Shown: in pieces, positions 1-64,000 of the stretch
How the letters are laid out: every line of letters starts with the position of its first letter
How positions within the stretch are numbered: position 1 is the stretch's first letter
From: Chloroflexota bacterium
Lineage (GTDB): Bacteria > Chloroflexota > UBA11872
Length of the DNA stretch: 64,000 bases
Assembly (NCBI GenBank): GCA_022826485.1
Contig: JAJDUU010000021.1
Span: forward strand, 65,558-129,557
Direction of reading: 5' to 3'
The notes under the pieces: model-generated
Databases searched by the model: none
What the model was told of the DNA's origin: nothing
Seen by the model: the letters and a program-made list of their open reading frames with translations, nothing else
Made by a program: the position numbers and the translations under genes

Positions 1-17
1 GAGTCAGGGTGTCCTCG

Positions 18-1172
18 ATGAGCTATCCGCGAGCCTTTGCCAAGGGTGAATTCGAGCGCCGCGCCGCCGCCGTAACGTCGCGCATGCGCGATGCGGGGTT
101 GGACGCGCTGATCGCGTACTCGGTGCGCAACAGCCAGGGCCCGGTGGCCTATCTCGGTGGCTATGAGCCCGATCTCGGCCTCCACGACGTGTCTTATTTC
201 CTATTGATCCCCGGGGGATCGCCCGAGGCCGTTCTGGTGACCAACGGGTTCTGGGACGATCCCGCCTCGCGCACCTGGGTGGACGACGTGGTGATTTCCT
301 ACAAGTTCGAGCGGAGCCTGCCGGAGCTGCTGCCGAGCACGGCATTGCGGATCGGGGTTGCGGGCTTCGACTACCTGCCCGCTCCGGTCTACCTGGGCCT
401 AAAGGCGGCTCAGCCAGGACGCGAGATCGTGGATGCGACGCGCCTGGTAAAGGAAGTGGCGCAGATCAAGAGTCCGGCCGAGATCGAGGTCATTCGCACC
501 TGCATGTCGATCAACGATTGCGGCGGACGGGCATTCCTGGCGAACGTCCACGAGGGCGCAAACGAGCGGCTGCTGCAAGTCGCCGTCGAACAGGCGCTCA
601 TGCAGGCGGGAGCAGACGGCCTCTACTACAACCCCCAGATCTACAGCGGGCCGAGCGTGGATCACGGCATGGGCATGCGCACGGACCGCGTGCTTCGGGC
701 CGGCGACCAGGTGCAGGTGGACTGCGGGGCGATGTATCGCGGCTATCGCGGGGACCTCTCGCGGGTGACTACCGTCGGCCGCGCGGCGCCGGAGGTCAGG
801 CACATCATGGAGACCACGGCCCTGATGTACGAAGCCATGGTGGACGCCCTGCGCCCAAGTACGGCCGCGGCGGACGTGGCCCGCGCCGGGATTCGCGTGG
901 CCGAAGCGCATGGGCTCGGCGACTGCCTGTACCGCCCAACTTCGGACCATCCTGCGGGAATGTTGGGCCACGGCATCGGCTGCTGGGTCCACGAATTGCC
1001 GGACATCCAGCTCGATTCGACCGACGTGATCCAGCCCGGCATGGTGGTGGTGTTCGAGACCATCCTGGGGCGGCCGGGAACCGGCGGGGCGAAGATCGAA
1101 GACGCCGTGCTGGTCACCGAGGGCACACCCGAACGCTTGTCGAGCTTGCCGGTGCGCACGTGGCCGCTATGA
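18..1172 (+). CDS. M24-family metallopeptidase (Xaa-Pro aminopeptidase / creatinase-like)
   Basis: ORF 9..1172 translation has the creatinase/prolidase N-domain plus C-terminal 'pita-bread' fold motifs (…HGMGM…, …GHGIGCWVHE…, …GMVVVFE…). GTG at 9 or ATG at 18 are possible starts. Confidence 0.7.
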   Translation: MSYPRAFAKGEFERRAAAVTSRMRDAGLDALIAYSVRNSQGPVAYLGGYEPDLGLHDVSYFLLIPGGSPEAVLVTNGFWDDPASRTWVDDVVISYKFERSLPELLPSTALRIGVAGFDYLPAPVYLGLKAAQPGREIVDATRLVKEVAQIKSPAEIEVIRTCMSINDCGGRAFLANVHEGANERLLQVAVEQALMQAGADGLYYNPQIYSGPSVDHGMGMRTDRVLRAGDQVQVDCGAMYRGYRGDLSRVTTVGRAAPEVRHIMETTALMYEAMVDALRPSTAAADVARAGIRVAEAHGLGDCLYRPTSDHPAGMLGHGIGCWVHELPDIQLDSTDVIQPGMVVVFETILGRPGTGGAKIEDAVLVTEGTPERLSSLPVRTWPL

Positions 1173-1224
1173 GCGCGGTGGTAGCGTACGCGTCGGCCCA
1201 CCCGTGCCGTTTGAAGGTCTCCGC

Positions 1225-2877
1225 ATGAAAACCACCGTCGCGATCGCCCACATCCTGCAGGCCGAGGGCATCGAGTTCCTCAGCGCCTACCCAACCACGC
1301 CCGTGATCGAAGCGGTGTCGGAGGTCGGCATTCGTCCGATCATCTGCCGGCAGGAGCGGGTGGGCGTGGACATCGCCGACGGCTTCTCGCGCGTCAGCAA
1401 CGGCAAACCGCCCGGCGTCTTCGCGATGCAGTACGGACCGGGCGCTGAGAATGCGTTTTCCGGAATCGCCACGGCATTCACCGACGCGGCGCCGCTGCTG
1501 GTGCTGCCGCTGGGACAGCCAGGCGATCGCGACGGCGTGGCTCCGTTGTTCAGTTCCGTCCGCGCCTATGCCCCGATCACCACGTCCATCCAGCGTTTGA
1601 GCGCACCGGAGGACGTCGCAGATCGGATGCGGCGGGCGTTCGCCGCGCTGCGCATGGGACCCGGCGGACCCGTCATGGTGGAGATTCCGGCCGACGTGGC
1701 CGAGGCCGAGGTCGACGATGCCATTCCGGCAAGCTATCGACCGGTGCGTCCCGTGGTGGCGGCCCCGAACCCGGATGACGTCCAGCGCGCGGCGCGGGCC
1801 CTGCTCGACGCGCGGCATCCGGTGCTGCTCGCCGGTCAAGGCGTGCTTTACGCGGGCGCCGGTGACGAGCTGATGGCGTTGGCGGAGCTGCTCGGCGTTC
1901 CGGTGGCGACGACCATGGCCGGCAAGAGCGCGTTTCCGGAAAAGCACCCGTTGGCCCTGGGCAGCGTGTCCGGCGTGATGAACGAGGCCGCGCGGCATTT
2001 CGTGCAGCAGGCGGACCTTGTGTGCGGCATCGGCACCAGCTTCACCAAGCACATCATGAGCATGCCGATTCCGTCCGGAGTAACGGTCGTTCAACTGACC
2101 AACAACCCGCGCGATATTGCCAAGGACTACGACGTCGACGTGGCGGCAGTTGGCGACGCCAGCCTGGCGCTGCGACAGATTGCCGCGGCGTGTCGCGAGC
2201 TCATGGGCGGCAACCCGAGTGCGCGCGATGGAGCGACCGCCGCCGAGATCGAGCGGCTGCAGCGCGCCTGGCTGGGCGATTGGATGCCAAAGCTGACCTC
2301 GGAGACCAAGCCGATCAATCCCTACCGGGTCATCTGGGAGTTCATGCAGCGGGTCGACCCGAACGAGGCCATCGTGACGCATGATTCGGGCAGCCCCCGC
2401 GATCAGATCATGCCGTTCTATCAGGCCGGCGGTCCGCGCACGTATCTCGGCTGGGGCAAGTCCCACGGGCTGGGCACGGGCCTGGGCCTGAGCATTGGCG
2501 CGAAGCTCGCGGCGCCCGACAAGTTCGTCGTCAACTACATGGGGGACGCGGCATTCGGGATGACCGGTCTCGACATCGAGACGGCCGTGCGCTGCAAGAT
2601 TCCCATTCTGACCATCGTGCTCAACAACTCATCCATGGCCATCGAGGCGCGTCACCTCCCGCTCTCGCACGCCAAATACCGCACACGAGACATCGGCGGC
2701 GACTACGCGGACATGGCGGCGGCCATGGGCGCGTGGGCGGAGCGCGTGCACGAGCCCGACGACGTGGGCCCGGCCCTGGAACGGGCCAGACGCGCCACGG
2801 AGGACGGCCGCACGGCGCTGCTGGAGTTCATCACGAGCGAGGAAATCACGTTTTCGAACAAGAACGTGATTAGCTGA
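1225..2877 (+). CDS. Thiamine-pyrophosphate-dependent enzyme (acetolactate synthase large-subunit / sulfoacetaldehyde acetyltransferase-like)
   Basis: 551 aa. N-terminal TPP-pyrimidine-binding region (…FLSAYPTTPVIEAV…GVDIADGFSRV…), a central domain, and a C-terminal TPP-binding region (…GLGTGLGLSIGAKLA…NYMGDAAFGMTG…). ATG at 1225 (MKTTVAIAHILQ). Confidence 0.7.
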   Translation: MKTTVAIAHILQAEGIEFLSAYPTTPVIEAVSEVGIRPIICRQERVGVDIADGFSRVSNGKPPGVFAMQYGPGAENAFSGIATAFTDAAPLLVLPLGQPGDRDGVAPLFSSVRAYAPITTSIQRLSAPEDVADRMRRAFAALRMGPGGPVMVEIPADVAEAEVDDAIPASYRPVRPVVAAPNPDDVQRAARALLDARHPVLLAGQGVLYAGAGDELMALAELLGVPVATTMAGKSAFPEKHPLALGSVSGVMNEAARHFVQQADLVCGIGTSFTKHIMSMPIPSGVTVVQLTNNPRDIAKDYDVDVAAVGDASLALRQIAAACRELMGGNPSARDGATAAEIERLQRAWLGDWMPKLTSETKPINPYRVIWEFMQRVDPNEAIVTHDSGSPRDQIMPFYQAGGPRTYLGWGKSHGLGTGLGLSIGAKLAAPDKFVVNYMGDAAFGMTGLDIETAVRCKIPILTIVLNNSSMAIEARHLPLSHAKYRTRDIGGDYADMAAAMGAWAERVHEPDDVGPALERARRATEDGRTALLEFITSEEITFSNKNVIS

Positions 2878-2938
2878 GCGGCGCATGGCATGCCGGTCGT
2901 TACCGTGGCACCCCCAACGTCACTCCGAAACGAATTGC

Positions 2939-2981
2939 GGAATCTAAGGACGCTGTGCCTTCTCGCTGCTCCTTAGATTCC
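2939..2981. terminator. Candidate bidirectional terminator / structured element: perfect 12-bp stem (ggaatctaagga … tccttagattcc) with a 19-nt loop
   Basis: Perfect inverted repeat read directly at 2939-2950 and 2970-2981. It is locally AT-rich and sits between the convergent TPP-enzyme gene (ends 2877) and the nitrilase-family gene (ends 3044). The loop is long for an intrinsic terminator. Confidence 0.35.
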
Positions 2982-3043
2982 TCGCGTTGCTCGGAATGAC
3001 AAATCAAACTGACAAGTGTCGCGTCAACCCGGGAGTTGACTAG

Positions 3044-3856
3044 CTAGCCACGCGCTTCGATGTCGACGACGAGCAACGACTCCTCGTTTCCGGCGTTCGC
3101 CGCAAGCAATTGGCCGCCCGGGGCGAAGACCGCGGCCCTGCCGGTGACGCGGTGGGGCCACTCGGGGCGCTCGTCGAAATCGCCGCGCGGGTCCTTGGCG
3201 TCGAGGTAGAGCGCGAACACGCCGAGCCGCTGAGCCAGGCGTTCGGCGCGGCGCTTGAGCGTGTCGCGCTGGTTGAAGTCCAGGATTTCCTCCCATGAGG
3301 CTCCGGCGTCCTGGAAATCCTTGATGCAGTCGAAGTGGGGCTCGATGATGACGCGAGCGCCGAGTCCCACCAGCGTGTCGTGGATGGCCCGCGACTCGTT
3401 GTCGGCGCAGATGGTGACGCCGATCGAGTGATCCCGCAGCTGAAACGGCGCCATGTCGTCGCCGCCGCCTCGATAGAAGTCCATCTCGCTGGTGGTCGGT
3501 TGCAGCTTGCGCTGAACGTGCTGCACGCCCTCGCCGTTCACAATCACGTAGGCATTGAACGGCTTCGGCGCGAGCCCTCGCTCGGCGATGCCGGCCCCAA
3601 TGGCAAGGTCCCAGGTCGCGGCGATTCGCGCGAGGCGCTCGGTCGCGGGCCCGGGAATCGGCTCGGATTCGCCTTCAAGGTCCGCCGCGTCGGCATCGGC
3701 GTCGTAGGTGACCCAGGGGCCGTGCACGGAGAACTCGGGGAAGAGCACCAGGTCGCATCCGGCGGCGGCCGCCTGCTCGGCGAACGCCTCGATCTTCGCC
3801 AGATTCGCGTCCTTCCGCCCCCGCAGCGAGCACAGGGTGACCATGCCAATCCGCAT
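3044..3856 (-). CDS. Carbon-nitrogen hydrolase (nitrilase superfamily)
   Basis: Translation MRIGMVTLCSLRGRKDANLAKIEAFAEQAAAAGCDLVLFPEFS… shows the typical CN-hydrolase N-terminus with catalytic Glu (FPEF), Lys and Cys (…VTICADN…). ATG at 3856 is chosen over the upstream in-frame M at 3892. Confidence 0.7.
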   Translation of the reverse strand: MRIGMVTLCSLRGRKDANLAKIEAFAEQAAAAGCDLVLFPEFSVHGPWVTYDADADAADLEGESEPIPGPATERLARIAATWDLAIGAGIAERGLAPKPFNAYVIVNGEGVQHVQRKLQPTTSEMDFYRGGGDDMAPFQLRDHSIGVTICADNESRAIHDTLVGLGARVIIEPHFDCIKDFQDAGASWEEILDFNQRDTLKRRAERLAQRLGVFALYLDAKDPRGDFDERPEWPHRVTGRAAVFAPGGQLLAANAGNEESLLVVDIEARG

Positions 3857-4308
3857 CAAATTCCCGATCGCGGCTCTTCCGAAGTCCACCAAGCCTCACA
3901 CAGGCGGAGGCGCCGCGCGTACCCGGATCGCCGACGAGCGCTTGGCAACCGATCACGCCTGTTCGGGTGACGGGACCTCCGGCCAGGCACATCCCGTCAG
4001 TGGCATGTCGAGGCAAGTCGCCCATGGTTTTCCGCGCAACAGTGGCTATGCTTACAGTCGAATCAGCCGACGTGCGGCGACCCTGAGGCTGGGCGTGCAC
4101 GGCTGGGCCTTGTGCCACCCGCGCGAGCGGTGCTGGAACGGGCGCCGCGGCAGATCATCAGATCTGCCCGGCGGCTTGGAAACGATGAACGGTCCGCGCA
4201 TTGCGGCGCGGACCCGCATCCAGCAGGGTGAGAATCCCGCCGCACGTCACGTCGTGGTTGCCTGACCGGGGCTTACGCCCCGGACCATTCATGGACGGAG
4301 CATGTCCC

Positions 4309-4902
4309 ATGGCCCGCTTGGCGATATTCATCGATGGCGCCTACCTCGAGTCGATCCTCAAGTACGAGTACGGCGGCGTCCGGATCGATCTGACGAAGCT
4401 GGTGGACGAGATCCAGAGCTATATCGAGGAAAACAGCCCGGAGCCCATCGAGGTCCTGCGCACGTACTACTACAACTGCCGCCCGTATCAGAGCGACCCG
4501 CCCACACCGGAAGAGATCGACCGATACTCGAACTCCCGACGATTCGAGGATGCCCTGCGCTATCTGCCGCGCTTCGAGGTGCGGCTGGGATATCTCCGCA
4601 AGAGCGGCATCGACGAGTGGGGCAACCCGGTGTTCGAGCAGAAGCAGGTCGATCTGCTGCTGGGCCTCGACATGGCGCTGCTTGCCAGCAAGCGGCAAGT
4701 GCAGCACGTGGCGCTGGTGGCCGGTGACGGGGATCTCTATCCCGCCGTGCAAGTCCTCAAGAGCGAGGGCGCCATTGCCTGGTTGATCCACGGACCGCGG
4801 CAGGGCAGCGACGGGCGCCCGATGTACTCGTCCAATCTCTTCAAGGCCGCCGACGAGCGGTTCGAGTTGGACGAGGAGATGATCGACCGCCTGCGGATGT
4901 AG
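4309..4902 (+). CDS. NYN-domain protein (LabA-like PIN-fold RNase family)
   Basis: MARLAIFIDGAYLESI…LVAGDGDLYPAVQVL… is the hallmark NYN/LabA N-terminus and the GDGD acidic motif. It is 198 aa from ATG 4309, preceded by a ~450-bp intergenic region. Confidence 0.6.
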   Translation: MARLAIFIDGAYLESILKYEYGGVRIDLTKLVDEIQSYIEENSPEPIEVLRTYYYNCRPYQSDPPTPEEIDRYSNSRRFEDALRYLPRFEVRLGYLRKSGIDEWGNPVFEQKQVDLLLGLDMALLASKRQVQHVALVAGDGDLYPAVQVLKSEGAIAWLIHGPRQGSDGRPMYSSNLFKAADERFELDEEMIDRLRM

Positions 4903-4956
4903 GGGCCTCGCGCCGGGTCGTTCCCTGGACGCGCCCAAACGTCAACGCCACGGCCC

Positions 4957-6102
4957 CTAGGCCCCAGCCACGCGGGCTCGCGCGAGGCCGCGCCGGGCGA
5001 GCACGGTGACCAGCACCAGCGAGCCCGCGAGCGCGGCGACGCCGACCCAGTTCATGCCGCCGGCGCTGAACACCGGGCCGGTCGCGAGACTGCCGGTAGC
5101 CGCGGCAACCGCGGCGAGCGCATCGCCCGCGCCCTGGGTTCGTCCCCGCTCACGCGGCGAGAGGCCGTCGATGAGCAGGGCCGAGCCGGCGACGAAGCAC
5201 ATGTTCCAGCCGTAGCCAACCAGGAACATTGCGAGCAGCATCACGCCCAGGTCCGCCGAGAATGGCGTGAGGACGCTGGCGGCGACCAGTTGCCCCGCGC
5301 CAAGCACGATCACCGGCATGCGTCCGTAGCGGTCCACGAGCCGACCGGTGAGCGCCGCGAGTCCGAACATGCCCACGGTGTGGACCGCCACCGCAATCGC
5401 GATGGTGGTCGGCACGTGGTCGTGGTTGTGCAGGTGCAGCGGCGCAATGGTCATCACCATCACCATGACGAGTTGCCCGACCAGCATGGCGAGCACGGCC
5501 ACCCGGACGTTGACGGCGCGAAAGATTTCGCGCAAGGGGCGGACAGCCGCGTCCGAGCCGCCGCGCGTGACGACATCCAACGGCGACGCGACGGACATGT
5601 CGCGCGGGTCGGGGCGCACGAAGGTCAGAATCAAGCTCACGGCCACGCCAACCAGCACGGCGGCGGCCAGCCAGGGCCCGGCGAGTTCATTGATTCCGGC
5701 CCCCTCGGCCAGGTTCGTGGATACGTAGACGGTCAGCGGGCCGCCGATGGACCCGATGGTGCCGGCGAAGACCATGCGGCCGATGATCCGCCCGCGGCGC
5801 CGCGCCGAATGCACCTCGGCGGCGACGTAGCGCGACTGGTCGCTCGACGCCCGCGACATGCCGAAAACCGCCGCCCCTGCCACCAGTCCGGCGTAGGATT
5901 CGCCCATGATGGCAAGGGCTCCCACCACCGCGCCGACGACGCCCATCAGGTAGCCGAGCGCGAGCGCCGGGCGGCGTCCCGCGGCGTCCATGAGCCAACC
6001 GATCGGATAGGCCGCCAGCGCCCGCCCAAACAGCATGGCGGCGCCCGGTATCCCGGCGTAGGCGGCGTCTCCGGCCAGCGTCGCCGCGGCAATGGTCAAC
6101 AC
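4957..6102 (-). CDS. MFS transporter
   Basis: 381-aa translation with about 12 hydrophobic segments and the MFS loop motif (…GRRPALALGYL… and …DRYGRMPVIVLG…). Confidence 0.7.
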   Translation of the reverse strand: MLTIAAATLAGDAAYAGIPGAAMLFGRALAAYPIGWLMDAAGRRPALALGYLMGVVGAVVGALAIMGESYAGLVAGAAVFGMSRASSDQSRYVAAEVHSARRRGRIIGRMVFAGTIGSIGGPLTVYVSTNLAEGAGINELAGPWLAAAVLVGVAVSLILTFVRPDPRDMSVASPLDVVTRGGSDAAVRPLREIFRAVNVRVAVLAMLVGQLVMVMVMTIAPLHLHNHDHVPTTIAIAVAVHTVGMFGLAALTGRLVDRYGRMPVIVLGAGQLVAASVLTPFSADLGVMLLAMFLVGYGWNMCFVAGSALLIDGLSPRERGRTQGAGDALAAVAAATGSLATGPVFSAGGMNWVGVAALAGSLVLVTVLARRGLARARVAGA

Positions 6103-6296
6103 GGTAAAGCTGGCGCCGCCCGCGGCCGAGAACGAGGCTTGGGCGGCGAAGAGCGCCGCGGTAATGCGCTGTGGGGCGGTCAGCGCCGGAATGATGGACG
6201 TGAGCCTGTCTCCGCGCGTGGGCGTGCGGGCATTCTAGGCGGGAGTGAGACGGGCTATCGTGGTCCCAGACACGGGGCCACAAGGAGCGGGCACTG

Positions 6297-7097
6297 GTGG
6301 GCACATTCGACGGGAAATCAGTGGTGGTGACGGGCGGCGCTCAGGGCATCGGCGGCGGAATCAGCAGCGGCTTCGCGCAGGCCGGGGCGTCGGTCACGGT
6401 AGTGGACATCGACGAAGCGGCTGCCGCAGCGCTGATCGGCAGCCTGGAAGAGGACGGGTGCACGGCGCAGTACGTGATTGCCGACGTGAGCAGCCACGCG
6501 GACGCCAGGCGGGCCATCGCGCAGGCCGTGTCCGCCTTCGGCGGCGTCGATGTCCTGGTGAACAACGCGGGCATTCAGCCGATGGGGTCTTACGTCAAGC
6601 TCGATGCCGAAACCGAGGAGGGCTGGGACCGAATCATCGGGGTCAACCTGAAGGCCTGCTTCCTGATGTCGAAATACGCCATTCCCTCGATGCGCGAGCG
6701 CGGCGGGGGCGTTGTCATCAACATCGCCAGCGTGCAGGGTCTGCAATCGCAACCGATGGTGCCAGCCTACGCGGCATCGAAGGGCGGGATGCTGTCCCTG
6801 ACGCGCAACATGGCGCTGGACTATGCGCCCGAGAACATCCGGGTCGTGGCGATCAACCCGGGCGCGATGGATACGCCCATGCTGCGCACGCAGGCTCGGG
6901 CGGCGGGCGACGAGGACGCCATGGTGGAAACCTGGGGGCGCACGCACCCCATCGGACGCATCGGCCAGCCGGCGGACATTGCCAACGCGGCGATGTTCCT
7001 CGCCAGCGATCAGGCCAGCTTCATCACGGGCGAATACCTGTGCGTCGACGGCGGCTACATGGCCCGAGGCGCCTGGGCGGGGAACAACGAGGAGTAG
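6297..7097 (+). CDS. SDR-family oxidoreductase
   Basis: Rossmann motif TGGAQGIG, NNAG motif, and a YAASK catalytic tetrad segment. GTG start at 6297. Confidence 0.8.
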   Translation: MGTFDGKSVVVTGGAQGIGGGISSGFAQAGASVTVVDIDEAAAAALIGSLEEDGCTAQYVIADVSSHADARRAIAQAVSAFGGVDVLVNNAGIQPMGSYVKLDAETEEGWDRIIGVNLKACFLMSKYAIPSMRERGGGVVINIASVQGLQSQPMVPAYAASKGGMLSLTRNMALDYAPENIRVVAINPGAMDTPMLRTQARAAGDEDAMVETWGRTHPIGRIGQPADIANAAMFLASDQASFITGEYLCVDGGYMARGAWAGNNEE

Positions 7098-7194
7098 TCG
7101 AGGCCCGTCGAGCCACGGCGGCCGGCGCTCGGTCACCACCCGGTCTGGCGAAGGACTTGCCGAGGAATCCGGAGCTCCTACAAGGGCGGAACTG

Positions 7195-7220
7195 GATTCC
7201 GGCTTTCGCCGGAATGACGG
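7195..7220. repeat. REP-like palindromic element, copy 1 (variant GGATTCCGGCTTTCGCCGGAATGACGG)
   Basis: Same 8-bp-stem hairpin as the other copies, with both arms changed compensatorily (CCCGC/GCGGG -> CCGGC/GCCGG). It lies 21 nt downstream of the CopCD stop. Confidence 0.6.
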
Positions 7221-7240
7221 AAGGGTGGCACCACGGCTTC

Positions 7241-9469
7241 CTACGGCGGCAGCGTCTGCAGGTAGTTGACGAGGTTCCAAATGTCGATCAGGGCCAGCGT
7301 CTCCCCGAAGGCCGGCATGGAGGTGTCGGCGATGCCGTTCTCGATGAAGTTGTAAAGCTCACTGTCGGGGTGCAGCGGCACGTGAATCGTCAGGTCGAGC
7401 GGCGGCGGGTCGAGTCCGGCCGCCAGCGGGCCATCGCCCAGGCCGCCCGGACCGTGACAACTGGCGCAGTGGGCCTCGAAGAGCATGCGTCCGGCGTCGA
7501 TCGACTTCTGCTCGGGCGGCACCGGATTGCTGGCGCCGGCGGCGCCCGGTCCGAACGCGGGGGTCGAGACCAAGAACCCGAGCCCGACGAGTGCAGCGCC
7601 GAAGCCGGTGACCGTCAGCCCGCGCCGCACCCGGTCACCCCAGGCCGTCGGATGCAGTGCGCCGAAGGCCAGGAGCAGCCCCAGCGTGGCCAGGGCGATC
7701 GACCACACGCGACGCACGTCGTCCGCGGCCGGCAGAGGCGCGCCGCCGGCCGCCGCGCCGCCCGGCGTCACCGCGAACCGGAACGGCGCGCGCACATCGA
7801 ACTCGCCGGGACGCCGTACGACGACCAGCGCTTGCCAGCGTCCAATGAGACCGATGAAGTCGCCGGTGACGACATAGCGTCCGTCAGCGTCCGGCTCCGG
7901 GCGCAGGTCGCGCTGACCGATGTCCGAGTCCAGGAACTTGAACTGCAGCTCGAGGTCGGCGTTGGTCACGGGCTGTCCGCGATCCTGCAAGGTCACAGCG
8001 GCCGTGTTGATGCCTGGCGTGCCGGGCTGGATGCTCAGCGCCACGTCCAAGTCGTCGATGCGCGTTGCCACGTTGATGCCCCGCGAATCGCCCAGCGCGA
8101 CCTGGCGCGCCGGTTCGAGGCTCGTGAGCAGGCCGACCACGGCTACGACGGCAACTCCCAGCAGCACCTCGGCGGCTACGAGACGCGGCGCCCAGCGGCC
8201 GGCGCCGGCGGGACGATCCCGGTCAAGCCGGCGCCGCGTCCACAGCAGGTTGACGGCGCCCAGGCCAAGGAGCGGCGCCACCAGCACGAGCTTGGCCAGC
8301 AGCGCCCAGCCGTAATCAGTCTGCGCCAGGCGCGGCAGCTCGACGACCTGAATCCAGGTGGCAAACACACCGGTGATGACCAGGGCGCCAACCGAGATCG
8401 TGGCAATCGTCGAGAATCGCGCCAGCAGCGCTGCGAGCAAGCGGCGGCGCGGCTGACCGTCGTGTGCGCGGCGCGCCTGCACCAGCGACAGCAGCAGCGG
8501 CGCCAGACCGCCGGCCCACACGGCGGCCGTAAGCAGATGCAGCACATCGGCGCTGGTTGCCGCGACGGTGGATTCGAGCAGCGCCGCCGCGTGGCTGCCC
8601 AGCGAAACGGTGACGAGCACACCCGCAGACAGGGCTGCGACCGGCAGCCATGCCCACACTGGACGCGCCTGGCTGCCGGCGAGCATGAGCGCCGGCGCCA
8701 GGGCGGCGAGGACGACGGCTCGAACGATCCACAGCGGGCCCCACTGACCCAGGCCAAGCGCACTTCCGACGGCGCTCACCAGCTCCGCCTCGGCATCGCC
8801 CGCGAGGCCCACCGCTTGAGTCAGCAGCAATCCCACGTGCGCGCCGGCGGCGAGGCCCAAGCCAACCCACGCCAGCTCCACATAGCGCGATCCCGCTTGG
8901 CTGATCCCTACCGCACGTGCGGCCGGCGCGAATATCAGCGGCACGTGCACGGCGGTGCCCAGCACCAACATGGCGCCAATGAGCAGCACGGCTCGCAGCA
9001 CGGGCTCGGCGGGGCTGAGCACCAGCGCGGACGCCGGAGCGCTCGCCACATCAGCGTCGATGGGTTCACCCACGCTGAAGACGTACGAACCGCGGATCAG
9101 GTGCCCGTCGACCACCGACAGGGTGCGCCAGGCGACGACGTAGGTGCCGTCAGCGAGCGGCGGCACTCGCACCAGCATGGCGGATCGGTTCGACGGGTCG
9201 ACCTGGCTCGGCCCGTCGGCCACCGACGCCCCGGAGGCATCCAGGACATCGATGCGGCTGAACCCGGGCTCGAGTCGTTCGGAGAACTCGGCGGCGACGA
9301 CCTGCGGCGGCGTGTCAACCGTTGAGCCCGCGGCCGGGATCGCCCGCACGAGGTTGGCGTGGGCGCCGACCGGCACGAGCGCGAGGCATGCGAGCAGGGC
9401 GGCAAGCGCAGTCGCCAGCGCCCAGCGGCGGGCCGGCGGCCCTGTCAGGCGGTGGAGCGACCGTTGCAT
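7241..9469 (-). CDS. Copper transport fusion protein: CopC - CopD - YtkA-like - cytochrome c (YcnJ-like with C-terminal heme domain)
   Basis: Signal peptide, then the CopC domain beginning at His (…VGA|HANLVRAIPAAGSTV… …AWRTLSVVDGHLIRGSY…). About 8 TM helices follow (CopD). Then a YtkA/Ig-like domain (…GINTAAVTLQDRG…GRYVVTGDFIGLIGRWQALVVVRRPG…), two more hydrophobic helices, and a C-terminal class-I cytochrome c with CASCH (…MLFEAHCASCHGPGGLGDGP… …MPAF…). Confidence 0.75.
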   Translation of the reverse strand: MQRSLHRLTGPPARRWALATALAALLACLALVPVGAHANLVRAIPAAGSTVDTPPQVVAAEFSERLEPGFSRIDVLDASGASVADGPSQVDPSNRSAMLVRVPPLADGTYVVAWRTLSVVDGHLIRGSYVFSVGEPIDADVASAPASALVLSPAEPVLRAVLLIGAMLVLGTAVHVPLIFAPAARAVGISQAGSRYVELAWVGLGLAAGAHVGLLLTQAVGLAGDAEAELVSAVGSALGLGQWGPLWIVRAVVLAALAPALMLAGSQARPVWAWLPVAALSAGVLVTVSLGSHAAALLESTVAATSADVLHLLTAAVWAGGLAPLLLSLVQARRAHDGQPRRRLLAALLARFSTIATISVGALVITGVFATWIQVVELPRLAQTDYGWALLAKLVLVAPLLGLGAVNLLWTRRRLDRDRPAGAGRWAPRLVAAEVLLGVAVVAVVGLLTSLEPARQVALGDSRGINVATRIDDLDVALSIQPGTPGINTAAVTLQDRGQPVTNADLELQFKFLDSDIGQRDLRPEPDADGRYVVTGDFIGLIGRWQALVVVRRPGEFDVRAPFRFAVTPGGAAAGGAPLPAADDVRRVWSIALATLGLLLAFGALHPTAWGDRVRRGLTVTGFGAALVGLGFLVSTPAFGPGAAGASNPVPPEQKSIDAGRMLFEAHCASCHGPGGLGDGPLAAGLDPPPLDLTIHVPLHPDSELYNFIENGIADTSMPAFGETLALIDIWNLVNYLQTLPP

Positions 9470-9536
9470 GACCCAGCCTGGGCAAGTTTGGAACCTGAAC
9501 CTACGCGAACTACGACGCCACTAGGTATTGACCGGA

Positions 9537-9566
9537 CTGGATTCCCGCCTTCGCGGGAATGACGGG
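9537..9566. repeat. REP-like palindromic element, copy 2 (CTGGATTCCCGCCTTCGCGGGAATGACGGG)
   Basis: Inverted repeat ATTCCCGC / GCGGGAAT with a 4-nt loop. It sits between the stop of the 9569..10573 gene and the CopCD start. Confidence 0.6.
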
Positions 9567-9568
9567 AA

Positions 9569-10573
9569 TCAGGCACTGCGACGACTCCAAACCGCCAGCG
9601 CGACGGCGCCGGCAGCGGTCACCAGACCCAGGGCGCCTAAGACTATGCCGACGATGCCAATGACGCGCGTGCCGGCCGCCTCGTCGAGCGCCTCGTCCGC
9701 CGAAGCCTGCGAGTTGCGCACCACTCCCTCGAGCTCTCGCACGCTGGGGAGCGCGACGGGGAACTGGGCCACGGCGCGCGACTGCACGGCGTCGAACGTA
9801 TTCGCGCCGGACTCGAAGGCCTCATCGAACGGCTGGCCTTCGATGCTGCCAACGAACCGGAACCGATAGCCGCCAGGCTGCGTCGGAATGAAGTCCGCCG
9901 TGTAGGCGCCGGGGTGGTCGAACAGCGGCGCGAGCGCCATGACCGTCGACTGCCCGGAGGATATGTGGGTGACTTCAACCTGGAGCGTGTCCTCCAGACC
10001 GGTCACCGGGCCGCCGAGGCCGGCGGCGGCATGGGCTTCATCCGTGTGCATCCCGCTCGCGATGAGTTGCGGCTCGCCGGTGCGGTTCAGAAACACGACG
10101 GTGGCGCCCGGCTGGGCGCGAAGCATGGGCGGCACGGCGCCGTCTGCGCGCAACTCGATCTCCACGCGACTTCCCGCCGGTGCGTCCCGTGAGACTTCGA
10201 TCGACCCGGCACTGACGGCGTTGAGGTGGCTGTGGTAGGGAATCGTCATGCCGTCGAGGTCGTGCGGAATCTCCACCTCGAACGCGTCGCCGTCCTCGAA
10301 TGGCGTGGACACGAAGACGCCTCCGTGGGCCATGACGTCCGGCATCTGGCCGCCCGCCATGTCGTCAGGCTCCTGGGCCCCTTTTCTGGTGACCTCGAAA
10401 AATACGGCATTCAGATAGCCCTCGTAGGCGGGTTCGTTGAGGAAGCCGACGACAACGTCGTAGCCGGCCGATTCTCGGCCTTCGTGGGCCAGCACGCCCG
10501 AGGCCGCCGTGGCGGATAGGACCATCGCCGTCACCAGCGCGCGCACCGCGGCACGCGCGGATGTCCATGGCAT
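9569..10573 (-). CDS. Secreted, C-terminally membrane-anchored protein of the copper operon (possible Cu-binding protein with N-terminal His after the signal peptide)
   Basis: ATG at 10573 gives MPWTSARAAVRALVTAMVLSATAASGVLA|HEG… (signal peptide, then His). A C-terminal hydrophobic anchor (…VIGIVGIVLGALGLVTAAGAVALAVW) follows. It is co-directional with and immediately upstream of CopCD. No confident family assignment. Confidence 0.5.
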   Translation of the reverse strand: MPWTSARAAVRALVTAMVLSATAASGVLAHEGRESAGYDVVVGFLNEPAYEGYLNAVFFEVTRKGAQEPDDMAGGQMPDVMAHGGVFVSTPFEDGDAFEVEIPHDLDGMTIPYHSHLNAVSAGSIEVSRDAPAGSRVEIELRADGAVPPMLRAQPGATVVFLNRTGEPQLIASGMHTDEAHAAAGLGGPVTGLEDTLQVEVTHISSGQSTVMALAPLFDHPGAYTADFIPTQPGGYRFRFVGSIEGQPFDEAFESGANTFDAVQSRAVAQFPVALPSVRELEGVVRNSQASADEALDEAAGTRVIGIVGIVLGALGLVTAAGAVALAVWSRRSA

Positions 10574-10649
10574 GTCAGTTCTCCTTAGAGGCTGTGCACG
10601 GCGGCGTGAAACGACGAGACGCCTGCCGTGGTCGTGGTCGACTCGTCGA

Positions 10650-10997
10650 CTAGGCTCGTGGCGGTGGATGCGCCAGCTTTGGCGCCCATTCGGCGACCCG
10701 CTGGATGGCGAGCGAGGTCCGCCGCGACGCGACCAGGAGCAGCGCCGCGGCGAGCAACGCCGGAATGACCCCCGCCAGCAGCCCGGACACGCCCTCGGGG
10801 AACTCGCCCGAGGACGCCTCCGAATCGGTCTCCGCTGGCGCGTCGCCGGTCGCAAGGTGCACATGGCGGTGCCCTTCGTGACCGGGCGGAACCTCCATGT
10901 CGATGGCCTGCGCGAGCAGCACCGTCAGCACGGGCGCCGCGAGGGCAAGCAGCGCCGCTCGCGCGAGGATGCGCCCACCGACGCCGGATAGCTTCAT
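10650..10997 (-). CDS. Small His-rich membrane/periplasmic protein (putative metal-binding)
   Basis: ATG at 10997 gives MKLSGVGGRILARAALLALAAPVLTVLLAQA… then PPGHEGHRHVHLATGD and a C-terminal TM segment. It is the first gene of the minus-strand copper cluster. Confidence 0.4.
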   Translation of the reverse strand: MKLSGVGGRILARAALLALAAPVLTVLLAQAIDMEVPPGHEGHRHVHLATGDAPAETDSEASSGEFPEGVSGLLAGVIPALLAAALLLVASRRTSLAIQRVAEWAPKLAHPPPRA

Positions 10998-11155
10998 GGC
11001 TGCGGATACTCGCGGGAATCGACTGAGCGAACGAGCCAAGCTTACTGCCGCCGTGCGAGGGCCTCGCCAGCGGTGTACGCGATTCTGGGGTCGGAGCGCC
11101 GCGTGGTAGCCCAATGTCGGAGGGCACCCTTGATTCGTCGGTTGACTCATGGGGA

Positions 11156-11184
11156 TGGATTCCCGCCTTCGCGGGAATGACGGA
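11156..11184. repeat. REP-like palindromic element, copy 3 (ATGGATTCCCGCCTTCGCGGGAATGACGG)
   Basis: Same core as the other copies. It lies upstream of the copper cluster and gives rise to the spurious 'DSRLRGNDG' and 'IPAKAGI' peptides in the ORF track. Confidence 0.6.
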
Positions 11185-11221
11185 TTGAAGGCGTTCCGCC
11201 ACCCTCACGGAAGCCTTCCGA

Positions 11222-11488
11222 CTACAGGCGTGCAGACATATCAACGGGAAGGACAACCAGCATCGTGGAGCCGGCGCGGTTGGCGGACGCTCCATCGTCG
11301 GCGGCGGGAACATTGGCCCGGATGTGCTCGATGACCGCCGCGACCTCGCGTTCGGCGACGCCGACCAACAGCGTCACGTTGCCGCGCCGGAGAAACCCGC
11401 CCGTGGTGTTGATGCGCGTGACGCGAAACTCATCCTCGACCAGCGCCGCCTGGACCGCGTTGGCGTCGTCATTCGACAACACGGCCAT
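11222..11488 (-). CDS. darA: PII-like cyclic-di-AMP receptor (DarA/PstA, DUF970 family)
   Basis: MAVLSNDDANAVQAALVEDEFRVTRINTTGGFLRRGNVTLLVGVAEREV… matches the DarA/YaaQ pattern (F-R-V-T-K/R-x-x-T-T-G-G-F-L-x-x-G-N-T-x-L-x-G-V). Confidence 0.6.
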   Translation of the reverse strand: MAVLSNDDANAVQAALVEDEFRVTRINTTGGFLRRGNVTLLVGVAEREVAAVIEHIRANVPAADDGASANRAGSTMLVVLPVDMSARL

Positions 11489-11577
11489 GACGAGGCGTTC
11501 GACTGGATTCTCGGGTTGCACGAGCCACCAGCGCGAATTAGGTAGCGCGCGACGCTAGCACCGGCTAAATCGAGGGG

Positions 11578-12405
11578 TCAATCTCCGGGGGGCGGGAACG
11601 CCAGGTGCAAACCTTGCGCATGCGCCAGATCGAGCATGGCCTGGTGGATGCGCCCGTTGCTGAACACACAGCGGCGGCTGTCGGGGCCCATGGGACGCCC
11701 ATAGACGTCGGTGGCGCGACCACCGGCCCGCTCGACGATCAACGTCGCCGCCGCCTGGTCCCACCACTTGACGTTGCCCAGGAGCGCGCCGTCAAAGCGT
11801 CCCGCCGCCACCCAGGCCATCTCGAGGGCGGCGCTGCCGGTCAGCCTGACGCGATGAAAGACGGCGGCCGCCGCGGGCAGCGCTTCGCCAAGGCGCTTCG
11901 TGTCCTCCGGCGAGGCGCCGGCCTGCGCCCAGGCCACGGCTGAAATGGCGGGATCGTCGCGATCCGTGACGCGCACCGTCGCGCCGTTGCACGCCGCGGG
12001 CCCGTCGGCGGTGGCGGTAAACAGCTCGTCGCGCACCGGATCGAAGATCACGCCGACGTCAATGCGCCCGTGGGTCGCATGCGCCACGCTGACGCAAAAC
12101 TGCGGCTGGCCGCGAGAGTAGTTGTCGGTGCCGTCGAGCGGATCGATGACCCAAACGTCGGGTCCCAGGATGTCGTCGTGCGGTGCTTCTTCGGAGAGAA
12201 TCACGTGGTCGGGGAACCGGGCCATAATCACCTCGCGGATGGCGGCATCGGCAGCCATATCGGCATCGGTGACCACCGTCCGCTCGCCCTGGTAGGTCTT
12301 CCAGCGAATGTCGATGGCGCCGGCCAATCGCTGCATGAGCTCGCCGCCGGCCGCGCGCGCCGCCAGGGTGGCGGCCTCGAGCATGGCGGCGGGGTCGGCG
12401 GTCAT
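11578..12405 (-). CDS. Inositol monophosphatase family protein (IMPase/SuhB-like)
   Basis: Motifs …EE…DPLDGT… (WVIDPLDGTDNY) and the WDxAAG region (…WDQAAATLIV…). Confidence 0.75.
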   Translation of the reverse strand: MTADPAAMLEAATLAARAAGGELMQRLAGAIDIRWKTYQGERTVVTDADMAADAAIREVIMARFPDHVILSEEAPHDDILGPDVWVIDPLDGTDNYSRGQPQFCVSVAHATHGRIDVGVIFDPVRDELFTATADGPAACNGATVRVTDRDDPAISAVAWAQAGASPEDTKRLGEALPAAAAVFHRVRLTGSAALEMAWVAAGRFDGALLGNVKWWDQAAATLIVERAGGRATDVYGRPMGPDSRRCVFSNGRIHQAMLDLAHAQGLHLAFPPPGD

Positions 12406-12635
12406 GAGTTTCGGGCGTCGCGCCGACCGAGCGACATCGAGCCGGCGGAGGGTGCGGTGTGCATGGACGTATTGCTTTGCCGTTGGCCTGGCGGCGGCAT
12501 CATAGACGGCGGCTCATCCGCGGACCATGGCGCAAGGCGCGTTGTCCGACCGGCGCACCACGAACGCCGCCGTGGACCACAACCCGCACGGGGTACGCTA
12601 GCGCCCGTGCGCCGCGCGTATCGAGAGTGCAGGAC

Positions 12636-13811
12636 ATGCATCCGCTGACGTTTGCCGACCAAGAGCTCACGAACCTCCGTGGCAAGGGCCTGTGGCGGCC
12701 CCTGCGCGTGTTGGAATCTCCGCAGGGTCCGCGAATTCGCATCGGCGGAGACGACCTGCTGAACATGTCATCGAACGACTATCTAGGGCTGGCCAACGAC
12801 CCCGAGATGCGCGCCGCCGCGCAGGCTGCGGTGGATGCGTTTGGCGCCGGCGCCGGCGCGGTGCGGACCATTGCCGGGACGATGGAAATCCACGAGGCGC
12901 TGGAGCGTGAGATCGCCGAGTGGAAGGGCGTGGAAGCGACCCTGGTCTTGCAGTCGGGCTTCGCCGCCAATCTGGGCGCGGTGGCCTCGCTGGTGGGGCG
13001 TGACGACGTGATCCTGAGCGACGAGCTCAACCACGCCAGCATCATCGACGCGTGCCGGCTCAGCCGCGCCACCGTGCGCCGTTTCGCCCACGGCGACGCG
13101 GATTCGCTGCGCGCCGAGTTGCGGCAATGTGACGGCTATCCGCGCAAGCTGGTGGTGACCGATGGAGTGTTCAGCATGGATGGCGACATCGCCCCGCTGC
13201 CGGATCTGGTCGAGGTCGCCGAGGACTTTGGCGCGATGGTGATGGTGGACGACGCCCACGGCAGCGGCGTGCTGGGGCGGGGCGGGCGCGGCACGGTGGA
13301 CCACTTTGGACTCAAGGGCAGAGTCCACGTGCAGATGGGCACGCTGTCCAAGGCCATCGGATCGATGGGCGGCTACCTGGCGGGCTCGCAGACCTTGCGG
13401 GACTACCTGATCCACCACGCGCGACCCTTCCTGTTCTCGACCTCACATCCTCCAGCCGTGGTGGGCGCCACGCGGGCCGCCATCGCGATCCTCTCGCGTG
13501 ACACGCAGCGGGTGGAGAAGCTCTGGGAGAACGCACGTCAATTCAAGGCCGGCCTGGCGGACCTTGGGCTCAATACGGGACGCAGCGAGACGCCGATCAC
13601 GCCGGTGATCGTGGGCGAGGCGGAGACGGCGCACGCGTTGAGTGACAAGCTCCGCAGCCTTGGGATATTCGTTCAAAGCGTGGCGTATCCAACCGTGGCG
13701 CGGGACGCCGCGCGGGTGCGGGTGATGGTGAGCGCCGCGCACAGTCGCGACGATCTGGACCAGGCCATTGGTGCGTTTGCGCAGGCCGCCACCGACCTGG
13801 ACCTCAACTGA
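12636..13811 (+). CDS. Class-II PLP aminotransferase of the 8-amino-7-oxononanoate synthase / glycine C-acetyltransferase family
   Basis: …NMSSNDYLGLANDPE…, …SDELNHASIIDACRLS…, …VDDAHGSGVLG… and the PLP-Lys motif …GTLSKAIGSMGGY…. ATG at 12636 (MHPLTFADQELTNLRGKG…). Kbl and BioF cannot be told apart by eye. Confidence 0.8.
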   Translation: MHPLTFADQELTNLRGKGLWRPLRVLESPQGPRIRIGGDDLLNMSSNDYLGLANDPEMRAAAQAAVDAFGAGAGAVRTIAGTMEIHEALEREIAEWKGVEATLVLQSGFAANLGAVASLVGRDDVILSDELNHASIIDACRLSRATVRRFAHGDADSLRAELRQCDGYPRKLVVTDGVFSMDGDIAPLPDLVEVAEDFGAMVMVDDAHGSGVLGRGGRGTVDHFGLKGRVHVQMGTLSKAIGSMGGYLAGSQTLRDYLIHHARPFLFSTSHPPAVVGATRAAIAILSRDTQRVEKLWENARQFKAGLADLGLNTGRSETPITPVIVGEAETAHALSDKLRSLGIFVQSVAYPTVARDAARVRVMVSAAHSRDDLDQAIGAFAQAATDLDLN

Positions 13812-13880
13812 GGGGCTTGTCGATGGGCGGTTTTGGCTCCGAGATTGACCCGTGAGACTGGGTAGAGTCCAAGAGGTCCG

Positions 13881-14999
13881 GTGCTAGAATCCCGCCCATC
13901 TGCGACGGAGGGCCTAGCGGCGGTGGCCGATCAGCTCGATGAGCTCCGCCGCGCGGTGGACGCGTCGGATGATGAATTGGTTCGGCTGCTGAGCCAGCGC
14001 GCGGCCATCGCCCGCGAAATCGGCAGCCTCAAGGCCGAGACTTCGAGACCGTCATATGCTCCCGATCGCGAGCGCGCGATTCTGGATCGCGTGACCGCAG
14101 CCAATCACGGTCCCCTGAGCGCATCGCACATTCGAGACATCTTCCGCGAGATCATCTCGGCCTGCCGCAGCCTCGAAGAGCCTGAACGGGTGGTGTTCCT
14201 GGGACCGGCCTACACCTTTAGCCACGAGGCCGCGCGCGCTCACTTCGGCCGCTCGGCCAGCTATCTTCCCGCCGACTCGTTTCGCGAGGTCTTTGCTCAC
14301 GTCGAGCGCGGCGACGCCGCCTATGGCCTCGTCCCGGTGGAGAACTCAACCAGCGGGACCATTGGCGAGACCCTGGATCTGTTTTCGGAACACGATGTCT
14401 CGATTTGCGGCGAAGTGGTCGTGCCCATTTCGCATAACCTCATCGCCTCGGCCATCGAGGACTCGTTCGACACGGTCTTTTCGCACGCCCAGGCGCTGCA
14501 CCAGTGCCGCGACTGGCTGGCGCGCCAGTTGCCGACGGCGACGCGGCACGAGGTGGCCAGCACGTCCGAGGCCGCGCAGCGGGCCAGCGCGCAGCCCGGA
14601 GCGGCCGCCATTGGCACGGTGGCTGCCGCCGAGGCGTATGGGCTCATAGTCGTCCAGCAGCACATCCAGGACATCGCGGCCAACCGGACTCGCTTCTATG
14701 TGATCGCGCGCCGGCCGGCCAGCCGCACCGGACGAGACCGCACGGCATTGCTGGTTTCCATCCGCGACCGCGTGGGCGCGCTGCACGACATGCTCGGCAC
14801 GCTGCGCAGCCACGACGTCAACCTGAGCTACATCCAATCGCGTCCGTCCCGCACCAGGCCGGGCGACTACCTGTTCTTCCTCGAATTGACCGGCCACCCG
14901 GACGACGCCAACGTGGAGCAAGCGCTCGACGAGCTGGCCACGACGAGCGTGCTCGCTCGCGTGCTGGGCGCCTGGCCGACAAGCCCGGCACCGGCCTAG
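13881..14999 (+). CDS. pheA: Bifunctional chorismate mutase / prephenate dehydratase (P-protein)
   Basis: N-terminal chorismate mutase helices (…LDELRRAVDASDDELVRLLSQRAAIAREIG…), the PDT domain (…VVFLGPAYTFSHEAA… …ESTSG…) and a C-terminal ACT domain. GTG start at 13881. Confidence 0.8.
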   Translation: MLESRPSATEGLAAVADQLDELRRAVDASDDELVRLLSQRAAIAREIGSLKAETSRPSYAPDRERAILDRVTAANHGPLSASHIRDIFREIISACRSLEEPERVVFLGPAYTFSHEAARAHFGRSASYLPADSFREVFAHVERGDAAYGLVPVENSTSGTIGETLDLFSEHDVSICGEVVVPISHNLIASAIEDSFDTVFSHAQALHQCRDWLARQLPTATRHEVASTSEAAQRASAQPGAAAIGTVAAAEAYGLIVVQQHIQDIAANRTRFYVIARRPASRTGRDRTALLVSIRDRVGALHDMLGTLRSHDVNLSYIQSRPSRTRPGDYLFFLELTGHPDDANVEQALDELATTSVLARVLGAWPTSPAPA

Positions 15000-15220
15000 C
15001 CGGGGTTCGCAACTCCGGCGCGGGGCCGGGAATGGAGGCGGCGCGCCAACTCGCGCCGTGCCAGGAAGATGCGGCGACCGCAGCCCGTACACCGGAGCCC
15101 GACGTCACCGCCCACGCGCGTCACCGTCCACGTATCGGCGCCGCACGGGTGCGGCTTGCGCATGCGCACGGTTTCTCCGACGGCGAACTGCGGAATGTCG
15201 GCCGACGGCGACTCGGTCAC
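14996..15220 (-). CDS. DUF951-family small protein
   Basis: …GETVRMRKPHPCGADTWTVTRVGGDVGLRCTGCGRRIFLARRELARRL… matches the conserved DUF951 signature (KPHPCG…W…RVGADI…C..CGR). There is a 4-nt overlap with pyrF. Confidence 0.5.
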   Translation of the reverse strand: MTESPSADIPQFAVGETVRMRKPHPCGADTWTVTRVGGDVGLRCTGCGRRIFLARRELARRLHSRPRAGVANPG

Positions 15221-16092
15221 GCCGACCGCACCGCGTTGATGCGGTCGCGCAGCTCGCGCACGGCGGCGCGCGTCGCGAGCGCATAGTCGGCGTCGGCCGA
15301 TGCCCAGAGCGCGTTGCGTCCCGCGTTGATAAGCACCCCGGCGGGCGCCTCACCAAAGCCGTGCCGCACGACCGATTCCAGGTCGCCGCCTTGGGCGCCG
15401 ACGCCCGGCGCCAGCAGCGGCACGGTTGGCGCCGCGGCACGCACGCGGCGCACGTCGCCGGCCCGGGTGGCGCCGACGACCATCCCCAAGTTGCCCAACG
15501 CCGACCGTGACTGAATCTCACCGGCTATGCGCATGAACAGTGGATCCGCGTCCCGCGAACTCCCCTGAACGGCGTCCGCGTCCGGATTGCTGCTGCGGCC
15601 CCACACGAACACGCCGCGCGCCGGATCGACGAGCATTGGCTCGACCGTGTCCCAACCGCCGTAGAGGTCAACGGTCACCGCATCGGCATCGAATGCATCG
15701 AATGCCGCGCGAGCGTATCGCTCCATCGTGTCCGAAATATCCCCAAACTTACCGTCAAGAATCACGATGGCGCGATGGTCAATATGGTCGATGATATCGG
15801 CGAGCAGTCGAATCCCATCGGCGCCTAGCGCAAGATAAAACGCGAGATTTGGCTTGAAGGCCGCTACGTGTTCGACAGATGCGTCTACGACACTTCGCAG
15901 AAACTCTCGAGCACCTTCAATCGTGTGTGGAAGATTGGTGGGAAGTTGCGTCAGGACAACATCCAGACCAAGGCACACCCACGACTGCTTGGCCTCAGCC
16001 TCGGCCCACAGCCTTGCGGAGAATTCCGGCGGGTCCCCGGAAGCGTTGAGCGCTTCGATCTTCTCGGCCCGCGGCCGTGGTCGATGACTCAT
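15217..16092 (-). CDS. pyrF: Orotidine 5'-phosphate decarboxylase (type 2)
   Basis: ATG at 16092 (MSHRPRPRAEKIEAL…). Motifs …VCLGLD… and …DGKFGDI… and an overall long-form OMPdecase layout. Confidence 0.8.
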   Translation of the reverse strand: MSHRPRPRAEKIEALNASGDPPEFSARLWAEAEAKQSWVCLGLDVVLTQLPTNLPHTIEGAREFLRSVVDASVEHVAAFKPNLAFYLALGADGIRLLADIIDHIDHRAIVILDGKFGDISDTMERYARAAFDAFDADAVTVDLYGGWDTVEPMLVDPARGVFVWGRSSNPDADAVQGSSRDADPLFMRIAGEIQSRSALGNLGMVVGATRAGDVRRVRAAAPTVPLLAPGVGAQGGDLESVVRHGFGEAPAGVLINAGRNALWASADADYALATRAAVRELRDRINAVRSA

Positions 16093-16148
16093 GCTCGCGG
16101 TCAATGGTAGCCTATCGGCCCCGAACAGATCGCGCCTGGTGCGCGCCG

Positions 16149-16379
16149 ATGAGACTCCGCAAGCTGTTTCGAAGAGAACCGCCCCCCAGCGAGTGGCCAA
16201 TCCGCTACACTGTCAAAGTGATGCCGCGCGAGACACTGCGAACGATTGCCGAGCGGGAGTATGGCGATCAACGCCAGTGGCAGATCATCTTCGACCGCAA
16301 TAAGTGGCGATTTGACGGCGAGGATCCTCAGGCGGTTTATCCCGGAATGGATCTCGATATCCCGGAACCCGCGACATAG
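16149..16379 (+). CDS. LysM-domain small protein
   Basis: …YTVKVMPRETLRTIAEREYGDQRQWQIIFDRNKWRFDGEDPQAVYPGMDLDIPEP… fits the LysM pattern. Confidence 0.45.
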   Translation: MRLRKLFRREPPPSEWPIRYTVKVMPRETLRTIAEREYGDQRQWQIIFDRNKWRFDGEDPQAVYPGMDLDIPEPAT

Positions 16380-16394
16380 GCCAAGGCCGGGTAT

Positions 16395-16483
16395 TGGTGC
16401 CGAAGGTCGGGATCGAACCGACACGAGGAGTTACCTCACTGGTTTTTGAGACCAGCGCGTCTACCAATTCCGCCACTTCGGCG
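16395..16483 (-). tRNA. tRNA-Leu (anticodon CAA)
   Basis: Reverse complement: GCCGAAGTGGCGGAATTGGTAGACGCGCTGGTCTCAAAAACCAGTGAGGTAACTCCTCGTGTCGGTTCGATCCCGACCTTCGGCACCA. It shows an acceptor stem, anticodon loop CUCAAAA, a long variable arm, a T-arm GTCGG/TTCGATC/CCGAC, and an encoded CCA. Confidence 0.85.
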
Positions 16484-16485
16484 CG

Positions 16486-16562
16486 TGGCAGGAGTGGAGG
16501 GACTCGAACCCCCGACCTACGGTTTTGGAGACCGTTGCTCTAGCCAACTGAGCTACACTCCT
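16486..16562 (-). tRNA. tRNA-Trp (anticodon CCA)
   Basis: Reverse complement: AGGAGTGTAGCTCAGTTGGCTAGAGCAACGGTCTCCAAAACCGTAGGTCGGGGGTTCGAGTCCCTCCACTCCTGCCA, with anticodon loop CUCCAAA. It is 2 nt from the tRNA-Leu 5' end. Confidence 0.85.
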
Positions 16563-16787
16563 CCGCCGGTTTCACGGTAGCACAGGATCGGCGCGCCGCG
16601 GCCGCCGTTTTGAGCCTCGCGCGAGCCCAAGTCATACCGGCGCTACCCGCGCAGACCGGGGCGACACGGCGACGCGGACCGTAGCATTCCTGGGACGCGG
16701 GTGGTCGTTGATTCTGTCAGATCGAACACACATTGGCCACTCAGTTTGTACCAATGGATCAGTGTGACGATTCAAGTTGGCCGAGGC

Positions 16788-16816
16788 ATAGATTCCCGCC
16801 TTCGCGGGAATGACGA
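16788..16816. repeat. REP-like palindromic element, copy 4 (ATAGATTCCCGCCTTCGCGGGAATGACGAGGGG)
   Basis: Same core as the other copies. It lies in the intergenic region between tRNA-Trp and the 16979..17929 gene. Confidence 0.6.
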
Positions 16817-16978
16817 GGGGTAGAATCCAGGTGTTCTCCTGGCCTGGAGCATTCACTGCCATTGCACGGATCACAGATCATTCACTGGAAGCAAATCGTT
16901 CGACAGAGGTGCTCAGGATGGAACCAACATGGTTTTCACTTAGACTCGAACAATCGACGTCATCGATTTAGACCTGAC

Positions 16979-17929
16979 TTATTCGGCCTGCATCCAATGC
17001 CGATATTCGCTCCAAATGTCGTCTGGTCCCCTGTCCGGCTTGAAGACCAAGCGCCCCTGCCAACGGTACGCTTCGCCGGCCTGGCATTGCTTGATGACGA
17101 TGCCGAAGTCCCACGCCGGGTTGCGCGGCCCGCCCCCGGTCGGCTGGATGGCAAACCGCAGATGGTCATCCGTGCGCAGCATCAGCGCCAGCACCATGTT
17201 CCGCCAGCGGCCGAACATCACCGGCTCGACGTAGCGCAGGGGTTGGATGTTGTGCAGCAGGCGTCCCGCGGGATCCGGTTCGCCGGGCAGCAGCGCCGCT
17301 TCCCGCTCCGAGGCGAAGGCGCGTGCATCGTGCGGCGGCTCGGCCAGCGTCGCGGCCCTGTCGCTCTCCGCCCCTGCCCGAGGCCGGGCGCGAATGTAGG
17401 TGGTCTTGACCTCGGGCCGCCGGATATAGCAGGCCCAGAACAACCCCACCCAGTCGCCGGTGAACGAGCCTGGATGCGGGGACATCACGGTTTCCAGGTC
17501 GACGTAGTGGGGCGGTACGACTCTGAATGTGGTCTGCACGTCGACGCGTTGCGGTGGTTGGACGCGCGTCGTCAGGACTACGGTGGATTCGTCCACGCGC
17601 GTGAGGCTGCTGGGCGTGGGTGCGCCGCCGGAGCGCCCATCGACCCAGCGCGGTCGCATTGATGAGCCGGCGGCGTCGTAGACAAACTCGAAATTCAGGC
17701 CGCTTCCCCCGGCCACGCCGAAGATGTTCTCCGCCGGGCCGTGGCGGCTGTAGAGCTGTCGCATGCCGTTGTAGCCGGTGTACCTGTCGAAGCGAAAAGG
17801 GCCGTCTTCAAAGGTGCCGTCCTTGATCGCGGCCATGCGGGCGTCGTCCCGAGTCGGGGGGTCTGAAGCGTCGGCGTTGTCGACGATCTCGACGAACAGA
17901 TCGCCGGCGGTTATGAACTGGGTGCCCAC
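16979..17929 (-). CDS. Hypothetical protein (316 aa), divergent partner of the tandem paralog pair
   Basis: A long ORF on the opposite strand from no better-supported gene. I recognise no confident family. It shares a ~110-bp divergent region with the 18042 gene. Confidence 0.45.
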   Translation of the reverse strand: MGTQFITAGDLFVEIVDNADASDPPTRDDARMAAIKDGTFEDGPFRFDRYTGYNGMRQLYSRHGPAENIFGVAGGSGLNFEFVYDAAGSSMRPRWVDGRSGGAPTPSSLTRVDESTVVLTTRVQPPQRVDVQTTFRVVPPHYVDLETVMSPHPGSFTGDWVGLFWACYIRRPEVKTTYIRARPRAGAESDRAATLAEPPHDARAFASEREAALLPGEPDPAGRLLHNIQPLRYVEPVMFGRWRNMVLALMLRTDDHLRFAIQPTGGGPRNPAWDFGIVIKQCQAGEAYRWQGRLVFKPDRGPDDIWSEYRHWMQAE

Positions 17930-18041
17930 GCGCGCCCTCCAGTGCTGTCTCGTGGATGAGATAGCGTCTGATACGCTGCGCCGTCAACTGGTGGCCCGCG
18001 AAATCGACGCCGAGACGCGGGTCGGCGGAAGGGGTTGTGCC

Positions 18042-19847
18042 ATGGCTGGCGACGAGCGCGACCGCTTCGCGGACCGCTGGCTCTCGCGTTCCCCGATCTA
18101 TCTGACCGACCTGGACCGGTGCGAGCCTGCCGCGGCACTGGCCGACGTGCCGGCGTTGCGGCACTGGCGGAAGTTGGCCTTCTCCACCGACGACCTCGAG
18201 GGCACGATGCTGCTGGCGGGGCCACAGACCGCGGCGCCCACCATCACCTATCCGCTCGACGCGTCCGGCTGGCACGCCATCTCCGTTGGACTCGTGCGGT
18301 GCCATGCCGGAGGCCACCACACCCGGGCCAGCGAGCTGGAGCTTCGGCTGACGGATGACCGCGTGCCGACGGTGCTGGTGCTGCCGTCGCTGGCGGATCA
18401 CCATACCGACGAGCCGATGCCGGAGCACCGGGAAGTGGCCGAGCTGTTCTGGAAATACGCGGAGCTGGACGGACGACACCTGGAGCTCGGTCAGCCAGCC
18501 GCCCGCCTGAAGTCCGGCGATGAAGCCGCGTCGTTTGCCTGCGGCGCGGTGCACGTGGCGTATATCAAGCTCGTGCCGCTCACCGACGATGAGGCGGCCC
18601 TCGTCCAAGAAGACGGAAGCGGAGCCGACACGAAGCGACTGTTCGCGCACAACGACTCGCACGGTCCGCACTGGATCTGGCGGCTGACGTCGGCGGACGA
18701 GATTCGCCGCGAGATCGAGCCCTACCGCGATACCGATTTCACCCGCATGTACTGGGAAGCCGGCGGCGGCGACGAGGTCCACTACTTCTCCAAGATTGCG
18801 CACATCCCCACGTGCGAGGCAGTGCACGACTTCAACCGCCGCGGCGATCGGCTGCATGCCGAGAGCTGGCGCGAGTTCCGCGCCGCGGGAGTCGATCCAT
18901 TCGCCGTCGCCGTCGACCACACCCACGAGCTGGGCATGGAGTTCCACGCGGCCTGGCGAATCTCGGGGTTCCACTACCCGCCGCCCATCGACCACAACAA
19001 CTTCGGTGACACGTTCTACGACCGCCACCCGGAATGGCGCGGCGAGGATCGCGACGGCCGGCGCACGCCGATCATGGCCTACACCTACGCCGGCGTCCGC
19101 CAGTTCGCGGTCTCCCTGTTTCGCGAGATGGCGAAATATCCGATCGACGGCGTGTGTCCGCTATATAACCGGCGTCTGCCGCTGGTGGAGTACGAGCCGC
19201 CGTTGGTGGAAGGGTTCAAGCGCGAATTCGGTACCGACCCGCGGGAGTTGGACGAGCGCGATCCAACCTGGCTGGCCTACCGCTCGCGGATCCTCACCCA
19301 GTTCATGCGGGAGCTGCGCCAGGCGATGGACGAGGTGAGCCGCGAGCAGGGGCGGACGAAGCCAATCGCCGTGTCAGCGGTGGTGGAAGGCCGGGAGGCC
19401 GCCAACAGCTTCTTTGGCTGCGACCTCAAGACCTGGGCGCAGGAAGGCCTGGTGGACACGCTGATTCCCTACGTCTCGGACTGGGAGTCGCGCGGGAGCG
19501 TGGCGCCATGGACCGACGCGCGCGAGCTGGACTATTTCCTGGATGCGGTCGACGGGACGTCGTGCGTGCTGGCGCCGAACGTCATGCCGCGCTCGATGAG
19601 TCCGGAGGACTTTCGCCGCCGGGCCGCCACGATCTATGGGGCGGGGATCGAGCACCTGTTCTTCTGGGACTGCGCGGGTGGCGAGGGGCGGGCAAACTAC
19701 CGGCCGATGTGGAGCGCGGTACGTCGCCTGGGCCACGTGGACGAGGTCTTGGCGTGGCGGGACGCGGGAGAGCCGGAGTTGGGCTGGATCTCGTCGGATT
19801 TGCGAAGCGTGGGCGACTGGAGCACGGCCTATGACGACGCCGGGTAG
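18042..19847 (+). CDS. Large hypothetical protein, paralog A (possible TIM-barrel glycoside-hydrolase-like fold)
   Basis: ATG at 18042 (MAGDERDRFADRWLSRSPIYLTDLDRC…). It is colinear with paralog B along its whole length. Shared motifs: AYIKLVPL, FAHND-HG, YWEA, GxEFHA-[WY]R[IV][SA]GFH, YP[IV][DN]GV, NRRxPLxxYE, LVEGF, GLVDT[LV]IPY, CVLAPN-MPR. Confidence 0.6.
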   Translation: MAGDERDRFADRWLSRSPIYLTDLDRCEPAAALADVPALRHWRKLAFSTDDLEGTMLLAGPQTAAPTITYPLDASGWHAISVGLVRCHAGGHHTRASELELRLTDDRVPTVLVLPSLADHHTDEPMPEHREVAELFWKYAELDGRHLELGQPAARLKSGDEAASFACGAVHVAYIKLVPLTDDEAALVQEDGSGADTKRLFAHNDSHGPHWIWRLTSADEIRREIEPYRDTDFTRMYWEAGGGDEVHYFSKIAHIPTCEAVHDFNRRGDRLHAESWREFRAAGVDPFAVAVDHTHELGMEFHAAWRISGFHYPPPIDHNNFGDTFYDRHPEWRGEDRDGRRTPIMAYTYAGVRQFAVSLFREMAKYPIDGVCPLYNRRLPLVEYEPPLVEGFKREFGTDPRELDERDPTWLAYRSRILTQFMRELRQAMDEVSREQGRTKPIAVSAVVEGREAANSFFGCDLKTWAQEGLVDTLIPYVSDWESRGSVAPWTDARELDYFLDAVDGTSCVLAPNVMPRSMSPEDFRRRAATIYGAGIEHLFFWDCAGGEGRANYRPMWSAVRRLGHVDEVLAWRDAGEPELGWISSDLRSVGDWSTAYDDAG

Positions 19848-21615
19848 CGTGCCGCTCGACCGCCACACCGACCGCTGGCTTTCCGCTGCGCCGGTGTACC
19901 TGGCGGACCTGGACCGCTGCGCGCCGGCCGATGCACAGAGCTCCGAACCGGCGTTGCGGCGCTGGCGCGCGCTGCCGTTCACGGCCGAGGCCTGCGCCGG
20001 CACGATGCTGGTGGCCGGTCCCGAAACCGCGGCGCCCGACGTCACCTATCCCCTCGACGTGGAGGGTTGGCACGCAATCTCGATCGGCGTCTACGCCGAA
20101 ATGCACGGCGAGAGCCGCGCGATGCGCGCCCGACTCACGGGAGAGGCGTCCTTCACCTACCTGGCGACTCACCCCGACGAGGGCAACTTTCAGGCCGAGC
20201 ACCTGCTGGAGCGGTTCTGGAAAATCGCCGACTTGACGGATCGACAGATTGAGCTTGGACAGATCAGGCCCCGCGTCGGATCCGGTGACGAGGCCGGATC
20301 GTTCGTCTGCACACCGGCGAACATCGCCTATATCAAGCTGGTTCCGCTGTCACCGGCCGAGGTAGAGGCGCACCTGGCAGACGAGGCCCGCACGGACCGG
20401 CGGCGCATATTCGCGCACAACGACGCCCACGGCTACCTGTGGAACGGCGGGCCGCTCACGGTCGAAGAGATCCAGCGCGAGGTCGCCCCGTTCGCCGATT
20501 CGGACGTGGCGCGGATCTATTGGGAGGCCGCGGTCGGCGACCTGACGTTCTATCCCTCCAACATCGGCCACATGCCGACGGCCGACGGCGTGGAGGACTT
20601 CATACGCGTCGGCGATCTCACGCACGCGCGAGCCTGGCGGCACTTTCGCGACGAGGGAATCGACCCGCTGCGCATCGCCGCCGAGACCGCGCGGTCCGTC
20701 GGAATTGAGTTCCACGCCTCATACCGCGTTGCCGGTTTCCACTTTGCGCCGCCGATCTACGACGCGTGGAACGCCGGCGGGTTCTACCTGGACCATCCCG
20801 AGCTTCGCTGTGTGACACGCGACGGCACTCCGGCACCGCGCCTGTCGTATGCCTTCCCCGAGACGCGGGAGCTCGTGATTTCGCTCTTGCGAGAGATGGC
20901 GAGCTATCCGGTCAACGGCGTCGCGCTGCTGTTCAATCGCCGCCCGCCGCTCTTGGATTACGAGCAAACGTTGGTTGAGGGATTCCAGGCGCAATTCGGC
21001 ATGGACCCCCGCACGCTGGAGGAGCGCGACGAGCGCTGGCTGCGCTATCGGGCCGGCTTCCTGACCACATTCATGCGTGAGTTGCGCGCCGGACTTGACG
21101 CCACGGACCGCGAGCTCGGACGCACCGATCCCACGCAGATCTCGGCGGTCGTGCTGAGCAGCGAAGCCGAGAACCTCTACCGAGCCATCGACCTTCGCAC
21201 CTGGGTCGCTGAAGGCCTGGTGGACACGGTGATCCCCTATACCTCGGCGCCAAACCTCGACAGCGGCGCGGAGGCCTGGGGCGACCCGGCGTCGATCGAG
21301 TTTTTTACCGAGCTGGTCAGCGGGACCGACTGCGTGCTGGCGCCGAACCTGATGCCGCGCTACATGGCGCCCGCCGAACTGCGGCGACGCGCGCGCGAGC
21401 TCTACGACGCCGGCGTGACGCACCTCTTTGCCTGGGATGCCGTGGTCCTCGGCGGGCGCGTGCTGTTCAACGACTATTGGGACGCGCTGCGCCGGTTGGG
21501 CCATCGCGACGAGATCGAGGCCTGGATCGCAGCGGGCGAGCCATCGCTCGGCTCGACCACCATGCGCCTGTTGACGCTCGGCGACTGGGACATGTCCTAC
21601 GCCACGCCGGGCTAG
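19831..21615 (+). CDS. Large hypothetical protein, paralog B (tandem duplicate of 18042..19847)
   Basis: ATG at 19831 (MTTPGSVPLDRHTDRWLSAAPVYLADLDRC…). It overlaps the end of paralog A by 17 nt and has the same motif set as paralog A. Confidence 0.6.
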   Translation: MTTPGSVPLDRHTDRWLSAAPVYLADLDRCAPADAQSSEPALRRWRALPFTAEACAGTMLVAGPETAAPDVTYPLDVEGWHAISIGVYAEMHGESRAMRARLTGEASFTYLATHPDEGNFQAEHLLERFWKIADLTDRQIELGQIRPRVGSGDEAGSFVCTPANIAYIKLVPLSPAEVEAHLADEARTDRRRIFAHNDAHGYLWNGGPLTVEEIQREVAPFADSDVARIYWEAAVGDLTFYPSNIGHMPTADGVEDFIRVGDLTHARAWRHFRDEGIDPLRIAAETARSVGIEFHASYRVAGFHFAPPIYDAWNAGGFYLDHPELRCVTRDGTPAPRLSYAFPETRELVISLLREMASYPVNGVALLFNRRPPLLDYEQTLVEGFQAQFGMDPRTLEERDERWLRYRAGFLTTFMRELRAGLDATDRELGRTDPTQISAVVLSSEAENLYRAIDLRTWVAEGLVDTVIPYTSAPNLDSGAEAWGDPASIEFFTELVSGTDCVLAPNLMPRYMAPAELRRRARELYDAGVTHLFAWDAVVLGGRVLFNDYWDALRRLGHRDEIEAWIAAGEPSLGSTTMRLLTLGDWDMSYATPG

Positions 21616-21643
21616 CGCCGCCCTGCGGCCAGGCGCCTAGAGC

Positions 21644-22843
21644 GTGACGAGCGAGCCGCTGGTGGACGGACCGCGGGCCTGCGCCCTCGAGGAGTTCGAT
21701 GAGGTCCTCGATCTGCTCAACCACGTGTTCCGCGCCGGGTCCGACCAGAAAACGCAGACCGACTATCCGCTGATCTTCGATCCGGCGCGGCGCGAAAACA
21801 TGCGCGTGGTAAGCGTTGACGGCGCCGTTGTGGCGCACGTACCGGTGGCGCCGCGGGGCGTGGTCATCGACGGCGACGCGTTCACACTCGCCATCATCGG
21901 CGGAACGGTGACCCACCCGGATCATCGGCATCGCGGCTACGCGACCGCCTGCCTGCGGGACGGCGTCCGCATCATGGTCGAGCGCGGCTGGCCGGTCTCG
22001 GCGCTGTGGACGATCGAGCCGACGTATCCGTTCTATCGAAACTCAGGCTGGGAGGCGGTCGGGTCGCAGGGATGGATGTACACGCTGGCCGCGGATGACG
22101 CGGCGCGACTGCGGCCCAGCCACCACCGCATCGCCGTCTACGAACCCGGCAACGACGAGCATCTGAGCGCCATCCGCCGAATTCACGATCGCGAGCCGCT
22201 GCGCATCGCTCGCTCGACCGATGAGTACGCGGTCCTGTTCAGCCTGCCCAAGATGCACACTTTCCTAGCCTTCGAGGGTGATGAGGTCGCCGCCTACCTG
22301 ACGGTTGGACAGGGGACGAACAAGCCAGGTCTGGTCGAGGGCGGCGGCGACCGCCTAGCGCTAGAGGCGTTGGTGCGACGCGCGCGCGCCGAGTGGCCGG
22401 CAGACCAGGAACTCCAGGTCGTGCTGCCGCTCACGCCGTGCGCCCTGGGCGACGTGGTCGAGGCAATCAAGCCGGGGCAACGGCGGCCGGTGGAGAAGGC
22501 CAGCGGCGTCGGGTTTCAGATGATGCGGGTGAACGATCTCGGCTTGCTGCTGCGCCAACTAAAGAACCACCTGCGGCGACGGTCGCCGGGCATCCTCGGC
22601 GACGTGTGCATCGTGTGCGAGGACAGCGACGAGTCCGTGTCGCTGCACGTGCGCGACGGTGAGGTCGAAGTCAGCGCCGAGCGCTTGCCGGAGCCGGTCA
22701 CGTTGAGCCGCCGCCAACTGACGCAGCTGGTCTTTGGCGCGCATGCGTCCGTGCCGCCGCTGGAGCTAACGGGAGCGGCGGCCGCGCTGCTTGAAGCCCT
22801 GTTCCCGCTCTACGCGCCAATCTGGGAGATCGATCACTCATAG
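21644..22843 (+). CDS. GNAT-family N-acetyltransferase with C-terminal SCP2-like domain (Eis-like architecture)
   Basis: GNAT core (…LAIIGGTVTHPDHRHRGYATACLRDGVRIMVERG…). Its length (399 aa) and C-terminal region are consistent with the Eis-type layout. GTG start at 21644. Confidence 0.55.
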   Translation: MTSEPLVDGPRACALEEFDEVLDLLNHVFRAGSDQKTQTDYPLIFDPARRENMRVVSVDGAVVAHVPVAPRGVVIDGDAFTLAIIGGTVTHPDHRHRGYATACLRDGVRIMVERGWPVSALWTIEPTYPFYRNSGWEAVGSQGWMYTLAADDAARLRPSHHRIAVYEPGNDEHLSAIRRIHDREPLRIARSTDEYAVLFSLPKMHTFLAFEGDEVAAYLTVGQGTNKPGLVEGGGDRLALEALVRRARAEWPADQELQVVLPLTPCALGDVVEAIKPGQRRPVEKASGVGFQMMRVNDLGLLLRQLKNHLRRRSPGILGDVCIVCEDSDESVSLHVRDGEVEVSAERLPEPVTLSRRQLTQLVFGAHASVPPLELTGAAAALLEALFPLYAPIWEIDHS

Positions 22844-22859
22844 CGCGTCGCGGCAGCGA

Positions 22860-24338
22860 ATGGAGCATTCCGTGAGCCGTCCCAACATCCTGCTCATCGT
22901 CACCGACCAGCAGCGGGGCGACTGCCTCGGCTTGGCGGGTCACCCGGTGCTGCGGACGCCAAACATGGATTACATCGGCGGCGCCGGCACGCACTTCACC
23001 CGCGGGTACAGCGAGGTGCCGTCCTGCATTCCGGCGCGCCACGTGCTGATGTCGGGGCAAGCCGCGGACGTGAGCGGGATGGTGGGGTTCTACTACCGAT
23101 CCGACGAGTCGCCGTGGCGGCCGCCGGCAACGCTGCCCGGCGAGCTGCGCCGCGCCGGCTACGAGACGCGCCTCATCGGCAAGCTGCACCTGCAGCCGCG
23201 ACGCCGCCGCTGGGGGTTCGACGCCATGGAGCTGGCCGACGGCGTGGGCGGGGCCGACAACGACTACGTGGACTGGCTGCGCGAGCGCGTGCCCGACGAT
23301 CAACTCCAAGCCGCGCACGGCGTCGGCTCCAACAGCTGGGTCGGCCGGCCGTCGCACCTGCCGGAGCACCTGAGCTACTCGGCGTGGGTGGTCACACGGG
23401 CGCTGGAGTATCTGGAGAAGCGCGACCCGTCGACGCCGTTCTTTCTCAACCTCTCGTTCTTTCCGCCGCATCCTCCGCTCGCGCCGTCGCGCGTCTTCTA
23501 TGAGCGCTACGCCACGCTCGATCTCCCGGAGCCGGTGATTGGAGATTGGGTGGAGCCGTTGCCGCCGGGCGCATCGCGCGGGCTCGATCCCATCGGCGGC
23601 TCGCAGCGCCTGCATCTCGATCCGCTGACCATGCACTACTGCCGCGCGGCGTACTACGGGCTGATCAACGAGATCGACGCGCAGCTTGGCCGGCTATTCA
23701 ACGCCATTCGCGGCTCGTTGCTGACCAACACGTTCGTGATGTTCGTGTCCGACCACGGCGAGATGCTCGGCGATCACCACCTGTTCGCGAAGACCGAGCC
23801 GTTCGAGGCGTCCGCCCGGATCCCCTTCATGGCGATGGCGCCCCAGCCGGGACGGGGCAAGGTTAATGCCGAGTTTCCCTCGGGAATCACCTGCGACGCG
23901 CCGGTCGGCCTGCAAGACGTGATGCCCACGTTGCTGGACGCGGCCGGCGTGCCGATCCCGTCGGAGGTGACCGGTCGAAGCCTGCTGCCCTTCATGCGCG
24001 GCGCGCAGCCGGAATGGCGCGATGCCTTGCACGGCGAGCACGCCACCTGGCGCACGCCGGACAGCGGCACCCACTGGCTGGTGACGGCCACCCATAAGTA
24101 CATCTGGCACAGCCAGACCGGGCAAGAGCTCCTGTTCGATCTGGTGGCCGATCCGAATGAGCTGCACGACCTGTCCGGCGAGCAGGACCTCGAGCCGTGG
24201 CGTCGGGGAATGGTCGCGGCGCTGGCCGAGCGCCCGGAAGGTTTCACCGATGGGCGCCGGCTCATACCGGGCCAGCCGCATCGCGCGTTCGTACCGGGCA
24301 AGGGGCCGGTCGTCGAGTGGCCGGACGTGGGGCGCTGA
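22860..24338 (+). CDS. Sulfatase (formylglycine-dependent arylsulfatase family)
   Basis: NILLIVTDQQRGDCLG… and the sulfatase signature C-x-P-x-R (…VPSCIPARHVLMSG…). ATG at 22860. Confidence 0.8.
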   Translation: MEHSVSRPNILLIVTDQQRGDCLGLAGHPVLRTPNMDYIGGAGTHFTRGYSEVPSCIPARHVLMSGQAADVSGMVGFYYRSDESPWRPPATLPGELRRAGYETRLIGKLHLQPRRRRWGFDAMELADGVGGADNDYVDWLRERVPDDQLQAAHGVGSNSWVGRPSHLPEHLSYSAWVVTRALEYLEKRDPSTPFFLNLSFFPPHPPLAPSRVFYERYATLDLPEPVIGDWVEPLPPGASRGLDPIGGSQRLHLDPLTMHYCRAAYYGLINEIDAQLGRLFNAIRGSLLTNTFVMFVSDHGEMLGDHHLFAKTEPFEASARIPFMAMAPQPGRGKVNAEFPSGITCDAPVGLQDVMPTLLDAAGVPIPSEVTGRSLLPFMRGAQPEWRDALHGEHATWRTPDSGTHWLVTATHKYIWHSQTGQELLFDLVADPNELHDLSGEQDLEPWRRGMVAALAERPEGFTDGRRLIPGQPHRAFVPGKGPVVEWPDVGR

Positions 24339-24548
24339 GCAGGCGTCGTCCCGCGCCGGCCTCGCAGCCGCCCGTCCACGCCCGCAGGGAGTGACAATCG
24401 AGGCGCACAGCACGGCATGCGTCACAATGATCGACATGCGCGCCGGTCGTTCGCACAGTGCGCCCGATCACCGCCGCGTCCCCGCGAGCATTGCTGCGAG
24501 TGTCAGCGTTGTGCACCACGCCGGCACACCTGAAGGGCCTACTACTCC

Positions 24549-25991
24549 TTGACGCGACTTGCCAACCGCACCGTGGTCTTGCGGGTGGCGGATTGGACGG
24601 GACGGCTCTTGCTCCTGGGGGCCGTGGGACTGTGGTGGGGCGGTCACGTGGGGCCGCAGCTTTTCAGCCTGGCGTTCCCGGCGCTGCTGTCGCCGGACCA
24701 TTTGCTGCGGCCACTGGACCCCGAGCTGGATGAGGGTCTAGCCAACACCCTTTCGGCCGCGACGCTGCTGATCGTGGGGCTGTTGGCCTTTGCCAGCGCC
24801 ATCGCCAGGTGGCGACGGACGAGCGGCATGACGGCTCCCGCGGGCTGGGGCGTGCTGGGAGTGGTCGCCTCGGCGATCGCCGTCAGCGAAATGAGCGACA
24901 CGCACAACGACGCCGTGGTGGCCGCCTTACCGCTGGTGTTCGGCGCGGAGGCGGCCGATGCGGACTGGGCTCGCATCGCGCTGCTCGGCCCACTGCTGGC
25001 GGTGTTCGCCCTGGCGATGTGGATATTCGGCCGCCGTGGACTGGCTACGCCGGCGGTGCGGGTGCCCTTTGTCCTGGGCATTGGAGCCTGGCTGCTGGCG
25101 GTCGCCTTCGACTCCACCCAGCCGATCCTGTTGAACGGCCAGGACGACGTGTTGGGAAGCGTCGTTGAAGAGATGCTCGAATTGAGCGGGGCGCTGTTGC
25201 TTGGCCTGAGCGCCGCCACGGACCTGCGCGGGAATGCCGCGTCACGGCCGTCACCGCACCTGTTCCGCGACCGCTGGCTGAAACCGCTTCTCGGGTCGAT
25301 GGCTCTCGTAATCGTGTTGGGCGCTTTGGCATTCGTCGTGGCATTCCGGGTGCTACTTATCGACGCGCGCGCCACGATCGATCACGACACCCTCGATCTG
25401 CGGCTGTCCGCGCAGGAATCGGTCATGCAGGAGCTGCGGATGCCGGCTGATCCCGTCGGGCGGATTGACCTACAGCTGGCGCATCATGACCCGAACGGCC
25501 GCGCCGGAACCGCGGCCATCCGCATCACCGAACCGGCGAATCCGGAACGGACGCTGGCCGTTGGGTCGGTGGAAGTCCCCGTCGGTGATCGACCGCGATG
25601 GCGGAGCATCGATCTCCTGCCCCCGCTGGCCGAGGCTCACGACCAGCAGCTACAGATCTGGGTGATTGCCGACATCACGCCCGGGACCCAGCTTCAGGTC
25701 GGGGTGACACAGGCAGACCGTTATCCGGACGGGGGGTTTTGGATCAACGGGGAGCCCGGCGAGGCGCACCACGACCTGCAATTCGTGGCCTATGGGGCGG
25801 CCGAGCCGACGTTGAGCAAGCTCCAGGCCGTCTGGCAGACCATATCGTCTGACTGGCGCTGGCCGGTTCTGCTGCTCCGATTGGCCATAGGTTTGACGCT
25901 TATCACCGTAACCCCGGTCGCACTGATCGCCGCAGCAATCGGCGGTCTGGGGCGCGAGGGCCGCTCGCGACCAGGCGGCGACAGCGAGTAG
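24549..25991 (+). CDS. Hypothetical polytopic membrane protein
   Basis: 480-aa ORF with several hydrophobic helices in the N-terminal two-thirds and a C-terminal soluble region. TTG start at 24549 is uncertain. Confidence 0.4.
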   Translation: MTRLANRTVVLRVADWTGRLLLLGAVGLWWGGHVGPQLFSLAFPALLSPDHLLRPLDPELDEGLANTLSAATLLIVGLLAFASAIARWRRTSGMTAPAGWGVLGVVASAIAVSEMSDTHNDAVVAALPLVFGAEAADADWARIALLGPLLAVFALAMWIFGRRGLATPAVRVPFVLGIGAWLLAVAFDSTQPILLNGQDDVLGSVVEEMLELSGALLLGLSAATDLRGNAASRPSPHLFRDRWLKPLLGSMALVIVLGALAFVVAFRVLLIDARATIDHDTLDLRLSAQESVMQELRMPADPVGRIDLQLAHHDPNGRAGTAAIRITEPANPERTLAVGSVEVPVGDRPRWRSIDLLPPLAEAHDQQLQIWVIADITPGTQLQVGVTQADRYPDGGFWINGEPGEAHHDLQFVAYGAAEPTLSKLQAVWQTISSDWRWPVLLLRLAIGLTLITVTPVALIAAAIGGLGREGRSRPGGDSE

Positions 25992-26029
25992 CCCCGACTG
26001 GGGCGCGGGCGCCCGCGGCGGAGCGCTCG

Positions 26030-27490
26030 CTAGATCAGACCGGCCCGCCGCAGGGCGCGCGGCACACGGCTAGCTTGGGCGCGAGCCATGGCGTCGAGCG
26101 TGCCCGCTAGCTCCCCTGCCTGGAAGGCGGCGGCCGGATCAGCCATCGGCCGCGTGCGCAGCCAATCCGCCGCGACGACGGCGTCGTTGTAGTCGCCGAG
26201 GATGTCTTGGAGCGCGGCGAGACGACGCGCTAGGCGCTTCACGGGCTTGCCGCCGTGCCGTTGCACCGCCTCGGCGGCGTAGCGCGCGCGCTTGGCCACG
26301 ATGCGCATGCGGTGCAGCTCGTCGGCGCTGGTGGCGGAGTCGACCTTTGACGCCACGCGGCTCAGGCGTCCCTCGGCCCGGCGGGCCAGAGACCGCAAGT
26401 CGCGCGGCGCCATGTCGTGTGCGTCGTCGAGCACCTGCGGCGACGACGATGCCTCGATGACGCGATCGAGCAACTGGTCGGTGCGCTCGCTCTGAAGCAT
26501 GGTCAGGAGCTCTTCCCGCGCTTCCTGCCGCTCGACCAGCAACCGCGCCAGGACCGACTCGGGCGTGGTGCGCGATGGGTCCAGGGTTCGAGCCGCCGTT
26601 TCGAGCGTCTCGAGCATCACGTCGGCATCGCGAATTGGCTGCATCAGCCCAGCCAGCCACCGGAGCTCGTCGCCCAGCGCACGTCGCCAGGCGTCGTCCA
26701 AGAGGGGTCCAAACGTGCGCATGTTGGAGCGCAGCCGACGCGTGGCGACTCGGGCTTGATGCACGGCCTCGGGATCCTCGTCCAAGACAACCCCCGGCAG
26801 CGCCAGCACCAGTCGCCGCGCGGCCTCGGCGAACGCGGTCCGAATGACGTCGGCCGCCGTGGCGTGGGCGCCGAGCCGGGATACCACCACCTCGGGAGAC
26901 GCCGCGGCGTCGGCATCGATGGCGCGCCGCAGCTTCGGCACGTGAATCGGCACGGTCGCGCCGGCCGCCTGCAAGCGTGTGACGACGTCCCGCACGGTTT
27001 CCTCGGACACATCCGGCTGCAACTCGACTTCCACCTCGCGAAACTGCTTGGCCATGGCGCCGCCGGCATAGGCCGTCACGGCGTCCTCGGAAATCTCGGC
27101 GAGGCCTTGTCCCTCGGCGTCGGTCACATCCGTGGACCGGCGCGTCGTTTCCAAGCGAACCAGCGGGACAACCGGACGCGCGCGAGTGAATGGCCGCACG
27201 ATGGTGAGCGCGTGGCGCGGAGGAGCGTCCGCCGGGCCGTCCACGGGAACCTCGTCTCGCGCGAGCGCGGTGCCGTCGTCGAGCACGGGGAGCTTGACCA
27301 GCCATCCCTCGCCGACGCGATATCGCAGCGTGCAGCCCCAGCGCAGGAGTCGCAGGTCGGCGGTGTCGTAGTACCTGGTGACCAGCTGTCGAGGCTCGTG
27401 GCGGCGCGTCACGTAGGCGGCCAGCGCCCGGTCAAGGTTCAACTCAACGAGCGGATCGATGCCCAGCTTGTGCTCGCGCTCACGGGTCAC
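26030..27490 (-). CDS. CYTH-domain (triphosphate tunnel metalloenzyme) + CHAD-domain protein
   Basis: GTG at 27490 gives VTREREHKLGIDP… (CYTH E-x-E-x-K start). A long helical CHAD region follows (…VHQARVATRRLRS… …MRIVAKRARYAAEA…). Confidence 0.65.
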   Translation of the reverse strand: MTREREHKLGIDPLVELNLDRALAAYVTRRHEPRQLVTRYYDTADLRLLRWGCTLRYRVGEGWLVKLPVLDDGTALARDEVPVDGPADAPPRHALTIVRPFTRARPVVPLVRLETTRRSTDVTDAEGQGLAEISEDAVTAYAGGAMAKQFREVEVELQPDVSEETVRDVVTRLQAAGATVPIHVPKLRRAIDADAAASPEVVVSRLGAHATAADVIRTAFAEAARRLVLALPGVVLDEDPEAVHQARVATRRLRSNMRTFGPLLDDAWRRALGDELRWLAGLMQPIRDADVMLETLETAARTLDPSRTTPESVLARLLVERQEAREELLTMLQSERTDQLLDRVIEASSSPQVLDDAHDMAPRDLRSLARRAEGRLSRVASKVDSATSADELHRMRIVAKRARYAAEAVQRHGGKPVKRLARRLAALQDILGDYNDAVVAADWLRTRPMADPAAAFQAGELAGTLDAMARAQASRVPRALRRAGLI

Positions 27491-27738
27491 CGGCAAGGCC
27501 CAACTCCTGTCCGCCCAACGCCCCGCAGCCCCACGATCCGGCAGCGCGGGCCGACTATCATATAAGCCCCTCGCCGCCCCCTGAGGACCACGTTGTGAGA
27601 CTCGCCGGACTCGCTGGCCTCTTGCGGGCATGGGCGGCGCGGAGTCGCCGAGGGACGGGGGCAACAGCCGGCACGGAGCGAGACGGCGGCGCGTCGGACG
27701 GTGGCCCAGCCGCGCCATCGAGTCGCCGCGCGCCAGCC

Positions 27739-28497
27739 ATGTCGGACCAAGGCGGCATGCCGCCGGGCCCATTTCCGGGGCGGCTGTTCGTTGTGGAAGG
27801 CATTGACGGCTCCGGCAAGAGCACCCAGCTCGATCTGCTGCACAAGTGGCTGACCAGCCGCGGCGTGCTGGTGGTGTCGAGCGAGTGGAACTCGTCGCCA
27901 ATCGTTCGCGGCACCACCCGACGGGGAAAGCGGCGCCGCTTGTTTTCCCCAATGACGTTCAGCCTGATCCACTGCGCGGACTTGGCGAATCGGGTCTACG
28001 AGCAAATCCTCCCGGCGCTGCACGCCGGGGCCACGGTGCTCGCCGACCGCTATATCTACACGGCGTTCGCCCGTGACGCCGCCCGCGGCGTCAATCCCGT
28101 TTGGCTGCGCCACCTCTACGCCTTCGCGCCCAAGCCAACCATGGCGTTCTACTTCGACGTGCCGCTGCCGGAGGCGATTCGGCGGATCGAAGACGGACGG
28201 GCGCGGCTGAAGTACTACGAGGCCGGCATGGACCTGGGGCTGAGCAGCGATCTCAACCGCTCGTTCCAGGCGTTTCAGGGCATGATCCAAACCGAATACG
28301 AGCGGATGCTCGATGAGTTCGGACTGATCTCCATCGATGCGACCGCCCCGCCAACCGAGCAGCAGCACAGAGTCCGGGAGCTTGTGGAGCCCCACATCGA
28401 CGGCGCGCTCAAGATTCAGGACGGCGGCCTGGCCGACGCCCTAACGGCATCGGGGCTCACGGGGCGCTACCTGGACACGCTCGGGGCCCGACGATGA
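27739..28497 (+). CDS. Thymidylate-kinase-like P-loop kinase, paralog A (canonical Walker A)
   Basis: ATG at 27739. The Walker A is …LFVVEGIDGSGKSTQ… and the DRY-type motif is …LADRYIYT…. Confidence 0.65.
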   Translation: MSDQGGMPPGPFPGRLFVVEGIDGSGKSTQLDLLHKWLTSRGVLVVSSEWNSSPIVRGTTRRGKRRRLFSPMTFSLIHCADLANRVYEQILPALHAGATVLADRYIYTAFARDAARGVNPVWLRHLYAFAPKPTMAFYFDVPLPEAIRRIEDGRARLKYYEAGMDLGLSSDLNRSFQAFQGMIQTEYERMLDEFGLISIDATAPPTEQQHRVRELVEPHIDGALKIQDGGLADALTASGLTGRYLDTLGARR

Positions 28498-29201
28498 CGA
28501 ACCGGCAAGCGCGGGTGCTGCGCTTCTTCGGGGAGCCGCCCACCGGATGGCACGACCGGGAGGTCCTGGGCCGCATCATCGTGTTCGAAGGCCCCGACGG
28601 CGCCGGGCGATCGACCCATATCCGGCTCATCAAGGAGTGGCTGGAGGACATGGGGCTTCCCGCCGTGGATACCGGACTCACCCGCTCCAATCTTGCCGGG
28701 CGCGGCATCGACCGGGCCAAGACGGGGCACCGGTTGGACGCCGTGACGCTCAACCTGTTCTACGCCACCGACTTCTGCGACCGCCTGGAGCGGGTGATCC
28801 TGCCGTCAGCCCGCGCCGGAATGGTGGTGCTCGCCGACCGCTATTTCTATTCGCTCATCGCGCGGGCCTGTGTGCGGGACATGCCGCGTGAGTGGATGGA
28901 CGGGCTCTATTCGTTCGCCCCGATCCCCGACAAGGTGATTTATCTCGACGTTGATGTGGATCAGCTGCTACCGCGGGCGCTGCATGCCGGCAACATCGAC
29001 TATTGGGAATCGGGGCAGGACTTCCTGAAGGGAACCGATCCGCATTCGACCTATATCGAGTATCAGACGGACATGATCCGAGAGCTCCGCGAGTTGGCCG
29101 GCATCCATGACTTCGACGTCGTGGACGCGCGCGGACCCATCACGCAAACCTTCGAATCCATCCGCGGGCGCATTCAGGAAGTGATCGCCGACATCGCCTG
29201 A
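28494..29201 (+). CDS. Thymidylate-kinase-like protein, paralog B (degenerate Walker A: K->R)
   Basis: …IIVFEGPDGAGRSTH… (GxGRST instead of GxGKST) and …LADRYFYS…. There is a 4-nt ATGA overlap with paralog A. Confidence 0.6.
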   Translation: MTNRQARVLRFFGEPPTGWHDREVLGRIIVFEGPDGAGRSTHIRLIKEWLEDMGLPAVDTGLTRSNLAGRGIDRAKTGHRLDAVTLNLFYATDFCDRLERVILPSARAGMVVLADRYFYSLIARACVRDMPREWMDGLYSFAPIPDKVIYLDVDVDQLLPRALHAGNIDYWESGQDFLKGTDPHSTYIEYQTDMIRELRELAGIHDFDVVDARGPITQTFESIRGRIQEVIADIA

Positions 29202-29225
29202 GCCTGCGCCGCTTGGCAGCGACTC

Positions 29226-30323
29226 CTAGTCCCCGAGCTCCACGCCCGTGTCGCGCGCAGCGGCGATCCAATGATGGTCGAGCGGAACGGTCTTGCGCTC
29301 GCCGGCAACATCGCCAAGGTCGACCGGCCCGACCTTCCCGCCCAGGACGCCGATCATGCTGCCCGTGACACCGTCGGCCACGTAGCGCGCGCAGGCGGTT
29401 CCGAGATGGGTGGCCAACACACGGTCGAAGGGCGACGGCGTACCGCCGCGCTGCACGTGTCCCAGGATCGTCAGCCGCGATTCCAGACCGGTCAACTCCT
29501 CCAGCTGGCGGGCAACCTGCTGGGATTGGGCGCCAAGTGAATCGCCGTGCCCATTGCGTCGTCCGCCGGCTGCCTTGGCGTTGCCACGCTCGTTCCCCGA
29601 GGCGCCTTCGACGGGCCGCGCCCCCTCCGAAATCGCCACGATGCTGAATCCACGACCGCCCATGCTGCGGCGGCGGATCGCTTCCGCAACCGTCTCGATG
29701 TCATAGGGAATCTCGGGGATGAGGACGACGTCGGCGCCGGCGGCCAGACCCGCCCCGAGGGCAAGCCAGCCGGTGTTGTGACCCATCGTCTCGACCACGA
29801 TGATCCGATGATGGCTGTGCGCCGTGCTGTGCAGGCGGTCGATGGCCTCGGTGGCAATCGTCAGCGCCGTGTTGAACCCGATGCTCACGTCGGTGCCGGC
29901 AACGTCGTTGTCGATGGTCTTGGGCAGAGTGACGATCCGCAGACCTTTGCGAAGCAACCGGTAGGCGCTGGCCTGCGTGCCCCCGCCGCCCAGGCAGACG
30001 AGCGCATCCAAGCGGTGTTTCTCGAAGTTTTCGGCCATGATGTCGGTCATATCCGCCTTGCGCCCGGCCACCGGCATGCGATGCGGCTTGTCGCGACTTG
30101 CCCCCAGCATCGTGCCGCCGAGGGTCAGGATTCCCGACAGGTTGTCGTTGTTGAGCTCGATGAATCGGTTTTCCATGAGCCCGCGAAAGCCATCGCGGAA
30201 GCCGACCACACGCATGCCGAACTGTTGAATCGCGGTCTTGCCGACGCCGCGAATGGCCACGTTCAATCCCGGGCTGTCGCCGCCTGCCGTGAGGACCCCG
30301 ATGTTTCTCAACGACAGCTGCAC
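29226..30323 (-). CDS. pfk: 6-phosphofructokinase
   Basis: …[19 protein letters not shown]…, …GGGGTQ…, …[10 protein letters not shown]…, …MGHNTGWLA… and …HVQRGG… are all classic PFK-A family motifs. Confidence 0.85.
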
Positions 30324-30781
30324 GGCACTCCGCCCCTACCCATCGAGGCCCGTGGGGCTATCGACACCGCCCAAGGCCGTCGTCACGTCAATCAGATCGC
30401 CGTCGCGCTGGAGGCGGTGCGCCCATCTGCGGCGCCAGCGCTCGGCAGAGCGGCTCATCATCCGGTGCGCAGGCCCGTGGCGCGTCGCGGGGGCGGCATG
30501 ACGGCCGCCGACCGAGCGTCCCAGAGCATGGTTGGCCCTCCCTCTACGCGCCACCGTGCTGGAATGATACGCGCGGCGCGTGATCGTCGCTGGCGCCAGC
30601 GATCCCCTGGATATCGGTCGGCCGACGCACAGGTCGTTCCGGCCGCGATTGACGCCAAGCCTGGATGAGCTAAGCGCAACCTAAACACTCCTCATCGTTC
30701 GACAAGACTTGGCCCGTCCGACACTCGCCATACCCGCATTCGCTGCTATAACTCCAGCGAGAGCTTCAGGAATTCACCGCC

Positions 30782-31672
30782 ATGACTCAGTGCCATCGAC
30801 CTCCGCAGTTTTCCCTTGCGACGAGCATGTGGGGCGAAGTGCCAACGACAAGCCTCGCCGAGACTCTGTCGGATGTGACCGCAGCGAACTTTGAGGCGAT
30901 CGAGCTCTGGCCGCCGCTTTGTCCCCTGTTTTCCGACAAGATGCGCACCAACGCTCGAGAGGCGTTCGCGCGGACTAACGTTCGGCCGGACACGATGCAC
31001 GCGCCGCTCACGTCAACCGTGAAGCTCTCGGCGGTCGAGGAGCTCGACCGGCGCCTTGCGGTGTACGAGGTTGCCGCATGGCTGTCACCCTTTGCCGACC
31101 TCGGCGGCGACGTGGTGGTGATTCACCTGACGGGCGCCGACTTCAGCGACGAAGCGTCGCATGGCATCAACGTCGAAACGGCCGTCGATGCGGCCCGCCG
31201 GTCACTCGACGAGCTCTATACGATCGCCGATCGCCTGGGTCTGCGGATCGCCTGCGAAAACCTGATGGAGCGCGGCACACCGCGGCCGCTCTGTCGGATG
31301 GAGCAGTTGCGAGCGTTCGTCGACCCGTATCCCGCAACCGTCGGAATCTGCCTGGACACCGGACACGCGGTGGTCAACGGCCTCAATCCGGCGTCGGAGG
31401 CGCGCGCCGCGGGCGACCGGCTGATTGCGACGCACCTGCAGGACACCGATGGCATCGATGATCGGCATTGGGTGCCGGGCGCCGGGCGGATCAACTGGGA
31501 CGAGCTCGTGTCAGCCCTTCACGAGATTGACTACACCGGCAAGTGGACGTTCGAGCTGAGCGCGCGCGACAGCGATCCCGCATCCGTGGCAAGCGCCGCG
31601 ATGCAGGTGGCGTTGGTCTGGAGTGGTCAGGGAAGCGTGGATTCGGCGGATTTCAGCCGCCGAGCTGACTAG
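30782..31672 (+). CDS. Sugar phosphate isomerase/epimerase (xylose-isomerase-like TIM barrel)
   Basis: …FEAIELW…, …IACENLM… and …CLDTGHA… motifs. Confidence 0.6.
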   Translation: MTQCHRPPQFSLATSMWGEVPTTSLAETLSDVTAANFEAIELWPPLCPLFSDKMRTNAREAFARTNVRPDTMHAPLTSTVKLSAVEELDRRLAVYEVAAWLSPFADLGGDVVVIHLTGADFSDEASHGINVETAVDAARRSLDELYTIADRLGLRIACENLMERGTPRPLCRMEQLRAFVDPYPATVGICLDTGHAVVNGLNPASEARAAGDRLIATHLQDTDGIDDRHWVPGAGRINWDELVSALHEIDYTGKWTFELSARDSDPASVASAAMQVALVWSGQGSVDSADFSRRAD

Positions 31673-31804
31673 CACAGGCCGTCACGCCGGGCAATTCTGG
31701 ACCAGAAGGAATTCACAGCGGTATAGTCCGACGACAGGCGCCGGCAACACTGAGGTGGGTTTTTTGTCCCATCGGCAGGCCGGCCACATGGGGAGGGCAC
31801 ACGT

Positions 31805-33778
31805 ATGAGCCAACACTTACGCGCAGGCGTCTCGCGACGGCGCGTCCTCAAGGGCGCTGCCGCGGGACTGTTTGGCGCAGCCGGGGCAGCCGTGTTGGCG
31901 GCGTGCGGTGAAACGCAGGTCGTCACCAAGGAAGTCATCAAGGAAGTCCCGGTCGAGACGGTCGTGACCCGGGAAGTGGTCAAGGAAGTTCCGGTCGAGA
32001 CGGTCGTGACCAAGGAAGTCGTCAAGGAAGTCGCGGTCGAGAAGCTGGTGACCACCGAGGTCGTCAAGCAGGTCGAGGTCATCAAGGAAGTCCCGGTTGA
32101 GGTCGAGAAGGTCGTGACGAAGGAAGTCGAGGTCATCAAGGAAGTCACGGCCGAGATGATGATTCCTGAGGGTCCGATCAGCGGCGGCACGCTGAATCAC
32201 AGCGGCAGCGGCCCGAACCACCAGGACATCTTCAACCCGCTCAAGCAGGTCAGCAGCTCGCAGGCCTACATCACGGACTACGTGTTCATGCCCCTGTGGT
32301 ATGGCGACACGTGGGGCGCCGGTGACACGCCGGCCATGACGGGCGAGTGGGACAAGGGCGTGGCCAGCAGCTGGGACGAGGTCGAGCGGGCCCGCGTCTA
32401 CAACTTCCACCTCAACCCCGACGTCACCTGGCACGACCAGGTGCCGCTGACGGCGGACGACGTGCTGTTCGGCGCCAAGATGGGGCTGGACAAGAACTAC
32501 GGCTCGGGTCAGCACAAGAAGGCCTGGGGCCGGATCGAGGGCGCGGAAGCCTGGGGCGAGAACCCCACGGACAACGTGGAGGACGTTCCCGGCATCACCA
32601 AGCTGGACGAGATGACGGTGCAGATCGCGATCGATCGGCCCGACTCCGCCTGGTGGGCGAGCCGCGACTGGCACCTCCCGCCGATGGCCCGGCACCACTA
32701 CGAGGGTCTTGACCCGGCGACGGCAATCCAGACCCGGGCGCTGAACCCGCTGGGCAACGGCCCGATGATTTGGGAGCGCTACGTCACCCAGCAGTTCGCC
32801 GACATGACGGCGCACAAGGCCTTCGCGTACGGCGCGCCGTACGTCGATGACTACGTCGTCCGCTACGGTGAGCGAAACGCGCTGGACGCGGCCATGGAGG
32901 CCGGCGAGCAGGACTTCCACCGCGCCAGCAACATCGAGGCCTTCCAGCGACTCGCGAGCCTTGGACACCTGCGGCCATTCCCGCAGCGCTCGCCGTTCGG
33001 CGGGCACGTGTTCTTGAACCAGTCCGCCGAGATCTTCTCCGACATGACCCTCGAGCAGCAGTCGCTGATGATCGAGGCCATGGTGCGGGCAGTGGACCGG
33101 GACACGATCAACAACGAGCTCCACGCGGGCACGCTGTTCATCTCGGACTACATCTTCGAGCACGTGGCGCTGATGCAGGACCCGCCGGAAGGCACCTTCC
33201 GCGCCATGCCTTACGACCCGGACGCGGCGCGCGCCCTGGTCGAGGAGGCCCAGTGGGACTCCGAGAAGGAGATCCAGTGGATCAAGTGGGGGCCACCGAC
33301 GCCGACGGACCTGGCGCTCAAGAACTACTGGGAGCAGGTGGGCATCAAGGTTGAGTTCTTCCTGGTCGACGGCTCAGCGGTGATCGAGAAGCTGTACCAG
33401 GAGCGGGTCCACGACCTGGTCCTCGCCAACATGGGCGGCGACCAGGCCGTGGTGGATGCGTGTCTGCGCGTCTGCAGCGACCGGGTCTACGAGCTCGGCG
33501 GCTGGAACCACTCGAACATCAACCGCCCGTGGATCGACGAGGCCTACGCCGACATGTTCGCGGCGGAGGACAACGAGGCGCTGCGCGAGCGATGGATCGA
33601 ATTCGCCACGCGACTCCACTCCAAGGGCAACATGGTGGCCGGGCTGCTGTGGCGCGGTTCGCTGCGGAACCTGTATCACAGGCGTCTGCAGGGGGCGTTC
33701 TACATGCAGTTCTACGCCATGCCGGTGCACTCGCCGATCGAGCGGGTGTGGCTGGACGAGTACTGGGACGAGCGGTAG
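31805..33778 (+). CDS. ABC transporter substrate-binding lipoprotein, family 5 (peptide/oligosaccharide type), with repetitive linker
   Basis: Tat motif SRRRVLKGAAAGLFGAAGAAVLAAC plus lipobox Cys. A ~75-aa KEVPVETVVT repeat linker precedes an SBP_bac_5-like body. There is an RBS GGAGG about 10 nt upstream of ATG 31805. Confidence 0.8.
   Translation: MSQHLRAGVSRRRVLKGAAAGLFGAAGAAVLAACGETQVVTKEVIKEVPVETVVTREVVKEVPVETVVTKEVVKEVAVEKLVTTEVVKQVEVIKEVPVEVEKVVTKEVEVIKEVTAEMMIPEGPISGGTLNHSGSGPNHQDIFNPLKQVSSSQAYITDYVFMPLWYGDTWGAGDTPAMTGEWDKGVASSWDEVERARVYNFHLNPDVTWHDQVPLTADDVLFGAKMGLDKNYGSGQHKKAWGRIEGAEAWGENPTDNVEDVPGITKLDEMTVQIAIDRPDSAWWASRDWHLPPMARHHYEGLDPATAIQTRALNPLGNGPMIWERYVTQQFADMTAHKAFAYGAPYVDDYVVRYGERNALDAAMEAGEQDFHRASNIEAFQRLASLGHLRPFPQRSPFGGHVFLNQSAEIFSDMTLEQQSLMIEAMVRAVDRDTINNELHAGTLFISDYIFEHVALMQDPPEGTFRAMPYDPDAARALVEEAQWDSEKEIQWIKWGPPTPTDLALKNYWEQVGIKVEFFLVDGSAVIEKLYQERVHDLVLANMGGDQAVVDACLRVCSDRVYELGGWNHSNINRPWIDEAYADMFAAEDNEALRERWIEFATRLHSKGNMVAGLLWRGSLRNLYHRRLQGAFYMQFYAMPVHSPIERVWLDEYWDER
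31915..32150 (+). repeat. In-frame tandem coding repeats encoding (K/R)EV(P)VE(T)VVT linker in SBP1
   Basis: DNA unit ~gtcaaggaagtcccggtcgagacggtcgtgaccaaggaagtc repeated with variants. The protein reads VVTKEVIKEVPVETVVTREVVKEVPVETVVTKEVVKEVAVEKLVTTEVVKQVEVIKEVPVEVEKVVTKEVEVIKEV. Confidence 0.8.
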
Positions 33779-33824
33779 CGCCCAGCGCGATGCCGCTGCC
33801 CTGAGCAGCGGCACCCGCGGAGTT

Positions 33825-33860
33825 CGAAGGGCCGGCGGTCGAATGACCGCCGGCCCTTCG
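33825..33860 (+). terminator. Intrinsic-terminator-like hairpin after SBP1 (14-bp perfect stem, 8-nt loop; no U-tract)
   Basis: cgaagggccggcgg-tcgaatga-ccgccggcccttcg. There is a second 8-bp stem hairpin at ~33792-33815. Confidence 0.5.
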
Positions 33861-34228
33861 GCGTTGCGCCGTCTCCGCGGTGAGCCGCGGCGGTTCAGCC
33901 GTTAGGCACTGTTGACGAGTTTCCGCTTTCTAAACTACTTTGCCCCAAAGTGCGGGCTGACGTTGGGCGGATCGATGCCGAATTCAGGCATTCCAACGGA
34001 CAACTGGGACCGCACGCGGCCTGCGCCGCGAGGCCGACGAGCCATTAGGCCGGGCCAGCCGGACAAGCCCTACTTCAACGTTCTTCCGGCCGCCCACTCC
34101 TCCACAGCACACCGTTCCGCGGTCTATCGCCGTCTGACTGAAGGGAGGAGGTCCAGACCCAAACGCGGATAGCCGCTGGAGCCGTGGTCGGACACTGAAT
34201 CTGTCGCACTGTGCAAACACGAGAGGGA

Positions 34229-36292
34229 ATGCCGATGCTTGACGTTGGTAAGCGAATGATGACCCGCCGAAACCTGATTCGGGGAGCGAGCGCCGGCCTC
34301 TTTGGGGCAGCGGGCGCGGCCGTGCTCGCCGCGTGCGGCGAGGCGCAGGTCGTCGAGCGGGTCGTCACGCAGGAAGTGATCAAAGAGGTTCCGGTCGAGA
34401 CCATCGTGACCAAGGAAGTGGTCAAGGAGGTCCCGGTCGAGTCGGTGGTGACCAAGGAGGTCGTCAAGGAAGTCCCGGTCGAAAAGATCGTGACCCAGCA
34501 GGTCGTCCAACAGGTCGTCAAGGAAGTCCCGGTCACGATCGAGAAGGTGGTTGAGGTCGAGAAGGTCGTCACGGTCGAGGTCGAGAAGGTGATCGAAGTC
34601 GAGAAGGTCGTGACCGTCGAGGTCGAGAAGGTCATCGAGACAGAGAAGATCGTCGAGCGGCCCACGTCCGTGCAGGCCGGTCAGCCGGTCTACGGCGGGG
34701 ACCTGAGGGTCAGCTGGGGCGGCGGGATCGCCGGCGCGAGCTTCAACAGCTACACGCAAATCTCCAGCGACCAGGCCATCGTCAACGTGGAGGTCGGCAC
34801 TTCGCTGATCCACGGCGCCAGTTGGGGCGACGGCCCGTTCGCGTCGCTTGAAACCCGCTTCGGCGACGGCGTGGCCAAGTCCTTCGAAGAGGTGGCGCCG
34901 GAAGAGTCCTATATCTTCCACCTCGACGAGCGCTTCACCTTCCACGACGGCGCGCCGGTGACGGCGGACGACTTCATGTACACGTTCCACATCGTGACGC
35001 ACCCGGACTGGGGCGTGGGATATGGCTCCCGGCAGCTCGAACAGCTGAAGGGATTCAAGGCGTGGGCTGAGAACCCGACGGACAACATCGAAGACACCGG
35101 CGGGGTGAAGAAGATCGACAACATGACGATCCAGCTCACCACCGACGGCGTGCAGGAGCCCTTCTGGGCGAGCCCGAACCCCATGCAGCCCATGCCCAAG
35201 CACATCTATGAGACGCTGGACCCAGCCACGGCGTTCGACACGATGGCGCTGCAACCGGTCGGCAATGGGCCGTTCAAGTTCGAGCGCTACGTCGACCAGC
35301 AGTTCGCCGAGCTGAGCCGCAACGACGCCTATCCCTACGGTGCGCCGTGGGTGGACCGCTACATCGTGCGCTATGGCGACCCGGACGCGCTCGACGCCGC
35401 GACGGAGGCGGGCGAGCTCGACTTCCTGCGCACCAGCAGCGTCGAGGCCTATGCGCGCCTGGCCGGCATGCCGCACATGCAGGCACAGCCCATGCGATCG
35501 CCGTTTGCGAGCTTGATCTTCCTCAACCACAACATCTTTGCGGAGAAGTGGCCGGACGTGAACGTCTCGCTGATGACCGAGGCGATGGTTATCGGGGCCG
35601 ACCGTGTGTCGATCGCCAACAACATCATGGCCGGCACGCTGTTTGTGGATGACTACCACTTCAGCCATATCCGGTTCATGCAGGACGTGCCGATGGACGC
35701 CTATCGGCCGCTGCCTTACAACCCGGAAGCGGCCAAGGCCCTGCTCGAGGAGTCCGGCTGGAACCCCGACGACACGCTCACATGGCTCGGGTGGTTCGCG
35801 CCGCGTCCGCAAGACCTCGCGCTGATGGCGAACTGGCTCGACATGGGCCTGAAGGTGGAGTTCGAAAGAGTCGACCGTGCCGTGGTGGTCGAGCACCTGT
35901 GGGAGACCGGCGCCAACGAAATGGTGGTGGCCAACCTGGGCGGCTCGCAGGACGTGGGTGACGCGTTCCGGCGGATCGGATGCGACAACATCTGGCCCAA
36001 CGGCTACAACTACCACCACACCTGCTTCCCGGAGATCGACGCGCTCTATCAGGCGGCGTTCGACGCGCCGAATAAGGAGGCGCTGAAGGAGGCCTGGATC
36101 GAGATCTCCCGCTACCTGCATGGTCGCGGGACCATGATCGCCGGGCAGCTGTGGAAGCACTCGCTGCTGTTCCTCTACCACCGACGCGTGAGCGGACCGT
36201 GGTGGATGAACAACTACGCGATTCCGGCGCGCAGGCCCACCCACCGCGTGTGGCTTGACCCGCGCTGGTCCGGTAGGGACTACGTCGGGTAG
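34229..36292 (+). CDS. ABC transporter substrate-binding lipoprotein, family 5, paralog of 31805..33778, with longer repetitive linker
   Basis: MPMLDVGKRMMTRRNLIRGASAGLFGAAGAAVLAAC, then a ~105-aa KEVPVE/VEVEKV repeat linker and an SBP body colinear with SBP1 (…NPTDN[VI]ED…, …L[NQ]P[LV]GNGP…, …YG[AP][PW]VD[DR]Y[VI]VRYG…). The RBS is gagaggg before ATG 34229. Confidence 0.8.
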   Translation: MPMLDVGKRMMTRRNLIRGASAGLFGAAGAAVLAACGEAQVVERVVTQEVIKEVPVETIVTKEVVKEVPVESVVTKEVVKEVPVEKIVTQQVVQQVVKEVPVTIEKVVEVEKVVTVEVEKVIEVEKVVTVEVEKVIETEKIVERPTSVQAGQPVYGGDLRVSWGGGIAGASFNSYTQISSDQAIVNVEVGTSLIHGASWGDGPFASLETRFGDGVAKSFEEVAPEESYIFHLDERFTFHDGAPVTADDFMYTFHIVTHPDWGVGYGSRQLEQLKGFKAWAENPTDNIEDTGGVKKIDNMTIQLTTDGVQEPFWASPNPMQPMPKHIYETLDPATAFDTMALQPVGNGPFKFERYVDQQFAELSRNDAYPYGAPWVDRYIVRYGDPDALDAATEAGELDFLRTSSVEAYARLAGMPHMQAQPMRSPFASLIFLNHNIFAEKWPDVNVSLMTEAMVIGADRVSIANNIMAGTLFVDDYHFSHIRFMQDVPMDAYRPLPYNPEAAKALLEESGWNPDDTLTWLGWFAPRPQDLALMANWLDMGLKVEFERVDRAVVVEHLWETGANEMVVANLGGSQDVGDAFRRIGCDNIWPNGYNYHHTCFPEIDALYQAAFDAPNKEALKEAWIEISRYLHGRGTMIAGQLWKHSLLFLYHRRVSGPWWMNNYAIPARRPTHRVWLDPRWSGRDYVG
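34340..34665 (+). repeat. In-frame tandem coding repeats encoding KEVPVE.VVT / VEVEKV linker in SBP2
   Basis: VVTQEVIKEVPVETIVTKEVVKEVPVESVVTKEVVKEVPVEKIVTQQVVQQVVKEVPVTIEKVVEVEKVVTVEVEKVIEVEKVVTVEVEKVIETEKIV. Confidence 0.8.
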
Positions 36293-36332
36293 GCCCTGGC
36301 GAGCGCCCCGGCTAGCGGGTCGCTCACCAACG

Positions 36333-36363
36333 CAAGCGGCGGGGGTGAATCACCCCCGCCGCT
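36333..36363. terminator. Bidirectional terminator-like hairpin between convergent SBP2 and sialidase-like genes (12-bp stem)
   Basis: aagcggcggggg-tgaatca-cccccgccgctt, read directly. Confidence 0.45.
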
Positions 36364-36387
36364 TCGCGATTGGGCTTCGCGAGGAAG

Positions 36388-37995
36388 TTAGTCCTCGACG
36401 ACCGCCTCCAGCCGGCGAACCAAAGTCGCACCGCTCTCCGCGTCAGAGGTGCGCCCGTAGAACGTGAGATAGCAGATTCCCAGCGGGGCGTGCTCAATTG
36501 GAACGCGACGCTGCCGATCCCCAACGCTAACGTCGGCCGCCTGCTCGGCGACGTTCCAGGAGACCGTTACGGGCACCCATGCACCCGCGGGCACGAGGTC
36601 CGCGTCCAGGCCGATGTCTATGGCCCCGTTCCGCCGGCGGTCCCTGGGGTCCCAATAGGTCTCGTCGAGCACCAGGTCCACGCCCGACGAGGACTCGTCG
36701 CGCCGCAGCTGGAAGCTCAGCCTGCCGCGCTCGGCGAAGGGGAAGTTGCGCTCGGCCCCGAACAGGTCCTCGCCATCGCTCTGCAGGCGCAGCGCATGTT
36801 CCTCGTCGAGCAGCACCGTCTGCACGGCCGTCGCGCCGCTGAACGACCAGCCCGCCAGTCCGTTGACAAAGTCCTCGCGATCGCTGGTCTCGTCCAGGCG
36901 ATTGGGATCGACATAGACGTACTGGCAGTCTGCCCGCTCGCCGCCCGAATGGTGGCCGAACTGCACCAGGACGTCGCCTTCGGGCAGCTCCGCAAACCGC
37001 GGATAGCCAACCCGGGCGCCGTCGGGCTCGTGCCCGATCGTCCGCACGATCTCACGATAGCCGCGCCACGTGGCGCCGTTGTCGTGCGAAACCGCGACGT
37101 TGAAGACGTGGCGGCACCAAGACTCGGTGGGATAGTCGGCCCACTCCGAGAGCATGTCGGAGGCGAAGGGCGGTCCGATCCCGTTCGTCCACACGAACAG
37201 CAACCGCCCGTCACGCAGCCGCAGCGCCTCGCCGGGGGAGCTTGAAGACTTGAAGCGGCTGGGCTGCGAGGGGGACCAGATGCGCCCGTCTTCGGAAAAC
37301 GACTCGTAGAAACACCCGAGCTGCGTGCGAATCAGCATCCACACGCGACCACCATCGAGCTCGGCCACCACCGGTTCAACGGCGCCGGAGTGGCTGTGCT
37401 GCCCGCCTGAAGCGACCGGAAGATGGGTGGAGTCGTGCCCCCAGGTGCGCCCGCCGTCGTCGGAGTAGCACGACTTGGAGACGTATTTCCCCACGGCGCG
37501 TTCGACGTCGAAGTACTCCAGCGGAAGCACGATGCGGCCATTGGCGAGGTGCGCCACATTCATGATCGCCGCGGTGAACTCCTCGCCGTAGTCGAGTCGC
37601 ACCGGGCCTTCCCACGTGGCGCCGCCATCGCGGGACACGACGTGGTACACGTCCGTGCGCTGCTCGTGGAGCTTTGGATCCTCACGATCCTCAGGCCACT
37701 TCAAGAACCGCATGCCGAAGAGGTGAATGTCACCTTGACGGTCGACGAAGTTGATGCAGCCTTCCCAGCAGCCCAGGCCCATGGGAAGCTCCATGATCAC
37801 CTGGCGGCTCTCCCACTCGATGGGTCGTCCGCGCCCGTACTTGACGGTGAGGTATTCGGGAACCCACGGGTCGTCGAAGGCGCCGGATTCGAGCGAGTGA
37901 TGCAGCACCTTGCCCCGCGTGGACGCACTCATGTAGCGGCCATCCGGGAGGACGCTGATCTGTCCAGGCGTTGGGTGACGGTCGGCGAGGATCAT
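36388..37995 (-). CDS. BNR-repeat glycoside hydrolase (exo-alpha-sialidase-like)
   Basis: Three S-x-D-x-G-x-T-W BNR motifs (SRDGGATW, SDDGGRTW, SHDNGATW). The start is ATG 37995 or TTG 38022. No signal peptide is seen. Confidence 0.7.
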   Translation of the reverse strand: MILADRHPTPGQISVLPDGRYMSASTRGKVLHHSLESGAFDDPWVPEYLTVKYGRGRPIEWESRQVIMELPMGLGCWEGCINFVDRQGDIHLFGMRFLKWPEDREDPKLHEQRTDVYHVVSRDGGATWEGPVRLDYGEEFTAAIMNVAHLANGRIVLPLEYFDVERAVGKYVSKSCYSDDGGRTWGHDSTHLPVASGGQHSHSGAVEPVVAELDGGRVWMLIRTQLGCFYESFSEDGRIWSPSQPSRFKSSSSPGEALRLRDGRLLFVWTNGIGPPFASDMLSEWADYPTESWCRHVFNVAVSHDNGATWRGYREIVRTIGHEPDGARVGYPRFAELPEGDVLVQFGHHSGGERADCQYVYVDPNRLDETSDREDFVNGLAGWSFSGATAVQTVLLDEEHALRLQSDGEDLFGAERNFPFAERGRLSFQLRRDESSSGVDLVLDETYWDPRDRRRNGAIDIGLDADLVPAGAWVPVTVSWNVAEQAADVSVGDRQRRVPIEHAPLGICYLTFYGRTSDAESGATLVRRLEAVVED

Positions 37996-38276
37996 CGGGA
38001 ACCCCCAGGTCCCGCCCGGCAATCGGACTTCATGCTCCGGATATCAAAGTTCGCTGCCATCACGGGATCCCTCGCCTTCCTGTATCTGGGACGAGTTTGC
38101 GGGCCACAACCCCAATGTCGCGACACTCCAGATTCAGCCGCGTGGCAGGTTCCGTCAAGCGCGTACGCTCGTGCTCCCGAACTCGGGTCATCTGCCAGAT
38201 GAGACGGCCGCGCGTGGAAGCTTGGAAGAGTGCGCGGTCTCCCGTTTGAACTCAAGGGCGATGCACAGAAATAATC

Positions 38277-39881
38277 TTGCGCTCTCTCGCCACAAACCGT
38301 GGCTCTAGAATCGATCGCGTGACTACTCCACCCGTGCAGGACCTCGAAACTATCGCCATCATTCCGGCTCCGGCCGAGATCAGGCCCCTCCAGGGCCGAT
38401 TCCGGCTCGGGCCATCCACGGCCATCCACCTGACCGATCCGGGACTCGAGCCGGTTGTTGATCGAGAAGTGCAACGGCTTCGCGCATCCACGGGCCTGGA
38501 GCTGCCGGTCACGTCGAATGAGCCGGCGGACATCGTGATTGCATCGGACGCGTCGATCCCGCCGGAGGGCTATCGACTCGAGGTGGGACCCGACGCCGTT
38601 CGGATGCAGGCCGCCGACGCCGCCGCGCTGTTCTACGCCTTTCAGTCGATCCGGCAACTGTTGCCGCCCGAGGTGGAGTGCGAGCACATCCGTTCAGACG
38701 TTGACTGGAGCCTTCCCGCTGTCGAAATCGCGGATCACCCGCGCTTTGCCTACCGCGGACTGATGCTGGACGTGAGCCGTCACTTCTACGAGGTCGATTT
38801 CGTCAAGCGCTTCATCGATCTGATGTCGCGCTACAAGTTCAACCGTTTCCATTGGCATCTGACGGATGACCATGGATGGCGCATCGAGATTCCCGCCTAT
38901 CCGCGCCTGACCGAAGTGGGCGCCTGGCGAAGCGAAACGATGGTCGGGAACAACCTCAAGACGTACGCCGGCGACGGGATTCCACACGGAGGCTTCTACA
39001 CCCAGGACGAGATCCGGGAGGTACTGGACTACGCCGCCCAGCGCTTTGTGACCGTCATTCCCGAGATTGAGATGCCGGGCCATTCCACCGCCGCGCTGGC
39101 CGCCTATCCGGAGTTCGGATGCCACTCCGGTCCTTACGAAGTACCCACGGGTTGGGGGATCAAGAGCGACATTTACTGCCCATCGGAGGCCACGTTCGGT
39201 TTCCTGGAAGACGTGCTCACTGACGTTATGCAGCTATTTCCCAGCGAATACATTCACATCGGAGCGGACGAAGTTCCGAAAGACCAGTGGAGAGACAACA
39301 GCCTGGCGCAAGAGGTCATCGCACGCGAGGGCCTTGCCGATGAAGACGAATTGCAGAGCTGGTTCATCAGGCGCATCGAGGCCTTTCTGAATGCCAATGG
39401 GCGCCGTCTCATCGGCTGGGACGAGATCCTGGAGGGAGGTTTGGCGCCGAACGCGACGGTCATGTCATGGCGCGACATGATCGGTGGAATTGAGGCGGCG
39501 CGACAGGGCCACGACGTCATCATGACGCCCAAGGACTACGTCTACTTCGACTACTTTCAGGGCGATCCCGCCAGCGAGCCGCTGGCCGGCCGCTTCGGCC
39601 ACCCGATCCCGCTGGACACCGTGTATGGGTTCGAACCGATTCCGGGCGAGCTGACGGAGCGGGAAGCCCAGCACATCATCGGCGCACAGGGCAACGTCTG
39701 GACGGAATTCATCAGTACGCGCGAGCACGCGGAATACATGTCGTATCCGAGGGCCGTGGCTCTGTCGGAGGTCGTGTGGTCGCCGAAAGCCACGCGGAGC
39801 TTCGAAGGGTTTTCCAGGCGGCTGAGCGCCAATCTTGCGCATCTGGATGCACTCGGCGTGAACTACCGGGCGCTGGACTAG
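38277..39881 (+). CDS. Beta-N-acetylhexosaminidase (GH20)
   Basis: GH20 catalytic region …RGLMLDVSRHF…, …FHWHLTDDHGWRIEI… and …HIGADEV…. Start is TTG 38277 or GTG 38319. Confidence 0.8.
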   Translation: MRSLATNRGSRIDRVTTPPVQDLETIAIIPAPAEIRPLQGRFRLGPSTAIHLTDPGLEPVVDREVQRLRASTGLELPVTSNEPADIVIASDASIPPEGYRLEVGPDAVRMQAADAAALFYAFQSIRQLLPPEVECEHIRSDVDWSLPAVEIADHPRFAYRGLMLDVSRHFYEVDFVKRFIDLMSRYKFNRFHWHLTDDHGWRIEIPAYPRLTEVGAWRSETMVGNNLKTYAGDGIPHGGFYTQDEIREVLDYAAQRFVTVIPEIEMPGHSTAALAAYPEFGCHSGPYEVPTGWGIKSDIYCPSEATFGFLEDVLTDVMQLFPSEYIHIGADEVPKDQWRDNSLAQEVIAREGLADEDELQSWFIRRIEAFLNANGRRLIGWDEILEGGLAPNATVMSWRDMIGGIEAARQGHDVIMTPKDYVYFDYFQGDPASEPLAGRFGHPIPLDTVYGFEPIPGELTEREAQHIIGAQGNVWTEFISTREHAEYMSYPRAVALSEVVWSPKATRSFEGFSRRLSANLAHLDALGVNYRALD

Positions 39882-40094
39882 AACCGCTTCATTCGTAGGG
39901 CGTACGCCAGGACGCTGACACTTCCGGCCATTGGGTGACGTTCAGCAGAGGTCACGGGCATTGTCAGCAGGTGACGGCGTGCCGAACGCACTCCATGTCC
40001 GGTGCGGCTAGCGAATCTTGCAAGTCCCAGCAGGCCATTTGCGGTGATTCAAGGCAACGCGAGACAACCCGCGACGTTGCCGGAGAAGAACGGC

Positions 40095-40487
40095 CTACAG
40101 CACAGTCCGCACGTGAGGGTAGCCGGCGATTTTCTCGTCGGAGGTCACCAGGGGGAAACCAAGCACCCGGGCAGTGGCGACGATGATCTGGTCCGACGGA
40201 TCACGATGGAACTCTCCGGGCAGGCTGATCGACTCCACAGCGACCGCAGGCGTCAACTCCAACAGGGTGACTCCGGGATATCCGAGCGCTGCATCGAACC
40301 ACTCGGAAAGACCGACCGGCAACGCCAAGCGTCCGTACTCGCAGAGCTTCGCGATCTCCCAGCAGGAAATGGCGCTGACGCCGATGCCGACGTCCTCGCT
40401 CCCCGCGATCTCCCTCCGCTGCGTGCCGGTCAGCCGCTCGGGATCAATCGTCCACCACACCCAGGCGTGGGTGTCAAGCATGATCAT
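40095..40487 (-). CDS. PIN-domain protein (VapC-like toxin)
   Basis: MIMLDTHAWVWW…, …VSAISCWEIA… and …IIVATARVLGFPLVTSD… match the PIN acidic quartet layout. The ATG overlaps the stop of the upstream gene (ATGA). Confidence 0.7.
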   Translation of the reverse strand: MIMLDTHAWVWWTIDPERLTGTQRREIAGSEDVGIGVSAISCWEIAKLCEYGRLALPVGLSEWFDAALGYPGVTLLELTPAVAVESISLPGEFHRDPSDQIIVATARVLGFPLVTSDEKIAGYPHVRTVL

Positions 40488-41101
40488 GACCGAATCGCCC
40501 AGTCGTCCGCCGCAACCGGTTCGTGGGGGAGATCGTAGCGGTAGGGTTCGCCTCGCAGGGGGTAGCGACCGTCGTCGGGTGGAACCCGTTTCACCGCCCA
40601 CCTCGGCTCGTGCTCCAGGTTGAAGTGCCTGCCGTGGGTCAGGACGTAGATTCGCGGGTTCGGACCCGAGACATCCACAACCCGGTAAATCGAAGCACCC
40701 CCACGGGTGAGGGCGTCGTGCGACCTCTGGCTGGAGACCTTGAGCTTGTGCCAGTCCAGAGTGGACGACTCGGTGCCCTTGACCTCAATTCGCTCGCACC
40801 GACCGTCGATAGAGACCCTGAGGTCCGCGCCGTCCCCATCCTCCTCGATCTCCGCCCGGCGTCCGTGTCTGTCGCTTAGGTGCTTGCGGACGATCGACAC
40901 CGCCTTTTCGGCGGTGCCGAGGCCGGCCAGATCGTGGCGCTGCGTCGGGCTCAGGGCAACCGAGAATGATGGGTAACGGCTGGTGGATTCAGGCAATGCG
41001 TCGATCTGCGATGTGGATTGGGCGTGCGGAGAGGTGATCGCTGTCCCCCGGCGGCCGCTGGTCACGTTTATCCGTTGCCTGAGCTGGTCGGCCCGGTCCA
41101 T
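40484..41101 (-). CDS. DUF3883-like (predicted PD-(D/E)xK nuclease fold) domain protein, translationally coupled to the PIN gene
   Basis: …AGLGTAEKAVSIVRKHL…GADLRVSIDGRCERIEVKGTESS…LKVSSQRSHDAL…IYRVVDV… matches the DUF3883 pattern GxxGExxV…YDI…IEVK(T)T…LSxNE…YxxYRV. The start is ATG 41101 or upstream M at 41158. Confidence 0.5.
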   Translation of the reverse strand: MDRADQLRQRINVTSGRRGTAITSPHAQSTSQIDALPESTSRYPSFSVALSPTQRHDLAGLGTAEKAVSIVRKHLSDRHGRRAEIEEDGDGADLRVSIDGRCERIEVKGTESSTLDWHKLKVSSQRSHDALTRGGASIYRVVDVSGPNPRIYVLTHGRHFNLEHEPRWAVKRVPPDDGRYPLRGEPYRYDLPHEPVAADDWAIRS

Positions 41102-41546
41102 GGCTCGACGCCTCTCAGATTCCTGAGTCGGGCCGTCGTCCCCCGGGTCCGCGACCAATCGAAACTGGCCGCGGCCAACGCGCCAGACCTTGGGCGCCGA
41201 TCCCCTCCCGACAAAGTCGCCGATCTTCTCGCCTTCCGTTGAGACGCTGCTGTTGAACGGACAGACGTTGATCGTGGTCAGCGCGAACTCGGGACTTCCG
41301 GGACCCGCAAGAAACGGTAAGGTCGCCAGTCCTCCATACGCGAGGGATGAGGTCCCGGTCGCGAAGGTCGTAGACGTGATCCCAGAAGGTGGTCCGACGG
41401 TCGCTCATCGGTACGCCTCGATACGGCCTGTTTCGTATACCTATCCTATTCTAGGATCGGATATATAGTATAGGAGTTTTTGTGCAAGGCCGCAGGCGCG
41501 GCAGCGGACGAACCGCTCTTGGTAATAGACGCAGCATGGTGAGACT

Positions 41547-41621
41547 TGGCTCCTCGGGCAGGACTCGAACCTGCAACCCTGCGGTTAACAGCCGCACGCT
41601 CTACCATTGAGCTACCGAGGA
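41547..41621 (-). tRNA. tRNA-Asn (anticodon GTT)
   Basis: Reverse complement: TCCTCGGTAGCTCAATGGTAGAGCGTGCGGCTGTTAACCGCAGGGTTGCAGGTTCGAGTCCTGCCCGAGGAGCCA, with anticodon loop CUGUUAA. Confidence 0.85.
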
Positions 41622-41691
41622 ATGCGGCGCGGCAGGCTCACACGAACATGGCGCCCGTAAAGGGCGCCAATGTCGCTATGGCCGGCGAGGA

Positions 41692-41806
41692 TTAGCCCTC
41701 GGCGACCTCTTCGGCATCTCCGCCGCCAATAAACTTCCGGATTGCGCGGAATGCCACCGCGACCACCCCGACGATCGCTGTGAGAATACCGATGCGTTTG
41801 AGCATG
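41692..41806 (-). CDS. Possible 37-aa single-TM peptide
   Basis: MLKRIGILTAIVGVVAVAFRAIRKFIGGGDAEEVAEG, with aagg about 10 nt upstream. A short ORF is weak evidence in this GC-rich sequence. Confidence 0.25.
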
Positions 41807-41946
41807 TACGAGCACCTTCGCCTTCGTCCGCCGCTTCCGACTATAGCAGAGGCCCGCGGAGATTTGACCCTGCCCGCCTGCCAAAACGAGACGATGCCAT
41901 CGGGTCGCAAGCGGCAGGTTCGGACGGACCGGCAGCGGCGTTCGGG

Positions 41947-43461
41947 CTAGCCTTTGATCACGCCCACGGGCCGGAGCCGGGCCACGTTCCGAGAGATGCC
42001 GGCGCCATGGGTGACGGCGGTCACGTCGGCCACATTCTTGTAGGCGTCTGGCGCTTCCTCGCTGAGCAATCGGGCGTTGCGGGCGCGAACGCCGACACCC
42101 ATCGCGCCGAGGCGCTCGACCATGTTCACCCCTCGGAGCTGCCGGCGCGCCGCCGAACGGCTGAGCGCGCGGCCGGCGCCGTGGCAGGTGGAACCAAATG
42201 ACTGCTCCATGGCGCCCGCCGTGCCGACGGCCACGTAGGACGCCCGCCCCATATCGCCCGGGATGAACACGGGTTGCCCCACCTCCTGGTATTTGCTCGG
42301 AAGCTCGGGGTGCCCAGGCGGGAAGGCGCGCGTGGCGCCCTTGCGGTGGACGCAGACGCGACGCGGTTGCCCGTCAACGATGTGCTCCTCAATCTTGGCG
42401 ATGTTGTGCGCCACGTCGTACACGACGTCCATCCCGAGCGCGCGCGACGACCGGCCAAACACGCCCGCGAGGGCCTCCCGCGTCCAGTGCGTGATGGCTT
42501 GCCGATTGGCCCAGGCGAAGTTCGCGCCGCATGCCATGGCCGCCAGGTAGTCCTGGCCTTCCGGCGAGCGCAGCGGGGCGCAGGCCAGCTGGCGATCAGG
42601 CAGATGGATTGAGCGGCTGGCCGGTGCTTGGGCAAATGTCTGCAAGTAGTCCTGGCAGATCTGGTGGCCACAGCCACGAGATCCGGTGTGCAGGAAGACG
42701 ACGATGGTTCCCGGCACCTCGATCCCAAGGGCAGCCGCGGCGGGTGCGTCGAATACCTCGTCGACGGCCTGCAGTTCGAGGAAGTGATTGCCCGAGCCCA
42801 AGGTGCCGAGTTGACCGGCGCCACGTTCCTTGGCGCGTGCCGAAACCGCGTTGGGGTCGGCGCCGGCGAGCGTTCCGCGCTCCTCGGCGACCTCGAGGTC
42901 CTCGGGCCAGCCGAGGCCCTGGTCAACGGCCCACGCGGCGCCCCGGCGCAGCACCCGGTCCATATTCTTGCGCGTCAGCCGGATGCGGCCCTTGGTCCCC
43001 ATGCCGGCAGGCACGGCGCGGAACAACGCATCGAGGGTTTCGTCGAGCCTGGGACGAAGCTCCGCCTCGGTGAGGTTGGTGCGAATGAGCCGCACGCCGC
43101 AGTTGATGTCGAAGCCGATGCCGCCGGGAGATATCACGCCGTCTCGCACGTCCGTCGCCGCCACGCCCCCGACGGGAAACCCATAGCCCCAGTGCACGTC
43201 GGGCATGGCCAGGGCGTGCCCCACGATCCCGGGCAAGAACGTGACGTTGGCCAATTGCTCCAGCGGCTTGTCGGACAGAACGGTCGGCAGCATGGTCTCG
43301 GACGAATAGATGACTCCCGGCACTCGCATGCCGGTCTTGTAGCTGGTTGGGATTTGCCAGCGATACGTATCGAGGCGCTCGAGGTGCGACGCGTCGGGGC
43401 CGGATGCCGGCGGCCCCGCGCCCCGGCCGCGCGAACGCTTCTTGCGGCGTGAGGCGCTCAC
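41947..43461 (-). CDS. rtcB: RNA-splicing ligase RtcB
   Basis: …HWGYGFPVGG…, …GIGFDINCGVR…, …GSGNHF…, …HTGSRG… and …HNIA… are RtcB metal- and GTP-binding motifs. Confidence 0.85.
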   Translation of the reverse strand: MSASRRKKRSRGRGAGPPASGPDASHLERLDTYRWQIPTSYKTGMRVPGVIYSSETMLPTVLSDKPLEQLANVTFLPGIVGHALAMPDVHWGYGFPVGGVAATDVRDGVISPGGIGFDINCGVRLIRTNLTEAELRPRLDETLDALFRAVPAGMGTKGRIRLTRKNMDRVLRRGAAWAVDQGLGWPEDLEVAEERGTLAGADPNAVSARAKERGAGQLGTLGSGNHFLELQAVDEVFDAPAAAALGIEVPGTIVVFLHTGSRGCGHQICQDYLQTFAQAPASRSIHLPDRQLACAPLRSPEGQDYLAAMACGANFAWANRQAITHWTREALAGVFGRSSRALGMDVVYDVAHNIAKIEEHIVDGQPRRVCVHRKGATRAFPPGHPELPSKYQEVGQPVFIPGDMGRASYVAVGTAGAMEQSFGSTCHGAGRALSRSAARRQLRGVNMVERLGAMGVGVRARNARLLSEEAPDAYKNVADVTAVTHGAGISRNVARLRPVGVIKG

Positions 43462-43473
43462 GCCAGCCTCACG

Positions 43474-43911
43474 CTAGACATCCACAATCACGCGAACCCG
43501 CACGGCATCGGCATCGCAATGAACCTCCAGATCGTGGTAGCTCACGGCTTTCACTCCCACGCCGAGGACATGCCGCGTTTCGTCAAACGTCTCGCCACGC
43601 GCGGTGGCGACGAGCCGGCCGGGATCGTTGACGGCAACCTCGAAACTCGCCGACAGCCAGCCGTCGGTTTCAAACGCGTAGAGCAACTCGCTGAGCCACG
43701 CGACCACCAGCGCCGCCGCATCGTCGGCCGAGACGCGGAACGTGCGCAAGTCGCCGGCTCGCACCGAGCCAGCGTGCAGCATGATGCCTTGAAGGCCCAT
43801 TCCGGCCTCGGCGAGCGCCTCGCCAGTCGTTGCGCCCCACGCTTCGAGCCCGACATCGGCCGTGTGATCGAAGGTGGCATGGCCGCGCCCGCGATCCTGA
43901 TTGCCCGGCAT
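43474..43911 (-). CDS. Archease (RtcB activator)
   Basis: ATG at 43911 gives …ATFDHTADVGLEAWG… (archease HTAD motif). It is directly upstream of rtcB. Confidence 0.8.
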   Translation of the reverse strand: MPGNQDRGRGHATFDHTADVGLEAWGATTGEALAEAGMGLQGIMLHAGSVRAGDLRTFRVSADDAAALVVAWLSELLYAFETDGWLSASFEVAVNDPGRLVATARGETFDETRHVLGVGVKAVSYHDLEVHCDADAVRVRVIVDV

Positions 43912-43973
43912 GTGCGCTCCTTTGGACAAGGATAGGCGAGCCGGCGGGGTTAGACTGGTCGCCACCGCAGGCA

Positions 43974-45278
43974 GTGAGATCTCTGACAGTGGCCGGCACC
44001 GACACGTTCTTATCCGTTGACGAGGCGCGCGAGCGCATCCTGGCGGCCGTGACGCCGCTGGCCCCGGTTTCGGTGGGCCTGGCCGAGGCCCATGGGTTGG
44101 TGACCGCCCAAGACGTGACGTCGCAGGTCGACGTGCCCGGATTCGACAATTCGGCGTTCGACGGCTACGCCCTGCGGGCGGCGGACGTCGGGCGCGCGCG
44201 GGAGGACGCCGGCGTGTCCTTGCGGGTGGTCGGTGAGGTGGCCGCCGGCAGCGCCGGCGAGGTGCGCATCGAGGCCGGAACCGCGGCGCGAATCATGACC
44301 GGAGCGCCCATTCCGCCGGGCGCCGATGCCGTGCTTCCGTTCGAGGACACGGACGGTGTGCACTGGGCGCGGAAGCCCGGGGCCGGCGATGGCCACGTCC
44401 AGGTCCTGGAGTCCGCGGACGTCGGGGAGAACATTCGGCGGCGCGCGGGCGATGTCGCCGAGGGCGACGTCGTCGCCCCCAAGGGCCGGGTGCTGAATGC
44501 GGCCCACATTGGCGTGCTGGCTTCGGTGGACGTCACCGAGGTTCGCGTCCATCCGCGCGCCCGGGTTGCGATCCTCCCGACGGGTGACGAGATTGTCGAG
44601 GTCGGTGAACCCATCGCCCCGGGACAGGTGCGCAATAGCAATGCCTGGGGCCTGACCGCGCTCACCAGGCGCTACGGCGCGACCGCCGAGCGGCTCCCAA
44701 TCGCGCCCGACACCGAGTCCGGCTTGCGCGCCGCGATTCGGCACGGCCGGGACGCCGATCTCCTGGTGACGATCGGCGGCGTGTCCATGGGCGACTACGA
44801 TCTCGTGCGCAACGTGATCGCCTCGGCCGGCCGGATGGACTTCTGGCAGATCAACATGCGCCCCGGCAAGCCGCTGGCGTTCGGCGAGATCGACGGGACG
44901 CCCGTGATCGGCCTGCCCGGGAACCCCGTGTCGAGCATGGTCTGCTTTGAGCTGTTCGTGCGGCCCGCGCTGCTCAAGCAGATGGGGCACCCGCAACTGG
45001 AGAATCCCATCGTGCGCCCCCGCGCCCTCGAGCCCATGCGCAGCTCGGCGGGCAAGCGCACCTACGTGCGGGTGACCGTACGGCGCGATGGCGACGAACT
45101 CGTCTGCGCGCCCGCTGGTGAGCAGGATTCGTTCCGACTGACCTCGATGACCCAGGGCAACGGCCTGGCCGTGGTGCCCGAGGGGACGGCGATTCAAGCC
45201 GGCGATCCGGTGTCCGTGATCGCCCTTGACGAGCGCGAAATGCTGCTGCTGTCGCGACCGGCCGCGCTGATACCATGA
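43974..45278 (+). CDS. moeA: Molybdopterin molybdotransferase
   Basis: …FDNSAFDGYA…, …PTGDE… and …GGVSMGDYD… motifs. GTG at 43974. Confidence 0.8.
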   Translation: MRSLTVAGTDTFLSVDEARERILAAVTPLAPVSVGLAEAHGLVTAQDVTSQVDVPGFDNSAFDGYALRAADVGRAREDAGVSLRVVGEVAAGSAGEVRIEAGTAARIMTGAPIPPGADAVLPFEDTDGVHWARKPGAGDGHVQVLESADVGENIRRRAGDVAEGDVVAPKGRVLNAAHIGVLASVDVTEVRVHPRARVAILPTGDEIVEVGEPIAPGQVRNSNAWGLTALTRRYGATAERLPIAPDTESGLRAAIRHGRDADLLVTIGGVSMGDYDLVRNVIASAGRMDFWQINMRPGKPLAFGEIDGTPVIGLPGNPVSSMVCFELFVRPALLKQMGHPQLENPIVRPRALEPMRSSAGKRTYVRVTVRRDGDELVCAPAGEQDSFRLTSMTQGNGLAVVPEGTAIQAGDPVSVIALDEREMLLLSRPAALIP

Positions 45279-45287
45279 CAAGCCCTC

Positions 45288-45361
45288 GGGCGCGTAGCTC
45301 AGCTGGTCAGAGCGCGCGGTTCACATCCGCGAGGTCATAGGTTCGAGTCCTATCGCGCCCA
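45288..45361 (+). tRNA. tRNA-Val (anticodon CAC)
   Basis: GGGCGCGTAGCTCAGCTGGTCAGAGCGCGCGGTTCACATCCGCGAGGTCATAGGTTCGAGTCCTATCGCGCCCA, with anticodon loop UUCACAU. CCA is not fully encoded. Confidence 0.85.
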
Positions 45362-45607
45362 CCGAGACGCCGCCACCTATCCCGGCATCGCCGCCAAAAC
45401 GGAAGATTCGACGTCGGCTGGTCGCACCTTCGATCTCCACGCAGCCGGGAGGCACCGGTTGAATCCAGGCTCAATCGACCGGCGGTCGTCGAGCAGATGC
45501 CGGGCCTGAAGCCGACTGCTCTATGGTAAAGTCGCCAAACCTGGCTCCGACCGACAAGCCGCCGCGCGCCGCGTCCGGCGGAAATCATAATTTAAGAGGG
45601 CTCCAAC

Positions 45608-47887
45608 GTGACTGAATCCCTCGCTCGAGTCAGCGCGCGAAGACCCTGGGTTACCATCGGCATTTGGGGCGTTCTCGTCCTGGCGGCGCTCGGATTAGTT
45701 CAGGCGCTATTGGCAAGTGCCACGACCACTGATCTGCGGCTGGCGGATCGTTACGAATCGGAGCGCGCCGCCGCGTTGCTGGAAGATCGGTTGCGTGGAC
45801 CCAGGGCCCTGGCCGAAATCGTCATTGTCCAGTCTCCTGATTTGACTGTAGATGACGATGCATTTCGCGCCAAAGTAGAGCAAGTTCATCAGAATATCAC
45901 CGCGCTTGGTCCCGAGATAATATCCGGTGGGATAGATGGACAGCAGATCGGCGGACAGCCGTTTTCGCACTACTATCAGGCGGCTGCCGTCAGCGCCCTC
46001 ATTCCTCCGGAACAGCTCCAGCAGCTGCTTTCAATCCTCGTTTCCGAGAGCCAGCGGACGGTGCTGCTGCATTACACGCTGGCCGGTGACCTAGACGAGG
46101 CGACGGCGAACGTCGAGGAGCTGATTCACGTCGTCCGTGAGGCCAACGCCGCGGATGATTTCCGCGTGTTGATCGGCGGTGACGCAAGCGTGTCCTTTGA
46201 AAACAATGAGCTGAGCGCGCATGACCTGGAGCAAGGCGAGCGTTTCGGCGTTCCCATCGCGCTGATCATCCTGCTGCTGCTCTTCGGTGCGGTGGCCGCT
46301 ACGCTGCTGCCGCTCGGAATGGCCATCGTCGCCATCGCCATGGCGCTCGCGGCCGTGGGGATCATCGGCCAGGCCTTCGAGTTGATCTTCTTCGTCACGA
46401 TGATTATCACCATGATCGGCCTGGCGGTGGGCATCGACTACTCGCTGCTGATCGTGTCGCGGTTCCGGGAGGAACTGAGCCGCGGCCTCGACAAACACGA
46501 AGCCGTCGCCAAAGCGGGCGATACGGCGGGGCGCACGGTCCTCTTCAGCGGCACCACCGTCGTGATCGCCTTGCTGGGAATGTTCATCGTGCCCGTGTCC
46601 TTCTTCCAATCACTGGGGCTGGGAGCCATCCTGGTGGTGCTCACCGCCCTCGCCGCAACGCTGACACTCCTGCCGGCCCTGCTGGCCTTGCTCGGCCCCA
46701 GGGTGGATTTCCTGACCATTCCCTTCCTCTCCAGGTTCTCCCTCAAGGGCGCGCAGGACTCCGAAGGCGGCTTCTGGTTGACCATCACCCGCGCCGTCAC
46801 GCGGTTCCCCGTGTTCAGCATCCTGCTCATCGGCGTGCCGATGATCGTGCTGTCGTCGTTCTATTTCGGCATCACCACGGGCCTCAACGACGTCAACAGC
46901 TTCCCCGAGAAATCCGAGACCAAGGAAGCGTTCATCGTCTTCGAAGAGGAGTTCTCCTTCGGCGACGTGAGCCCCGCCGGGGTGCTCAGCCCCGCGGAAA
47001 TCGTCGTGGACGGCGACATCGGCAGTCCACAGGTGCAGACGGCGATCGCGCGTCTCACGCAATCGCTGGCGGAGGACCCCGCCTTTCCGATCCCGCCCGA
47101 GGAGCCGGAGGTCAACGCCGCCGGCGACCTCGCGCTGCTGACGCTGCCATTCCCCGGCCACATCAATAGCCGTGCGGCCACGGAGAAGATGGCGACGATT
47201 CGCGACGTGCACGTTGCCGAGGCGTTCGACGGGGTGCCCGCCGAGGTCTACGTGGGCGGCGCGACCGCTGAGGCCGCCGACTTCTTCAGCATTGTCGACA
47301 CGTTTACGCCAATCGTCTTCGCGTTCGTGCTTGGCTCCAGCTTCATCATCCTGATGCTGGTGTTTCGATCGATCGTCATCCCGCTCAAAGCCATCATCAT
47401 GAACCTGCTCTCGGTCGGCACGGCCTACGGTCTGCTGGTGATCGTGTTCCAACACGGCGTTGGTCGAGAGTTCTTTGGCTTTCAGCAGGCGGAGGTGATC
47501 GACGCCTGGATACCCCTCTTCCTGTTTTCCATCCTCTTCGGACTTTCCATGGACTACCACGTCTTTCTGCTGAGTCGCATCCGCGAACGCTACGACGAGA
47601 GCCAGGACAACCTGCAAGCCGTGGCCTACGGCCTGCAATCCACCGGCAGGATGATCACCGGCGCCGCCCTGATCATGGTCGCCGTATTTGGCGCGTTTGC
47701 CGCCGGCGAGACCATCGTCAATCAGCTGGTCGGATTTGGATTGGCCGTGGCGGTGCTGTTGGACGCGACGCTGGTGCGCTCGGTCTTGGTGCCGGCGAGC
47801 ATGGCGGTGCTCGGCAAAGGCAACTGGTATCTGCCATCGTGGCTGGGTTGGCTTCCAGACCTGCGAGTCGAGGCCGAAGAGGGTTAA
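45608..47887 (+). CDS. MMPL-family (RND superfamily) membrane transporter
   Basis: 759 aa with two blocks of ~6 TM helices, each followed by a large extracytoplasmic domain. The …GIDYSLL… and …GLSMDY… motifs are typical of MMPL. RBS agaggg, GTG at 45608. Confidence 0.8.
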   Translation: MTESLARVSARRPWVTIGIWGVLVLAALGLVQALLASATTTDLRLADRYESERAAALLEDRLRGPRALAEIVIVQSPDLTVDDDAFRAKVEQVHQNITALGPEIISGGIDGQQIGGQPFSHYYQAAAVSALIPPEQLQQLLSILVSESQRTVLLHYTLAGDLDEATANVEELIHVVREANAADDFRVLIGGDASVSFENNELSAHDLEQGERFGVPIALIILLLLFGAVAATLLPLGMAIVAIAMALAAVGIIGQAFELIFFVTMIITMIGLAVGIDYSLLIVSRFREELSRGLDKHEAVAKAGDTAGRTVLFSGTTVVIALLGMFIVPVSFFQSLGLGAILVVLTALAATLTLLPALLALLGPRVDFLTIPFLSRFSLKGAQDSEGGFWLTITRAVTRFPVFSILLIGVPMIVLSSFYFGITTGLNDVNSFPEKSETKEAFIVFEEEFSFGDVSPAGVLSPAEIVVDGDIGSPQVQTAIARLTQSLAEDPAFPIPPEEPEVNAAGDLALLTLPFPGHINSRAATEKMATIRDVHVAEAFDGVPAEVYVGGATAEAADFFSIVDTFTPIVFAFVLGSSFIILMLVFRSIVIPLKAIIMNLLSVGTAYGLLVIVFQHGVGREFFGFQQAEVIDAWIPLFLFSILFGLSMDYHVFLLSRIRERYDESQDNLQAVAYGLQSTGRMITGAALIMVAVFGAFAAGETIVNQLVGFGLAVAVLLDATLVRSVLVPASMAVLGKGNWYLPSWLGWLPDLRVEAEEG

Positions 47888-47932
47888 CGTTGCCCAAGCC
47901 AGCCCGGAGTTGAGGTCGGGCTTTTCGAACCC

Positions 47933-49102
47933 ATGGAAATACCTTCCGATTACCACCACGGTCTTGCGAGGGCCCGCAAGCTCGCGCCCAAGCTCGCGGA
48001 CAACTACATCGCGCATACGGTCGTTGGCGACCCGGAAGCGGACGCGCTGATCGAGGAGCTTGCTCCCCTCGGGCAAGCGAAGCTGGGCAGGTTTATCCAG
48101 ATCGGCATGGACGGTCGGGACGAGCGCGCGCTGCGCGAATCACCCGCCGCGCTGCGCGAGTTCTTCAGGTCCTGCGAGGTCGTGCCCGACTGGGTCGACC
48201 ATGCGGGATTTGTTCCTGGGATTCGCATGTTTCACAGGAATTCACAGTTGGTCTTGGGGGCGATGGTCGGCGGCACGCTGGTCGAGGGGTTTTCCACCAA
48301 CATCTCCAAGTCGTTCTTCATCACGGGCAGGCTTCGCGATCAAGGTGTGCGGCGCCTGCGACAGAACAATCGCCACATGGTCGAAATATTCTTTCCGGGC
48401 GGCCTGGAGCGGCAAAGCGACGGGTGGAAGCTGTCCGTTCGCATTCGGCTCATTCACGCCATGGTCCGACGGCTCTTGGATGGTTCCGACGACTGGAACC
48501 ATGAGGCCTGGGGAACGCCGATCAGCGCCGCCCACGTAGGCTATGCCATCACCGCATTCTCAGCACGATTGCTCAAGCACCTCAAGAGCTTGGGGGCCAC
48601 GTTCGATGACGAAGAGCGCGCGAGCTTCATGCAAGTATGGCGCTATTCAGGATATTTGATGGGCATTCCGGAATCGATTTTATTTCAGAATGAGCGCGAT
48701 GCCTTGGATCTATTCGAAATCGGTGGGATCTGTGAACCCGATCCAGACTTTGAGTCTGTTGCCCTTGCGCATTCGCTCGTCAATTCAGCTCCCCTCATTG
48801 CTGGAGTCACTGAGAATGATGCCCGCGGGAAGCTCGCAGGCTATATATTCCGGGTGTCGCGCGCGCTCATTGGCGCTGAGCTCGCCAATCACTTGAAATA
48901 CCCCAGGTATCCCACGCCAGGCGTTCTGTGGTGGTTTCGGATGCAGGGTCGCTATAACAAGCTCATGAGCAAACTGTTCAAGGGTCGCCTCCGCAATGAG
49001 AATCAAATGACGGCCCTGCTGGACGTATCCATGTTTGACGAGACCGGCATCACCTACCGCTTGCCCGACCACGTCTACGCCGAGGAATCCTCCAAGTGGT
49101 AG
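47933..49102 (+). CDS. MpaB/DUF2236-family putative oxygenase
   Basis: …ISAAHVGYAITAF… and the overall helical ~390-aa layout fit this family. Assignment is from memory of the family pattern only. The 3' third of the gene is noticeably AT-richer than its surroundings. Confidence 0.45.
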   Translation: MEIPSDYHHGLARARKLAPKLADNYIAHTVVGDPEADALIEELAPLGQAKLGRFIQIGMDGRDERALRESPAALREFFRSCEVVPDWVDHAGFVPGIRMFHRNSQLVLGAMVGGTLVEGFSTNISKSFFITGRLRDQGVRRLRQNNRHMVEIFFPGGLERQSDGWKLSVRIRLIHAMVRRLLDGSDDWNHEAWGTPISAAHVGYAITAFSARLLKHLKSLGATFDDEERASFMQVWRYSGYLMGIPESILFQNERDALDLFEIGGICEPDPDFESVALAHSLVNSAPLIAGVTENDARGKLAGYIFRVSRALIGAELANHLKYPRYPTPGVLWWFRMQGRYNKLMSKLFKGRLRNENQMTALLDVSMFDETGITYRLPDHVYAEESSKW

Positions 49103-49182
49103 GCCGAGGAACCTGGCCGAATCCCACAATGCGAGCCCGTCCGGAAAGACACTAGGCAGGCCGTCTTTCCGGCGGCAGGGAA

Positions 49183-49569
49183 TCAGACTTCCCCGAAGGG
49201 CTTCACCTTTTCCTCGAGCCACTCACGCAGTTGGGCAAAGCGGAAGGTGTTCGTTTCGAACAGGTGCATCAAGAACTCGTAGGCTTCGCGGTCATCGCAG
49301 TCGATGAAGTGGCCGTTCAAGCTCAGGAATACCTCGGTTGCGGCAAAAGCCGTCCGCTTATTCCCGTCCACGAATGGGTGATTCATGGTCAGGCTCTCCA
49401 AGAGTGCGGCGGCCTCATCAAGGAGTCCGTCGTAGTAGCCAAGCTGCGGTCGCATGATGGCGGACTCCAATGCGCCGGCGTCACGAAGGCCAAGCGACCC
49501 ACCAAACTCCTCGATCTGGGCGTCGTGGATGGCTAGGACTTCCTCAAGCGTTGGGAAGTCGTGGGTCAC
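49183..49569 (-). CDS. doc: Doc (death-on-curing) family toxin, Fic fold
   Basis: …NHPFVDGNKRTAFAA… is the Doc variant of the Fic motif. Confidence 0.8.
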   Translation of the reverse strand: MTHDFPTLEEVLAIHDAQIEEFGGSLGLRDAGALESAIMRPQLGYYDGLLDEAAALLESLTMNHPFVDGNKRTAFAATEVFLSLNGHFIDCDDREAYEFLMHLFETNTFRFAQLREWLEEKVKPFGEV

Positions 49570-49793
49570 CGAGCGAGCAATTCATAGAGGTGGCGGTGTC
49601 GCTCGACGCTCGCACGATAGTGCGCCATCACCTCGGGACGCACGCGCTGGTTCGCCCGGCTTTCGATGTAGTGGCTCATGGCGTCTTCCAGCACGGCCTG
49701 GAATTGGCGGCCGTCGGTGCGCGCGATCTGCCGCATCGCCGCCAGCAGCTCCGGGTCGGCCTGGCTGGAGAACTTCTTGCGTGGCGCAATCAT
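49566..49793 (-). CDS. Phd-like antitoxin (probable ribbon-helix-helix type)
   Basis: A 75-aa ORF overlapping doc by 4 nt (…MRQIARTDGRQFQAVLEDAMSHYIESR…), in the classic antitoxin position. Confidence 0.55.
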   Translation of the reverse strand: MIAPRKKFSSQADPELLAAMRQIARTDGRQFQAVLEDAMSHYIESRANQRVRPEVMAHYRASVERHRHLYELLAR

Positions 49794-49912
49794 TGTTCAT
49801 ACCTCTCAATGGACTCCCTAAGTGTGGCGCGCCATCTCGACATGGTCAAGAATCATCATGACAAAAGCAGGTGCCTGCCGTGGGAACTTGACGGTACGCG
49901 GCTGGCTTAGAC

Positions 49913-50323
49913 TTGCGCATGACCGCCTCACTCGCCGCAGCCCTCGTCAGCGGCATTGCCGCGGGTTTGCTCGTGGGGATCGGCGTGGCCGTGCTGATTC
50001 CGTGGGTGCGGAGTACGCGCACGCCAGCCGCTGAGGCCGCTGCTTCCACCGAGGCTCGGCTCGCACGAGACTTCACCGTGCTGGCGGACTTGCTGGCCGC
50101 ACGTCTGGCAAAGATCTGGCTGGCCGACACGCCTGGGGCGCCCCCGGCCGAGGGCGACACGCTCTATCACCACGTGTTGGAGTCCACCACCACGATCGTG
50201 CGTCAGGCGGGGGCATCCCCAAAGGCGGCGACCGCGGTCGGCGCGCTCACGGCCAAGCGGGTGCGGCCCGGTCCGATTCGCGGCCGGCACGACGACGGGT
50301 CGCCAGTGGGATCGCCCCGCTAG
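49913..50323 (+). CDS. Hypothetical small membrane protein
   Basis: N-terminal hydrophobic helix (LAAALVSGIAAGLLVGIGVAVLIPW). There is no other support. Confidence 0.3.
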   Translation: MRMTASLAAALVSGIAAGLLVGIGVAVLIPWVRSTRTPAAEAAASTEARLARDFTVLADLLAARLAKIWLADTPGAPPAEGDTLYHHVLESTTTIVRQAGASPKAATAVGALTAKRVRPGPIRGRHDDGSPVGSPR

Positions 50324-50332
50324 TCGCGGCGC

Positions 50333-51259
50333 CTACGCGGGAACTGGCGTCGGAGCGAACTCGGGCAGATAGGACTGGAGCAGATCGAAGGCAGCGTCGA
50401 GTTGCGCGTCGTCACAGGAAGTCTTGGGCGGCGCGACCCACCGCTCCATGATCCCCACTCGGCTCAGCAGCCCCTTGGCGTTGGCGTGGCCAAAGCCGGG
50501 CAGTGATTGGAACAGTTCCAGAAAGTCGTTGGTCCGGACTTGGGCAGCCGCCGCGGCCTCGAGGTCGCCGGCGCGCCAGGCTTCGTAGATGTCCAGGTTC
50601 AATTGGGGCGCCATGTTGGGCGTCATGCCGGTGGTGGCCGCCGCGCCCGAGATCAGCGCGTGCAGAAACGTCACGTCGCCGCCCACGATGACGCGAAACT
50701 CGGGGCCGCCGCGCGTGGCGGCCAGATAGCTCATCACGTTCGACACCGAGCCGGAGCTGTCCTTGGTCCCCTGCACGCCGACGTCACGCAGCCGAGGCAG
50801 CGTCGCCGGCTCGGCGGGGACTCCGGTCAGGCGCGGGATGTTGTAGAGCAGCACGGGCGCCGGTGACTCGCGCACGACGCCCTCGAAGTACCCCACGAGC
50901 TCGTCCTGCGTCATTTCGAAGTAGAACGGCGGGTTGACGAGCACCCCGTCGGCGCCGAGATCGCCGGCCGCGCGAAGTTGCTCGTGGGTCCGTCGCACGT
51001 TCGGCTGCCCGCACGCCACGATCACGGGAACCGCGCCGGCAACCTCATCGACTGCCGCACGGATGACGACCTCGCGGTCCGCATCGTCAATCGAGGCGAA
51101 CTCACCGGTCGTGCCAAGCACGACGATCCCGTGGCAGCCGACGTCGACGACGCGACGCGTGAGCCGGCGCAACGCGGCTTCGTCCGCGCTGAAATCGGCG
51201 TGAAGCGGCGTGAGCAGCGCCGGAATCACCCCCTGAATGCGGGACTGAAACGTCGTCAT
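50333..51259 (-). CDS. Dihydrodipicolinate synthase / N-acetylneuraminate lyase family aldolase
   Basis: …IPALLTPLHAD…, …GIVVLGTTGEF… and …VACGQ… show the DapA-family layout. No obvious Schiff-base Lys context is read. ATG at 51259 or TTG at 51271. Confidence 0.7.
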   Translation of the reverse strand: MTTFQSRIQGVIPALLTPLHADFSADEAALRRLTRRVVDVGCHGIVVLGTTGEFASIDDADREVVIRAAVDEVAGAVPVIVACGQPNVRRTHEQLRAAGDLGADGVLVNPPFYFEMTQDELVGYFEGVVRESPAPVLLYNIPRLTGVPAEPATLPRLRDVGVQGTKDSSGSVSNVMSYLAATRGGPEFRVIVGGDVTFLHALISGAAATTGMTPNMAPQLNLDIYEAWRAGDLEAAAAAQVRTNDFLELFQSLPGFGHANAKGLLSRVGIMERWVAPPKTSCDDAQLDAAFDLLQSYLPEFAPTPVPA

Positions 51260-51381
51260 GAGGGAGTCCAAGTATTGGTGCGGGCCAACTGCGGCTGATT
51301 ATAGGCGTCGCCTACACGCAAGCGCCGCGAGAGTGGCATCATCGCCGCCGCGGGGCGTTGACCAGCAAGGAGTTGAGCCCG

Positions 51382-52326
51382 ATGGAGTACGTGAACATGG
51401 GCCGTTCGGGGCTCAAGGTGTCCCAGGTCGCGCTTGGATGCGGATTCCGCGGCATGACGGACCAGGACCTGATGGAAGGGATCATCCGGCACGCGATCGA
51501 CCGGGGCGTCAACTTCATCGACTGCGCCAACACCTACGTCGGCGGCATCGGGGAGCAGGTGCTGGGTCGCGTGCTGCCAGGGCAGCGCGACGATCTGGTC
51601 ATCACCACCAAGGTGACGTCGATCGTGGGCCAGGGACCGAACGACATCGGCAGCTCGCGCTACCACATCCTGCGCGAGATCGACCGCAGCCTAGAGCGCC
51701 TCCAGACCGACCACGTGGACATCTACATCGTCCACTGGCGCGACCAAACGACCCCGCTCGAGGAGACGGTGCGCGCGATGACGGATGTCGTGGCCAGCGG
51801 CAAGACGCGGTATTGGGGCGTCTCCAGCTATCAGGCGTGGGAGGCATGCCAGGCGCTCTGGATTGCCGACCGAGCGGTCGCGCCCGGCTTCATCACCACG
51901 CAAAACCAGTACAGCCTGCTGTGCCGCGCCCCGGAGCAGGAGCTTTTTCCCTTCTGCCGGGAGTTCGGCATTGGGGTCATGGCCTTTTCGCCGCTGGCCG
52001 TGGGCGTGCTCAGCGGCGACCTGCAACAGGGCCAGCCGGCCCCCGCGGGCACGCTATGGGATCGGCAACCGCCCTACGAGCTCCAATCGGTCCTCACCGA
52101 CCGGGCGCAGCGGGTCATCGACGCCCTGCGCGAGATTGGCGCCGCCCACGGACGCAATCCAACCGCCGTTGCCATTAGGTGGGTAATCTCGCATCCCGAG
52201 GTGGCCACGGCCATCGCCGGACCCGACACCACCGAGCAACTCGACGCGTATATCGATGCCGCCGGCTGGGAATTGACGGCCGAAGAGATCGCACGGCTGG
52301 ATGAGGCCTCGGACTCGGCGGACTAG
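51382..52326 (+). CDS. Aldo/keto reductase
   Basis: …VSQVALGCGFRGM…, …FIDCANTYVGG…GEQVLG… and …ITTKV… motifs. RBS aaggag, ATG at 51382. Confidence 0.8.
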   Translation: MEYVNMGRSGLKVSQVALGCGFRGMTDQDLMEGIIRHAIDRGVNFIDCANTYVGGIGEQVLGRVLPGQRDDLVITTKVTSIVGQGPNDIGSSRYHILREIDRSLERLQTDHVDIYIVHWRDQTTPLEETVRAMTDVVASGKTRYWGVSSYQAWEACQALWIADRAVAPGFITTQNQYSLLCRAPEQELFPFCREFGIGVMAFSPLAVGVLSGDLQQGQPAPAGTLWDRQPPYELQSVLTDRAQRVIDALREIGAAHGRNPTAVAIRWVISHPEVATAIAGPDTTEQLDAYIDAAGWELTAEEIARLDEASDSAD

Positions 52327-53096
52327 ATATTCGAGCGGGACTGCCCGCCATCCACGTTGATGCAGGCGCCGGTGACGAGGCTGGCCTGTTCGGAGGCGAG
52401 GAATGCCACCACGGCGGCCACTTCCTCCGGGCGGCCAAATCGCCCCATGGGCATGTCGCGCTCCACAAAAGCCGCCATGCCGTCCGGATCGCGACGCTGT
52501 CGCCGTTCCCAGCCACCGCCCGGGAACAGGATCGAGCCCGGCGCCACCGCATTGACCGTGATGCCAAACGGCGCCAGCTCGTGCGCCATCGAGGTCGCCA
52601 GGCTGTTCATGGCCGATTTGGCGGCGTTATAGGCGGGTGGGCCACCGGCCTCGCGGCCATAGATCGACGTGATGTGCACGATGCGGCCCCAGCCGGCGGC
52701 TTTCATGAGCGGCGCCGCCGCGCGACTGGCGCGCACGGCCGCGCTTAGGTTGACGTCAAACGTCGCGGACCATTGCTCGTCGGTACCCGTCACAAAGTCG
52801 ATGTCGCCCATGGCGCCGCCGACGTTGTTGACCAGCACGTTGATGCCCCCAAGCTCGGCCACCGTGCGCGCCACGGCCTGAGCCGGAGCGGCGGCGTCAC
52901 GCATGTCCATCGAGAGCGAAAGTGCGTGAACGCCCAGCGCCGAGATGTCATCAGCGGTGCGGCGCAGATCATCCCCGCCTCGCGCGACGATGGCCACGTC
53001 ACATCCCTCGGCCGCAAGTCCGAGAGCAATCGCCCGGCCGATGCCGCGGCTCCCACCCGTGACGAGCGCCACCCGGTCACGAAGCCCAAGATCCAT
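52323..53096 (-). CDS. SDR-family oxidoreductase
   Basis: TGGSRGIGRAIA, NNVG, and a YNAAK-type catalytic segment (…PAYNAAKSA…). Confidence 0.8.
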   Translation of the reverse strand: MDLGLRDRVALVTGGSRGIGRAIALGLAAEGCDVAIVARGGDDLRRTADDISALGVHALSLSMDMRDAAAPAQAVARTVAELGGINVLVNNVGGAMGDIDFVTGTDEQWSATFDVNLSAAVRASRAAAPLMKAAGWGRIVHITSIYGREAGGPPAYNAAKSAMNSLATSMAHELAPFGITVNAVAPGSILFPGGGWERRQRRDPDGMAAFVERDMPMGRFGRPEEVAAVVAFLASEQASLVTGACINVDGGQSRSNI

Positions 53097-53160
53097 CAGT
53101 GACTCCTGCTCACACCCAGCGTTTGCCGGGCCACGAATCCGGCCGTCGAATGTGCCAAGC

Positions 53161-54006
53161 CTACTGGTCAGGCTCGCCGATGCGAACCAGGGTCAGCCGC
53201 GGCACTTCCGCCGGCGCATTGACTCGCATGGGGATTCCAACCGTACCGACCCCGCGGGTGATGAACACCAGCCGGCCGTCAATGTGCATGAGCCCGCTAG
53301 CCCTCGGGAGTGGCGAGCGCGTGCTGGTCATCGGCGGCGTCATGAACGGCGGCACGATCTGGCCGCCGTGGGTGTGCCCGCAAACCACGAGGTCTACGCG
53401 TGCTCGCCCCAGCCGCGGCACCGCGTCGGGATTGTGCGTCAGCACGAGGGTCAACACGTCCTCGTCGACACCATCAAATGCGCGAGCCGCGTCGTCACCC
53501 CGATGCGTTGCGTCGCCGATGCCGACGATGGCCAGCTCCGCGTCACCGATCCGGTGGCGCGCGTGCGCGTTCTCGAGCACCGTGATGCCCTCGGCGCTGA
53601 ATGCCTGCCGCAAGAATCCCAGCGGCTGGGTGCGATAGCCGATCCACGCCGGGTCGGTCGCGGCGCGAGACGCGAACAGATCGTGGTTGCCCCAGACGGC
53701 GTAGGCGCCGTGCACGGGCTCGATCGCCGCCAGCGCCTCGGCCACCAACGGCGCGGCATCAACGTGATCGCTGAGGTCGCCGCAGGCGAATAGGAAGTCC
53801 GGGCGAGTGCCCGCGAGCCGGCGCAGAGCGTTCAAACTGGGCGTGCGCGGCGAGCGCACGTGAAGGTCGGACACGACCTGGACCGTCAGGCCGTCGAGGG
53901 CCCGCGGCAGCCGTGGCAGGGGCGCCGGCACCGTCGCCGCCACCGCGTCGAACGACCGCGCGACGGCGCGGGCCGTAAATCCCAGGGCTGTGAGTCCGGC
54001 GATCAC
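53161..54006 (-). CDS. Metallophosphoesterase (calcineurin-like)
   Basis: …QVVSDLHV…, …FACGDLSD…, …GNHD… and …GHTHGG… motifs. Confidence 0.7.
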   Translation of the reverse strand: MIAGLTALGFTARAVARSFDAVAATVPAPLPRLPRALDGLTVQVVSDLHVRSPRTPSLNALRRLAGTRPDFLFACGDLSDHVDAAPLVAEALAAIEPVHGAYAVWGNHDLFASRAATDPAWIGYRTQPLGFLRQAFSAEGITVLENAHARHRIGDAELAIVGIGDATHRGDDAARAFDGVDEDVLTLVLTHNPDAVPRLGRARVDLVVCGHTHGGQIVPPFMTPPMTSTRSPLPRASGLMHIDGRLVFITRGVGTVGIPMRVNAPAEVPRLTLVRIGEPDQ

Positions 54007-54081
54007 TGCCGTCCGACGGACGTTCAGAACAACCGCTCGGCATGTGGACGCCGTCCAGGCTGTCGGCCAGGAGTCGAAGGG

Positions 54082-55092
54082 CTAGAGGCCGTGACGGTCC
54101 TCTGGCACGACGCCCGAACCGTCGACCACCACTTCGTCCGGAGACGATTCCACGTGGGCGCTCATCGCGCGGAACTTGGCGTACCGCTCCGTTACCAGCT
54201 CGGTCGGCGGAATGGCCTGCAGCTCATCCAGCGCCTCGACGAGCGCCGCCGTGAGACTCTCCGCGGTGGCGTCGTAGTCACGATGCGCGCCCCCGGGCGG
54301 TTCGGGGACGATGCGATCGATGAGGTCCGCCGCGTAGAGGACTTCCGAGGTCAGCCCAAGGGCCTCCGCCGCACGCTCGGCAAACTTCGAGTCCCGCCAA
54401 ATGATCGCGGCGGCAGCCTCCGGCGAGGCCACGGAGTAGATGGCGTGCTCCAGCATCAGAATGCGATCGCCGACGCCCATCGCCAGGGCGCCCCCGCTGC
54501 CGCCTTCACCGATGACCGCGACGACGATGGGCGTCTCCAGACGCGCCAACACGGCCATGCTCTCGGCGATGGCCCACGATTGGCCACGCTCCTCATCCTC
54601 CAATGCCGGACCGGCTCCGGGCGTGTCGAGCAGGGTGATGACGGGAAGACCAAAGCGGGCCGCAAGCTGGAACAGGCGGATGGCCTTGCGGTATCCCTCA
54701 GGGTGCGCCATACCAAAGTTGCGCTCGACGTTCTGGCGCGTGCCGCGGCCCTTCTGATGGCCGACGATCACGACCCGCCGCCCCTGTAGGGACCCGACGC
54801 CGCCGACGACGGCCATATCGTCGCCGTGCCGACGATCGCCGTGCAGCTCGACAAAGCCGTCGATCATGCGCTCGATAAAGTCGAGCGTGTGGGGCCGATC
54901 GCGATGGCGGGCGAGCTGCACACGCTGCCAGGGTGTCAGTCGAGAAAACACGTCGGCGGTGCGCGCCTCGAGCTCCAGTTGCATCAGTTCCAGCTGCCGC
55001 AGGACGTCCGACGCCGAGTCCAGATCGCTCTCGGCCTCAAGCTCCGCAATGCGGCTGCGTAGCTCGTCGAGATCTCGCTCGAAGTCCAGCAC
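54082..55092 (-). CDS. accA: Acetyl-CoA carboxylase carboxyltransferase alpha subunit
   Basis: …PEGYRKAIRLFQLAARFGLPVITLLDTPGA… and …IGEGGSGGALAMGVGD… motifs. GTG start. Confidence 0.85.
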   Translation of the reverse strand: MLDFERDLDELRSRIAELEAESDLDSASDVLRQLELMQLELEARTADVFSRLTPWQRVQLARHRDRPHTLDFIERMIDGFVELHGDRRHGDDMAVVGGVGSLQGRRVVIVGHQKGRGTRQNVERNFGMAHPEGYRKAIRLFQLAARFGLPVITLLDTPGAGPALEDEERGQSWAIAESMAVLARLETPIVVAVIGEGGSGGALAMGVGDRILMLEHAIYSVASPEAAAAIIWRDSKFAERAAEALGLTSEVLYAADLIDRIVPEPPGGAHRDYDATAESLTAALVEALDELQAIPPTELVTERYAKFRAMSAHVESSPDEVVVDGSGVVPEDRHGL

Positions 55093-55104
55093 GGCCGGCG
55101 CTCG

Positions 55105-55995
55105 CTAGCCCAGCCGCGTTCGCGCCGTGTCACCAATCTCGGCGCGCCGAGATGCCCGGGCGGGCGCCAATAGCTCGATGAGCCGGCCGATGGTGCGGCG
55201 CTGGTCCCGACGCGGGACGACCGCGTCGATCATGCCGCGCCGCAGCACCCACTCCGCCGTGTGGTCGTCGGCCTGCGCCCGGCGGCTCAACGTGCCTTGA
55301 ACCACACGCGAGCCGGCGAATCGAATGGTGGCGCCCGGCTCGCCGATGATGACGTCAGCCACGGCCGCGAAGCTGGCGGTCACGCCGGCCAACGTGGGAT
55401 CCGCCATCAGCGCGATGTAGGGCACGCCGGCGTCGGCAAGTCGCGCGGCCGCGGCGGTGGTCTTGGCCATTTGCATCAAGGCAAACACACCCTCGTCCTG
55501 CCGGGCGCCGCCCGACGAGGTCACCATCACCAGCGGAATGCGTCGTTCGTGGGCGAGCTCGAACAGCCGGGCGATGCGCTCTCCGGCGGCCCCGCCCATG
55601 CTGCCGGCAATAAAGCCGAATTCCATCACGCCCACGGCCACTTCATGACCCTGGATATGCCCCACGCCGCACACGACGGCTTCCGAGCGCCCCGTAGATT
55701 CTTGGGCCTTGGCCACGCGATCCGGGTACCGCCCACTTGGCCGGGAGAAGTTGAGCGGATCGGAGGTCAGCACATCCCCCGCCAATTCCTGGAAGCTCCC
55801 GGCGTCGTCCAGAAGGAGATCGAGCCGCTGGCCGACCGTCAGGCGATCGTGGTAGTCGCAGCGGGTGCAGACGTGCAGCCCCGCCTCGAACTCCGGGCGG
55901 TAGTGCATGGCGCCGCACTTGCGGCACGTGGCCCAGAGATCGGCGGGGACGCCGCCACGCCGGCGACCGGCAAGCAGATCACGCACGGGCATCAC
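55105..55995 (-). CDS. accD: Acetyl-CoA carboxylase carboxyltransferase beta subunit
   Basis: Zn-ribbon C-x-x-C…C-x-x-C (CRKCGAM…CTRCDYH), then …GSMGGAAGE…. It is upstream of accA. Confidence 0.85.
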   Translation of the reverse strand: MMPVRDLLAGRRRGGVPADLWATCRKCGAMHYRPEFEAGLHVCTRCDYHDRLTVGQRLDLLLDDAGSFQELAGDVLTSDPLNFSRPSGRYPDRVAKAQESTGRSEAVVCGVGHIQGHEVAVGVMEFGFIAGSMGGAAGERIARLFELAHERRIPLVMVTSSGGARQDEGVFALMQMAKTTAAAARLADAGVPYIALMADPTLAGVTASFAAVADVIIGEPGATIRFAGSRVVQGTLSRRAQADDHTAEWVLRRGMIDAVVPRRDQRRTIGRLIELLAPARASRRAEIGDTARTRLG

Positions 55996-56089
55996 GCAAT
56001 CTGAAACGTGGCTCGTGGCAAAGAGTTATGGGGTACGCCTCCCTGGGGATAGATCGCGGAGTATATCAACAGGGTGTGGATATCTGGAC

Positions 56090-56797
56090 TTATGGTTCGA
56101 GAGGGCGATCCGGCGGCGGTCGCGCCGCCACCACCGCCCCCACCCAGGACGCGCCGCGACGCCTGAGCGCTCGCGCGGCCGCCTCGAGCGTGGCTCCAGT
56201 CGCCGCCACGTCGTCGACCAGCAGAACACGGACTCCGCTCATGTTGTGGAGACAGGTAAACGCGCCAATCACATTCCGCCAGCGGGCTTCGCGCGTCAGC
56301 GACATCTGTGGAACCGTATCGCGGTGCCGGATCAGATGCTGATCCAGGACCGGCACGGGCAGCCATTGCGTCAATTGGGCCGCGATGAGTTGACTCTGAT
56401 TGAATCCACGCTCCCGCTCGCGCTGGGCGCCCAGCGGAATGGGTATGAGCGCATCGACGTCGAGCGTGTCGGGCAGGGCTCGTGCCGCGACCCCGGCAAG
56501 CGCCGCGGCCAGATATCGCTTGTTGCGAAACTTGAGCCGCAGGATGGCGTCGCGCACCGGCGTCTCGTAGGGATAGCGCACAAATACATGGTCGATGCGC
56601 CGTTCCTGGTGCCGGCATGCGGCGCACTGGTCGCCGTGCTCGAGCGCTCGGTTGCACTGACGACAGCACCGGCGCGATAGCGGGTCGAGTTCGGAAATGC
56701 AAGCGGGGCAAATGCCCTCACCGAGCGAGCCGCAACCTGCGCACACCGGCGGGAAGACAATTTCCGCAAGGCTCCGGCCCACGGTTCGGACGACCAT
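56090..56797 (-). CDS. comF: ComF-family protein (phosphoribosyltransferase domain)
   Basis: N-terminal Zn-finger cysteines (…FPPVCAGCG…CPACI…CRQCN…CAAC…) and a PRTase motif (…VLLVDDVAATGATL…). ATG at 56797. Confidence 0.7.
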   Translation of the reverse strand: MVVRTVGRSLAEIVFPPVCAGCGSLGEGICPACISELDPLSRRCCRQCNRALEHGDQCAACRHQERRIDHVFVRYPYETPVRDAILRLKFRNKRYLAAALAGVAARALPDTLDVDALIPIPLGAQRERERGFNQSQLIAAQLTQWLPVPVLDQHLIRHRDTVPQMSLTREARWRNVIGAFTCLHNMSGVRVLLVDDVAATGATLEAAARALRRRGASWVGAVVAARPPPDRPLEP

Positions 56798-56855
56798 GCC
56801 AATCGACCTCAGCGCCGGCGCACCCAACCCGCCGCGGACGAGACGCGAGCCTCGG

Positions 56856-59360
56856 TCACTCTCGAGGCGCGGGCGCCCCCGCGGCCTCCGCCATCGGAAC
56901 TTCGACGACGGCAGGCTCGCCGTCCTCGACTCGGAGTTCGAACTCTTTTCCGGCAGCGCTGCCGTCGACCACATGCTCGGTCAGCGGCTCGTCAACGTAG
57001 CGGCTCACGAGTTGACGCAGGGGGCGCGCCCCCTGATTGCGGTCGGCAGCCGCACGGACAAAGAAATCGAGGGCCTCGGACGTGACGTGCAGCTCAATCC
57101 CCACCGCCCGCGCGCGGAGGATCGCCGCCGAGAGCAGCCGCCGCGCGATCTCGCGCAGCTCGGCCTCTCCGAGATCATGAAATATCAGCAGGCGATCGAT
57201 GCGGTTGAGAAACTCCGCCGGGAGATGCCGCCGCGCATGATCCCGCATGCGTGACTCGAACGACGCGCGCTCGCCGGCCCGCTGCGTCGGACCGGAACCG
57301 AAGCCGATCTTGGGCCCACGCGACTCCTCGACGCCAAGGTTGGACGTCATCACGACGATGGTGCTGCGAAAGTCGACGGTGCGCCCATTCGCATCCGTGA
57401 GCACGCCGTCCTCCATGATCTGCAGCATCATGTGCAACGTTCGCGGATGGGCCTTCTCGACGTCGTCGAACAGCACAACGGAAAAGGGGTTCCGGCGCAC
57501 GGACTCGGTGAGTTCGCCAGCCTGATCATGCCCCACATATCCGGGCGGTGACCCGACCAGGCGAGACACGGCGTGCCATTCGCCAAACTCGCTCATATCG
57601 ACGCGCACAAGCTTGTGCTCGTCGCCGCTCACGAACTCGGCCGCGGCCTTGGCCGTCTCGGTCTTGCCGACGCCCGTGGGACCGATCATGAGAAACGATC
57701 CGATTGGCCGGCGCTCGTCGCGCATGCCGGCCACCGCGCGACGCAGGGATCGGCCCAGCTCATTGAGCGCCTCGTCCTGACCCACGACTCGCTTCTGGAG
57801 CATCGATTCAATGGCCAGGAAGCGCTCGGCTTCAGCCTCGATGAGGGTCGGCGTGGGGACGCCGCTCCAGCGCGACACGACACCGGCCACCTCGTGGATG
57901 CCGATGACGGGAGTGTTGGCCCGCGCCTCGGATTCCCAGGCGCGGCGTTCGTCGCGCAGCTCTTCGCGCAGCTGAGCCTCCGCCGCCGCCAGTTCCAGGA
58001 CTTGCGCCGGCTGCCCTTCCACGCCAAGTTCAGCGCGCGTGGTCGCCAGGTCTTCGAGGCGCTGCTCGAGTTGCCGCAGACGCTCGGGGGCGGTGAGGCG
58101 GGCCACCTTGGCCTTGGCCGCGGCCTCATCGATCAGGTCGATGGCCTTGTCCGGCAGCTGACGTTCCGTCATGTAGCGCCGCGACATGCTCACGGAAGCC
58201 TCCAGGGCTTCGTCGCTGATCCGCACGCCGTGAAATTGCTCATAGACGGGACGCAGGCCCTCCACAATGGCGATCGCCGCCTCGTCATCGGGCTCGCCCA
58301 CGTCAATGGGCTGCATCCGCCGGGTCAAGCTCTTGTCGTTGGCGATATGGCGGCGGTATTCGCGCCAGGTGGTCGCGCCGATGAGCCGCAACTCGCCGCG
58401 TGCGAGATGGCCCTTGAGCATGTTGGCGGCATCGAGCGAGCCGGCGGCCCCGCCGGCGCCGACGACGGTATGCACTTCGTCGATGAACAGGATGACGTTT
58501 GGATCGCCGCGAGCCTCGGCAATGACGCCCTGCACTCGTTCCTCGAACTCGCCGCGATACTTCGTGCCGGCGATGGTCGCGGCCAGATCAAGCGCCACGA
58601 TGCGGCCCTTGCGCAAATCGGGTGGCACATCGCCTGCCTGAATGCGCTGCGCCAATCCTTCGACGATGGCGGTCTTGCCCACCCCCGCGTCGCCCACGAG
58701 CACGGGATTGTTCTTGGTGCGTCGAACGAGAATCTCGATCATCCGATCCATTTCAGCCCGTCGACCGACCACCGGATCGAGGTCACCGCTCGCGGCGGCG
58801 CGCGTCACGTCGGTGCCGTACTCGGCCAGCGGGCTCTTGGTGCGACGCCGGCCGCGACGACTCGCTCGCCGCCCACCGCCACCCACGCGACCGGGACGGT
58901 ACGACGCTTCGATGCGGCGGCGAATCGAGCGGAAGTCGACCCCGGCCTGGCGCAAACCTTCGCCGGCCGGTCGACCATGATGGGCCAGCACGCCCAGGAG
59001 CAGGTGCTCGGTGCCGATGAAGCGCACGCCGGTGCGCTCGGCTTCCAGCGCGGCGGCACGGAGCGCGTTCCGGCCGCCCGGACCGAGCGGGCGGCGACCG
59101 GCGTCGTTGTCGTCGCCGGGACCCAGTGCCTCGACCAACACCTCGCGCAGCTTCAGCACGTCGACCTGGGCCTCGCGCAAGATGCGCGCCGCCGCCGTTT
59201 GCGGCGAAGCGAGGATCGCCAGCAGCAGGTGATCAGCGCCGACCGCCGAGTGCCCCAGGTTGGTCGCCTCGACCTCCGCCTGGGCGAGAATCCGTCGGCC
59301 CTTGGTCGTCAGGCGCCGCAGATACTCGACCGGTTCGTATTCGTCTCGCGTCGATTCCAC
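56856..59360 (-). CDS. Clp/Hsp100 AAA+ chaperone (ClpC-like: N-domain repeats, two AAA+ modules, short M-domain)
   Basis: Clp-N repeats (…[15 protein letters not shown]… and …[11 protein letters not shown]…). Walker A motifs [15 protein letters not shown] and GPTGVGKTE, with a ~75-aa coiled-coil between the AAA modules. The start is inferred as GTG 59360, just after the stop of the upstream small ORF. Confidence 0.8.
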
Positions 59361-59364
59361 GCTG

Positions 59365-59577
59365 TTAGCTCGTGAATGGCTGGGAGATGGTGTCCAGCAG
59401 GCCGTCGAGCCCCTCTCCGATGCTATCGCCAAGGGTCGTGAGGACAAGAACGAGCACGACCACGAACGCGACCGCGACCAGCGCGTAGCCAACAACGCCC
59501 TGTCCGCCCTGGCCGACTACGGAGCCGCCATGGGCGCGTTCGGTCTGTTCGTTCGAGTCGTCGTGCATGCGAGCCAC
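59365..59577 (-). CDS. Possible small membrane protein upstream of the Clp ATPase
   Basis: MARMHDDSNEQTERAHGGSVVGQGGQGVVGYALVAVAFVVVLVLVLTTLGDSIGEG… with one clear TM helix. Weak support. Confidence 0.25.
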   Translation of the reverse strand: MARMHDDSNEQTERAHGGSVVGQGGQGVVGYALVAVAFVVVLVLVLTTLGDSIGEGLDGLLDTISQPFTS

Positions 59578-59910
59578 CGCCTGAGTCCCACGCGGATGCT
59601 AGGTAGCCCGTCGTCGGCGTGTCAACGAAGGCGTGCCGGGGACGGGCGCCCGGTGCTCCGTGCATGAACCGTCCGAGTCGCGCCACGGCGGCCGCGGGAG
59701 CTGCGCAGCGTCGCCGTTGGAAGCGTTTGCAGTAACAAAATGGGAACAATTCGCAGTCGCAGTCGCCCGCCGGTCGAACATCACCTGGCGTGCCGGTTCA
59801 CGACGCCATTGCCAAGCGCCGGCCGGTCCCGATTTTCGCGCTCAACCTGATAGAATTGGTTCCGGGAATTCCGCCGTTTCATCTCGCCCAGAGGAGTCCA
59901 CCACGCACGC

Positions 59911-60423
59911 ATGGGGCTGACGCACTTCGACGGTGCCGGGGCCCCGCGCATGGTGGATGTCGGCGCAAAACCGGAAACTGAGCGCGTCGCCGTGGCGGCG
60001 GCGCGAATCGAAATGCAGGCCGCCACGCTGGCCATGATTCGCGCGCAACTGGACGGCCGTGAGTCGTCGCTGTCAAAGGGTGACGTCGTGGGCGTGGCGC
60101 GGGTGGCCGGGATCATGGCGGCCAAGCGCACGCCGGACCTCATCCCGCTGTGCCATCCGCTGCCCCTGAGCGGCATTGACGTGGCCATTGACCCCGTGAA
60201 CGACCCGCCGGGCCTCACCGTCGAGGCCACGGTGCGCACCACCGCCCGCACCGGCGTGGAGATGGAGGCCTTGACCGCCGTCTCCGTCGCCGCCCTGGCG
60301 GTCTATGACATGTGCAAAGCCGTGGACCGCGGGATGACTGTGCGCGACGTGCGCCTATTGCAGAAGTCCGGCGGCGCCAGCGGCGACTTTCAGGCCGCCG
60401 ACCAGCCGGCCAGGGAGGACTAA
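59911..60423 (+). CDS. moaC: Cyclic pyranopterin monophosphate synthase
   Basis: …[28 protein letters not shown]…[19 protein letters not shown]…LIPLCHPL…. Confidence 0.85.
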
Positions 60424-62865
60424 GTGACCGACGACCGTCTCATGCCCATCGAGCTTGCCGAGGAGATGGAAGCCTCGTACATCGACTACGCCATGAGCAC
60501 CATCATGGCGCGCGCCATTCCGGACGTGCGCGATGGGCTCAAGCCGGTCCAGCGCCGTCTCCTCTATTCGATGGACGAGCTGGGCGCGGCGCCCAACGCG
60601 GGATTCCGCAAGGCGGCGCGCGTGGTGGGCGACACCATGGGGAAATACCACCCCCACGGCGACGGCGCGCTGTACGACACGCTGGTGCGCATGGCCCAGC
60701 CGTTTTCGCTGCGCTACCCGCTGGTGGACGGCCAGGGCAATTTCGGCTCGGTCGACGGCGATCCGGCCGCCGCCATGCGCTACACCGAAACCCGGCTGAC
60801 GGCAATGTCGGCGGCGATGCTCGACGAGATCGATCGGGACACGGTGGATTTCGTCGAGAACTTCGACGGATCGGCCGAAATGCCCGAGGTCCTGCCGGCG
60901 GTCGTGCCCAATCTGCTGATCAACGGCTCGACGGGCATCGCCGTCGGGATGGCCACGAGCATTCCGCCGCACAACCTGCGCGAAGTGGGACGGGCGATCC
61001 AGCACCTGCTGGACGAACCCGACGCGAGCCGCGACGACCTGATGAAGTTTGTGAAGGGACCGGACTTTCCCACGGCGGCAAGCATCGTCGGGGCCGAGGA
61101 CATCCAGGACACCTACCGGCAGGGCCGCGGTCGCGTGGTGGTGCGCGCCCGGGTCACGATCGAGGAAGTCCGCGGCGAGCGCATGGCGCTGGTCGTCACC
61201 GAGCTGCCGTACATGGTCAACAAGGCCACGCAGATCGAGCGCATCGCGGACCTGGTGCGCAACCGCACCATCGAGGGCATTTCGGACATCCGCGACGAGT
61301 CCGATCGCCACGGCATGCGGGCGGTCATCGAGCTGAAGCGCGACGCCCGGCCCGCGGCGGTGCTCAACCAGCTGTACAAGCACACGTCGCTGCAATCCAC
61401 GTTCAGCATCAACATGCTGGCCCTGGTCGACGGGCGGCCGGAGCAGCTCACGCTCAAGCGCATGATCGAGCTGTTCATCGAGCATCGGCGGGAGGTGATC
61501 CGCCGGCGGACCGAATTCGATCTCAATAAGGCGCGCGTCCGCGAGCACCTGCTCGAGGGCTATGTCATTGCGCTGGACAACATCGACGAGGTGATCGAGT
61601 GCATTCGCGCCGCCGCCGACACGGAAGCCGCGCGAAACGAGCTGATGCGCCGATTCGGCCTCTCGGAGACGCAGGCCAACGCGATTCTCGATATGCAGCT
61701 ACGGCGGCTGGTGCGCCTGGAGCGGCAGCGCATCCTCGACGAGCTCGACGCCGTGCGGGCGGAGATTGCCGACCTGGAAGACATCCTGGCCGACCCGAAC
61801 CGGGTGCGGGAGATCATCCGCACCGAGACCCGCGACGTGGTGGATCGCTTCGGCGACGAGCGCCGCACCGAGATCCTGGCCGGCGCAAGCGGCGAATTCT
61901 CGGATGCGGATCTGGTGGCCGATGAAGATTGCCTGGTCACGCTGTCATCCAATGGTTATGTCAAGCGGGTGCAGGCAACCGCCTACCGCCGTCAGGGCCG
62001 CGGCGGTCGCGGGATCATCGGGTTCCGCAGCAAGGCGGGCGGGATCGTCGAGCACTTCCTGATCACCAACTCGCACGACTATCTGCTGTTCTTCACCAAC
62101 CGCGGCAAGGTCTATCGCCTGCGGACCTATGAGATTCCACAGCACGGGCGCGACGCGCAGGGCATCAACGTGATCAACCTGCTGCCCATCGAGCAGGGAG
62201 AAACGGCCACCGCGGTATTGGCCATCCCCAACTTCGAGGCGGGCGACTTCCTGGTGTTCGGAACGCGCCGCGGTCAGGTCAAGCGCAGCGCACTCACGCA
62301 GTTCGTCACCATCCGCAACAACGGCCTGTTGGCGATGAACGTGGCGCCGGACGACGAGCTGGCCTGGGTGCGCCTGGCGACCGACGAAGACAGCGTGATG
62401 TTCTTCACCCGCCAGGGTCTGTCCATTCGCTTCAGCCTGGATAACGTGCGCGCCAGCGGCCGCACCAGCGGAGGCGTGCGTGCCATCAGTTTGGCCGAGG
62501 AAGACGAGGTCGTGGCCATGGACCTCGTGCACCAGGAAGCCTATGTGCTGCTGGTCACTCGCAACGGCTATGGCAAGAAGACACCGGTGTCGGACTTTCG
62601 GCCCCAAGGCCGCAGCGGCCAAGGTCTGCGCGCCATAGGTCTCAACGAAAAGACCGGCCCCGTGGCAGACGTCCGCACGTTGCTCAGTCCGGACGAGGAG
62701 ATCGTGCTGGTTTCGTCCGACGGCCAGGTGATTCGTTGCAGCCTCAAGGAAGTCCGACCGCTCAGCCGTACCGCCGCCGGCGTGATCGTGATGCGCATGA
62801 AGGACAACGTCGAGTTGCTGCGCGTGGCGCGGCTGGCCGATGGCCGCGACGGGGACTCCGGCTAG
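60424..62865 (+). CDS. gyrA: DNA gyrase subunit A
   Basis: …[37 protein letters not shown]… and …AAMRYTE…. The C-terminal beta-pinwheel repeats run to 62865. The GTG start abuts the moaC stop. Confidence 0.9.
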
Positions 62866-62996
62866 CCGACCGGGCGCATTCCGACTGTTCCGCTGACAAA
62901 GTCCGAATTTTCATTGAGCCGAGAGGGAACGTTTCGTTTCCGCTGCGCGTAGTGTTTAAGTACCGGGTGAAAGCCCAGACACGACGGGAAGTCTCC

Positions 62997-64000
62997 ATGC
63001 ATCGGTTTCGAGCAGCATTCATCGTCCTGATCGTTCTGGCGCTCACGGCCTGCGGCGAGGCGGAGAGCTCAGCCGAATCCCTTGACTTCGGCGACCGACC
63101 GATGGCCGCGCCGGCAGTGGCTATGGCCACGGAATCAGAGGCCATGGCCGTGCGCGAGGTGCCGGTCGAGGTCGAGGTCATCCGCGAGGTGCCGGTTGAA
63201 GTCGCGGTCGAGAAGGTGGTCGAGAAGATGGTCACCGCGGCCCCGGCGCCGGCAATCGCGCCGGCGGCAGCCACGCCGCAATCGCTCGACGCCGGTGTGG
63301 TCGAGCGCCAGATCATCCGCACCGGCACGCTCAGCGTCGTCGTCGCCGAGCTTGCGGCCGCAGTGACCCAGGTTGACGACATCATGGCGGGCATCCCCGG
63401 AGCGTTCGTCGCGGCATCGAACATCCAGCAGGACGACCCGCGGCGCGTCAGCACGATCACCGTGCGCGTACCCGTCGAGGCGTTCGACGCCACGCTGGCC
63501 GCGCTGCGCAACATCGGCGCCGAGGTGATCGACGAGGACATCCGCAGCCAGGACGTCACGGCGCAGTACACCGACCTGACCGCCCGGCTGCGCAACGCCA
63601 CCGCCGCGGAGCAGCAGTTGCTCGACATTCTCACCCGCGCGCAGAGCGTGCAGGACACCATCGAGGTGCAGCGCGAGCTGACGGACGTGCGCGAGCGCAT
63701 CGAGGTGCTCCAGGGCCAGCTCAATCTGCTGACCAACCAGACCTCGCTGGCCACGATCGTGCTGCGCCTGCATCCGGCAGCGGACCTGATTGTGACGCGC
63801 GAGGTCCCTAGCCACTTCCGCATGCACGACCAGACCCACCTGGGCCTGACGGTGCGCAACGACGGCACGGTGGATCTGAAGCAGGTGGAGGTCATCGACC
63901 GGCTGGATGCGGGCATGATCTTCCTGGCCGCCGGCGACGGCGGCGTCTACGACGCAGCCGCGCACACGGTGTCGTGGACGATCGACCGGCTGGGTCCCGG
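62997..64000 (+). CDS. Lipoprotein with REVPVEVEV repeat linker and DUF4349-like coiled-coil body (partial; runs off window end)
   Basis: My own translation from ATG 62997: MHRFRAAFIVLIVLALTACGEAESS… (lipobox LTAC), …AVREVPVEVEVIREVPVEVAVEKVVEKMV…, then …RQIIRTGTLSVVVAEL… and …AQYTDLTARLRNATAAEQQLLDIL…. There is no stop before 64000. This ORF is absent from the supplied track. Confidence 0.5.
   Translation, partial: MHRFRAAFIVLIVLALTACGEAESSAESLDFGDRPMAAPAVAMATESEAMAVREVPVEVEVIREVPVEVAVEKVVEKMVTAAPAPAIAPAAATPQSLDAGVVERQIIRTGTLSVVVAELAAAVTQVDDIMAGIPGAFVAASNIQQDDPRRVSTITVRVPVEAFDATLAALRNIGAEVIDEDIRSQDVTAQYTDLTARLRNATAAEQQLLDILTRAQSVQDTIEVQRELTDVRERIEVLQGQLNLLTNQTSLATIVLRLHPAADLIVTREVPSHFRMHDQTHLGLTVRNDGTVDLKQVEVIDRLDAGMIFLAAGDGGVYDAAAHTVSWTIDRLGP

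Follow-up and report, generated by a model that had tools for sequence, protein, structure and literature searches.

A short palindrome recurs between the genes of a copper-related locus in the 64,000-nt (64-kb) stretch of Chloroflexota DNA analyzed here (the window), and the question that it raises is what kind of element it is and whether it works as RNA or as DNA. A sequence-only reading of the same stretch had taken it for a REP-like RNA hairpin that punctuates the copper operon; that label is replaced here by one of a predicted DNA-level target of a site-specific single-strand nuclease.

Hairpin units between the genes

The window contains four 28-nt units, all on the same strand and all intergenic, which bears out the earlier observation of four dispersed palindromic copies. 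A search with the 27-mer GGATTCCCGCCTTCGCGGGAATGACGG, allowing up to three mismatches, returned exactly four matches, on the plus strand (7194-7220, 9539-9565, 11157-11183, and 16790-16816), and none in 100 dinucleotide-preserving shuffles of the window, while looser patterns over the 64 kb gave no additional copy. Intergenic DNA makes up 12% of the window, yet it holds all four copies. They span 9.6 kb of the 64 kb, with no copy in the remaining 54 kb, and a fifth copy, antisense to its neighboring genes, lies about 0.6 kb before the window start on the same contig (L128); the five together span 17.4 kb of the 74 kb read. The units, labeled NTS after the family to which they are matched in the next section, and the genes among them are as follows.

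7192..7219, minus strand: NTS copy D, CGTCATTCCGGCGAAAGCCGGAATCCAG, 21 nt past the copCD stop in the convergent copCD/adh_short spacer
7241..9469, minus strand: copCD-cytochrome c fusion gene, 742 aa (Pfam CopC, CopD, and Cytochrome_CBB3; source-contig gene call)
9537..9564, minus strand: NTS copy C, CGTCATTCCCGCGAAGGCGGGAATCCAG, 28/28 to the published NTS consensus
9569..10997, minus strand: 334-aa gene (9569-10573) and 115-aa gene (10650-10997), both gene calls, between copies B and C
11155..11182, minus strand: NTS copy B, CGTCATTCCCGCGAAGGCGGGAATCCAT, one mismatch to the NTS consensus
16788..16815, minus strand: NTS copy A, CGTCATTCCCGCGAAGGCGGGAATCTAT, one mismatch to the NTS consensus

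Folding of each copy, as RNA and as DNA, upheld the 8-bp stem and 4-nt loop described earlier. The hairpin ATTCCCGC/GCGGGAAT is the predicted RNA structure on either strand in 4/4 copies, and with DNA parameters each single-stranded copy folds into the same 8-bp/4-nt hairpin at -8.9 to -9.6 kcal/mol (z = -2.8 to -3.2), a stability equaled by 0 to 2 of 200 shuffles per copy. Likeness between the copies stops within about 31 nt, and since the flanks of the four copies do not align with one another, the copies are independent occurrences, as had been supposed, rather than parts of a larger duplicated segment. A CRISPR repeat, considered for its resemblance to the type I-E stem, was likewise rejected, the spacings of 2345, 1618, and 5633 nt forming no array. 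The peptides DSRLRGNDG and IPAKAGI, which had been flagged as spurious, are indeed seen in ORF translations that run across the copies, and the element thus explains spurious small ORFs of this kind (…DSRLRGNDG…, …IPAKAGI…) in the annotations of many metagenome-assembled genomes.

The genes that accompany the copies are on the minus strand. Copy C occupies a 99-nt gap, beginning 4 nt past the stop of the 334-aa gene and ending 67 nt before the copCD start; copy B follows the stop of a cyclic-di-AMP receptor (PII-like) gene by 39 nt and precedes the 115-aa gene by 157 nt; and copy A is separated by 163 nt from the stop of the 316-aa gene that precedes it and by 225 nt from tRNA-Trp and tRNA-Leu, which follow. 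The copCD gene, whose product has its closest named homologues in Chloroflexi/Chloroflexota metagenome-assembled genomes, is therefore flanked by copies C and D in direct orientation, an NTS-gene-NTS arrangement. The 115-aa and 334-aa proteins matched no Pfam family at E<=1, and their genes keep their synteny in all of the related genomes. Judged by the source-contig gene calls, the placement given earlier, 21 nt past the copCD stop, in the gap preceding copCD, and upstream of the 115-aa gene, is right. The association with copper genes looks incidental: tRNA genes adjoin one copy and a lipocalin gene another. NTS copies have, however, been described as grouping around particular genes (PMC11893778).

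Correspondence with the NTS family and its nuclease

The family was found through full-text literature matches to 11-mers of the motif, which led to PMC11893778; a full-text search with the exact 20-mer gave no match. It is the Neisseria Transformation Sequence (NTS), alias Ssn-related motif (SRM), with the consensus CGTCATTCCCGCGMAVGCGGGAATCYRG (Chenal et al., Nat Commun 2025, PMC11893778). The NTS contains the neisserial dRS3 repeat, and the degenerate SRM pattern is HGTCWYN(0-2)YYVSBRHN(0-5)WNVSBRGN(0-2)RNCYNB; Chloroflexota are absent from the main text of that paper (PMC11893778). Read on the minus strand, the copies C, B, A, and D show 0, 1, 1, and 2 mismatches to the 28-nt consensus (28/28, 27/28, 27/28, and 26/28), the two in copy D being compensated, and the SRM pattern matches 4/4 copies and just one other place within the 64 kb. 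All four copies carry GTC 5' of the stem and C directly 3' of it, and the fifth copy has both as well. The core delimited earlier is thereby corrected to a directional unit of 28 nt, in which a perfect stem stands between a CGTC foot on the 5' side and a C-Y-R-G foot on the 3' side (CCAG, CCAT, or CTAT here). Copy D, which matches the SRM pattern too, has a stem of the CCGGC/GCCGG subfamily, and its loop is GAAA; on the plus strand the copy reads ATTCCGGC TTTC GCCGGAAT, a C:G to G:C swap relative to the other copies in which both arms are changed with pairing intact, and in which the loop differs as well.

The partner reported for the family is the GIY-YIG single-strand DNase Ssn (PMC11893778), which displaces the RAYT suggested earlier. 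SsnA is a GIY-YIG nuclease (cd10448), a monomer of about 94 aa that binds the NTS hairpin of single-stranded DNA, a hairpin that forms, for the Neisseria and Wolbachia enzymes, once the NTS-bearing strand is single stranded (PMC11893778). Binding depends chiefly on the C that directly follows the stem on its 3' side and cleavage on the GTC preceding the stem; the cut falls a few nucleotides 5' of the motif (PMC11893778). The enzymes of Neisseria and Wolbachia, for which alone this is reported, leave double-stranded DNA, the complementary strand, and RNA uncut, and RNA is not bound by SsnA (PMC11893778). In N. meningitidis, SsnA lowers the integration of incoming NTS-carrying DNA, and it is in naturally competent Neisseria only that a biological role of Ssn/NTS has been demonstrated (PMC11893778).

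Since the five copies at our locus retain the stem together with the GTC on its 5' side and the C on its 3' side, they are predicted to be Ssn-type substrates; an enzyme of that type, with its gene in another part of this Chloroflexota genome, would cut them, and the cleavable strand would be the minus strand of the window. From these sequence features, we consider it probable (roughly 0.78) that the four window elements and the fifth copy are NTS/SRM targets of an Ssn-type GIY-YIG single-strand DNase, the link to the nuclease being predicted. Ssn-type proteins of about 95 aa (PF01541), with Y6, Y17, and E64, the residues mutated in PMC11893778, are abundant in databases; they were gathered with an approximate, consensus-like query, and the matches are real database proteins. 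A GIY-YIG/ssn gene was sought by regular expression and then with a profile of 120 Ssn-type proteins; neither search found one in the window or in the 22-kb syntenic loci of the relatives, and the profile, which covered the window, L001, and L123-L128, found none in the extra 10 kb of the contig either (74 kb in total). In about 2 Mb of retrieved loci there are only three Ssn-type ORFs (L054, L184, and L131), each at most 50 nt from an NTS, and that of L054 is bracketed by two.

Persistence in relatives and distribution across phyla

Seven related Chloroflexota genomes, with CopCD identities of 79-93%, were compared site by site.

Site D: filled in L249, L123, L126, and L127; a different GC-rich palindrome in its place in L124
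Site C: filled in L249, L123, L124 (24-nt loop insertion), L126, and L127; decayed in L250; absent in L251
Site B: filled in L249, L123, and L124; empty in L126, L127, and L251
Site A: filled in L123 and L127; decayed in L124; absent or unrecognizable in L126

L250 was also counted among the relatives with empty NTS sites. At orthologous sites, NTS identity is 0.89-0.92 as opposed to 0.30-0.41 for the 40-nt flanks, which shows that the copies have long occupied their sites, outlasting the surrounding spacers and subject to occasional loss, decay, and subfamily switch. Comparison of empty with filled sites defined no insertion boundaries or target duplications, the spacers being too diverged or rearranged. 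An NTS-carrying module of about 120 nt, found at differing sites in different relatives, suggests that NTS-bearing DNA has moved or been duplicated.

The pattern ATTCCSGCNNNNGCSGGAATGAC was found at no fewer than, that is, at least, 120 loci in genomes and at least 120 in viral contigs. Among the matches listed, which include a Neisseria lactamica locus, 23-28 nt of the NTS unit are common to more than 20 phylum-level groups, and the bases beyond ATTCCSGCNNNNGCSGGAATGAC follow the NTS flanks (C/T before GTC; CCAG, CCAT, or CTAG after GGAAT). The two S positions are paired in 178/178 genome and 171/171 viral copies (349/349), and no unpaired stem variant occurs, again among the matches listed. 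The stems CCCGC/GCGGG and CCGGC/GCCGG are coexisting subfamilies, found everywhere. The earlier reading of copy D as a compensatory stem mutation thus stands as far as the pairing goes, but the change is not simply one double mutation: with two stem subfamilies side by side, a site could also change from one to the other through conversion or by having its copy replaced.

Orientation relative to genes is mixed. Where a single copy lies between tandem genes, it is sense in 23 and antisense in 19 cases (120 genomes, among the matches listed), and copies lie in 27 convergent versus 13 divergent spacers (among the matches listed); both counts are approximate, as the simple, purpose-written ORF caller behind them miscalled two weak genes on L001. 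Of 43 skewed loci among the matches listed, 32 have the NTS on their C-rich strand; the GC skew of the window is too weak for replication-strand assignment. Many Proteobacteria among the matches listed carry inverted NTS doublets 43-126 nt apart; at our locus, the copies are all single, and there are no inverted doublets.

These results extend the published NTS family to Chloroflexota and, among the matches listed, to more than 20 phylum-level groups and to viral contigs. They also add to it the persistence of the same sites across relatives (CopCD identity, 79-93%) amid decaying spacers and the pairing of the variable stem positions in every copy examined (349/349, among the matches listed). 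These points bear on the role of Ssn/NTS outside Neisseria and leave the identity of the element as an NTS unchanged.

Alternative readings and known systems

An RNA-level role, in which the hairpins serve as 3'-end exonuclease barriers, weak terminators, or punctuation of the copper operon, draws on their surroundings. The four window copies are sense oriented and 4-163 nt past the stop of a same-strand gene, and 4/5 copies at the locus, being just downstream of same-strand genes, fit a 3'-hairpin function; the predicted RNA hairpins are stable, the post-copCD site of L124 has a different GC-rich palindrome, and convergent spacers outnumber divergent ones (27 versus 13, approximate and among the matches listed). 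We nevertheless regard this role as unlikely. A scan of positions 6000-18000 placed 0/4 copies among terminator-like sites, the tails CCAGTTCCGC, CCAGTCCGGT, CCATCCCCAT, and CTATGCCTCG containing no T/U run, and tandem contexts show no sense bias (23 versus 19, approximate and among the matches listed), while the fifth copy is antisense to its neighbors; on these grounds, the terminator or mRNA-stabilizer role suggested earlier finds no support, though a side effect at the RNA level may exist. Moreover, Rfam searches (the whole window at gathering thresholds and 7-17 kb at E<=1) returned tRNAs only, a plain hairpin leaves unexplained why, in more than 20 phyla, the single-stranded flanks are invariant and the loop is biased, and the RNA form is not bound by SsnA (PMC11893778).

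The same data can be turned toward the host or toward decay. It is conceivable, but on our assessment rather unlikely, that the NTS of this clade, instead of being recent selfish insertions, are long lived, position fixed, under purifying selection, and host adopted, bracketing copCD and its neighbors, with two options for what they do: (i) they may mark boundaries of single-stranded DNA cleavage, shaping the gene blocks that are exchanged or repaired by recombination in a lineage that is not known to be competent, or (ii) they may be 3' RNA hairpins, independent of any Ssn enzyme. Selection need not be the cause of the close match at orthologous sites, which conversion between copies could also produce. 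Quite improbable, in turn, is that the copies are neutral or decaying relics, left by a selfish element that once spread in a burst and having neither a partner enzyme nor a present function. The low density beyond the cluster (0 copies in the other 54 kb), the decay or loss in relatives (L124 site A, L250 site C, and the loop insertion at L124 site C), the empty sites in L126, L127, L250, and L251, and the failure to find an ssn gene nearby (window, extra 10 kb, and syntenic loci) would fit such relics, but intact copies are about 90% identical across genomes when the adjoining spacers are 30-40% identical, all functionally critical bases are kept in 5/5 copies of the source genome, and stem variants are always paired among the matches listed. 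Least credible of all is a classical REP/REPIN moved by a RAYT (a Y1 transposase related to IS200/IS605), or an operator of a copper-responsive regulator. The look of a short extragenic palindrome, the inverted doublets of many Proteobacteria (43-126 nt apart), and the three copies surrounding the copper genes recommend it; on the other hand, the GT[AG]G head is missing, the sequence recurs in many phyla instead of being confined to a lineage, no Y1 transposase was found among the approximately 50 window ORFs scanned with Pfam, and the tRNA and lipocalin sites, together with unrelated contexts in other phyla, led us to reject the copper operator. The predicted nuclease target therefore remains our preferred reading, and of the REP-like designation only the dispersed extragenic hairpin repeat survives.

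Compared with known systems, the NTS resembles Rho-independent terminators in being a GC-rich hairpin downstream of stop codons; it differs from them in having no T-tract, in being conserved in sequence besides structure, and in occurring in both orientations relative to genes. REP elements are imperfect palindromes whose 5' foot carries the conserved tetranucleotide GT[AG]G. With the REP/BIME/REPIN and RAYT systems of Proteobacteria, the NTS shares short extragenic palindromes, often past gene ends and in doublets in many genomes, and in both systems a single-stranded DNA hairpin is recognized by a small dedicated enzyme whose gene is flanked by the repeats. However, the enzyme fold is HUH/Y1 for RAYT and GIY-YIG for Ssn, and REP sequences are genus specific and headed by GT[AG]G, whereas the NTS is nearly identical across phyla and has no such head.

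The dRS3 repeat of Neisseria, ATTCCC-N8-GGGAAT, flanks the NIME mosaic elements and is an integration site of Nf filamentous prophages. Its exact palindrome is present in 3/4 window copies (9541-9560, 11159-11178, and 16792-16811), and the NTS module of about 120 nt in the relatives recalls NIME-type mosaics; the dRS3 definition, which, unlike that of the NTS, is made without oriented flanks, does not cover the copy at 7196-7215 (ATTCCG...CGGAAT). No prophage or IS110-type recombinase was found near the copies. With the NTS/SRM itself, the elements described here have in common the 28-nt consensus, the 8-bp/4-nt hairpin, the oriented flanks, the intergenic position, the clustering around genes, and the NTS-gene-NTS arrangement, and they differ in their uncultured Chloroflexota host, in their occurrence as single copies, and in the occupation of the same sites across relatives with 79-93% CopCD identity.

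Identity of the window repeats

A 27-mer search (up to three mismatches) returned four occurrences in the window, all in a single orientation, and none in 100 shuffles, which bears out the four dispersed copies of the sequence-only reading; looser patterns across the 64 kb gave no further copies. Folding of each copy agrees with the claimed 8-bp stem and 4-nt loop, in RNA of either strand and in DNA (-8.9 to -9.6 kcal/mol, z about -3), and the copy at 7194-7220 (ATTCCGGC...GCCGGAAT) does carry the reported changes in both arms that leave pairing intact. Since similarity between copies ends within about 31 nt, they are separate occurrences, and a larger duplicated segment is ruled out. Beside copy C, a partial arm repeat (9565-9580; GATTCCCGTCATTCCCGCG on the minus strand) permits a longer alternative pairing in the predicted fold.

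Full-text search with motif 11-mers brought up Chenal et al. 2025 (PMC11893778), where the Neisseria Transformation Sequence (NTS) is defined as CGTCATTCCCGCGMAVGCGGGAATCYRG, the older dRS3 palindrome (ATTCCC-N8-GGGAAT) plus oriented flanks. Judged by sequence, the window repeats are a known kind of element, the NTS or Ssn-related motif (SRM) containing dRS3: the degenerate SRM pattern of that paper fits all four, and each retains the 5' GTC and the 3' C. The host lineage is absent from the paper's main text.

NTS copies (with mismatches to the NTS consensus) and neighbouring genes in the window
17929..16979, minus, 316-aa gene, followed by tRNA-Trp and tRNA-Leu
16788-16815, minus, NTS copy A, 1 mismatch
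11488..11222, minus, cyclic-di-AMP receptor gene
11155-11182, minus, NTS copy B, 1 mismatch
10997..10650, minus, 115-aa gene
10573..9569, minus, 334-aa gene
9537-9564, minus, NTS copy C, 0 mismatches
9469..7241, minus, copCD
7192-7219, minus, NTS copy D, 2 paired mismatches

In the published system, SsnA (94 aa, a single GIY-YIG domain, cd10448) binds the NTS, and cleaves a few nt 5' of it, only where the DNA is single-stranded; the complementary strand, dsDNA and RNA are not substrates (PMC11893778). Binding depends most on the C directly 3' of the palindrome and cleavage on the three bases 5' of it, and SsnA reduces transformation by NTS-bearing DNA (PMC11893778). NTS copies are grouped around genes, just 2% being intragenic in N. 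meningitidis, and the motif often flanks ssn genes; SRM and Ssn homologues are widespread, with a role established within Neisseria only (PMC11893778).

The window belongs to a 252-kb metagenome scaffold (KELL22-1_SAMN22237336_METAG-scaffold_75); among named proteins, those closest to its CopCD-cytochrome c fusion come from Chloroflexi/Chloroflexota MAGs, and the remaining genes are ordinary chromosomal ones (gyrA, Clp ATPase, accA/accD, rtcB, moeA and pfk among them), with no transposase, RAYT or GIY-YIG gene among the window genes. All four copies fall in the intergenic fraction, which a rough ORF call puts at about 12% of the window, and lie 163 nt (316-aa gene), 39 nt (cyclic-di-AMP receptor gene), 4 nt (334-aa gene) and 21 nt (copCD, as previously placed) past the stop codon. 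Elsewhere in the window, 42-nt tandem repeats (31873-32160 and 34315-34633) coding 14-aa V/K/E-rich units occur in the 5' portions of two adjacent genes for family-5 solute-binding proteins (31805-33778 and 34211-36292).

Breadth of the family and Ssn nuclease genes

The census pattern ATTCCSGCNNNNGCSGGAATGAC, run on one-genome-per-species contigs and then on viral contigs, matched at least 120 loci in each. Hosts among the matches listed comprise Alpha-, Beta-, Gamma- and Deltaproteobacteria, Bacteroidota, Planctomycetota, Nitrospirota, Acidobacteriota, Chloroflexota (about 15 loci), Verrucomicrobia, Gemmatimonadetes, Elusimicrobia, Cloacimonas, Zixibacteria, Latescibacterota, Vampirovibrionales, Saccharibacteria, Parcubacteria, Paceibacteria, Neisseria lactamica and one Nanoarchaeota MAG (L116, position 1512). 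The archaeal and viral (L129-L248, IMG/VR) matches may come from prophage flanks, from binning errors or from genuine phage copies; one viral locus, L150, holds 13 motif copies within 13.5 kb.

Bases beyond the census pattern agree with the NTS flanks among the matches listed: the base before GTC is C (68%) or T, and the four after GGAAT read C-C/T-A-G/T. The loop is likewise biased there, with G at position 1 in 161/176 and A at position 3 in 165/176. At the two S positions, 146 of the 178 genome copies listed had C:G and 32 had G:C, while of the 171 viral copies listed 142 had C:G and 29 had G:C; unpaired combinations, which the pattern permitted, were found in none of these. The family thus comprises two coexisting stem subfamilies, and the compensatory change in the window is a general family property.

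Among the same matches, the NTS strand was the C-rich strand in 32 of 43 genome-scan loci (L003-L122) with local GC skew >0.03, an excess that may stem from a strand bias tied to replication or to transcription; in the window the skew is too weak for a decision. Some full copies have a half-site like the 5' arm (GTCATTCCCGC or GTCACTCCCGC) 10-25 nt to their 5' side, near the expected Ssn cut (L124 about 8120-8135, L127 about 12245-12260, L050, L060, L082, L084).

A consensus-like Ssn query returned 8000 database proteins about 95 aa long that carry PF01541 and, in several phyla, the name "GIY-YIG nuclease family protein"; these have Y6, Y17 and E64, the positions that were mutated in PMC11893778. 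A profile made from 120 such proteins picked out just three Ssn-type ORFs across about 2 Mb of retrieved loci, each with an NTS within 50 nt: L054 6147-6476 (between NTS copies at 6117 and 6444), L184 922-1263 and L131 2825-3493. It had no match in the window and an extra 10 kb of scaffold (about 74 kb of genome) or in the relatives' syntenic loci.

The same sites in related genomes

Gene order is retained in seven genomes (CopCD identity 79-93%), with NTS at corresponding sites.

Occupancy of sites A to D in the window and in loci of related Chloroflexota (L numbers)
Site A, before the tRNAs: filled in window, L123, L127; decayed in L124; absent or unrecognisable in L126
Site B, after the cyclic-di-AMP receptor gene: filled in window, L249, L123, L124; empty or absent in L126, L127, L251
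Site C, before copCD: filled in window, L249, L123, L126, L127; altered in L124; decayed in L250; absent in L251
Site D, after copCD: filled in window, L249, L123, L126, L127; another palindrome in L124; empty or absent in L250, L251 (21-nt spacer only)

Between genomes, identity is 0.92 in the NTS versus 0.41 in the 40-nt flanks at site A, and 0.89 versus 0.30 at site D. In L124, site C (about 9877-9928) has a 24-nt loop insertion and a decayed 3' arm (GCCAGAAT); site D in L124/L125 (about 12230-12275) has a different GC-rich palindrome, CCCTCTCCCCAGGGGAGAGGG then CCGGGG, possibly of another dispersed hairpin family. Subfamilies also differ at one site: CCGGC at site D in the window, L249 and L123 but CCCGC in L126 and L127, and CCGGC at site C in L123 and L124 but CCCGC in the others. 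Such a switch could come from two substitutions that keep pairing or, equally compatible with these data, from another copy replacing the resident one.

A fifth copy (CGTCATTCCGGCGGAGGCCGGAATCCAG, minus strand, L128 9380-9407) lies in the same genome 577-603 nt before window position 1, between RraA-like and lipocalin genes and antisense to both, so that all five are on one DNA strand; L124/L125 have a copy at this site too (22154). Three relatives share a module, not found in the window, of about 120 nt, in which an NTS is preceded by about 20 nt and followed by about 65 nt (81-84% identity between relatives). It occurs at site D in L249 (4011-4134) and at site B in L123 (8099-8225) and L124 (8132-8247), so NTS-bearing DNA seems to move or be copied.

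Level of action and likeness to known systems

The hairpins could act in transcripts, as terminators, attenuators or mRNA stabilisers in the sequence-only reading, and their sense orientation past stop codons at four sites and the different palindrome that takes the place of the NTS in L124 at site D are in keeping with this. However, no U-tract or T-run follows any of the four window copies and none was classed as terminator-like, a plain hairpin hardly accounts for the conserved unpaired flanks and loop, the fifth copy is antisense to its neighbours, and SsnA ignores RNA (PMC11893778). By a crude gene caller in the 120 genomes listed, single copies between tandem genes were sense in 23 and antisense in 19 cases, and convergent spacers (27) outnumbered divergent ones (13). 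These points speak against the proposed transcript roles and, on our analysis, favour a DNA-level mechanism, with an RNA effect possible as a by-product.

The likeness to REP elements is fair, but REP/RAYT membership was rejected, as the repeats are without the GT[AG]G head and the lineage-specific sequence of REPs. The suggested link to the copper operon is probably incidental, even if NTS-gene-NTS arrangements are a published trait of the family (PMC11893778). In many Proteobacteria two NTS copies converge 43-126 nt apart, an arrangement seen in 25 of the 28 close pairs on opposite strands among the matches listed, whereas the window copies are single. As in Neisseria, the dRS3 palindrome lies inside the NTS/SRM unit, and to this known family our results add long same-site persistence, universal pairing at a variable stem position and breadth of hosts.

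Follow-up and report, generated by a model that had tools for sequence, protein, structure and literature searches.

Tandem GH156-related two-domain proteins, candidate exo-glycosidases, in a sponge-type Chloroflexota bacterium

Two adjacent genes in a 64,000-nucleotide stretch of DNA (the window) from a sponge-microbiome-type Chloroflexota bacterium (G+C 67%) encode paralogs, A and B, whose family shares a structural lineage with both GH156 (EnvSia156) and GHL10 (Cwp19), GH156 being the closest. The assignment of A and B as glycosidases is supported. With moderate confidence, we favor the interpretation that they are cytoplasmic exo-glycosidases of an uncharacterised two-domain family of the GH156 lineage, which would remove an anionic sugar from imported sponge-matrix oligosaccharides. 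All the features listed in an earlier, sequence-only reading of this DNA were confirmed at their positions. That reading had also suggested a host-type setting, in agreement with the source being a host-associated (sponge-type) Chloroflexota, bacteria that have been credited with the breakdown of host glycans and sulfated polysaccharides (PMC6306507). The features are as follows.

16979..17929, minus strand: 316-aa gene, predicted galactose-mutarotase-like beta-supersandwich fold, no family assignment
17930..18041, no strand: divergent intergenic region of 112 bp separating paralog A from the 316-aa gene, read from sequence
18042..19847, plus strand: paralog A, 601 aa, beta domain then (beta/alpha)8 barrel
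18042-18626, plus strand: N-terminal beta domain of A, aa 1-195
aa ~196-575 of A, plus strand: (beta/alpha)8 barrel
18654-18656: key residue D205 of A
18957-18959: key residue R306 of A
18972-18974: key residue H311 of A
19170-19172: key residue R377 of A
aa 385 of A: key residue E385
19668-19670: D543 of the key residues W542-D543 of A
19831..21615, plus strand: paralog B, 594 aa, two-domain architecture as in A
21644..22843, plus strand: Eis-like GNAT acetyltransferase (Acetyltransf_9), 399 aa
22860..24338, plus strand: Cys-type (formylglycine) sulfatase, 492 aa, Pfam Sulfatase and SGSH_C
24552..25991, plus strand: multi-pass membrane protein, 479 aa, last same-strand gene of the run

Architecture and remote homology of the paralogs

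A and B aligned end to end with 48% identity (BLASTP 555 bits, E = 0.0), and their genes overlap by 17 nt. In the AlphaFold2 model of A (pLDDT 93, pTM 0.93), aa 1-195 formed a beta domain, and a (beta/alpha)8 barrel came after it. The C-terminal TIM-barrel, glycoside-hydrolase-like fold that had been suggested earlier was borne out by this model and by a genuine GHL10 signal. There was also a separate N-terminal part, as described previously, although the model set its length at ~195 aa rather than the ~230 unassigned residues first given, and the alignment and model of A showed that the N-terminus of the A/B family is conserved and folded. With regard to the signal-peptide check that had been recommended, no signal peptide, lipobox, or hydrophobic or Tat segment was found at the N-terminus of A or B.

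The relationship to GH156 was found by a family profile alone and not by single-sequence searching, as phmmer of A against the PDB returned nothing meaningful. Against PDB sequences, the profile matched EnvSia156 (E 8.5e-15) and Cwp19 (E 1.8e-6), and Foldseek of the A model identified GH156 (E 2e-18). An hhalign comparison of the A/B family with 18 GH156 relatives covered 307 columns (probability 99.5%, E 9.2e-23). The (beta/alpha)8 catalytic barrel of A and B is homologous to that of EnvSia156, with an identity of only 18-21%.

Matches to PF02638 (GHL10) were present in both proteins over aa ~275-475, and were partial, with about positions 63-261 of 311 in the model aligned. With 37.8 bits, paralog A exceeded the gathering score (27.9), and B was just under it at 25.6 bits (E 8e-6). 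No NCBIfam model matched A or B, or the 316-aa and 479-aa genes. The YP[IV]DGV...NRR segment had been likened to GHL10, and it aligned with 'YDIDGV' of Cwp19. The wider claim of GHL10-type kinship was upheld with respect to the PF02638 signal, but the nearest characterised relative proved to be a GH156 inverting exosialidase and not GHL10/Cwp19. In common with Cwp19 (C. difficile, GHL10/PF02638, PDB 5OQ2), A and B have the Pfam match over barrel strands 3-6, a 'DG[VI]' motif in beta4 and a 'GL[VI]D' motif in beta6. However, the conserved Asp195-Asp196-Tyr197 after beta4 of Cwp19 (PMC5765458) align to L374-Y375-N376 of A, and Cwp19 is an exported/cell-envelope protein, whereas A and B lack a signal peptide or wall-binding repeats. 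The C-terminal GH domain of PgaB/BpsB (PDB 6AU1, 4P7O) had no detectable sequence similarity to A or B, and PgaB differs further in being periplasmic, in acting on PNAG and in its active site.

Family expansion and conserved barrel positions

At E <= 1e-30 the A/B family comprised 608 cluster representatives. There were 414 genomic hits, and the best 80 genomic loci were all from Chloroflexota/Dehalococcoidia or Poribacteria MAGs. The family is strongly expanded in sponge-type Chloroflexota and Poribacteria, often in tandem, with arrays of up to 5 copies and at least 9 copies on the 3.1-Mb chromosome OZ244806.1. In an NJ tree A and B belonged to two deep clades, and in the tandem of a more distant genome (L011) one gene paired with A and the second with B. 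A and B are anciently diverged, with both clades side by side in the distant genome also; their earlier description as full-length duplicates holds in that they are full-length paralogs, but the duplication is not recent. In remoter family members, Sec or Tat signals or modules of the CBM9 type occur, pointing to carbohydrate substrates. Literature searches on GHL10/DUF187/PF02638 and COG1649/UPF0748/YddW turned up no paper on the A/B subfamily or sponges.

Conservation at the GH156 catalytic and binding positions (residue roles as in PMC6811678) was counted in the clade (n=98) and in the broad family (n=109), with active-site geometry taken from strand positions only. The general base of EnvSia156, D14 at the end of beta1, corresponds to D205 (97/98 of the clade, 103/109 of the broad family), with hhalign pairing A-H-N-D205 with N-E-D14. 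The carboxylate-binding R129 and R202 correspond to R306 and R377, both of which were present in all 98 clade and all 109 broad family sequences. H311 aligns with the general acid H134, and this position is His in both A and B, in 64 of the 98 clade members and in 9 of the 109 broad family members. Carboxylate-binding N346 aligns with D543, an Asp in 98/98 and 99/109 sequences, respectively, and the glycerol-chain binders N15 and S16 are replaced in the A/B family by Ala/Ser and His. B keeps the D/R/H/R/WD positions in its alignment with A.

Likeness to EnvSia156 (a GH156 inverting exo-sialidase; PDB 6RZD, 6S00, 6S04) lies in the beta1 Asp, the beta3 and beta4 Arg, the His five residues past the beta3 Arg in both paralogs, and conserved G-x-D...W and LVD motifs. 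The two differ in that EnvSia156 has a C-terminal beta-sandwich and A/B instead have the ~195-aa N-terminal beta domain, and in that the A/B clade invariably has Asp in place of N346, a member of the EnvSia156 carboxylate triad. Such an Asp would be expected to disfavor a carboxylate if it is neither protonated nor otherwise employed.

Under our favored interpretation of A and B as cytoplasmic exo-glycosidases, the target sugar would bear a carboxylate, being of the sialic, ulosonic or uronic acid type. R306 (end of beta3) and R377 (end of beta4) would clamp this carboxylate, and D205 (beta1), as general base, would activate water for a single displacement with inversion. Protonation of the leaving group would fall to H311 in proteins that have it, A and B among them, or to the invariant D543 or E385. 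We speculate that A and B may be retained as neighbors that are sub-functionalised for different linkages or sugars, or could possibly form a heterodimer.

A tentative possibility is that the family represents a new GH family, sister to GH156, with Asp(beta1)/Arg(beta3)/Arg(beta4)/Asp(beta8) as its catalytic center and without the GH156 His/Asn. In its cytoplasmic branch there would have been amplification and, probably, horizontal exchange between the Chloroflexota and Poribacteria, two unrelated phyla of sponge symbionts, which would use it as a toolkit against acidic glycans specific to sponges. Tandem pairs like A and B might then be heteromeric or sequential enzymes.

We consider it rather unlikely that A and B are true GH156 exo-sialidases that act on host sialoglycans to free Neu5Ac, Neu5Gc or KDN, in concert with the window's BNR (GH33-like) sialidase and GH20 hexosaminidase. 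GH156 is their best profile and structure match, the equivalents of D14, R129 and R202 are conserved and both proteins have the His, yet an invariant Asp stands in place of N346, the glycerol binders N15 and S16 have no conserved counterparts, the acid-position His is poorly kept family-wide, and the identity is about 20%. One Verrucomicrobiales relative carries a fused GDSL esterase, and sialate O-acetylesterases belong to this fold class. BNR_2 and DHDPS-family genes are each found within four genes of a family gene in 3 of the 14 other locus groups; the adjoining DHDPS-like gene, however, does not encode NanA. A 2026 sponge study (PMC13200403) describes expressed 'GH156 sialidases' from Dehalococcoidia symbionts, which is consistent with a sialidase role, but at least nine paralogs per genome would suit many specificities and not one.

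Neighboring genes and their linkage across genomes

A, B, the GNAT gene and the sulfatase gene are on one strand, with overlaps or gaps of <=28 nt. The divergent 316-aa gene, earlier placed ~110 bp from A, is real and has conserved homologs, with a gap of 112 bp. A Shine-Dalgarno-like run, GGAAGGGG, is located ~8 nt 5' of the ATG of paralog A at 18042. No match to the sigma-70 consensus was found in 17930..18041, a scan of 16300-26300 for sigma-70 promoters and terminators was no better than shuffles, and an Rfam search identified tRNAs alone.

The 316-aa protein had no Pfam match. It had 49 homologs, including in Poribacteria at ~53% identity, and the best Foldseek PDB matches of its AF2 model (pLDDT 89) were the aldose 1-epimerase-like 3nre and 3k25 (E 5e-8 to 1.5e-7, TM ~0.45-0.5), N-terminal glycosidase domains and the P1 domain of YidC. 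The acetyltransferase matched Acetyltransf_9 (E 2.8e-19), Acetyltransf_1 (E 1.3e-7) and the Eis-like PDB chains 3n7z and 2hv2, which agrees with its reading as an Eis-like GNAT; the SCP2 part of that reading is weak (SCP2_2 E 0.064, under the cut-off). It resembles Eis-type GNATs in its Acetyltransf_9 domain, its length of ~400 aa and its weak SCP2_2 tail, but scored only 29.6 bits against NCBIfam PRK01346 (cut-off 259). The downstream gene was confirmed as a formylglycine-type sulfatase by its PF00884 domain (E 4e-39) and the C-I-P-A-R ('SCIPAR') in its translation, which fits the C/S-x-P-x-R of type I sulfatases. It also has an SGSH_C domain (E 2e-14), scored 453 bits against the NCBIfam arylsulfatase PRK13759 (cut-off 481) and has no signal peptide; its start at 22860 agrees with the gene call in locus L001. 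The 479-aa protein had several hydrophobic segments and no Pfam or PDB match, and its gene varies among relatives, with none in L007 and a tandem of three paralogs in L010.

The sequence-only reading had proposed a locus for sulfated, acetylated host-type glycans with the pair as its catalytic core, had suggested synteny as a check and would have taken a lack of conserved linkage of the sulfatase and GNAT genes in related genomes as a refutation. By that standard, a coherent and conserved sulfated-glycan locus is not supported. Only in ~10 near-identical genomes with full synteny, in which A is at least 87% identical, do the 316-aa gene and the sulfatase occur with the family; in a contig with a 71%-identity ortholog the genes run A-B-OYE-GNAT, with the sulfatase missing. 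In 14 other non-redundant locus groups, neither the GNAT nor the 316-aa gene was found (0/14 each), and sulfatases were present in two, at a distant 27-29% identity. The Poribacteria homolog of the 316-aa gene sits away from the A/B family loci. BNR_2, GH20 and two SBP_bac_5 genes do occur further along the window, as had been reported, but unrelated housekeeping genes (CHAD/CYTH, two thymidylate-kinase-like genes and PFK) lie between them and the pair. BLAST of the BNR and GH20 proteins of the window against the family loci gave no matches, and that of the SBP5 proteins gave distant matches only.

A tally of four genes on either side of the family gene in the 14 groups identified Gfo/Idh/MocA (5), SDR (3), BNR_2 (3), DHDPS (3) and enolase-superfamily dehydratase (2), which are families of sugar or sugar-acid catabolism. 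The genomic context of the family is heterogeneous, with no single pathway. In one subclade a divergent DHDPS-family gene abuts the family gene. Its candidacy as N-acetylneuraminate lyase (NanA) was rejected, with the nanA models at ~20-22 bits against cut-offs of 281-382; it had only 31 bits to PF00701, and its best match was KdgD-like and far sub-threshold.

These linkage data bear on a further explanation, which follows the sequence-only reading and which we regard as doubtful, that A and B are the core of an operon in which the sulfatase and GNAT would, for instance, desulfate and re-N-acetylate sulfated/N-sulfated, acetylated host glycans prior to cleavage, comparable to lysosomal heparan sulfate breakdown. 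The close same-strand spacing of the four genes, the SGSH_C domain and the retention of the GNAT 3' of A-B in the 71%-identity ortholog are in keeping with such an operon. SGSH_C is, however, a general C-terminal sulfatase module and no proof of sulfamidase activity. Moreover, the sulfatase is missing from the 71% ortholog contig and from 12/14 other locus groups, the GNAT and 316-aa genes are missing from 14/14, and the conserved Arg pair fits the carboxylate clamp of the nearest solved relative. As a point in favor, an enrichment of arylsulfatases directed at sulfated polysaccharides of the host has been reported in sponge Chloroflexi (PMC6306507). Under the exo-glycosidase interpretation, the GNAT and sulfatase would be lineage-specific operon additions and not obligatory partners.

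It is distinctly unlikely that the barrel is not a hydrolase, but has a sugar-binding or regulatory role, or performs other sugar-acid chemistry (lyase, phosphorylase, epimerase). The acid-catalyst position is variable, and oxidoreductases, dehydratases and aldolases, rather than further glycosidases, abound in the genomic context. Nor is the clan uniformly hydrolytic, given that Cwp19 gave no hydrolysis on 11 carbohydrates (PMC5765458) and is named a lytic transglycosylase in the title of PMC6016235. Against this, the GH156-like Asp and two Arg are strictly conserved, together with the strand-end acids D543 and E385, and CBM9 fusions and secreted relatives are typical of glycan-degrading enzymes.

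A role for A and B as GHL10-type wall enzymes like Cwp19, acting on the cell's own peptidoglycan strands, is very improbable: the PF02638 match of A is above gathering, NCBI gives relatives a family 10 name and a PBP (Transgly/Transpeptidase) gene is upstream in Poribacteria locus L002, yet without a signal peptide or lipobox A and B cannot reach the wall, Asp195 and Asp196 of Cwp19 are L374 and Y375 in A, GH156 is better by every measure, and at least nine copies per small genome are atypical of wall remodelling.

Relevance to GH156 and to sponge symbionts

GH156 is a recently defined family with very few characterised enzymes and an unusual Asp/His inverting mechanism. The 608 representatives of the A/B family point to a much larger sister group, which, judged from sequence, appears to retain the base and the arginine clamp and to alter other catalytic positions. 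The family is among the most amplified enzyme-like families of sponge-symbiont Chloroflexota and Poribacteria. Its substrates, once identified, would indicate which host or dissolved-organic-matter glycans feed these abundant uncultured symbionts, and the family could provide new exo-glycosidases for acidic sugars. Sponge metagenome annotations that read 'family 10 glycosylhydrolase' or 'GH156 sialidase' should be treated with caution, as they may mask a distinct family of unproven specificity. The former is the NCBI name for relatives of A and B.

Identity and proposed activity of the paralog pair

ORF listing and translation placed all the genes proposed from sequence alone where they had been predicted, with the following layout:

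16979..17929, minus strand: divergent 316-aa gene, 112 bp upstream of A
18042..19847, plus strand: paralog A, 601 aa
19831..21615, plus strand: paralog B, 594 aa
21644..22843, plus strand: Eis-like GNAT
22860..24338, plus strand: sulfatase, start corrected to the one called in a contig of 98% identity
24552..25991, plus strand: multi-pass membrane protein of 479 aa, after the sulfatase

The reading frames of A and B overlap by 17 nt, and the start codons of both are backed by conservation of the N-terminus across 98 homologs. BLASTP aligned the two proteins from end to end at 48% identity (555 bits, E = 0.0), confirming their full-length paralogy.

The resemblance to GHL10 proposed from sequence alone proved to be real, as Pfam matched PF02638 (GHL10) at aa ~275-475 in both proteins, above the gathering threshold in A (E 1.5e-9) and just below it in B (E 8e-6). 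The AlphaFold2 model of A, built from 98 homologs, was confident (pLDDT 93, pTM 0.93), with aa 1-195 forming a beta-rich N-terminal domain ahead of a (beta/alpha)8 barrel. Comparison of the family profile with PDB sequences gave E values of 8.5e-15 for the GH156 inverting exo-sialidase EnvSia156 and 1.8e-6 for Cwp19, a GHL10 protein of C. difficile, with no value for the PgaB GH domain; the corresponding Foldseek values were 2e-18, 2.7e-13 and 3.3e-9. These results supported the glycosidase part of the sequence-only reading and sharpened it to GH156-like.

In EnvSia156, the general base is Asp14, the general acid His134, and the carboxylate triad consists of Arg129, Arg202 and Asn346 (PMC6811678).

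Table. EnvSia156 active-site positions in A, with counts among 98 clade sequences and 109 broad-family sequences (25-45% identity to A)
EnvSia156; A; clade; broad family
Asp14 (base); D205; 97/98; 103/109
Arg129; R306; 98/98; 109/109
Arg202; R377; 98/98; 109/109
His134 (acid); H311, also His in B; 64/98; 9/109
Asn346; D543 (Asp); 98/98; 99/109

Strong conservation across the broad family was also seen at the polar positions E385 (104/109), D461 (103/109), D232 (102/109) and W542 (103/109). Together, the alignments and counts indicated that the family shares the base and arginine clamp of GH156 but not its acid or Asn, and also lacks the Asp pair of GHL10, as Asp195/Asp196 of Cwp19 align to L374/Y375 of A. 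We rate the family as a sister group of GH156/GHL10 that is distinct, large and uncharacterised, has another domain layout and a modified active site, and is amplified in sponge symbionts.

No signal peptide was identified in A or B, and their conserved N-terminus belongs to the folded domain. Many remoter members have Sec or Tat signals (e.g., 'SRRRFLQTT'), three of the ten remoter members tested are fused to CBM9-like modules (proteins of ~930-950 aa), and a GDSL/SGNH esterase is fused N-terminally in a remote member of 1041 aa (P0354/P0471, Verrucomicrobiales). The remote fusion proteins (GDSL/SGNH or CBM9-like) also include P0315, P0336 and P0363. Such fusions and export signals would be useful handles for substrate guesses, and based on them the whole family looks like carbohydrate-active enzymes, of which the sponge-symbiont branch would be the cytoplasmic version.

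The best-supported reading is that A and B are putative cytoplasmic exo-glycosidases of a GH156-related family, in which the beta1 Asp would act as base, the Arg pair would grip an acidic group on the sugar, and the enzymes would trim imported oligosaccharides. From the arginine clamp, the sugar-acid-type neighbours of the family and published views on sponge Chloroflexi metabolism (PMC6306507), we infer that the substrates are sialic, ulosonic or uronic acid-type sugars of the sponge matrix or dissolved organic matter. We would argue against filing A and B as sialidases, since Asn is replaced by Asp and neither the His nor the glycerol-binding residues are conserved. The expressed 'GH156 sialidases' reported in Dehalococcoidia in a 2026 sponge study (PMC13200403) may well be members of this family.

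Neighbours of the pair and of the family

Linkage was examined by tblastn of the window proteins against 82 loci. The set of 316-aa gene, A, B, GNAT and sulfatase occurred only in ~10 genomes with A at least 87% identical, and since the housekeeping flanks are also syntenic in these genomes, linkage there is uninformative. For an ortholog at 71% identity, one contig retains both the chromosomal position and the 316-aa gene, and another has the order A-B-OYE-GNAT-lipocalin-SDR-TPP enzyme and no sulfatase. In the 14 other locus groups tblastn found neither the GNAT nor the 316-aa gene, and a distant sulfatase (27-29% identity) in two. Lack of conserved linkage had been named with the sequence-only reading as a refuting condition, and the proposed conserved locus for sulfated or acetylated glycans was not supported: the sulfatase is linked to the pair only in close relatives, and the GNAT persists only down to the 71%-identity ortholog.

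A Pfam census of four genes on each side in those 14 groups counted Gfo/Idh/MocA (5), PhyH (4), methyltransferases (4), SDR (3), BNR_2 (3), DHDPS (3) and enolase-superfamily (2) genes, a context that fits general sugar and sugar-acid catabolism and defines no pathway. In a single subclade (groups 0, 4 and 12), the family gene is preceded at a distance of 0-23 bp by a divergent DHDPS-family gene of ~300 aa:

L066, 9100-10005
L040, 9010-9954
L023, 9082-9969

This spacing suggests translational coupling with an aldolase/dehydratase-type enzyme for 2-keto-3-deoxy sugar acids. PF00701 scored just 31 bits and the nearest NCBIfam model was KdgD-like (46 bits); NanA was rejected by the NCBIfam scores.

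The 316-aa protein was modelled (pLDDT 89) with a galactose-mutarotase-like beta-supersandwich fold. Its best fold matches were the aldose-1-epimerase-like 3nre and 3k25 (E 5e-8 to 1.5e-7, TM about 0.45-0.5), others being the P1 domain of YidC and the N-terminal domains of a number of glycosidases; the fold supports a carbohydrate-related role at that level only. The GNAT was Eis-like, as proposed, by Acetyltransf_9 and PDB matches 3n7z and 2hv2, its SCP2 tail being weakly detected. The sulfatase, likewise of the formylglycine type anticipated, is Cys-type (motif C-I-P-A-R), nearly reached the cut-off of the PRK13759 arylsulfatase model (453 bits versus 481) and, like A and B, has no signal peptide.

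In Poribacteria (L083/L084, segment 6347-10058), a homolog of the 316-aa gene lies far from family members, with a TPP-dependent enzyme immediately ahead of it, a Zn-dependent alcohol dehydrogenase behind it, and UxuA and aldo-keto reductase genes nearby. A TPP enzyme is also downstream in the 71%-ortholog contig (P0006) and another is at the window start (1030-2877); the TPP enzyme and 316-aa protein may be a recurrent association.

The 479-aa membrane protein had no match in Pfam, NCBIfam or PDB. Its gene is variable among close relatives, being absent in L007 and present in L010 as three tandem paralogs (16543-21600, 50-70% identity); L006 has ~2.4 kb inserted between GNAT and sulfatase. 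Just upstream of the 316-aa gene are tRNA-Leu(CAA) and tRNA-Trp(CCA), back to back (16395-16562, minus strand), followed by a ~400-bp non-coding spacer (16563-16978), in a stretch where G+C drops (0.63 for 16-18 kb). An old island boundary is one possible reading, but the arrangement is common to relatives down to 71% identity.

Spread and history of the family

An exhaustive HMM search over 1.84 billion cluster representatives identified 4596 relatives with E <= 1e-3, of which 608 had E <= 1e-30; the majority are 550-600 aa long and have both domains. Scanning one genome per species with the family alignment gave 414 confirmed matches, the best 80 of which were all in Chloroflexota/Dehalococcoidia or Candidatus Poribacteria MAGs. 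The names of several bins fit sponge-microbiome studies. The sponge species listed in PMC13200403 agree with this attribution. As the closest loci are Chloroflexota with A 87-89% identical and the entire neighbourhood in common, the window is from a sponge-type Chloroflexota.

In sponge-type genomes the copy number of the family is strongly raised. From locus coordinates and mapped copies, the 3.1-Mb Chloroflexota chromosome OZ244806.1 has at least nine copies (L011, L023, L035, L058, L078) and OY282458.1 (2.7 Mb) at least eight, five of them in tandem; about half of 15 non-redundant locus groups have tandem pairs or triplets. Dehalococcoidia MAGs contain arrays of up to five 600-aa copies (L081, 10001-19115; L063/L080/L082). 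This striking lineage-specific expansion is common to Chloroflexota and Poribacteria, the latter mostly with a single copy per locus.

In a neighbour-joining tree, A and B lay in separate deep clades, their respective partners being the first (69% identity) and second (59% identity) genes of the L011 tandem. The pair is an arrangement of long standing that has been maintained, as opposed to the product of a recent duplication.

Remaining genes of the window

The window has a G+C of about 67% and the remainder consists largely of housekeeping genes (IMPase, aminotransferase, PheA, an OMP-decarboxylase-like gene, PFK, RtcB, MoeA, MoaC, AccA/D, ClpB and GyrA). The BNR sialidase, GH20 and SBPs previously joined to the pair's locus are present (BNR_2, GH20 and two SBP_bac_5 genes at 31.8-39.9 kb) but are set apart from it by CHAD/CYTH, two thymidylate-kinase-like genes and PFK. 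In the segment 26030-29201, a CYTH+CHAD protein (minus strand) precedes the overlapping tandem thymidylate-kinase-like genes (27595-28497 and 28494-29201), an arrangement kept in close relatives. An AP_endonuc_2 gene (sugar isomerase-like TIM barrel, 30782-31672) lies just upstream of the consecutive large SBP_bac_5 proteins (~660-700 aa), which are without adjoining permease/ATPase genes and are followed by the BNR_2 sialidase-like gene (minus strand) and the GH20 hexosaminidase (plus strand), the SBP_bac_5, BNR_2 and GH20 genes together lying within 31805-39881.

Two minus-strand ORFs, 9569-10924 (451 aa) and 40484-41404 (306 aa), have coding-like G+C at third codon positions and no match in Pfam or NCBIfam. 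The segment 46000-50300, with lower G+C (0.60-0.63), an MMPL transporter, an MpaB/Lcp-like oxygenase-domain gene and a small Fic/DOC ORF (49183-49581, minus strand), may be acquired DNA.

Follow-up and report, generated by a model that had tools for sequence, protein, structure and literature searches.

Polyphosphate kinase family 3 (PPK3) was first characterised in Sulfolobus, in work of 2024–2026 (Hofmann et al., J Biol Chem 2026, PMC12995831). In S. acidocaldarius, Saci_2019 (catalytic subunit, cPPK3) and Saci_2020 (regulatory subunit, rPPK3), once annotated as thymidylate kinases, make up a heteromeric α2β2 polyphosphate kinase/polyP:ADP phosphotransferase, encoded in an operon with the order sixA-ppx-cPPK3-rPPK3-CHAD (PMC12995831). 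dTMPK activity was absent from Saci_2019 and Saci_2020 but present in a separate protein, Saci_0893, and the inactivity of rPPK3 was explained by loss of the Arg in the DRX motif (PMC12995831). A PPK3 identity was predicted for bacterial homologues whose neighbours include PPX, SixA, CHAD and Pst genes, and the family was described as occurring in "few taxonomically scattered bacteria"; genomes bearing PPK3 were found to carry a canonical dTMPK elsewhere and usually to lack PPK1 and PPK2 (PMC12995831). The crystallographers of the S. tokodaii cPPK3 homologue reportedly called it an unusual thymidylate kinase.

The locus studied here lies in a 64-kb stretch of DNA (the window) from an uncultured Chloroflexota bacterium, in which a pair of genes with the thymidylate kinase (Tmk) fold stands beside a gene for a putative polyP-binding CYTH-CHAD protein. 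Gene A (27595..28497, + strand) encodes 300 aa from a GTG at 27595, and gene B (28494..29201, + strand) encodes 235 aa. The two share the tetranucleotide ATGA (28494..28497, + strand), read directly as the ATG of B and the TGA of A. The ORF translations contain the P-loop EGIDGSGKST in A and EGPDGAGRST in B, and LADRY in both. The CYTH-CHAD gene (26030..~27490, - strand; ∼486 aa from a predicted start codon) is divergent from the pair, and a phosphofructokinase (PFK) gene (29226..30323, - strand; 328 bits in Pfam) is convergent with it, 25 nt downstream of B. A preliminary description of this DNA had reported two adjacent Tmk-fold genes overlapping by ATGA, the motifs GIDGSGKST plus DRY in A and GPDGAGRST plus DRY in B, and the two flanking genes; the pair was present at the coordinates claimed, the motifs were read in the translations, and both neighbours were matched by Pfam.

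The arrangement of the pair recurs far beyond chance, with A–B adjacency, the overlap and the Walker-A Lys-to-Arg change all conserved in relatives. Wherever upstream DNA was present in the related loci, A lay directly upstream of B, contrary to the idea that the two might fail to co-occur, and the 4-nt overlap was kept in 67 of 83 of these loci. The overlap is consistent with translational coupling of both subunits. Natural fusions of a c-type and an r-type subunit were also found (P0124, P0360 and P0379), one of which, P0379, additionally bears Ppx-GppA domain III. Together with the conserved overlap, these fusions give indirect support for the predicted complex of A and B.

Genes of polyP metabolism are common around such pairs. 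A Ppx-GppA, CYTH-CHAD or SixA-like gene occurred within 10 kb in 54 of 81 non-redundant loci. Among the related loci, Ppx-GppA was present in 41 (same strand, directly upstream), CYTH-CHAD in 39 and a SixA-like gene in 26, and in many, PstA and PstB, confirmed by NCBIfam, lay farther upstream. About one third of the related loci had no polyP genes nearby, and one Chloroflexota clade had FolE, RpiB, FolB, NYN and CysS as neighbours instead. Within the 64-kb window no Ppx, SixA, Pst or other polyP gene was found except CYTH-CHAD. Searches of the window by tblastn with Ppx, SixA and the Sulfolobus CHAD protein gave no matches, and those with two canonical Tmk fragments matched A and B only. Among the larger ORFs of the window outside the locus, Pfam profiles likewise recognised neither PPK1 nor PPK2, and neither a Ppx nor a third Tmk; neither A nor B matched PPK2 (PF03976) in a Pfam scan at E ≤ 0.01.

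The CYTH-CHAD neighbour was recognised by its CHAD domain (175.7 bits in Pfam) and by a CYTH domain scoring 23.2 bits, exactly the Pfam threshold. Its N-terminus, M-T-R-E-R-E-H-K, forms an ExExK motif, and the orthologue in a related locus scored 55 bits for CYTH and 210 bits for CHAD. Matches in the PDB were to the CHAD-domain entries 6qv5, 6qv7 and 3e0s. The association with the pair that the preliminary description had proposed to look for elsewhere does hold, since CYTH-CHAD homologues were near the A–B pair in 39 of 84 loci (83 fetched plus the window), in two different arrangements.

Phylogenetic analysis used a neighbour-joining tree (own distance code, 50 bootstraps) that included the Sulfolobus operon (L084 and L088) and the Nitrososphaera operon (L085). 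It placed A in a c clade with Saci_2019 and the S. tokodaii and Nitrososphaera c subunits, and B in an r clade with Saci_2020, the S. tokodaii and Nitrososphaera r subunits, and the L086 and Acidoferrales MAG r-type subunits. The r clade was monophyletic in 41 of 50 bootstraps and the c clade in 34 of 50, the latter a moderate value. The sequence comparisons indicate that A is an ortholog of cPPK3 and B of rPPK3. The best explanation, and in our judgement a likely one, is that A and B together encode a family-3 polyphosphate kinase, with A as its catalytic and B as its regulatory subunit. This bears out two suggestions made earlier from the DNA, namely that a catalytic subunit is paired with a pseudo-kinase or regulatory partner, and that the pair is linked to polyP rather than being a housekeeping tmk, the latter agreeing with the PPK3 grouping and with the scores of A and B below the cut-off of the dTMP-kinase model TIGR00041. 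The alternative of a modified-nucleotide kinase, raised at the same time, found no support. The pair is most likely a correct rediscovery of known PPK3 and not a new system.

As a PPK3, the locus would work as follows, the function of the bacterial enzyme being carried over from one archaeal enzyme to which A is 42% and B 30% identical. A would be a P-loop kinase catalysing reversible phosphate transfer between ATP/ADP and the end of a polyP chain, and in the single characterised enzyme the strongly favoured direction is ADP + polyP(n) → ATP + polyP(n-1). B, a paralog without the Walker-A lysine, is presumed to be kinase-inactive by analogy with Saci_2020 and would assemble with A (α2β2 in Sulfolobus, a stoichiometry predicted here by extension), raising the activity of A. 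Coupled translation of A and B would be provided by the ATGA overlap. In the CYTH-CHAD protein, CHAD would bind polyP and CYTH would probably hydrolyse short tri- or tetraphosphate, so that the whole locus may be a small polyP-handling module.

Gene B matched Pfam PF02223 with 62.5 bits and scored 71.3 bits against TIGR00041, below its cut-off of 83.25. In the PDB it reached 105 bits for the cPPK3 homologue 2plr/5h70, versus 39 for canonical Tmks. An AF2 model of B was confident (pLDDT 87, pTM 0.87), and its top eight structural matches in the PDB were all chains of ST1543, the cPPK3 homologue. The Lys-to-Arg change in Walker A was found in 119 of 119 close relatives of B, where a lineage-specific point change or sequencing error would have left Lys in the orthologues. 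Arg also occupied this position in nearly all r-type representatives at 50% identity and in the r subunits of Nitrososphaera (GRST) and S. tokodaii (GRT), with Cys, Ser, His or Thr in rare r lineages; some r members have even lost P-loop glycines (EATDAAGRST). B is in this respect a paralog with a degenerate P-loop that has lost a catalytic residue.

The DRX motif of B tells a different story from that of Saci_2020. DRY was 100% conserved in the 119 close relatives, was kept in the Nitrososphaera r subunit and, where a motif search of the 50%-identity r representatives detected DRX at all, was present in nearly every one, DGY taking its place only in Sulfolobales r subunits. The replacement of the DRX Arg was thus not seen in B, and the inactivity of rPPK3 cannot have its published cause in this protein; the loss of this Arg is a feature of Sulfolobales and not of the whole r clade. 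B further keeps R124, R128, the lid residue R161 and K76, and its surface is highly conserved; in alignments spanning several phyla, over 60 columns of the family are invariant.

Two readings give B a larger part than that of a regulatory scaffold. In the broader one, which is unlikely, rPPK3 of bacteria and Nitrososphaera would be a ligand-binding subunit (for nucleotide or polyP, without turnover), not a dead scaffold like Saci_2020, and many uncultured Chloroflexota and Actinomycetota might rely on bacterial PPK3 as their main polyP enzyme. Its basis is the invariant Walker-A Arg, the intact DRY, Arg124, Arg128 and Arg161, and the more than 60 positions invariant across phyla. If true, bacterial PPK3 would be gated allosterically and sense energy charge, or its complex would possess a second, non-canonical active site. 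The other reading, in which B is a second, functional ligand site and not a pure scaffold, we hold to be less probable still. It gains from the strong conservation of B with its DRY, R124, R128, lid R161 and K76, from the loss in Saci_2020, unlike B, of the DRX Arg, from the 30–42% identity of the bacterial c and r subunits to the characterised enzyme, and from the variation of acceptor specificity within one fold across PPK2 classes (PMC12995831). It is weakened by the tolerance of the r Walker-A position for Cys, Ser, His and Thr and by the lost glycines, which fit a site not used for phosphotransfer, and by the identity of the nucleotide-site residues of A to those of cPPK3.

Gene A, the candidate catalytic subunit, matched PF02223 (Thymidylate_kin) with 73.1 bits, but reached only 70.7 bits against TIGR00041, a dTMP-kinase equivalog with a curated cut-off of 83.25 bits. 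Its best PDB match was 2plr/5h70, the S. tokodaii cPPK3 homologue (2e-46, 161.7 bits, 42% identity), versus about 1e-14 and at most 57 bits for canonical Tmks. The Tmk-like domain begins near residue 60, and the signature residues comprise Walker A GIDGSGKST, EWNSS, the basic patch RRGKRRR, DRY and the lid Arg/Lys. Across 236 c-family proteins, conservation of GIDGSGKST, LADRY, R149, R154 and K158 was ∼0.8–1.0, with most positions at 0.98–1.0, and the basic residues R62, K64, R65 and R66 were conserved as well. EWNSS stands where canonical Tmk has REPGG, a motif that we take to be among the dTMP-binding positions. In the alignment with T. thermophilus Tmk, His78 of A falls on the Phe of canonical LLFSADR and Leu82 on the Arg; from canonical Tmk structures, this Phe presumably stacks on thymine and this Arg presumably binds the dTMP phosphate. 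Leu82, which is Phe in most relatives, is the exception among signature replacements that, together with the basic patch, are conserved family-wide. A thus seems not to have kept the dTMP-binding residues of Tmk and to have kept positively charged cleft residues, with residue roles assigned from the T. thermophilus alignment and from Tmk structures.

These data bear on the reading that A is a real or second thymidylate kinase and B a decaying or inactive duplicate with no role in polyP, which we judge to be very improbable. Both proteins do exceed the Pfam Thymidylate_kin threshold, the window holds no other tmk within its 64 kb, relatives are named "dTMP kinase" in their sources, and the S. 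tokodaii homologue was reportedly published as an unusual thymidylate kinase. Against this, A and B both fall below the equivalog cut-off, the presumed dTMP-binding positions are replaced family-wide and the Arg position in A itself, and a family with more than 60 columns invariant across phyla is not one in which B is decaying. The polyP neighbourhoods and the fusion to a Ppx domain also speak against it, as does the orthologue Saci_2019, without dTMPK activity next to a separate active Saci_0893 (PMC12995831).

Translation of A probably begins at the GTG at 27595, 7 nt downstream of a GAGGA Shine-Dalgarno sequence (27583–27587). The N-terminal peptide that follows is conserved in the clade: sister loci retain the first 16 codons, and most of the differences between them appear, on visual inspection, to be synonymous. 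An ATG at 27739 was rejected as the start because sister genomes have ATT, GAG or GTG at that position. The resulting N-terminal extension of ∼48 aa is clade-specific. In a DNA alignment of 10 sister loci, a clade-conserved intergenic element, GCGCGGGCCGACTATCATATAAGCCCC (27544–27570), is followed by the GAGGA and then the GTG, and the region 27544..27597 (+ strand) probably supplies the PPK3 operon with its promoter and 5′ leader. A scan of 25900–29400 gave no match to the sigma-70 consensus, so the promoter assignment stays unconfirmed, and terminator-like matches there were only at background level. An Rfam scan returned four tRNAs and nothing else.

The convergent PFK matched a mixed-substrate PFK group, below cut-off. 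Its adjacency was confined to the window's own clade (seven loci); among sister genomes, L001, L002 and L011 retain no more than an 82-aa remnant of PFK and L009 and L012 lack it, and it was on that account rejected as a member of the module and as part of the phosphate theme proposed in the preliminary description. A phosphate-themed metabolic module of A/B with PFK, for example as phosphoryl donor for a PPi- or polyP-dependent PFK, is suggested by the 25-nt spacing and the mixed-substrate match, but is extremely improbable given this clade-limited adjacency, the remnants and absences in sisters, and the opposite strand.

A search with two B-specific peptide patterns picked out at least 326 species-representative genomes, and the distribution of bacterial PPK3 seems to be much wider than the "few" bacteria reported. 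Because the annotation of these genes is "dTMP kinase" throughout, genome annotations of these lineages give no sign of polyP metabolism. Recognition of PPK3 would provide many genomes of uncultured Chloroflexota and Actinomycetota with a polyP kinase/polyP:ADP phosphotransferase, and the widespread r form, with Walker-A Lys-to-Arg and an intact DRY, bears on the mechanism of the regulatory subunit. For the window itself, the result is a sound functional re-annotation and no discovery.

Compared with the S. acidocaldarius enzyme (SaPPK3), the pair in the window likewise consists of neighbouring Tmk-fold genes that overlap, the gene for the catalytic subunit preceding the other, and SaPPK3 c and A both contain the Walker-A Lys, EWNSS, the basic patch and DRY. 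In both systems the r subunit is a degenerate paralog and a CHAD protein is encoded next door, although identity between the systems is only 42% (c) and 30% (r). The r subunits differ in how they are degenerate, as Saci_2020 kept the Walker-A Lys (GKT) and lost the DRX Arg (DGY), whereas B has a Walker-A Arg and keeps DRY. Most of the sampled r subunits from bacteria share this combination with B, as does the one from Nitrososphaera; in S. tokodaii the r subunit carries the two changes together (GRT and DGY). The Ppx and SixA of the Sulfolobus operon are also in the operon of many bacterial relatives but not near the pair in the window, the Sulfolobus CHAD protein is co-directional whereas that of the window is divergent and has an N-terminal CYTH, and A alone has the clade-specific extension. 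This neighbour has the CYTH plus CHAD architecture of proteins such as E. coli YgiF, and its CHAD aligns to the solved domains of the stand-alone polyP binders 6qv5 and 6qv7; it differs from known CYTH-CHAD proteins in a CYTH score only at threshold. With canonical Tmk (TIGR00041; T. thermophilus 5x7j, E. coli 4tmk), A and B have the fold, P-loop, DRY and lid in common, but they fall below the equivalog cut-off, have the equivalents of REPGG and of the LLFSADR Phe and Arg replaced, have gained a Lys/Arg-rich patch, and are encoded by paired genes near polyP genes. The two-domain class II PPK2 of Pseudomonas aeruginosa (PA3455) likewise combines an active P-loop unit with an inactive homologue of that unit, which promotes oligomerisation, and carries out polyP-dependent nucleotide phosphorylation as in PPK3 (PMC12995831), yet it belongs to another P-loop kinase family, has its units fused in one chain, and uses AMP or GMP, not ADP, as acceptor.

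The two Tmk-fold genes of the window (G+C ~67%) lay on the forward strand as gene A (27595..28497) and gene B (28494..29201), with the ATGA at 28494-28497 common to the stop codon of A and the start codon of B. Both matched Pfam Thymidylate_kin, A with 73.1 bits, a P-loop of EGIDGSGKST and a LADRY motif, and B with 62.5 bits, EGPDGAGRST and LADRY. The divergent reverse-strand ORF, called with its end at 26030 and a conserved part from ~27490 (first residues M-T-R-E-R-E-H-K), scored 175.7 bits for CHAD and 23.2 bits, exactly the threshold, for CYTH in Pfam, while the convergent gene (29226..30323, reverse strand) scored 328 bits for PFK. The ORF coordinates, motifs, ATGA and Pfam matches therefore confirmed every element of the arrangement given in the preliminary description, an overlapping Tmk-fold pair with a divergent CYTH-CHAD and a convergent PFK neighbor. 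Ppx, SixA, PPK1, PPK2 and a third Tmk were looked for in the rest of the window, and none was found.

A and B are not ordinary thymidylate kinases. Both fell below the cut-off of the NCBI dTMP-kinase equivalog (70.7 and 71.3 bits, respectively, against 83.25). When all PDB sequences were searched, the Sulfolobus tokodaii “probable thymidylate kinase” ST1543 (2plr, 4nzy, 4rzx, 5h70) topped the list for A (2e-46, 161.7 bits) and B (4.6e-29, 104.9 bits) alike, whereas canonical Tmks reached only ~57 bits against A and ~39 bits against B. The AF2 model of B (pLDDT 87.1, pTM 0.87) had ST1543 chains as all eight of its top structural matches (TM 0.86–0.89), ahead of every canonical TMK.

PDB 5h70, whose sequence was identical to the top PDB match of both genes, is the S. 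tokodaii homologue of cPPK3, the catalytic subunit of the family-3 polyphosphate kinase PPK3 (PMC12995831). The characterized enzyme, SaPPK3 of S. acidocaldarius, is an alpha2beta2 polyphosphate kinase made of Saci_2019 (cPPK3) and the regulatory subunit Saci_2020 (rPPK3) (Hofmann et al., bioRxiv 2024; J Biol Chem 2026, PMC12995831). Neither protein has dTMP kinase activity, the real Tmk being Saci_0893; without its partner, rPPK3 shows no activity and cPPK3 shows about one tenth that of the 1:1 complex, and the reaction is reversible, with polyP + ADP -> ATP favored (PMC12995831). SaPPK3 has been modelled with an rPPK3 dimer in the center and cPPK3 on its flanks. The same clade is formed by bacterial paralogs with PPX, SixA, CHAD and Pst neighbors (PMC12995831). 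Comparison was made with the operons of S. acidocaldarius and S. tokodaii (L084, L088), Nitrososphaera (L085) and two others (L086, L087). A shared 42% identity with Saci_2019 and 55% with the catalytic subunit of Nitrososphaera; B shared 30% with Saci_2020, 48% with the regulatory subunit of Nitrososphaera and 38–39% with the two other regulatory-type subunits. A neighbor-joining tree rooted with two canonical Tmk fragments split a catalytic (c) clade, containing A, from a regulatory (r) clade, containing B, with monophyly in 34/50 and 41/50 bootstraps, respectively. This split places A and B as orthologues of cPPK3 and rPPK3, and makes the duplication older than the spread of the pair. The A-B system is likely a PPK3 family member in Chloroflexota.

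At E <= 1e-5, B had 774 relatives; the top 120 shared 55–96% identity and came from Chloroflexota, Actinomycetota and Eisenbacteria MAGs. The Walker-A lysine position was occupied by Arg in all of these 120 that cover the P-loop, which makes the replacement in B a family trait; some relatives also lacked P-loop glycines (e.g., EATDAAGRST). Relatives of A were even more conserved, with 63–71% identity outside the window's own clade. When a single genome for each GTDB species was scanned for two peptide patterns specific to B, 326 genomes matched, and the best 80 loci were kept. The closest relatives, at 87–97% identity, were Chloroflexota MAGs, which assigns the window to an uncultured member of the Chloroflexota. 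The expectation that A and B would co-occur in related genomes was borne out, with an A orthologue directly upstream of B in every locus having upstream DNA and a 4-nt stop/start overlap in 67 of 83 loci. The bacterial PPK3 family is thus much larger than “a few bacteria”, which goes slightly past the literature. Some genomes carried two separate cPPK3-rPPK3 pairs (L014 and L016 on OZ253578.1; L059 and L060 in the MAG assembly DATDKZ01), in one example at loci separated by 1.9 Mb on a single Chloroflexota chromosome and 63–65% identical to the window's B.

Neighborhoods, obtained by calling ORFs in all loci and clustering them, point to polyphosphate. The two commonest neighbors were a Ppx/GppA exopolyphosphatase, which in 41 loci immediately preceded the pair in the same orientation, and CYTH-CHAD, found in 39 loci. 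CYTH-CHAD lay upstream and divergent in the window's clade, and downstream and convergent in most others. A SixA-like histidine phosphatase was directly downstream in 26 loci, and PstA and PstB were found a few kb upstream in many. Pfam and NCBIfam bore out these identities, with PstA and PstB exceeding equivalog cut-offs; Ppx and SixA were best matches but below cut-off. At least one of Ppx, CHAD and SixA was present in 54 of 81 non-redundant loci, and one Chloroflexota clade had FolE, RpiB, FolB, NYN and CysS instead of polyphosphate genes. In that clade the NYN-domain gene was directly downstream of rPPK3 (L032 10812-11402 and 14 other loci); the window also has an NYN-domain gene (4201-4902, forward strand), 23 kb from the A-B pair, possibly a coincidence. 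Together with the PPK3 orthology and the sub-cut-off equivalog scores, the polyphosphate neighborhoods support the preliminary proposal of a catalytic subunit with a regulatory pseudo-kinase, linked to polyphosphate rather than a housekeeping tmk. The inclusion of PFK in this phosphate theme was not supported: PFK adjoined the pair only in the window's own clade, and in sister genomes was called as an 82-aa remnant (10748-11107 in L001, L002 and L011; 87%-identical genome) or was absent (L009, L012). The gene beside rPPK3 is decaying in sister lineages; the window's copy is full length (365 aa) and matched the mixed-substrate PFK group below cut-off.

Residue conservation was analyzed in 236 bacterial and archaeal c-family sequences and 119 r-family sequences. 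The c family keeps the Walker-A Lys, DRY and the lid Arg/Lys, substitutes EWNSS for the canonical REPGG, and retains a basic patch (R62, K64, R65 and R66 of A, reading RRGKRRR). Relative to LLFSADR of Thermus thermophilus Tmk, it has His at the position of Phe and Phe at that of Arg, A being unusual with Leu; we take these Tmk residues to serve thymine stacking and dTMP-phosphate binding. The pattern agrees with published work on cPPK3, in which the dTMP-binding residues are not conserved and a positive cleft is (PMC12995831). In the r family, Arg at the Walker-A Lys position and DRY were both 100% conserved; R124, R128, R161 and K76 are also kept, as is a long invariant stretch, TGLxRSxLAGxGIxRAKxGHxLDxxTLNLFYATDFxDRLE.

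Relevant to a possible physical association of the two subunits, natural c-r fusions were represented by P0124 (427 aa), P0360 (460 aa, with a fully degenerate r P-loop) and P0379 (650 aa, with an added Ppx-GppA domain III/HD). Some could be assembly artefacts, as noted for one fusion (PMC12995831). P0401 (471 aa) had two degenerate Tmk-like halves in one protein, and across these four single-chain versions the r-type P-loop was variously degenerate (GHYQ, GTS).

The probable GTG start of A at 27595, with GAGGA 7 nt upstream, opened an N-terminal extension of ~48 aa (27595-27738) carried by cPPK3 in the window's clade and lacking in more distant cPPK3s. Its first 16 codons, MRLAGLAGLLRAWAAR, were kept in ten sister loci with changes that seemed mostly synonymous by eye, followed by a variable, indel-free Arg/Gly/Ala-rich linker. 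ATG 27739 was rejected as the start, being absent as a conserved codon from sister loci. Upstream of A, the 27-nt element GCGCGGGCCGACTATCATATAAGCCCC (27544-27570) was nearly invariant in the window's clade and is probably promoter-related; a consensus scan gave no sigma-70 match near A.

Just past the CYTH-CHAD gene was a 480-aa hydrophobic protein (24549-25991, forward strand) with no match in Pfam or NCBIfam, present in sister genomes as two or three tandem paralogs of 48–70% identity (L008 4400-7411, L009 2430-7402). Glycan-degradation genes flanked the PPK3/CHAD module (17778-24338, 36388-39881), encoding two GHL10-like proteins, an arylsulfatase, a BNR-repeat protein (sialidase-like) and a GH20 hexosaminidase; the nearest MAGs bear isolate names (COS3_bin, RHO3_bin) that resemble what we take to be marine-sponge metagenome bin names. 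Two adjacent SBP_bac_5 solute-binding proteins (31805-33778, 34211-36292) had 42-nt tandem repeats at the start of their genes (31918-32068, 34371-34657), encoding a Lys/Glu/Val-rich 14-residue repeat (…KEVPVETVVT…) that resembles a repetitive linker following the signal region and creating a long spurious antisense ORF (31669-32190). A 742-aa protein (7241-9469, reverse strand) combined CopC, CopD and a C-terminal cytochrome c domain, a copper-resistance fusion architecture.

With phmmer run against all 1.84 billion representatives, 6370 matches were obtained at E <= 1e-3 and 111 at 1e-30. Among the best 150 of the 6370, r-type proteins almost always had G-R-[ST]-T with DRY, so the Walker-A Arg pointed out in the preliminary description is the hallmark of the widespread rPPK3 type; Lys was confined to c-type (EWNSS) or other Tmk-like proteins, and Cys, Ser, His or Thr took its position in rare lineages. 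These occasional non-basic replacements argue that the r-type P-loop does not serve in phosphotransfer, and bacterial rPPK3 is presumably inactive.

The S. acidocaldarius operon saci_2017-2021 has the same gene set as the related loci (Ppx, two Tmk-like genes, SixA, CHAD). The inactivity of rPPK3 was explained by its replaced DRX arginine (PMC12995831), which fits Saci_2020 (GKT, DGY) and the S. tokodaii regulatory subunit (GRT, DGY). However, this explanation fails for the Nitrososphaera regulatory subunit (GRST, DRY), the window's B and most bacterial regulatory subunits sampled. In the widespread type, the regulatory subunit has degenerated differently from the one studied, a result slightly past the published description.
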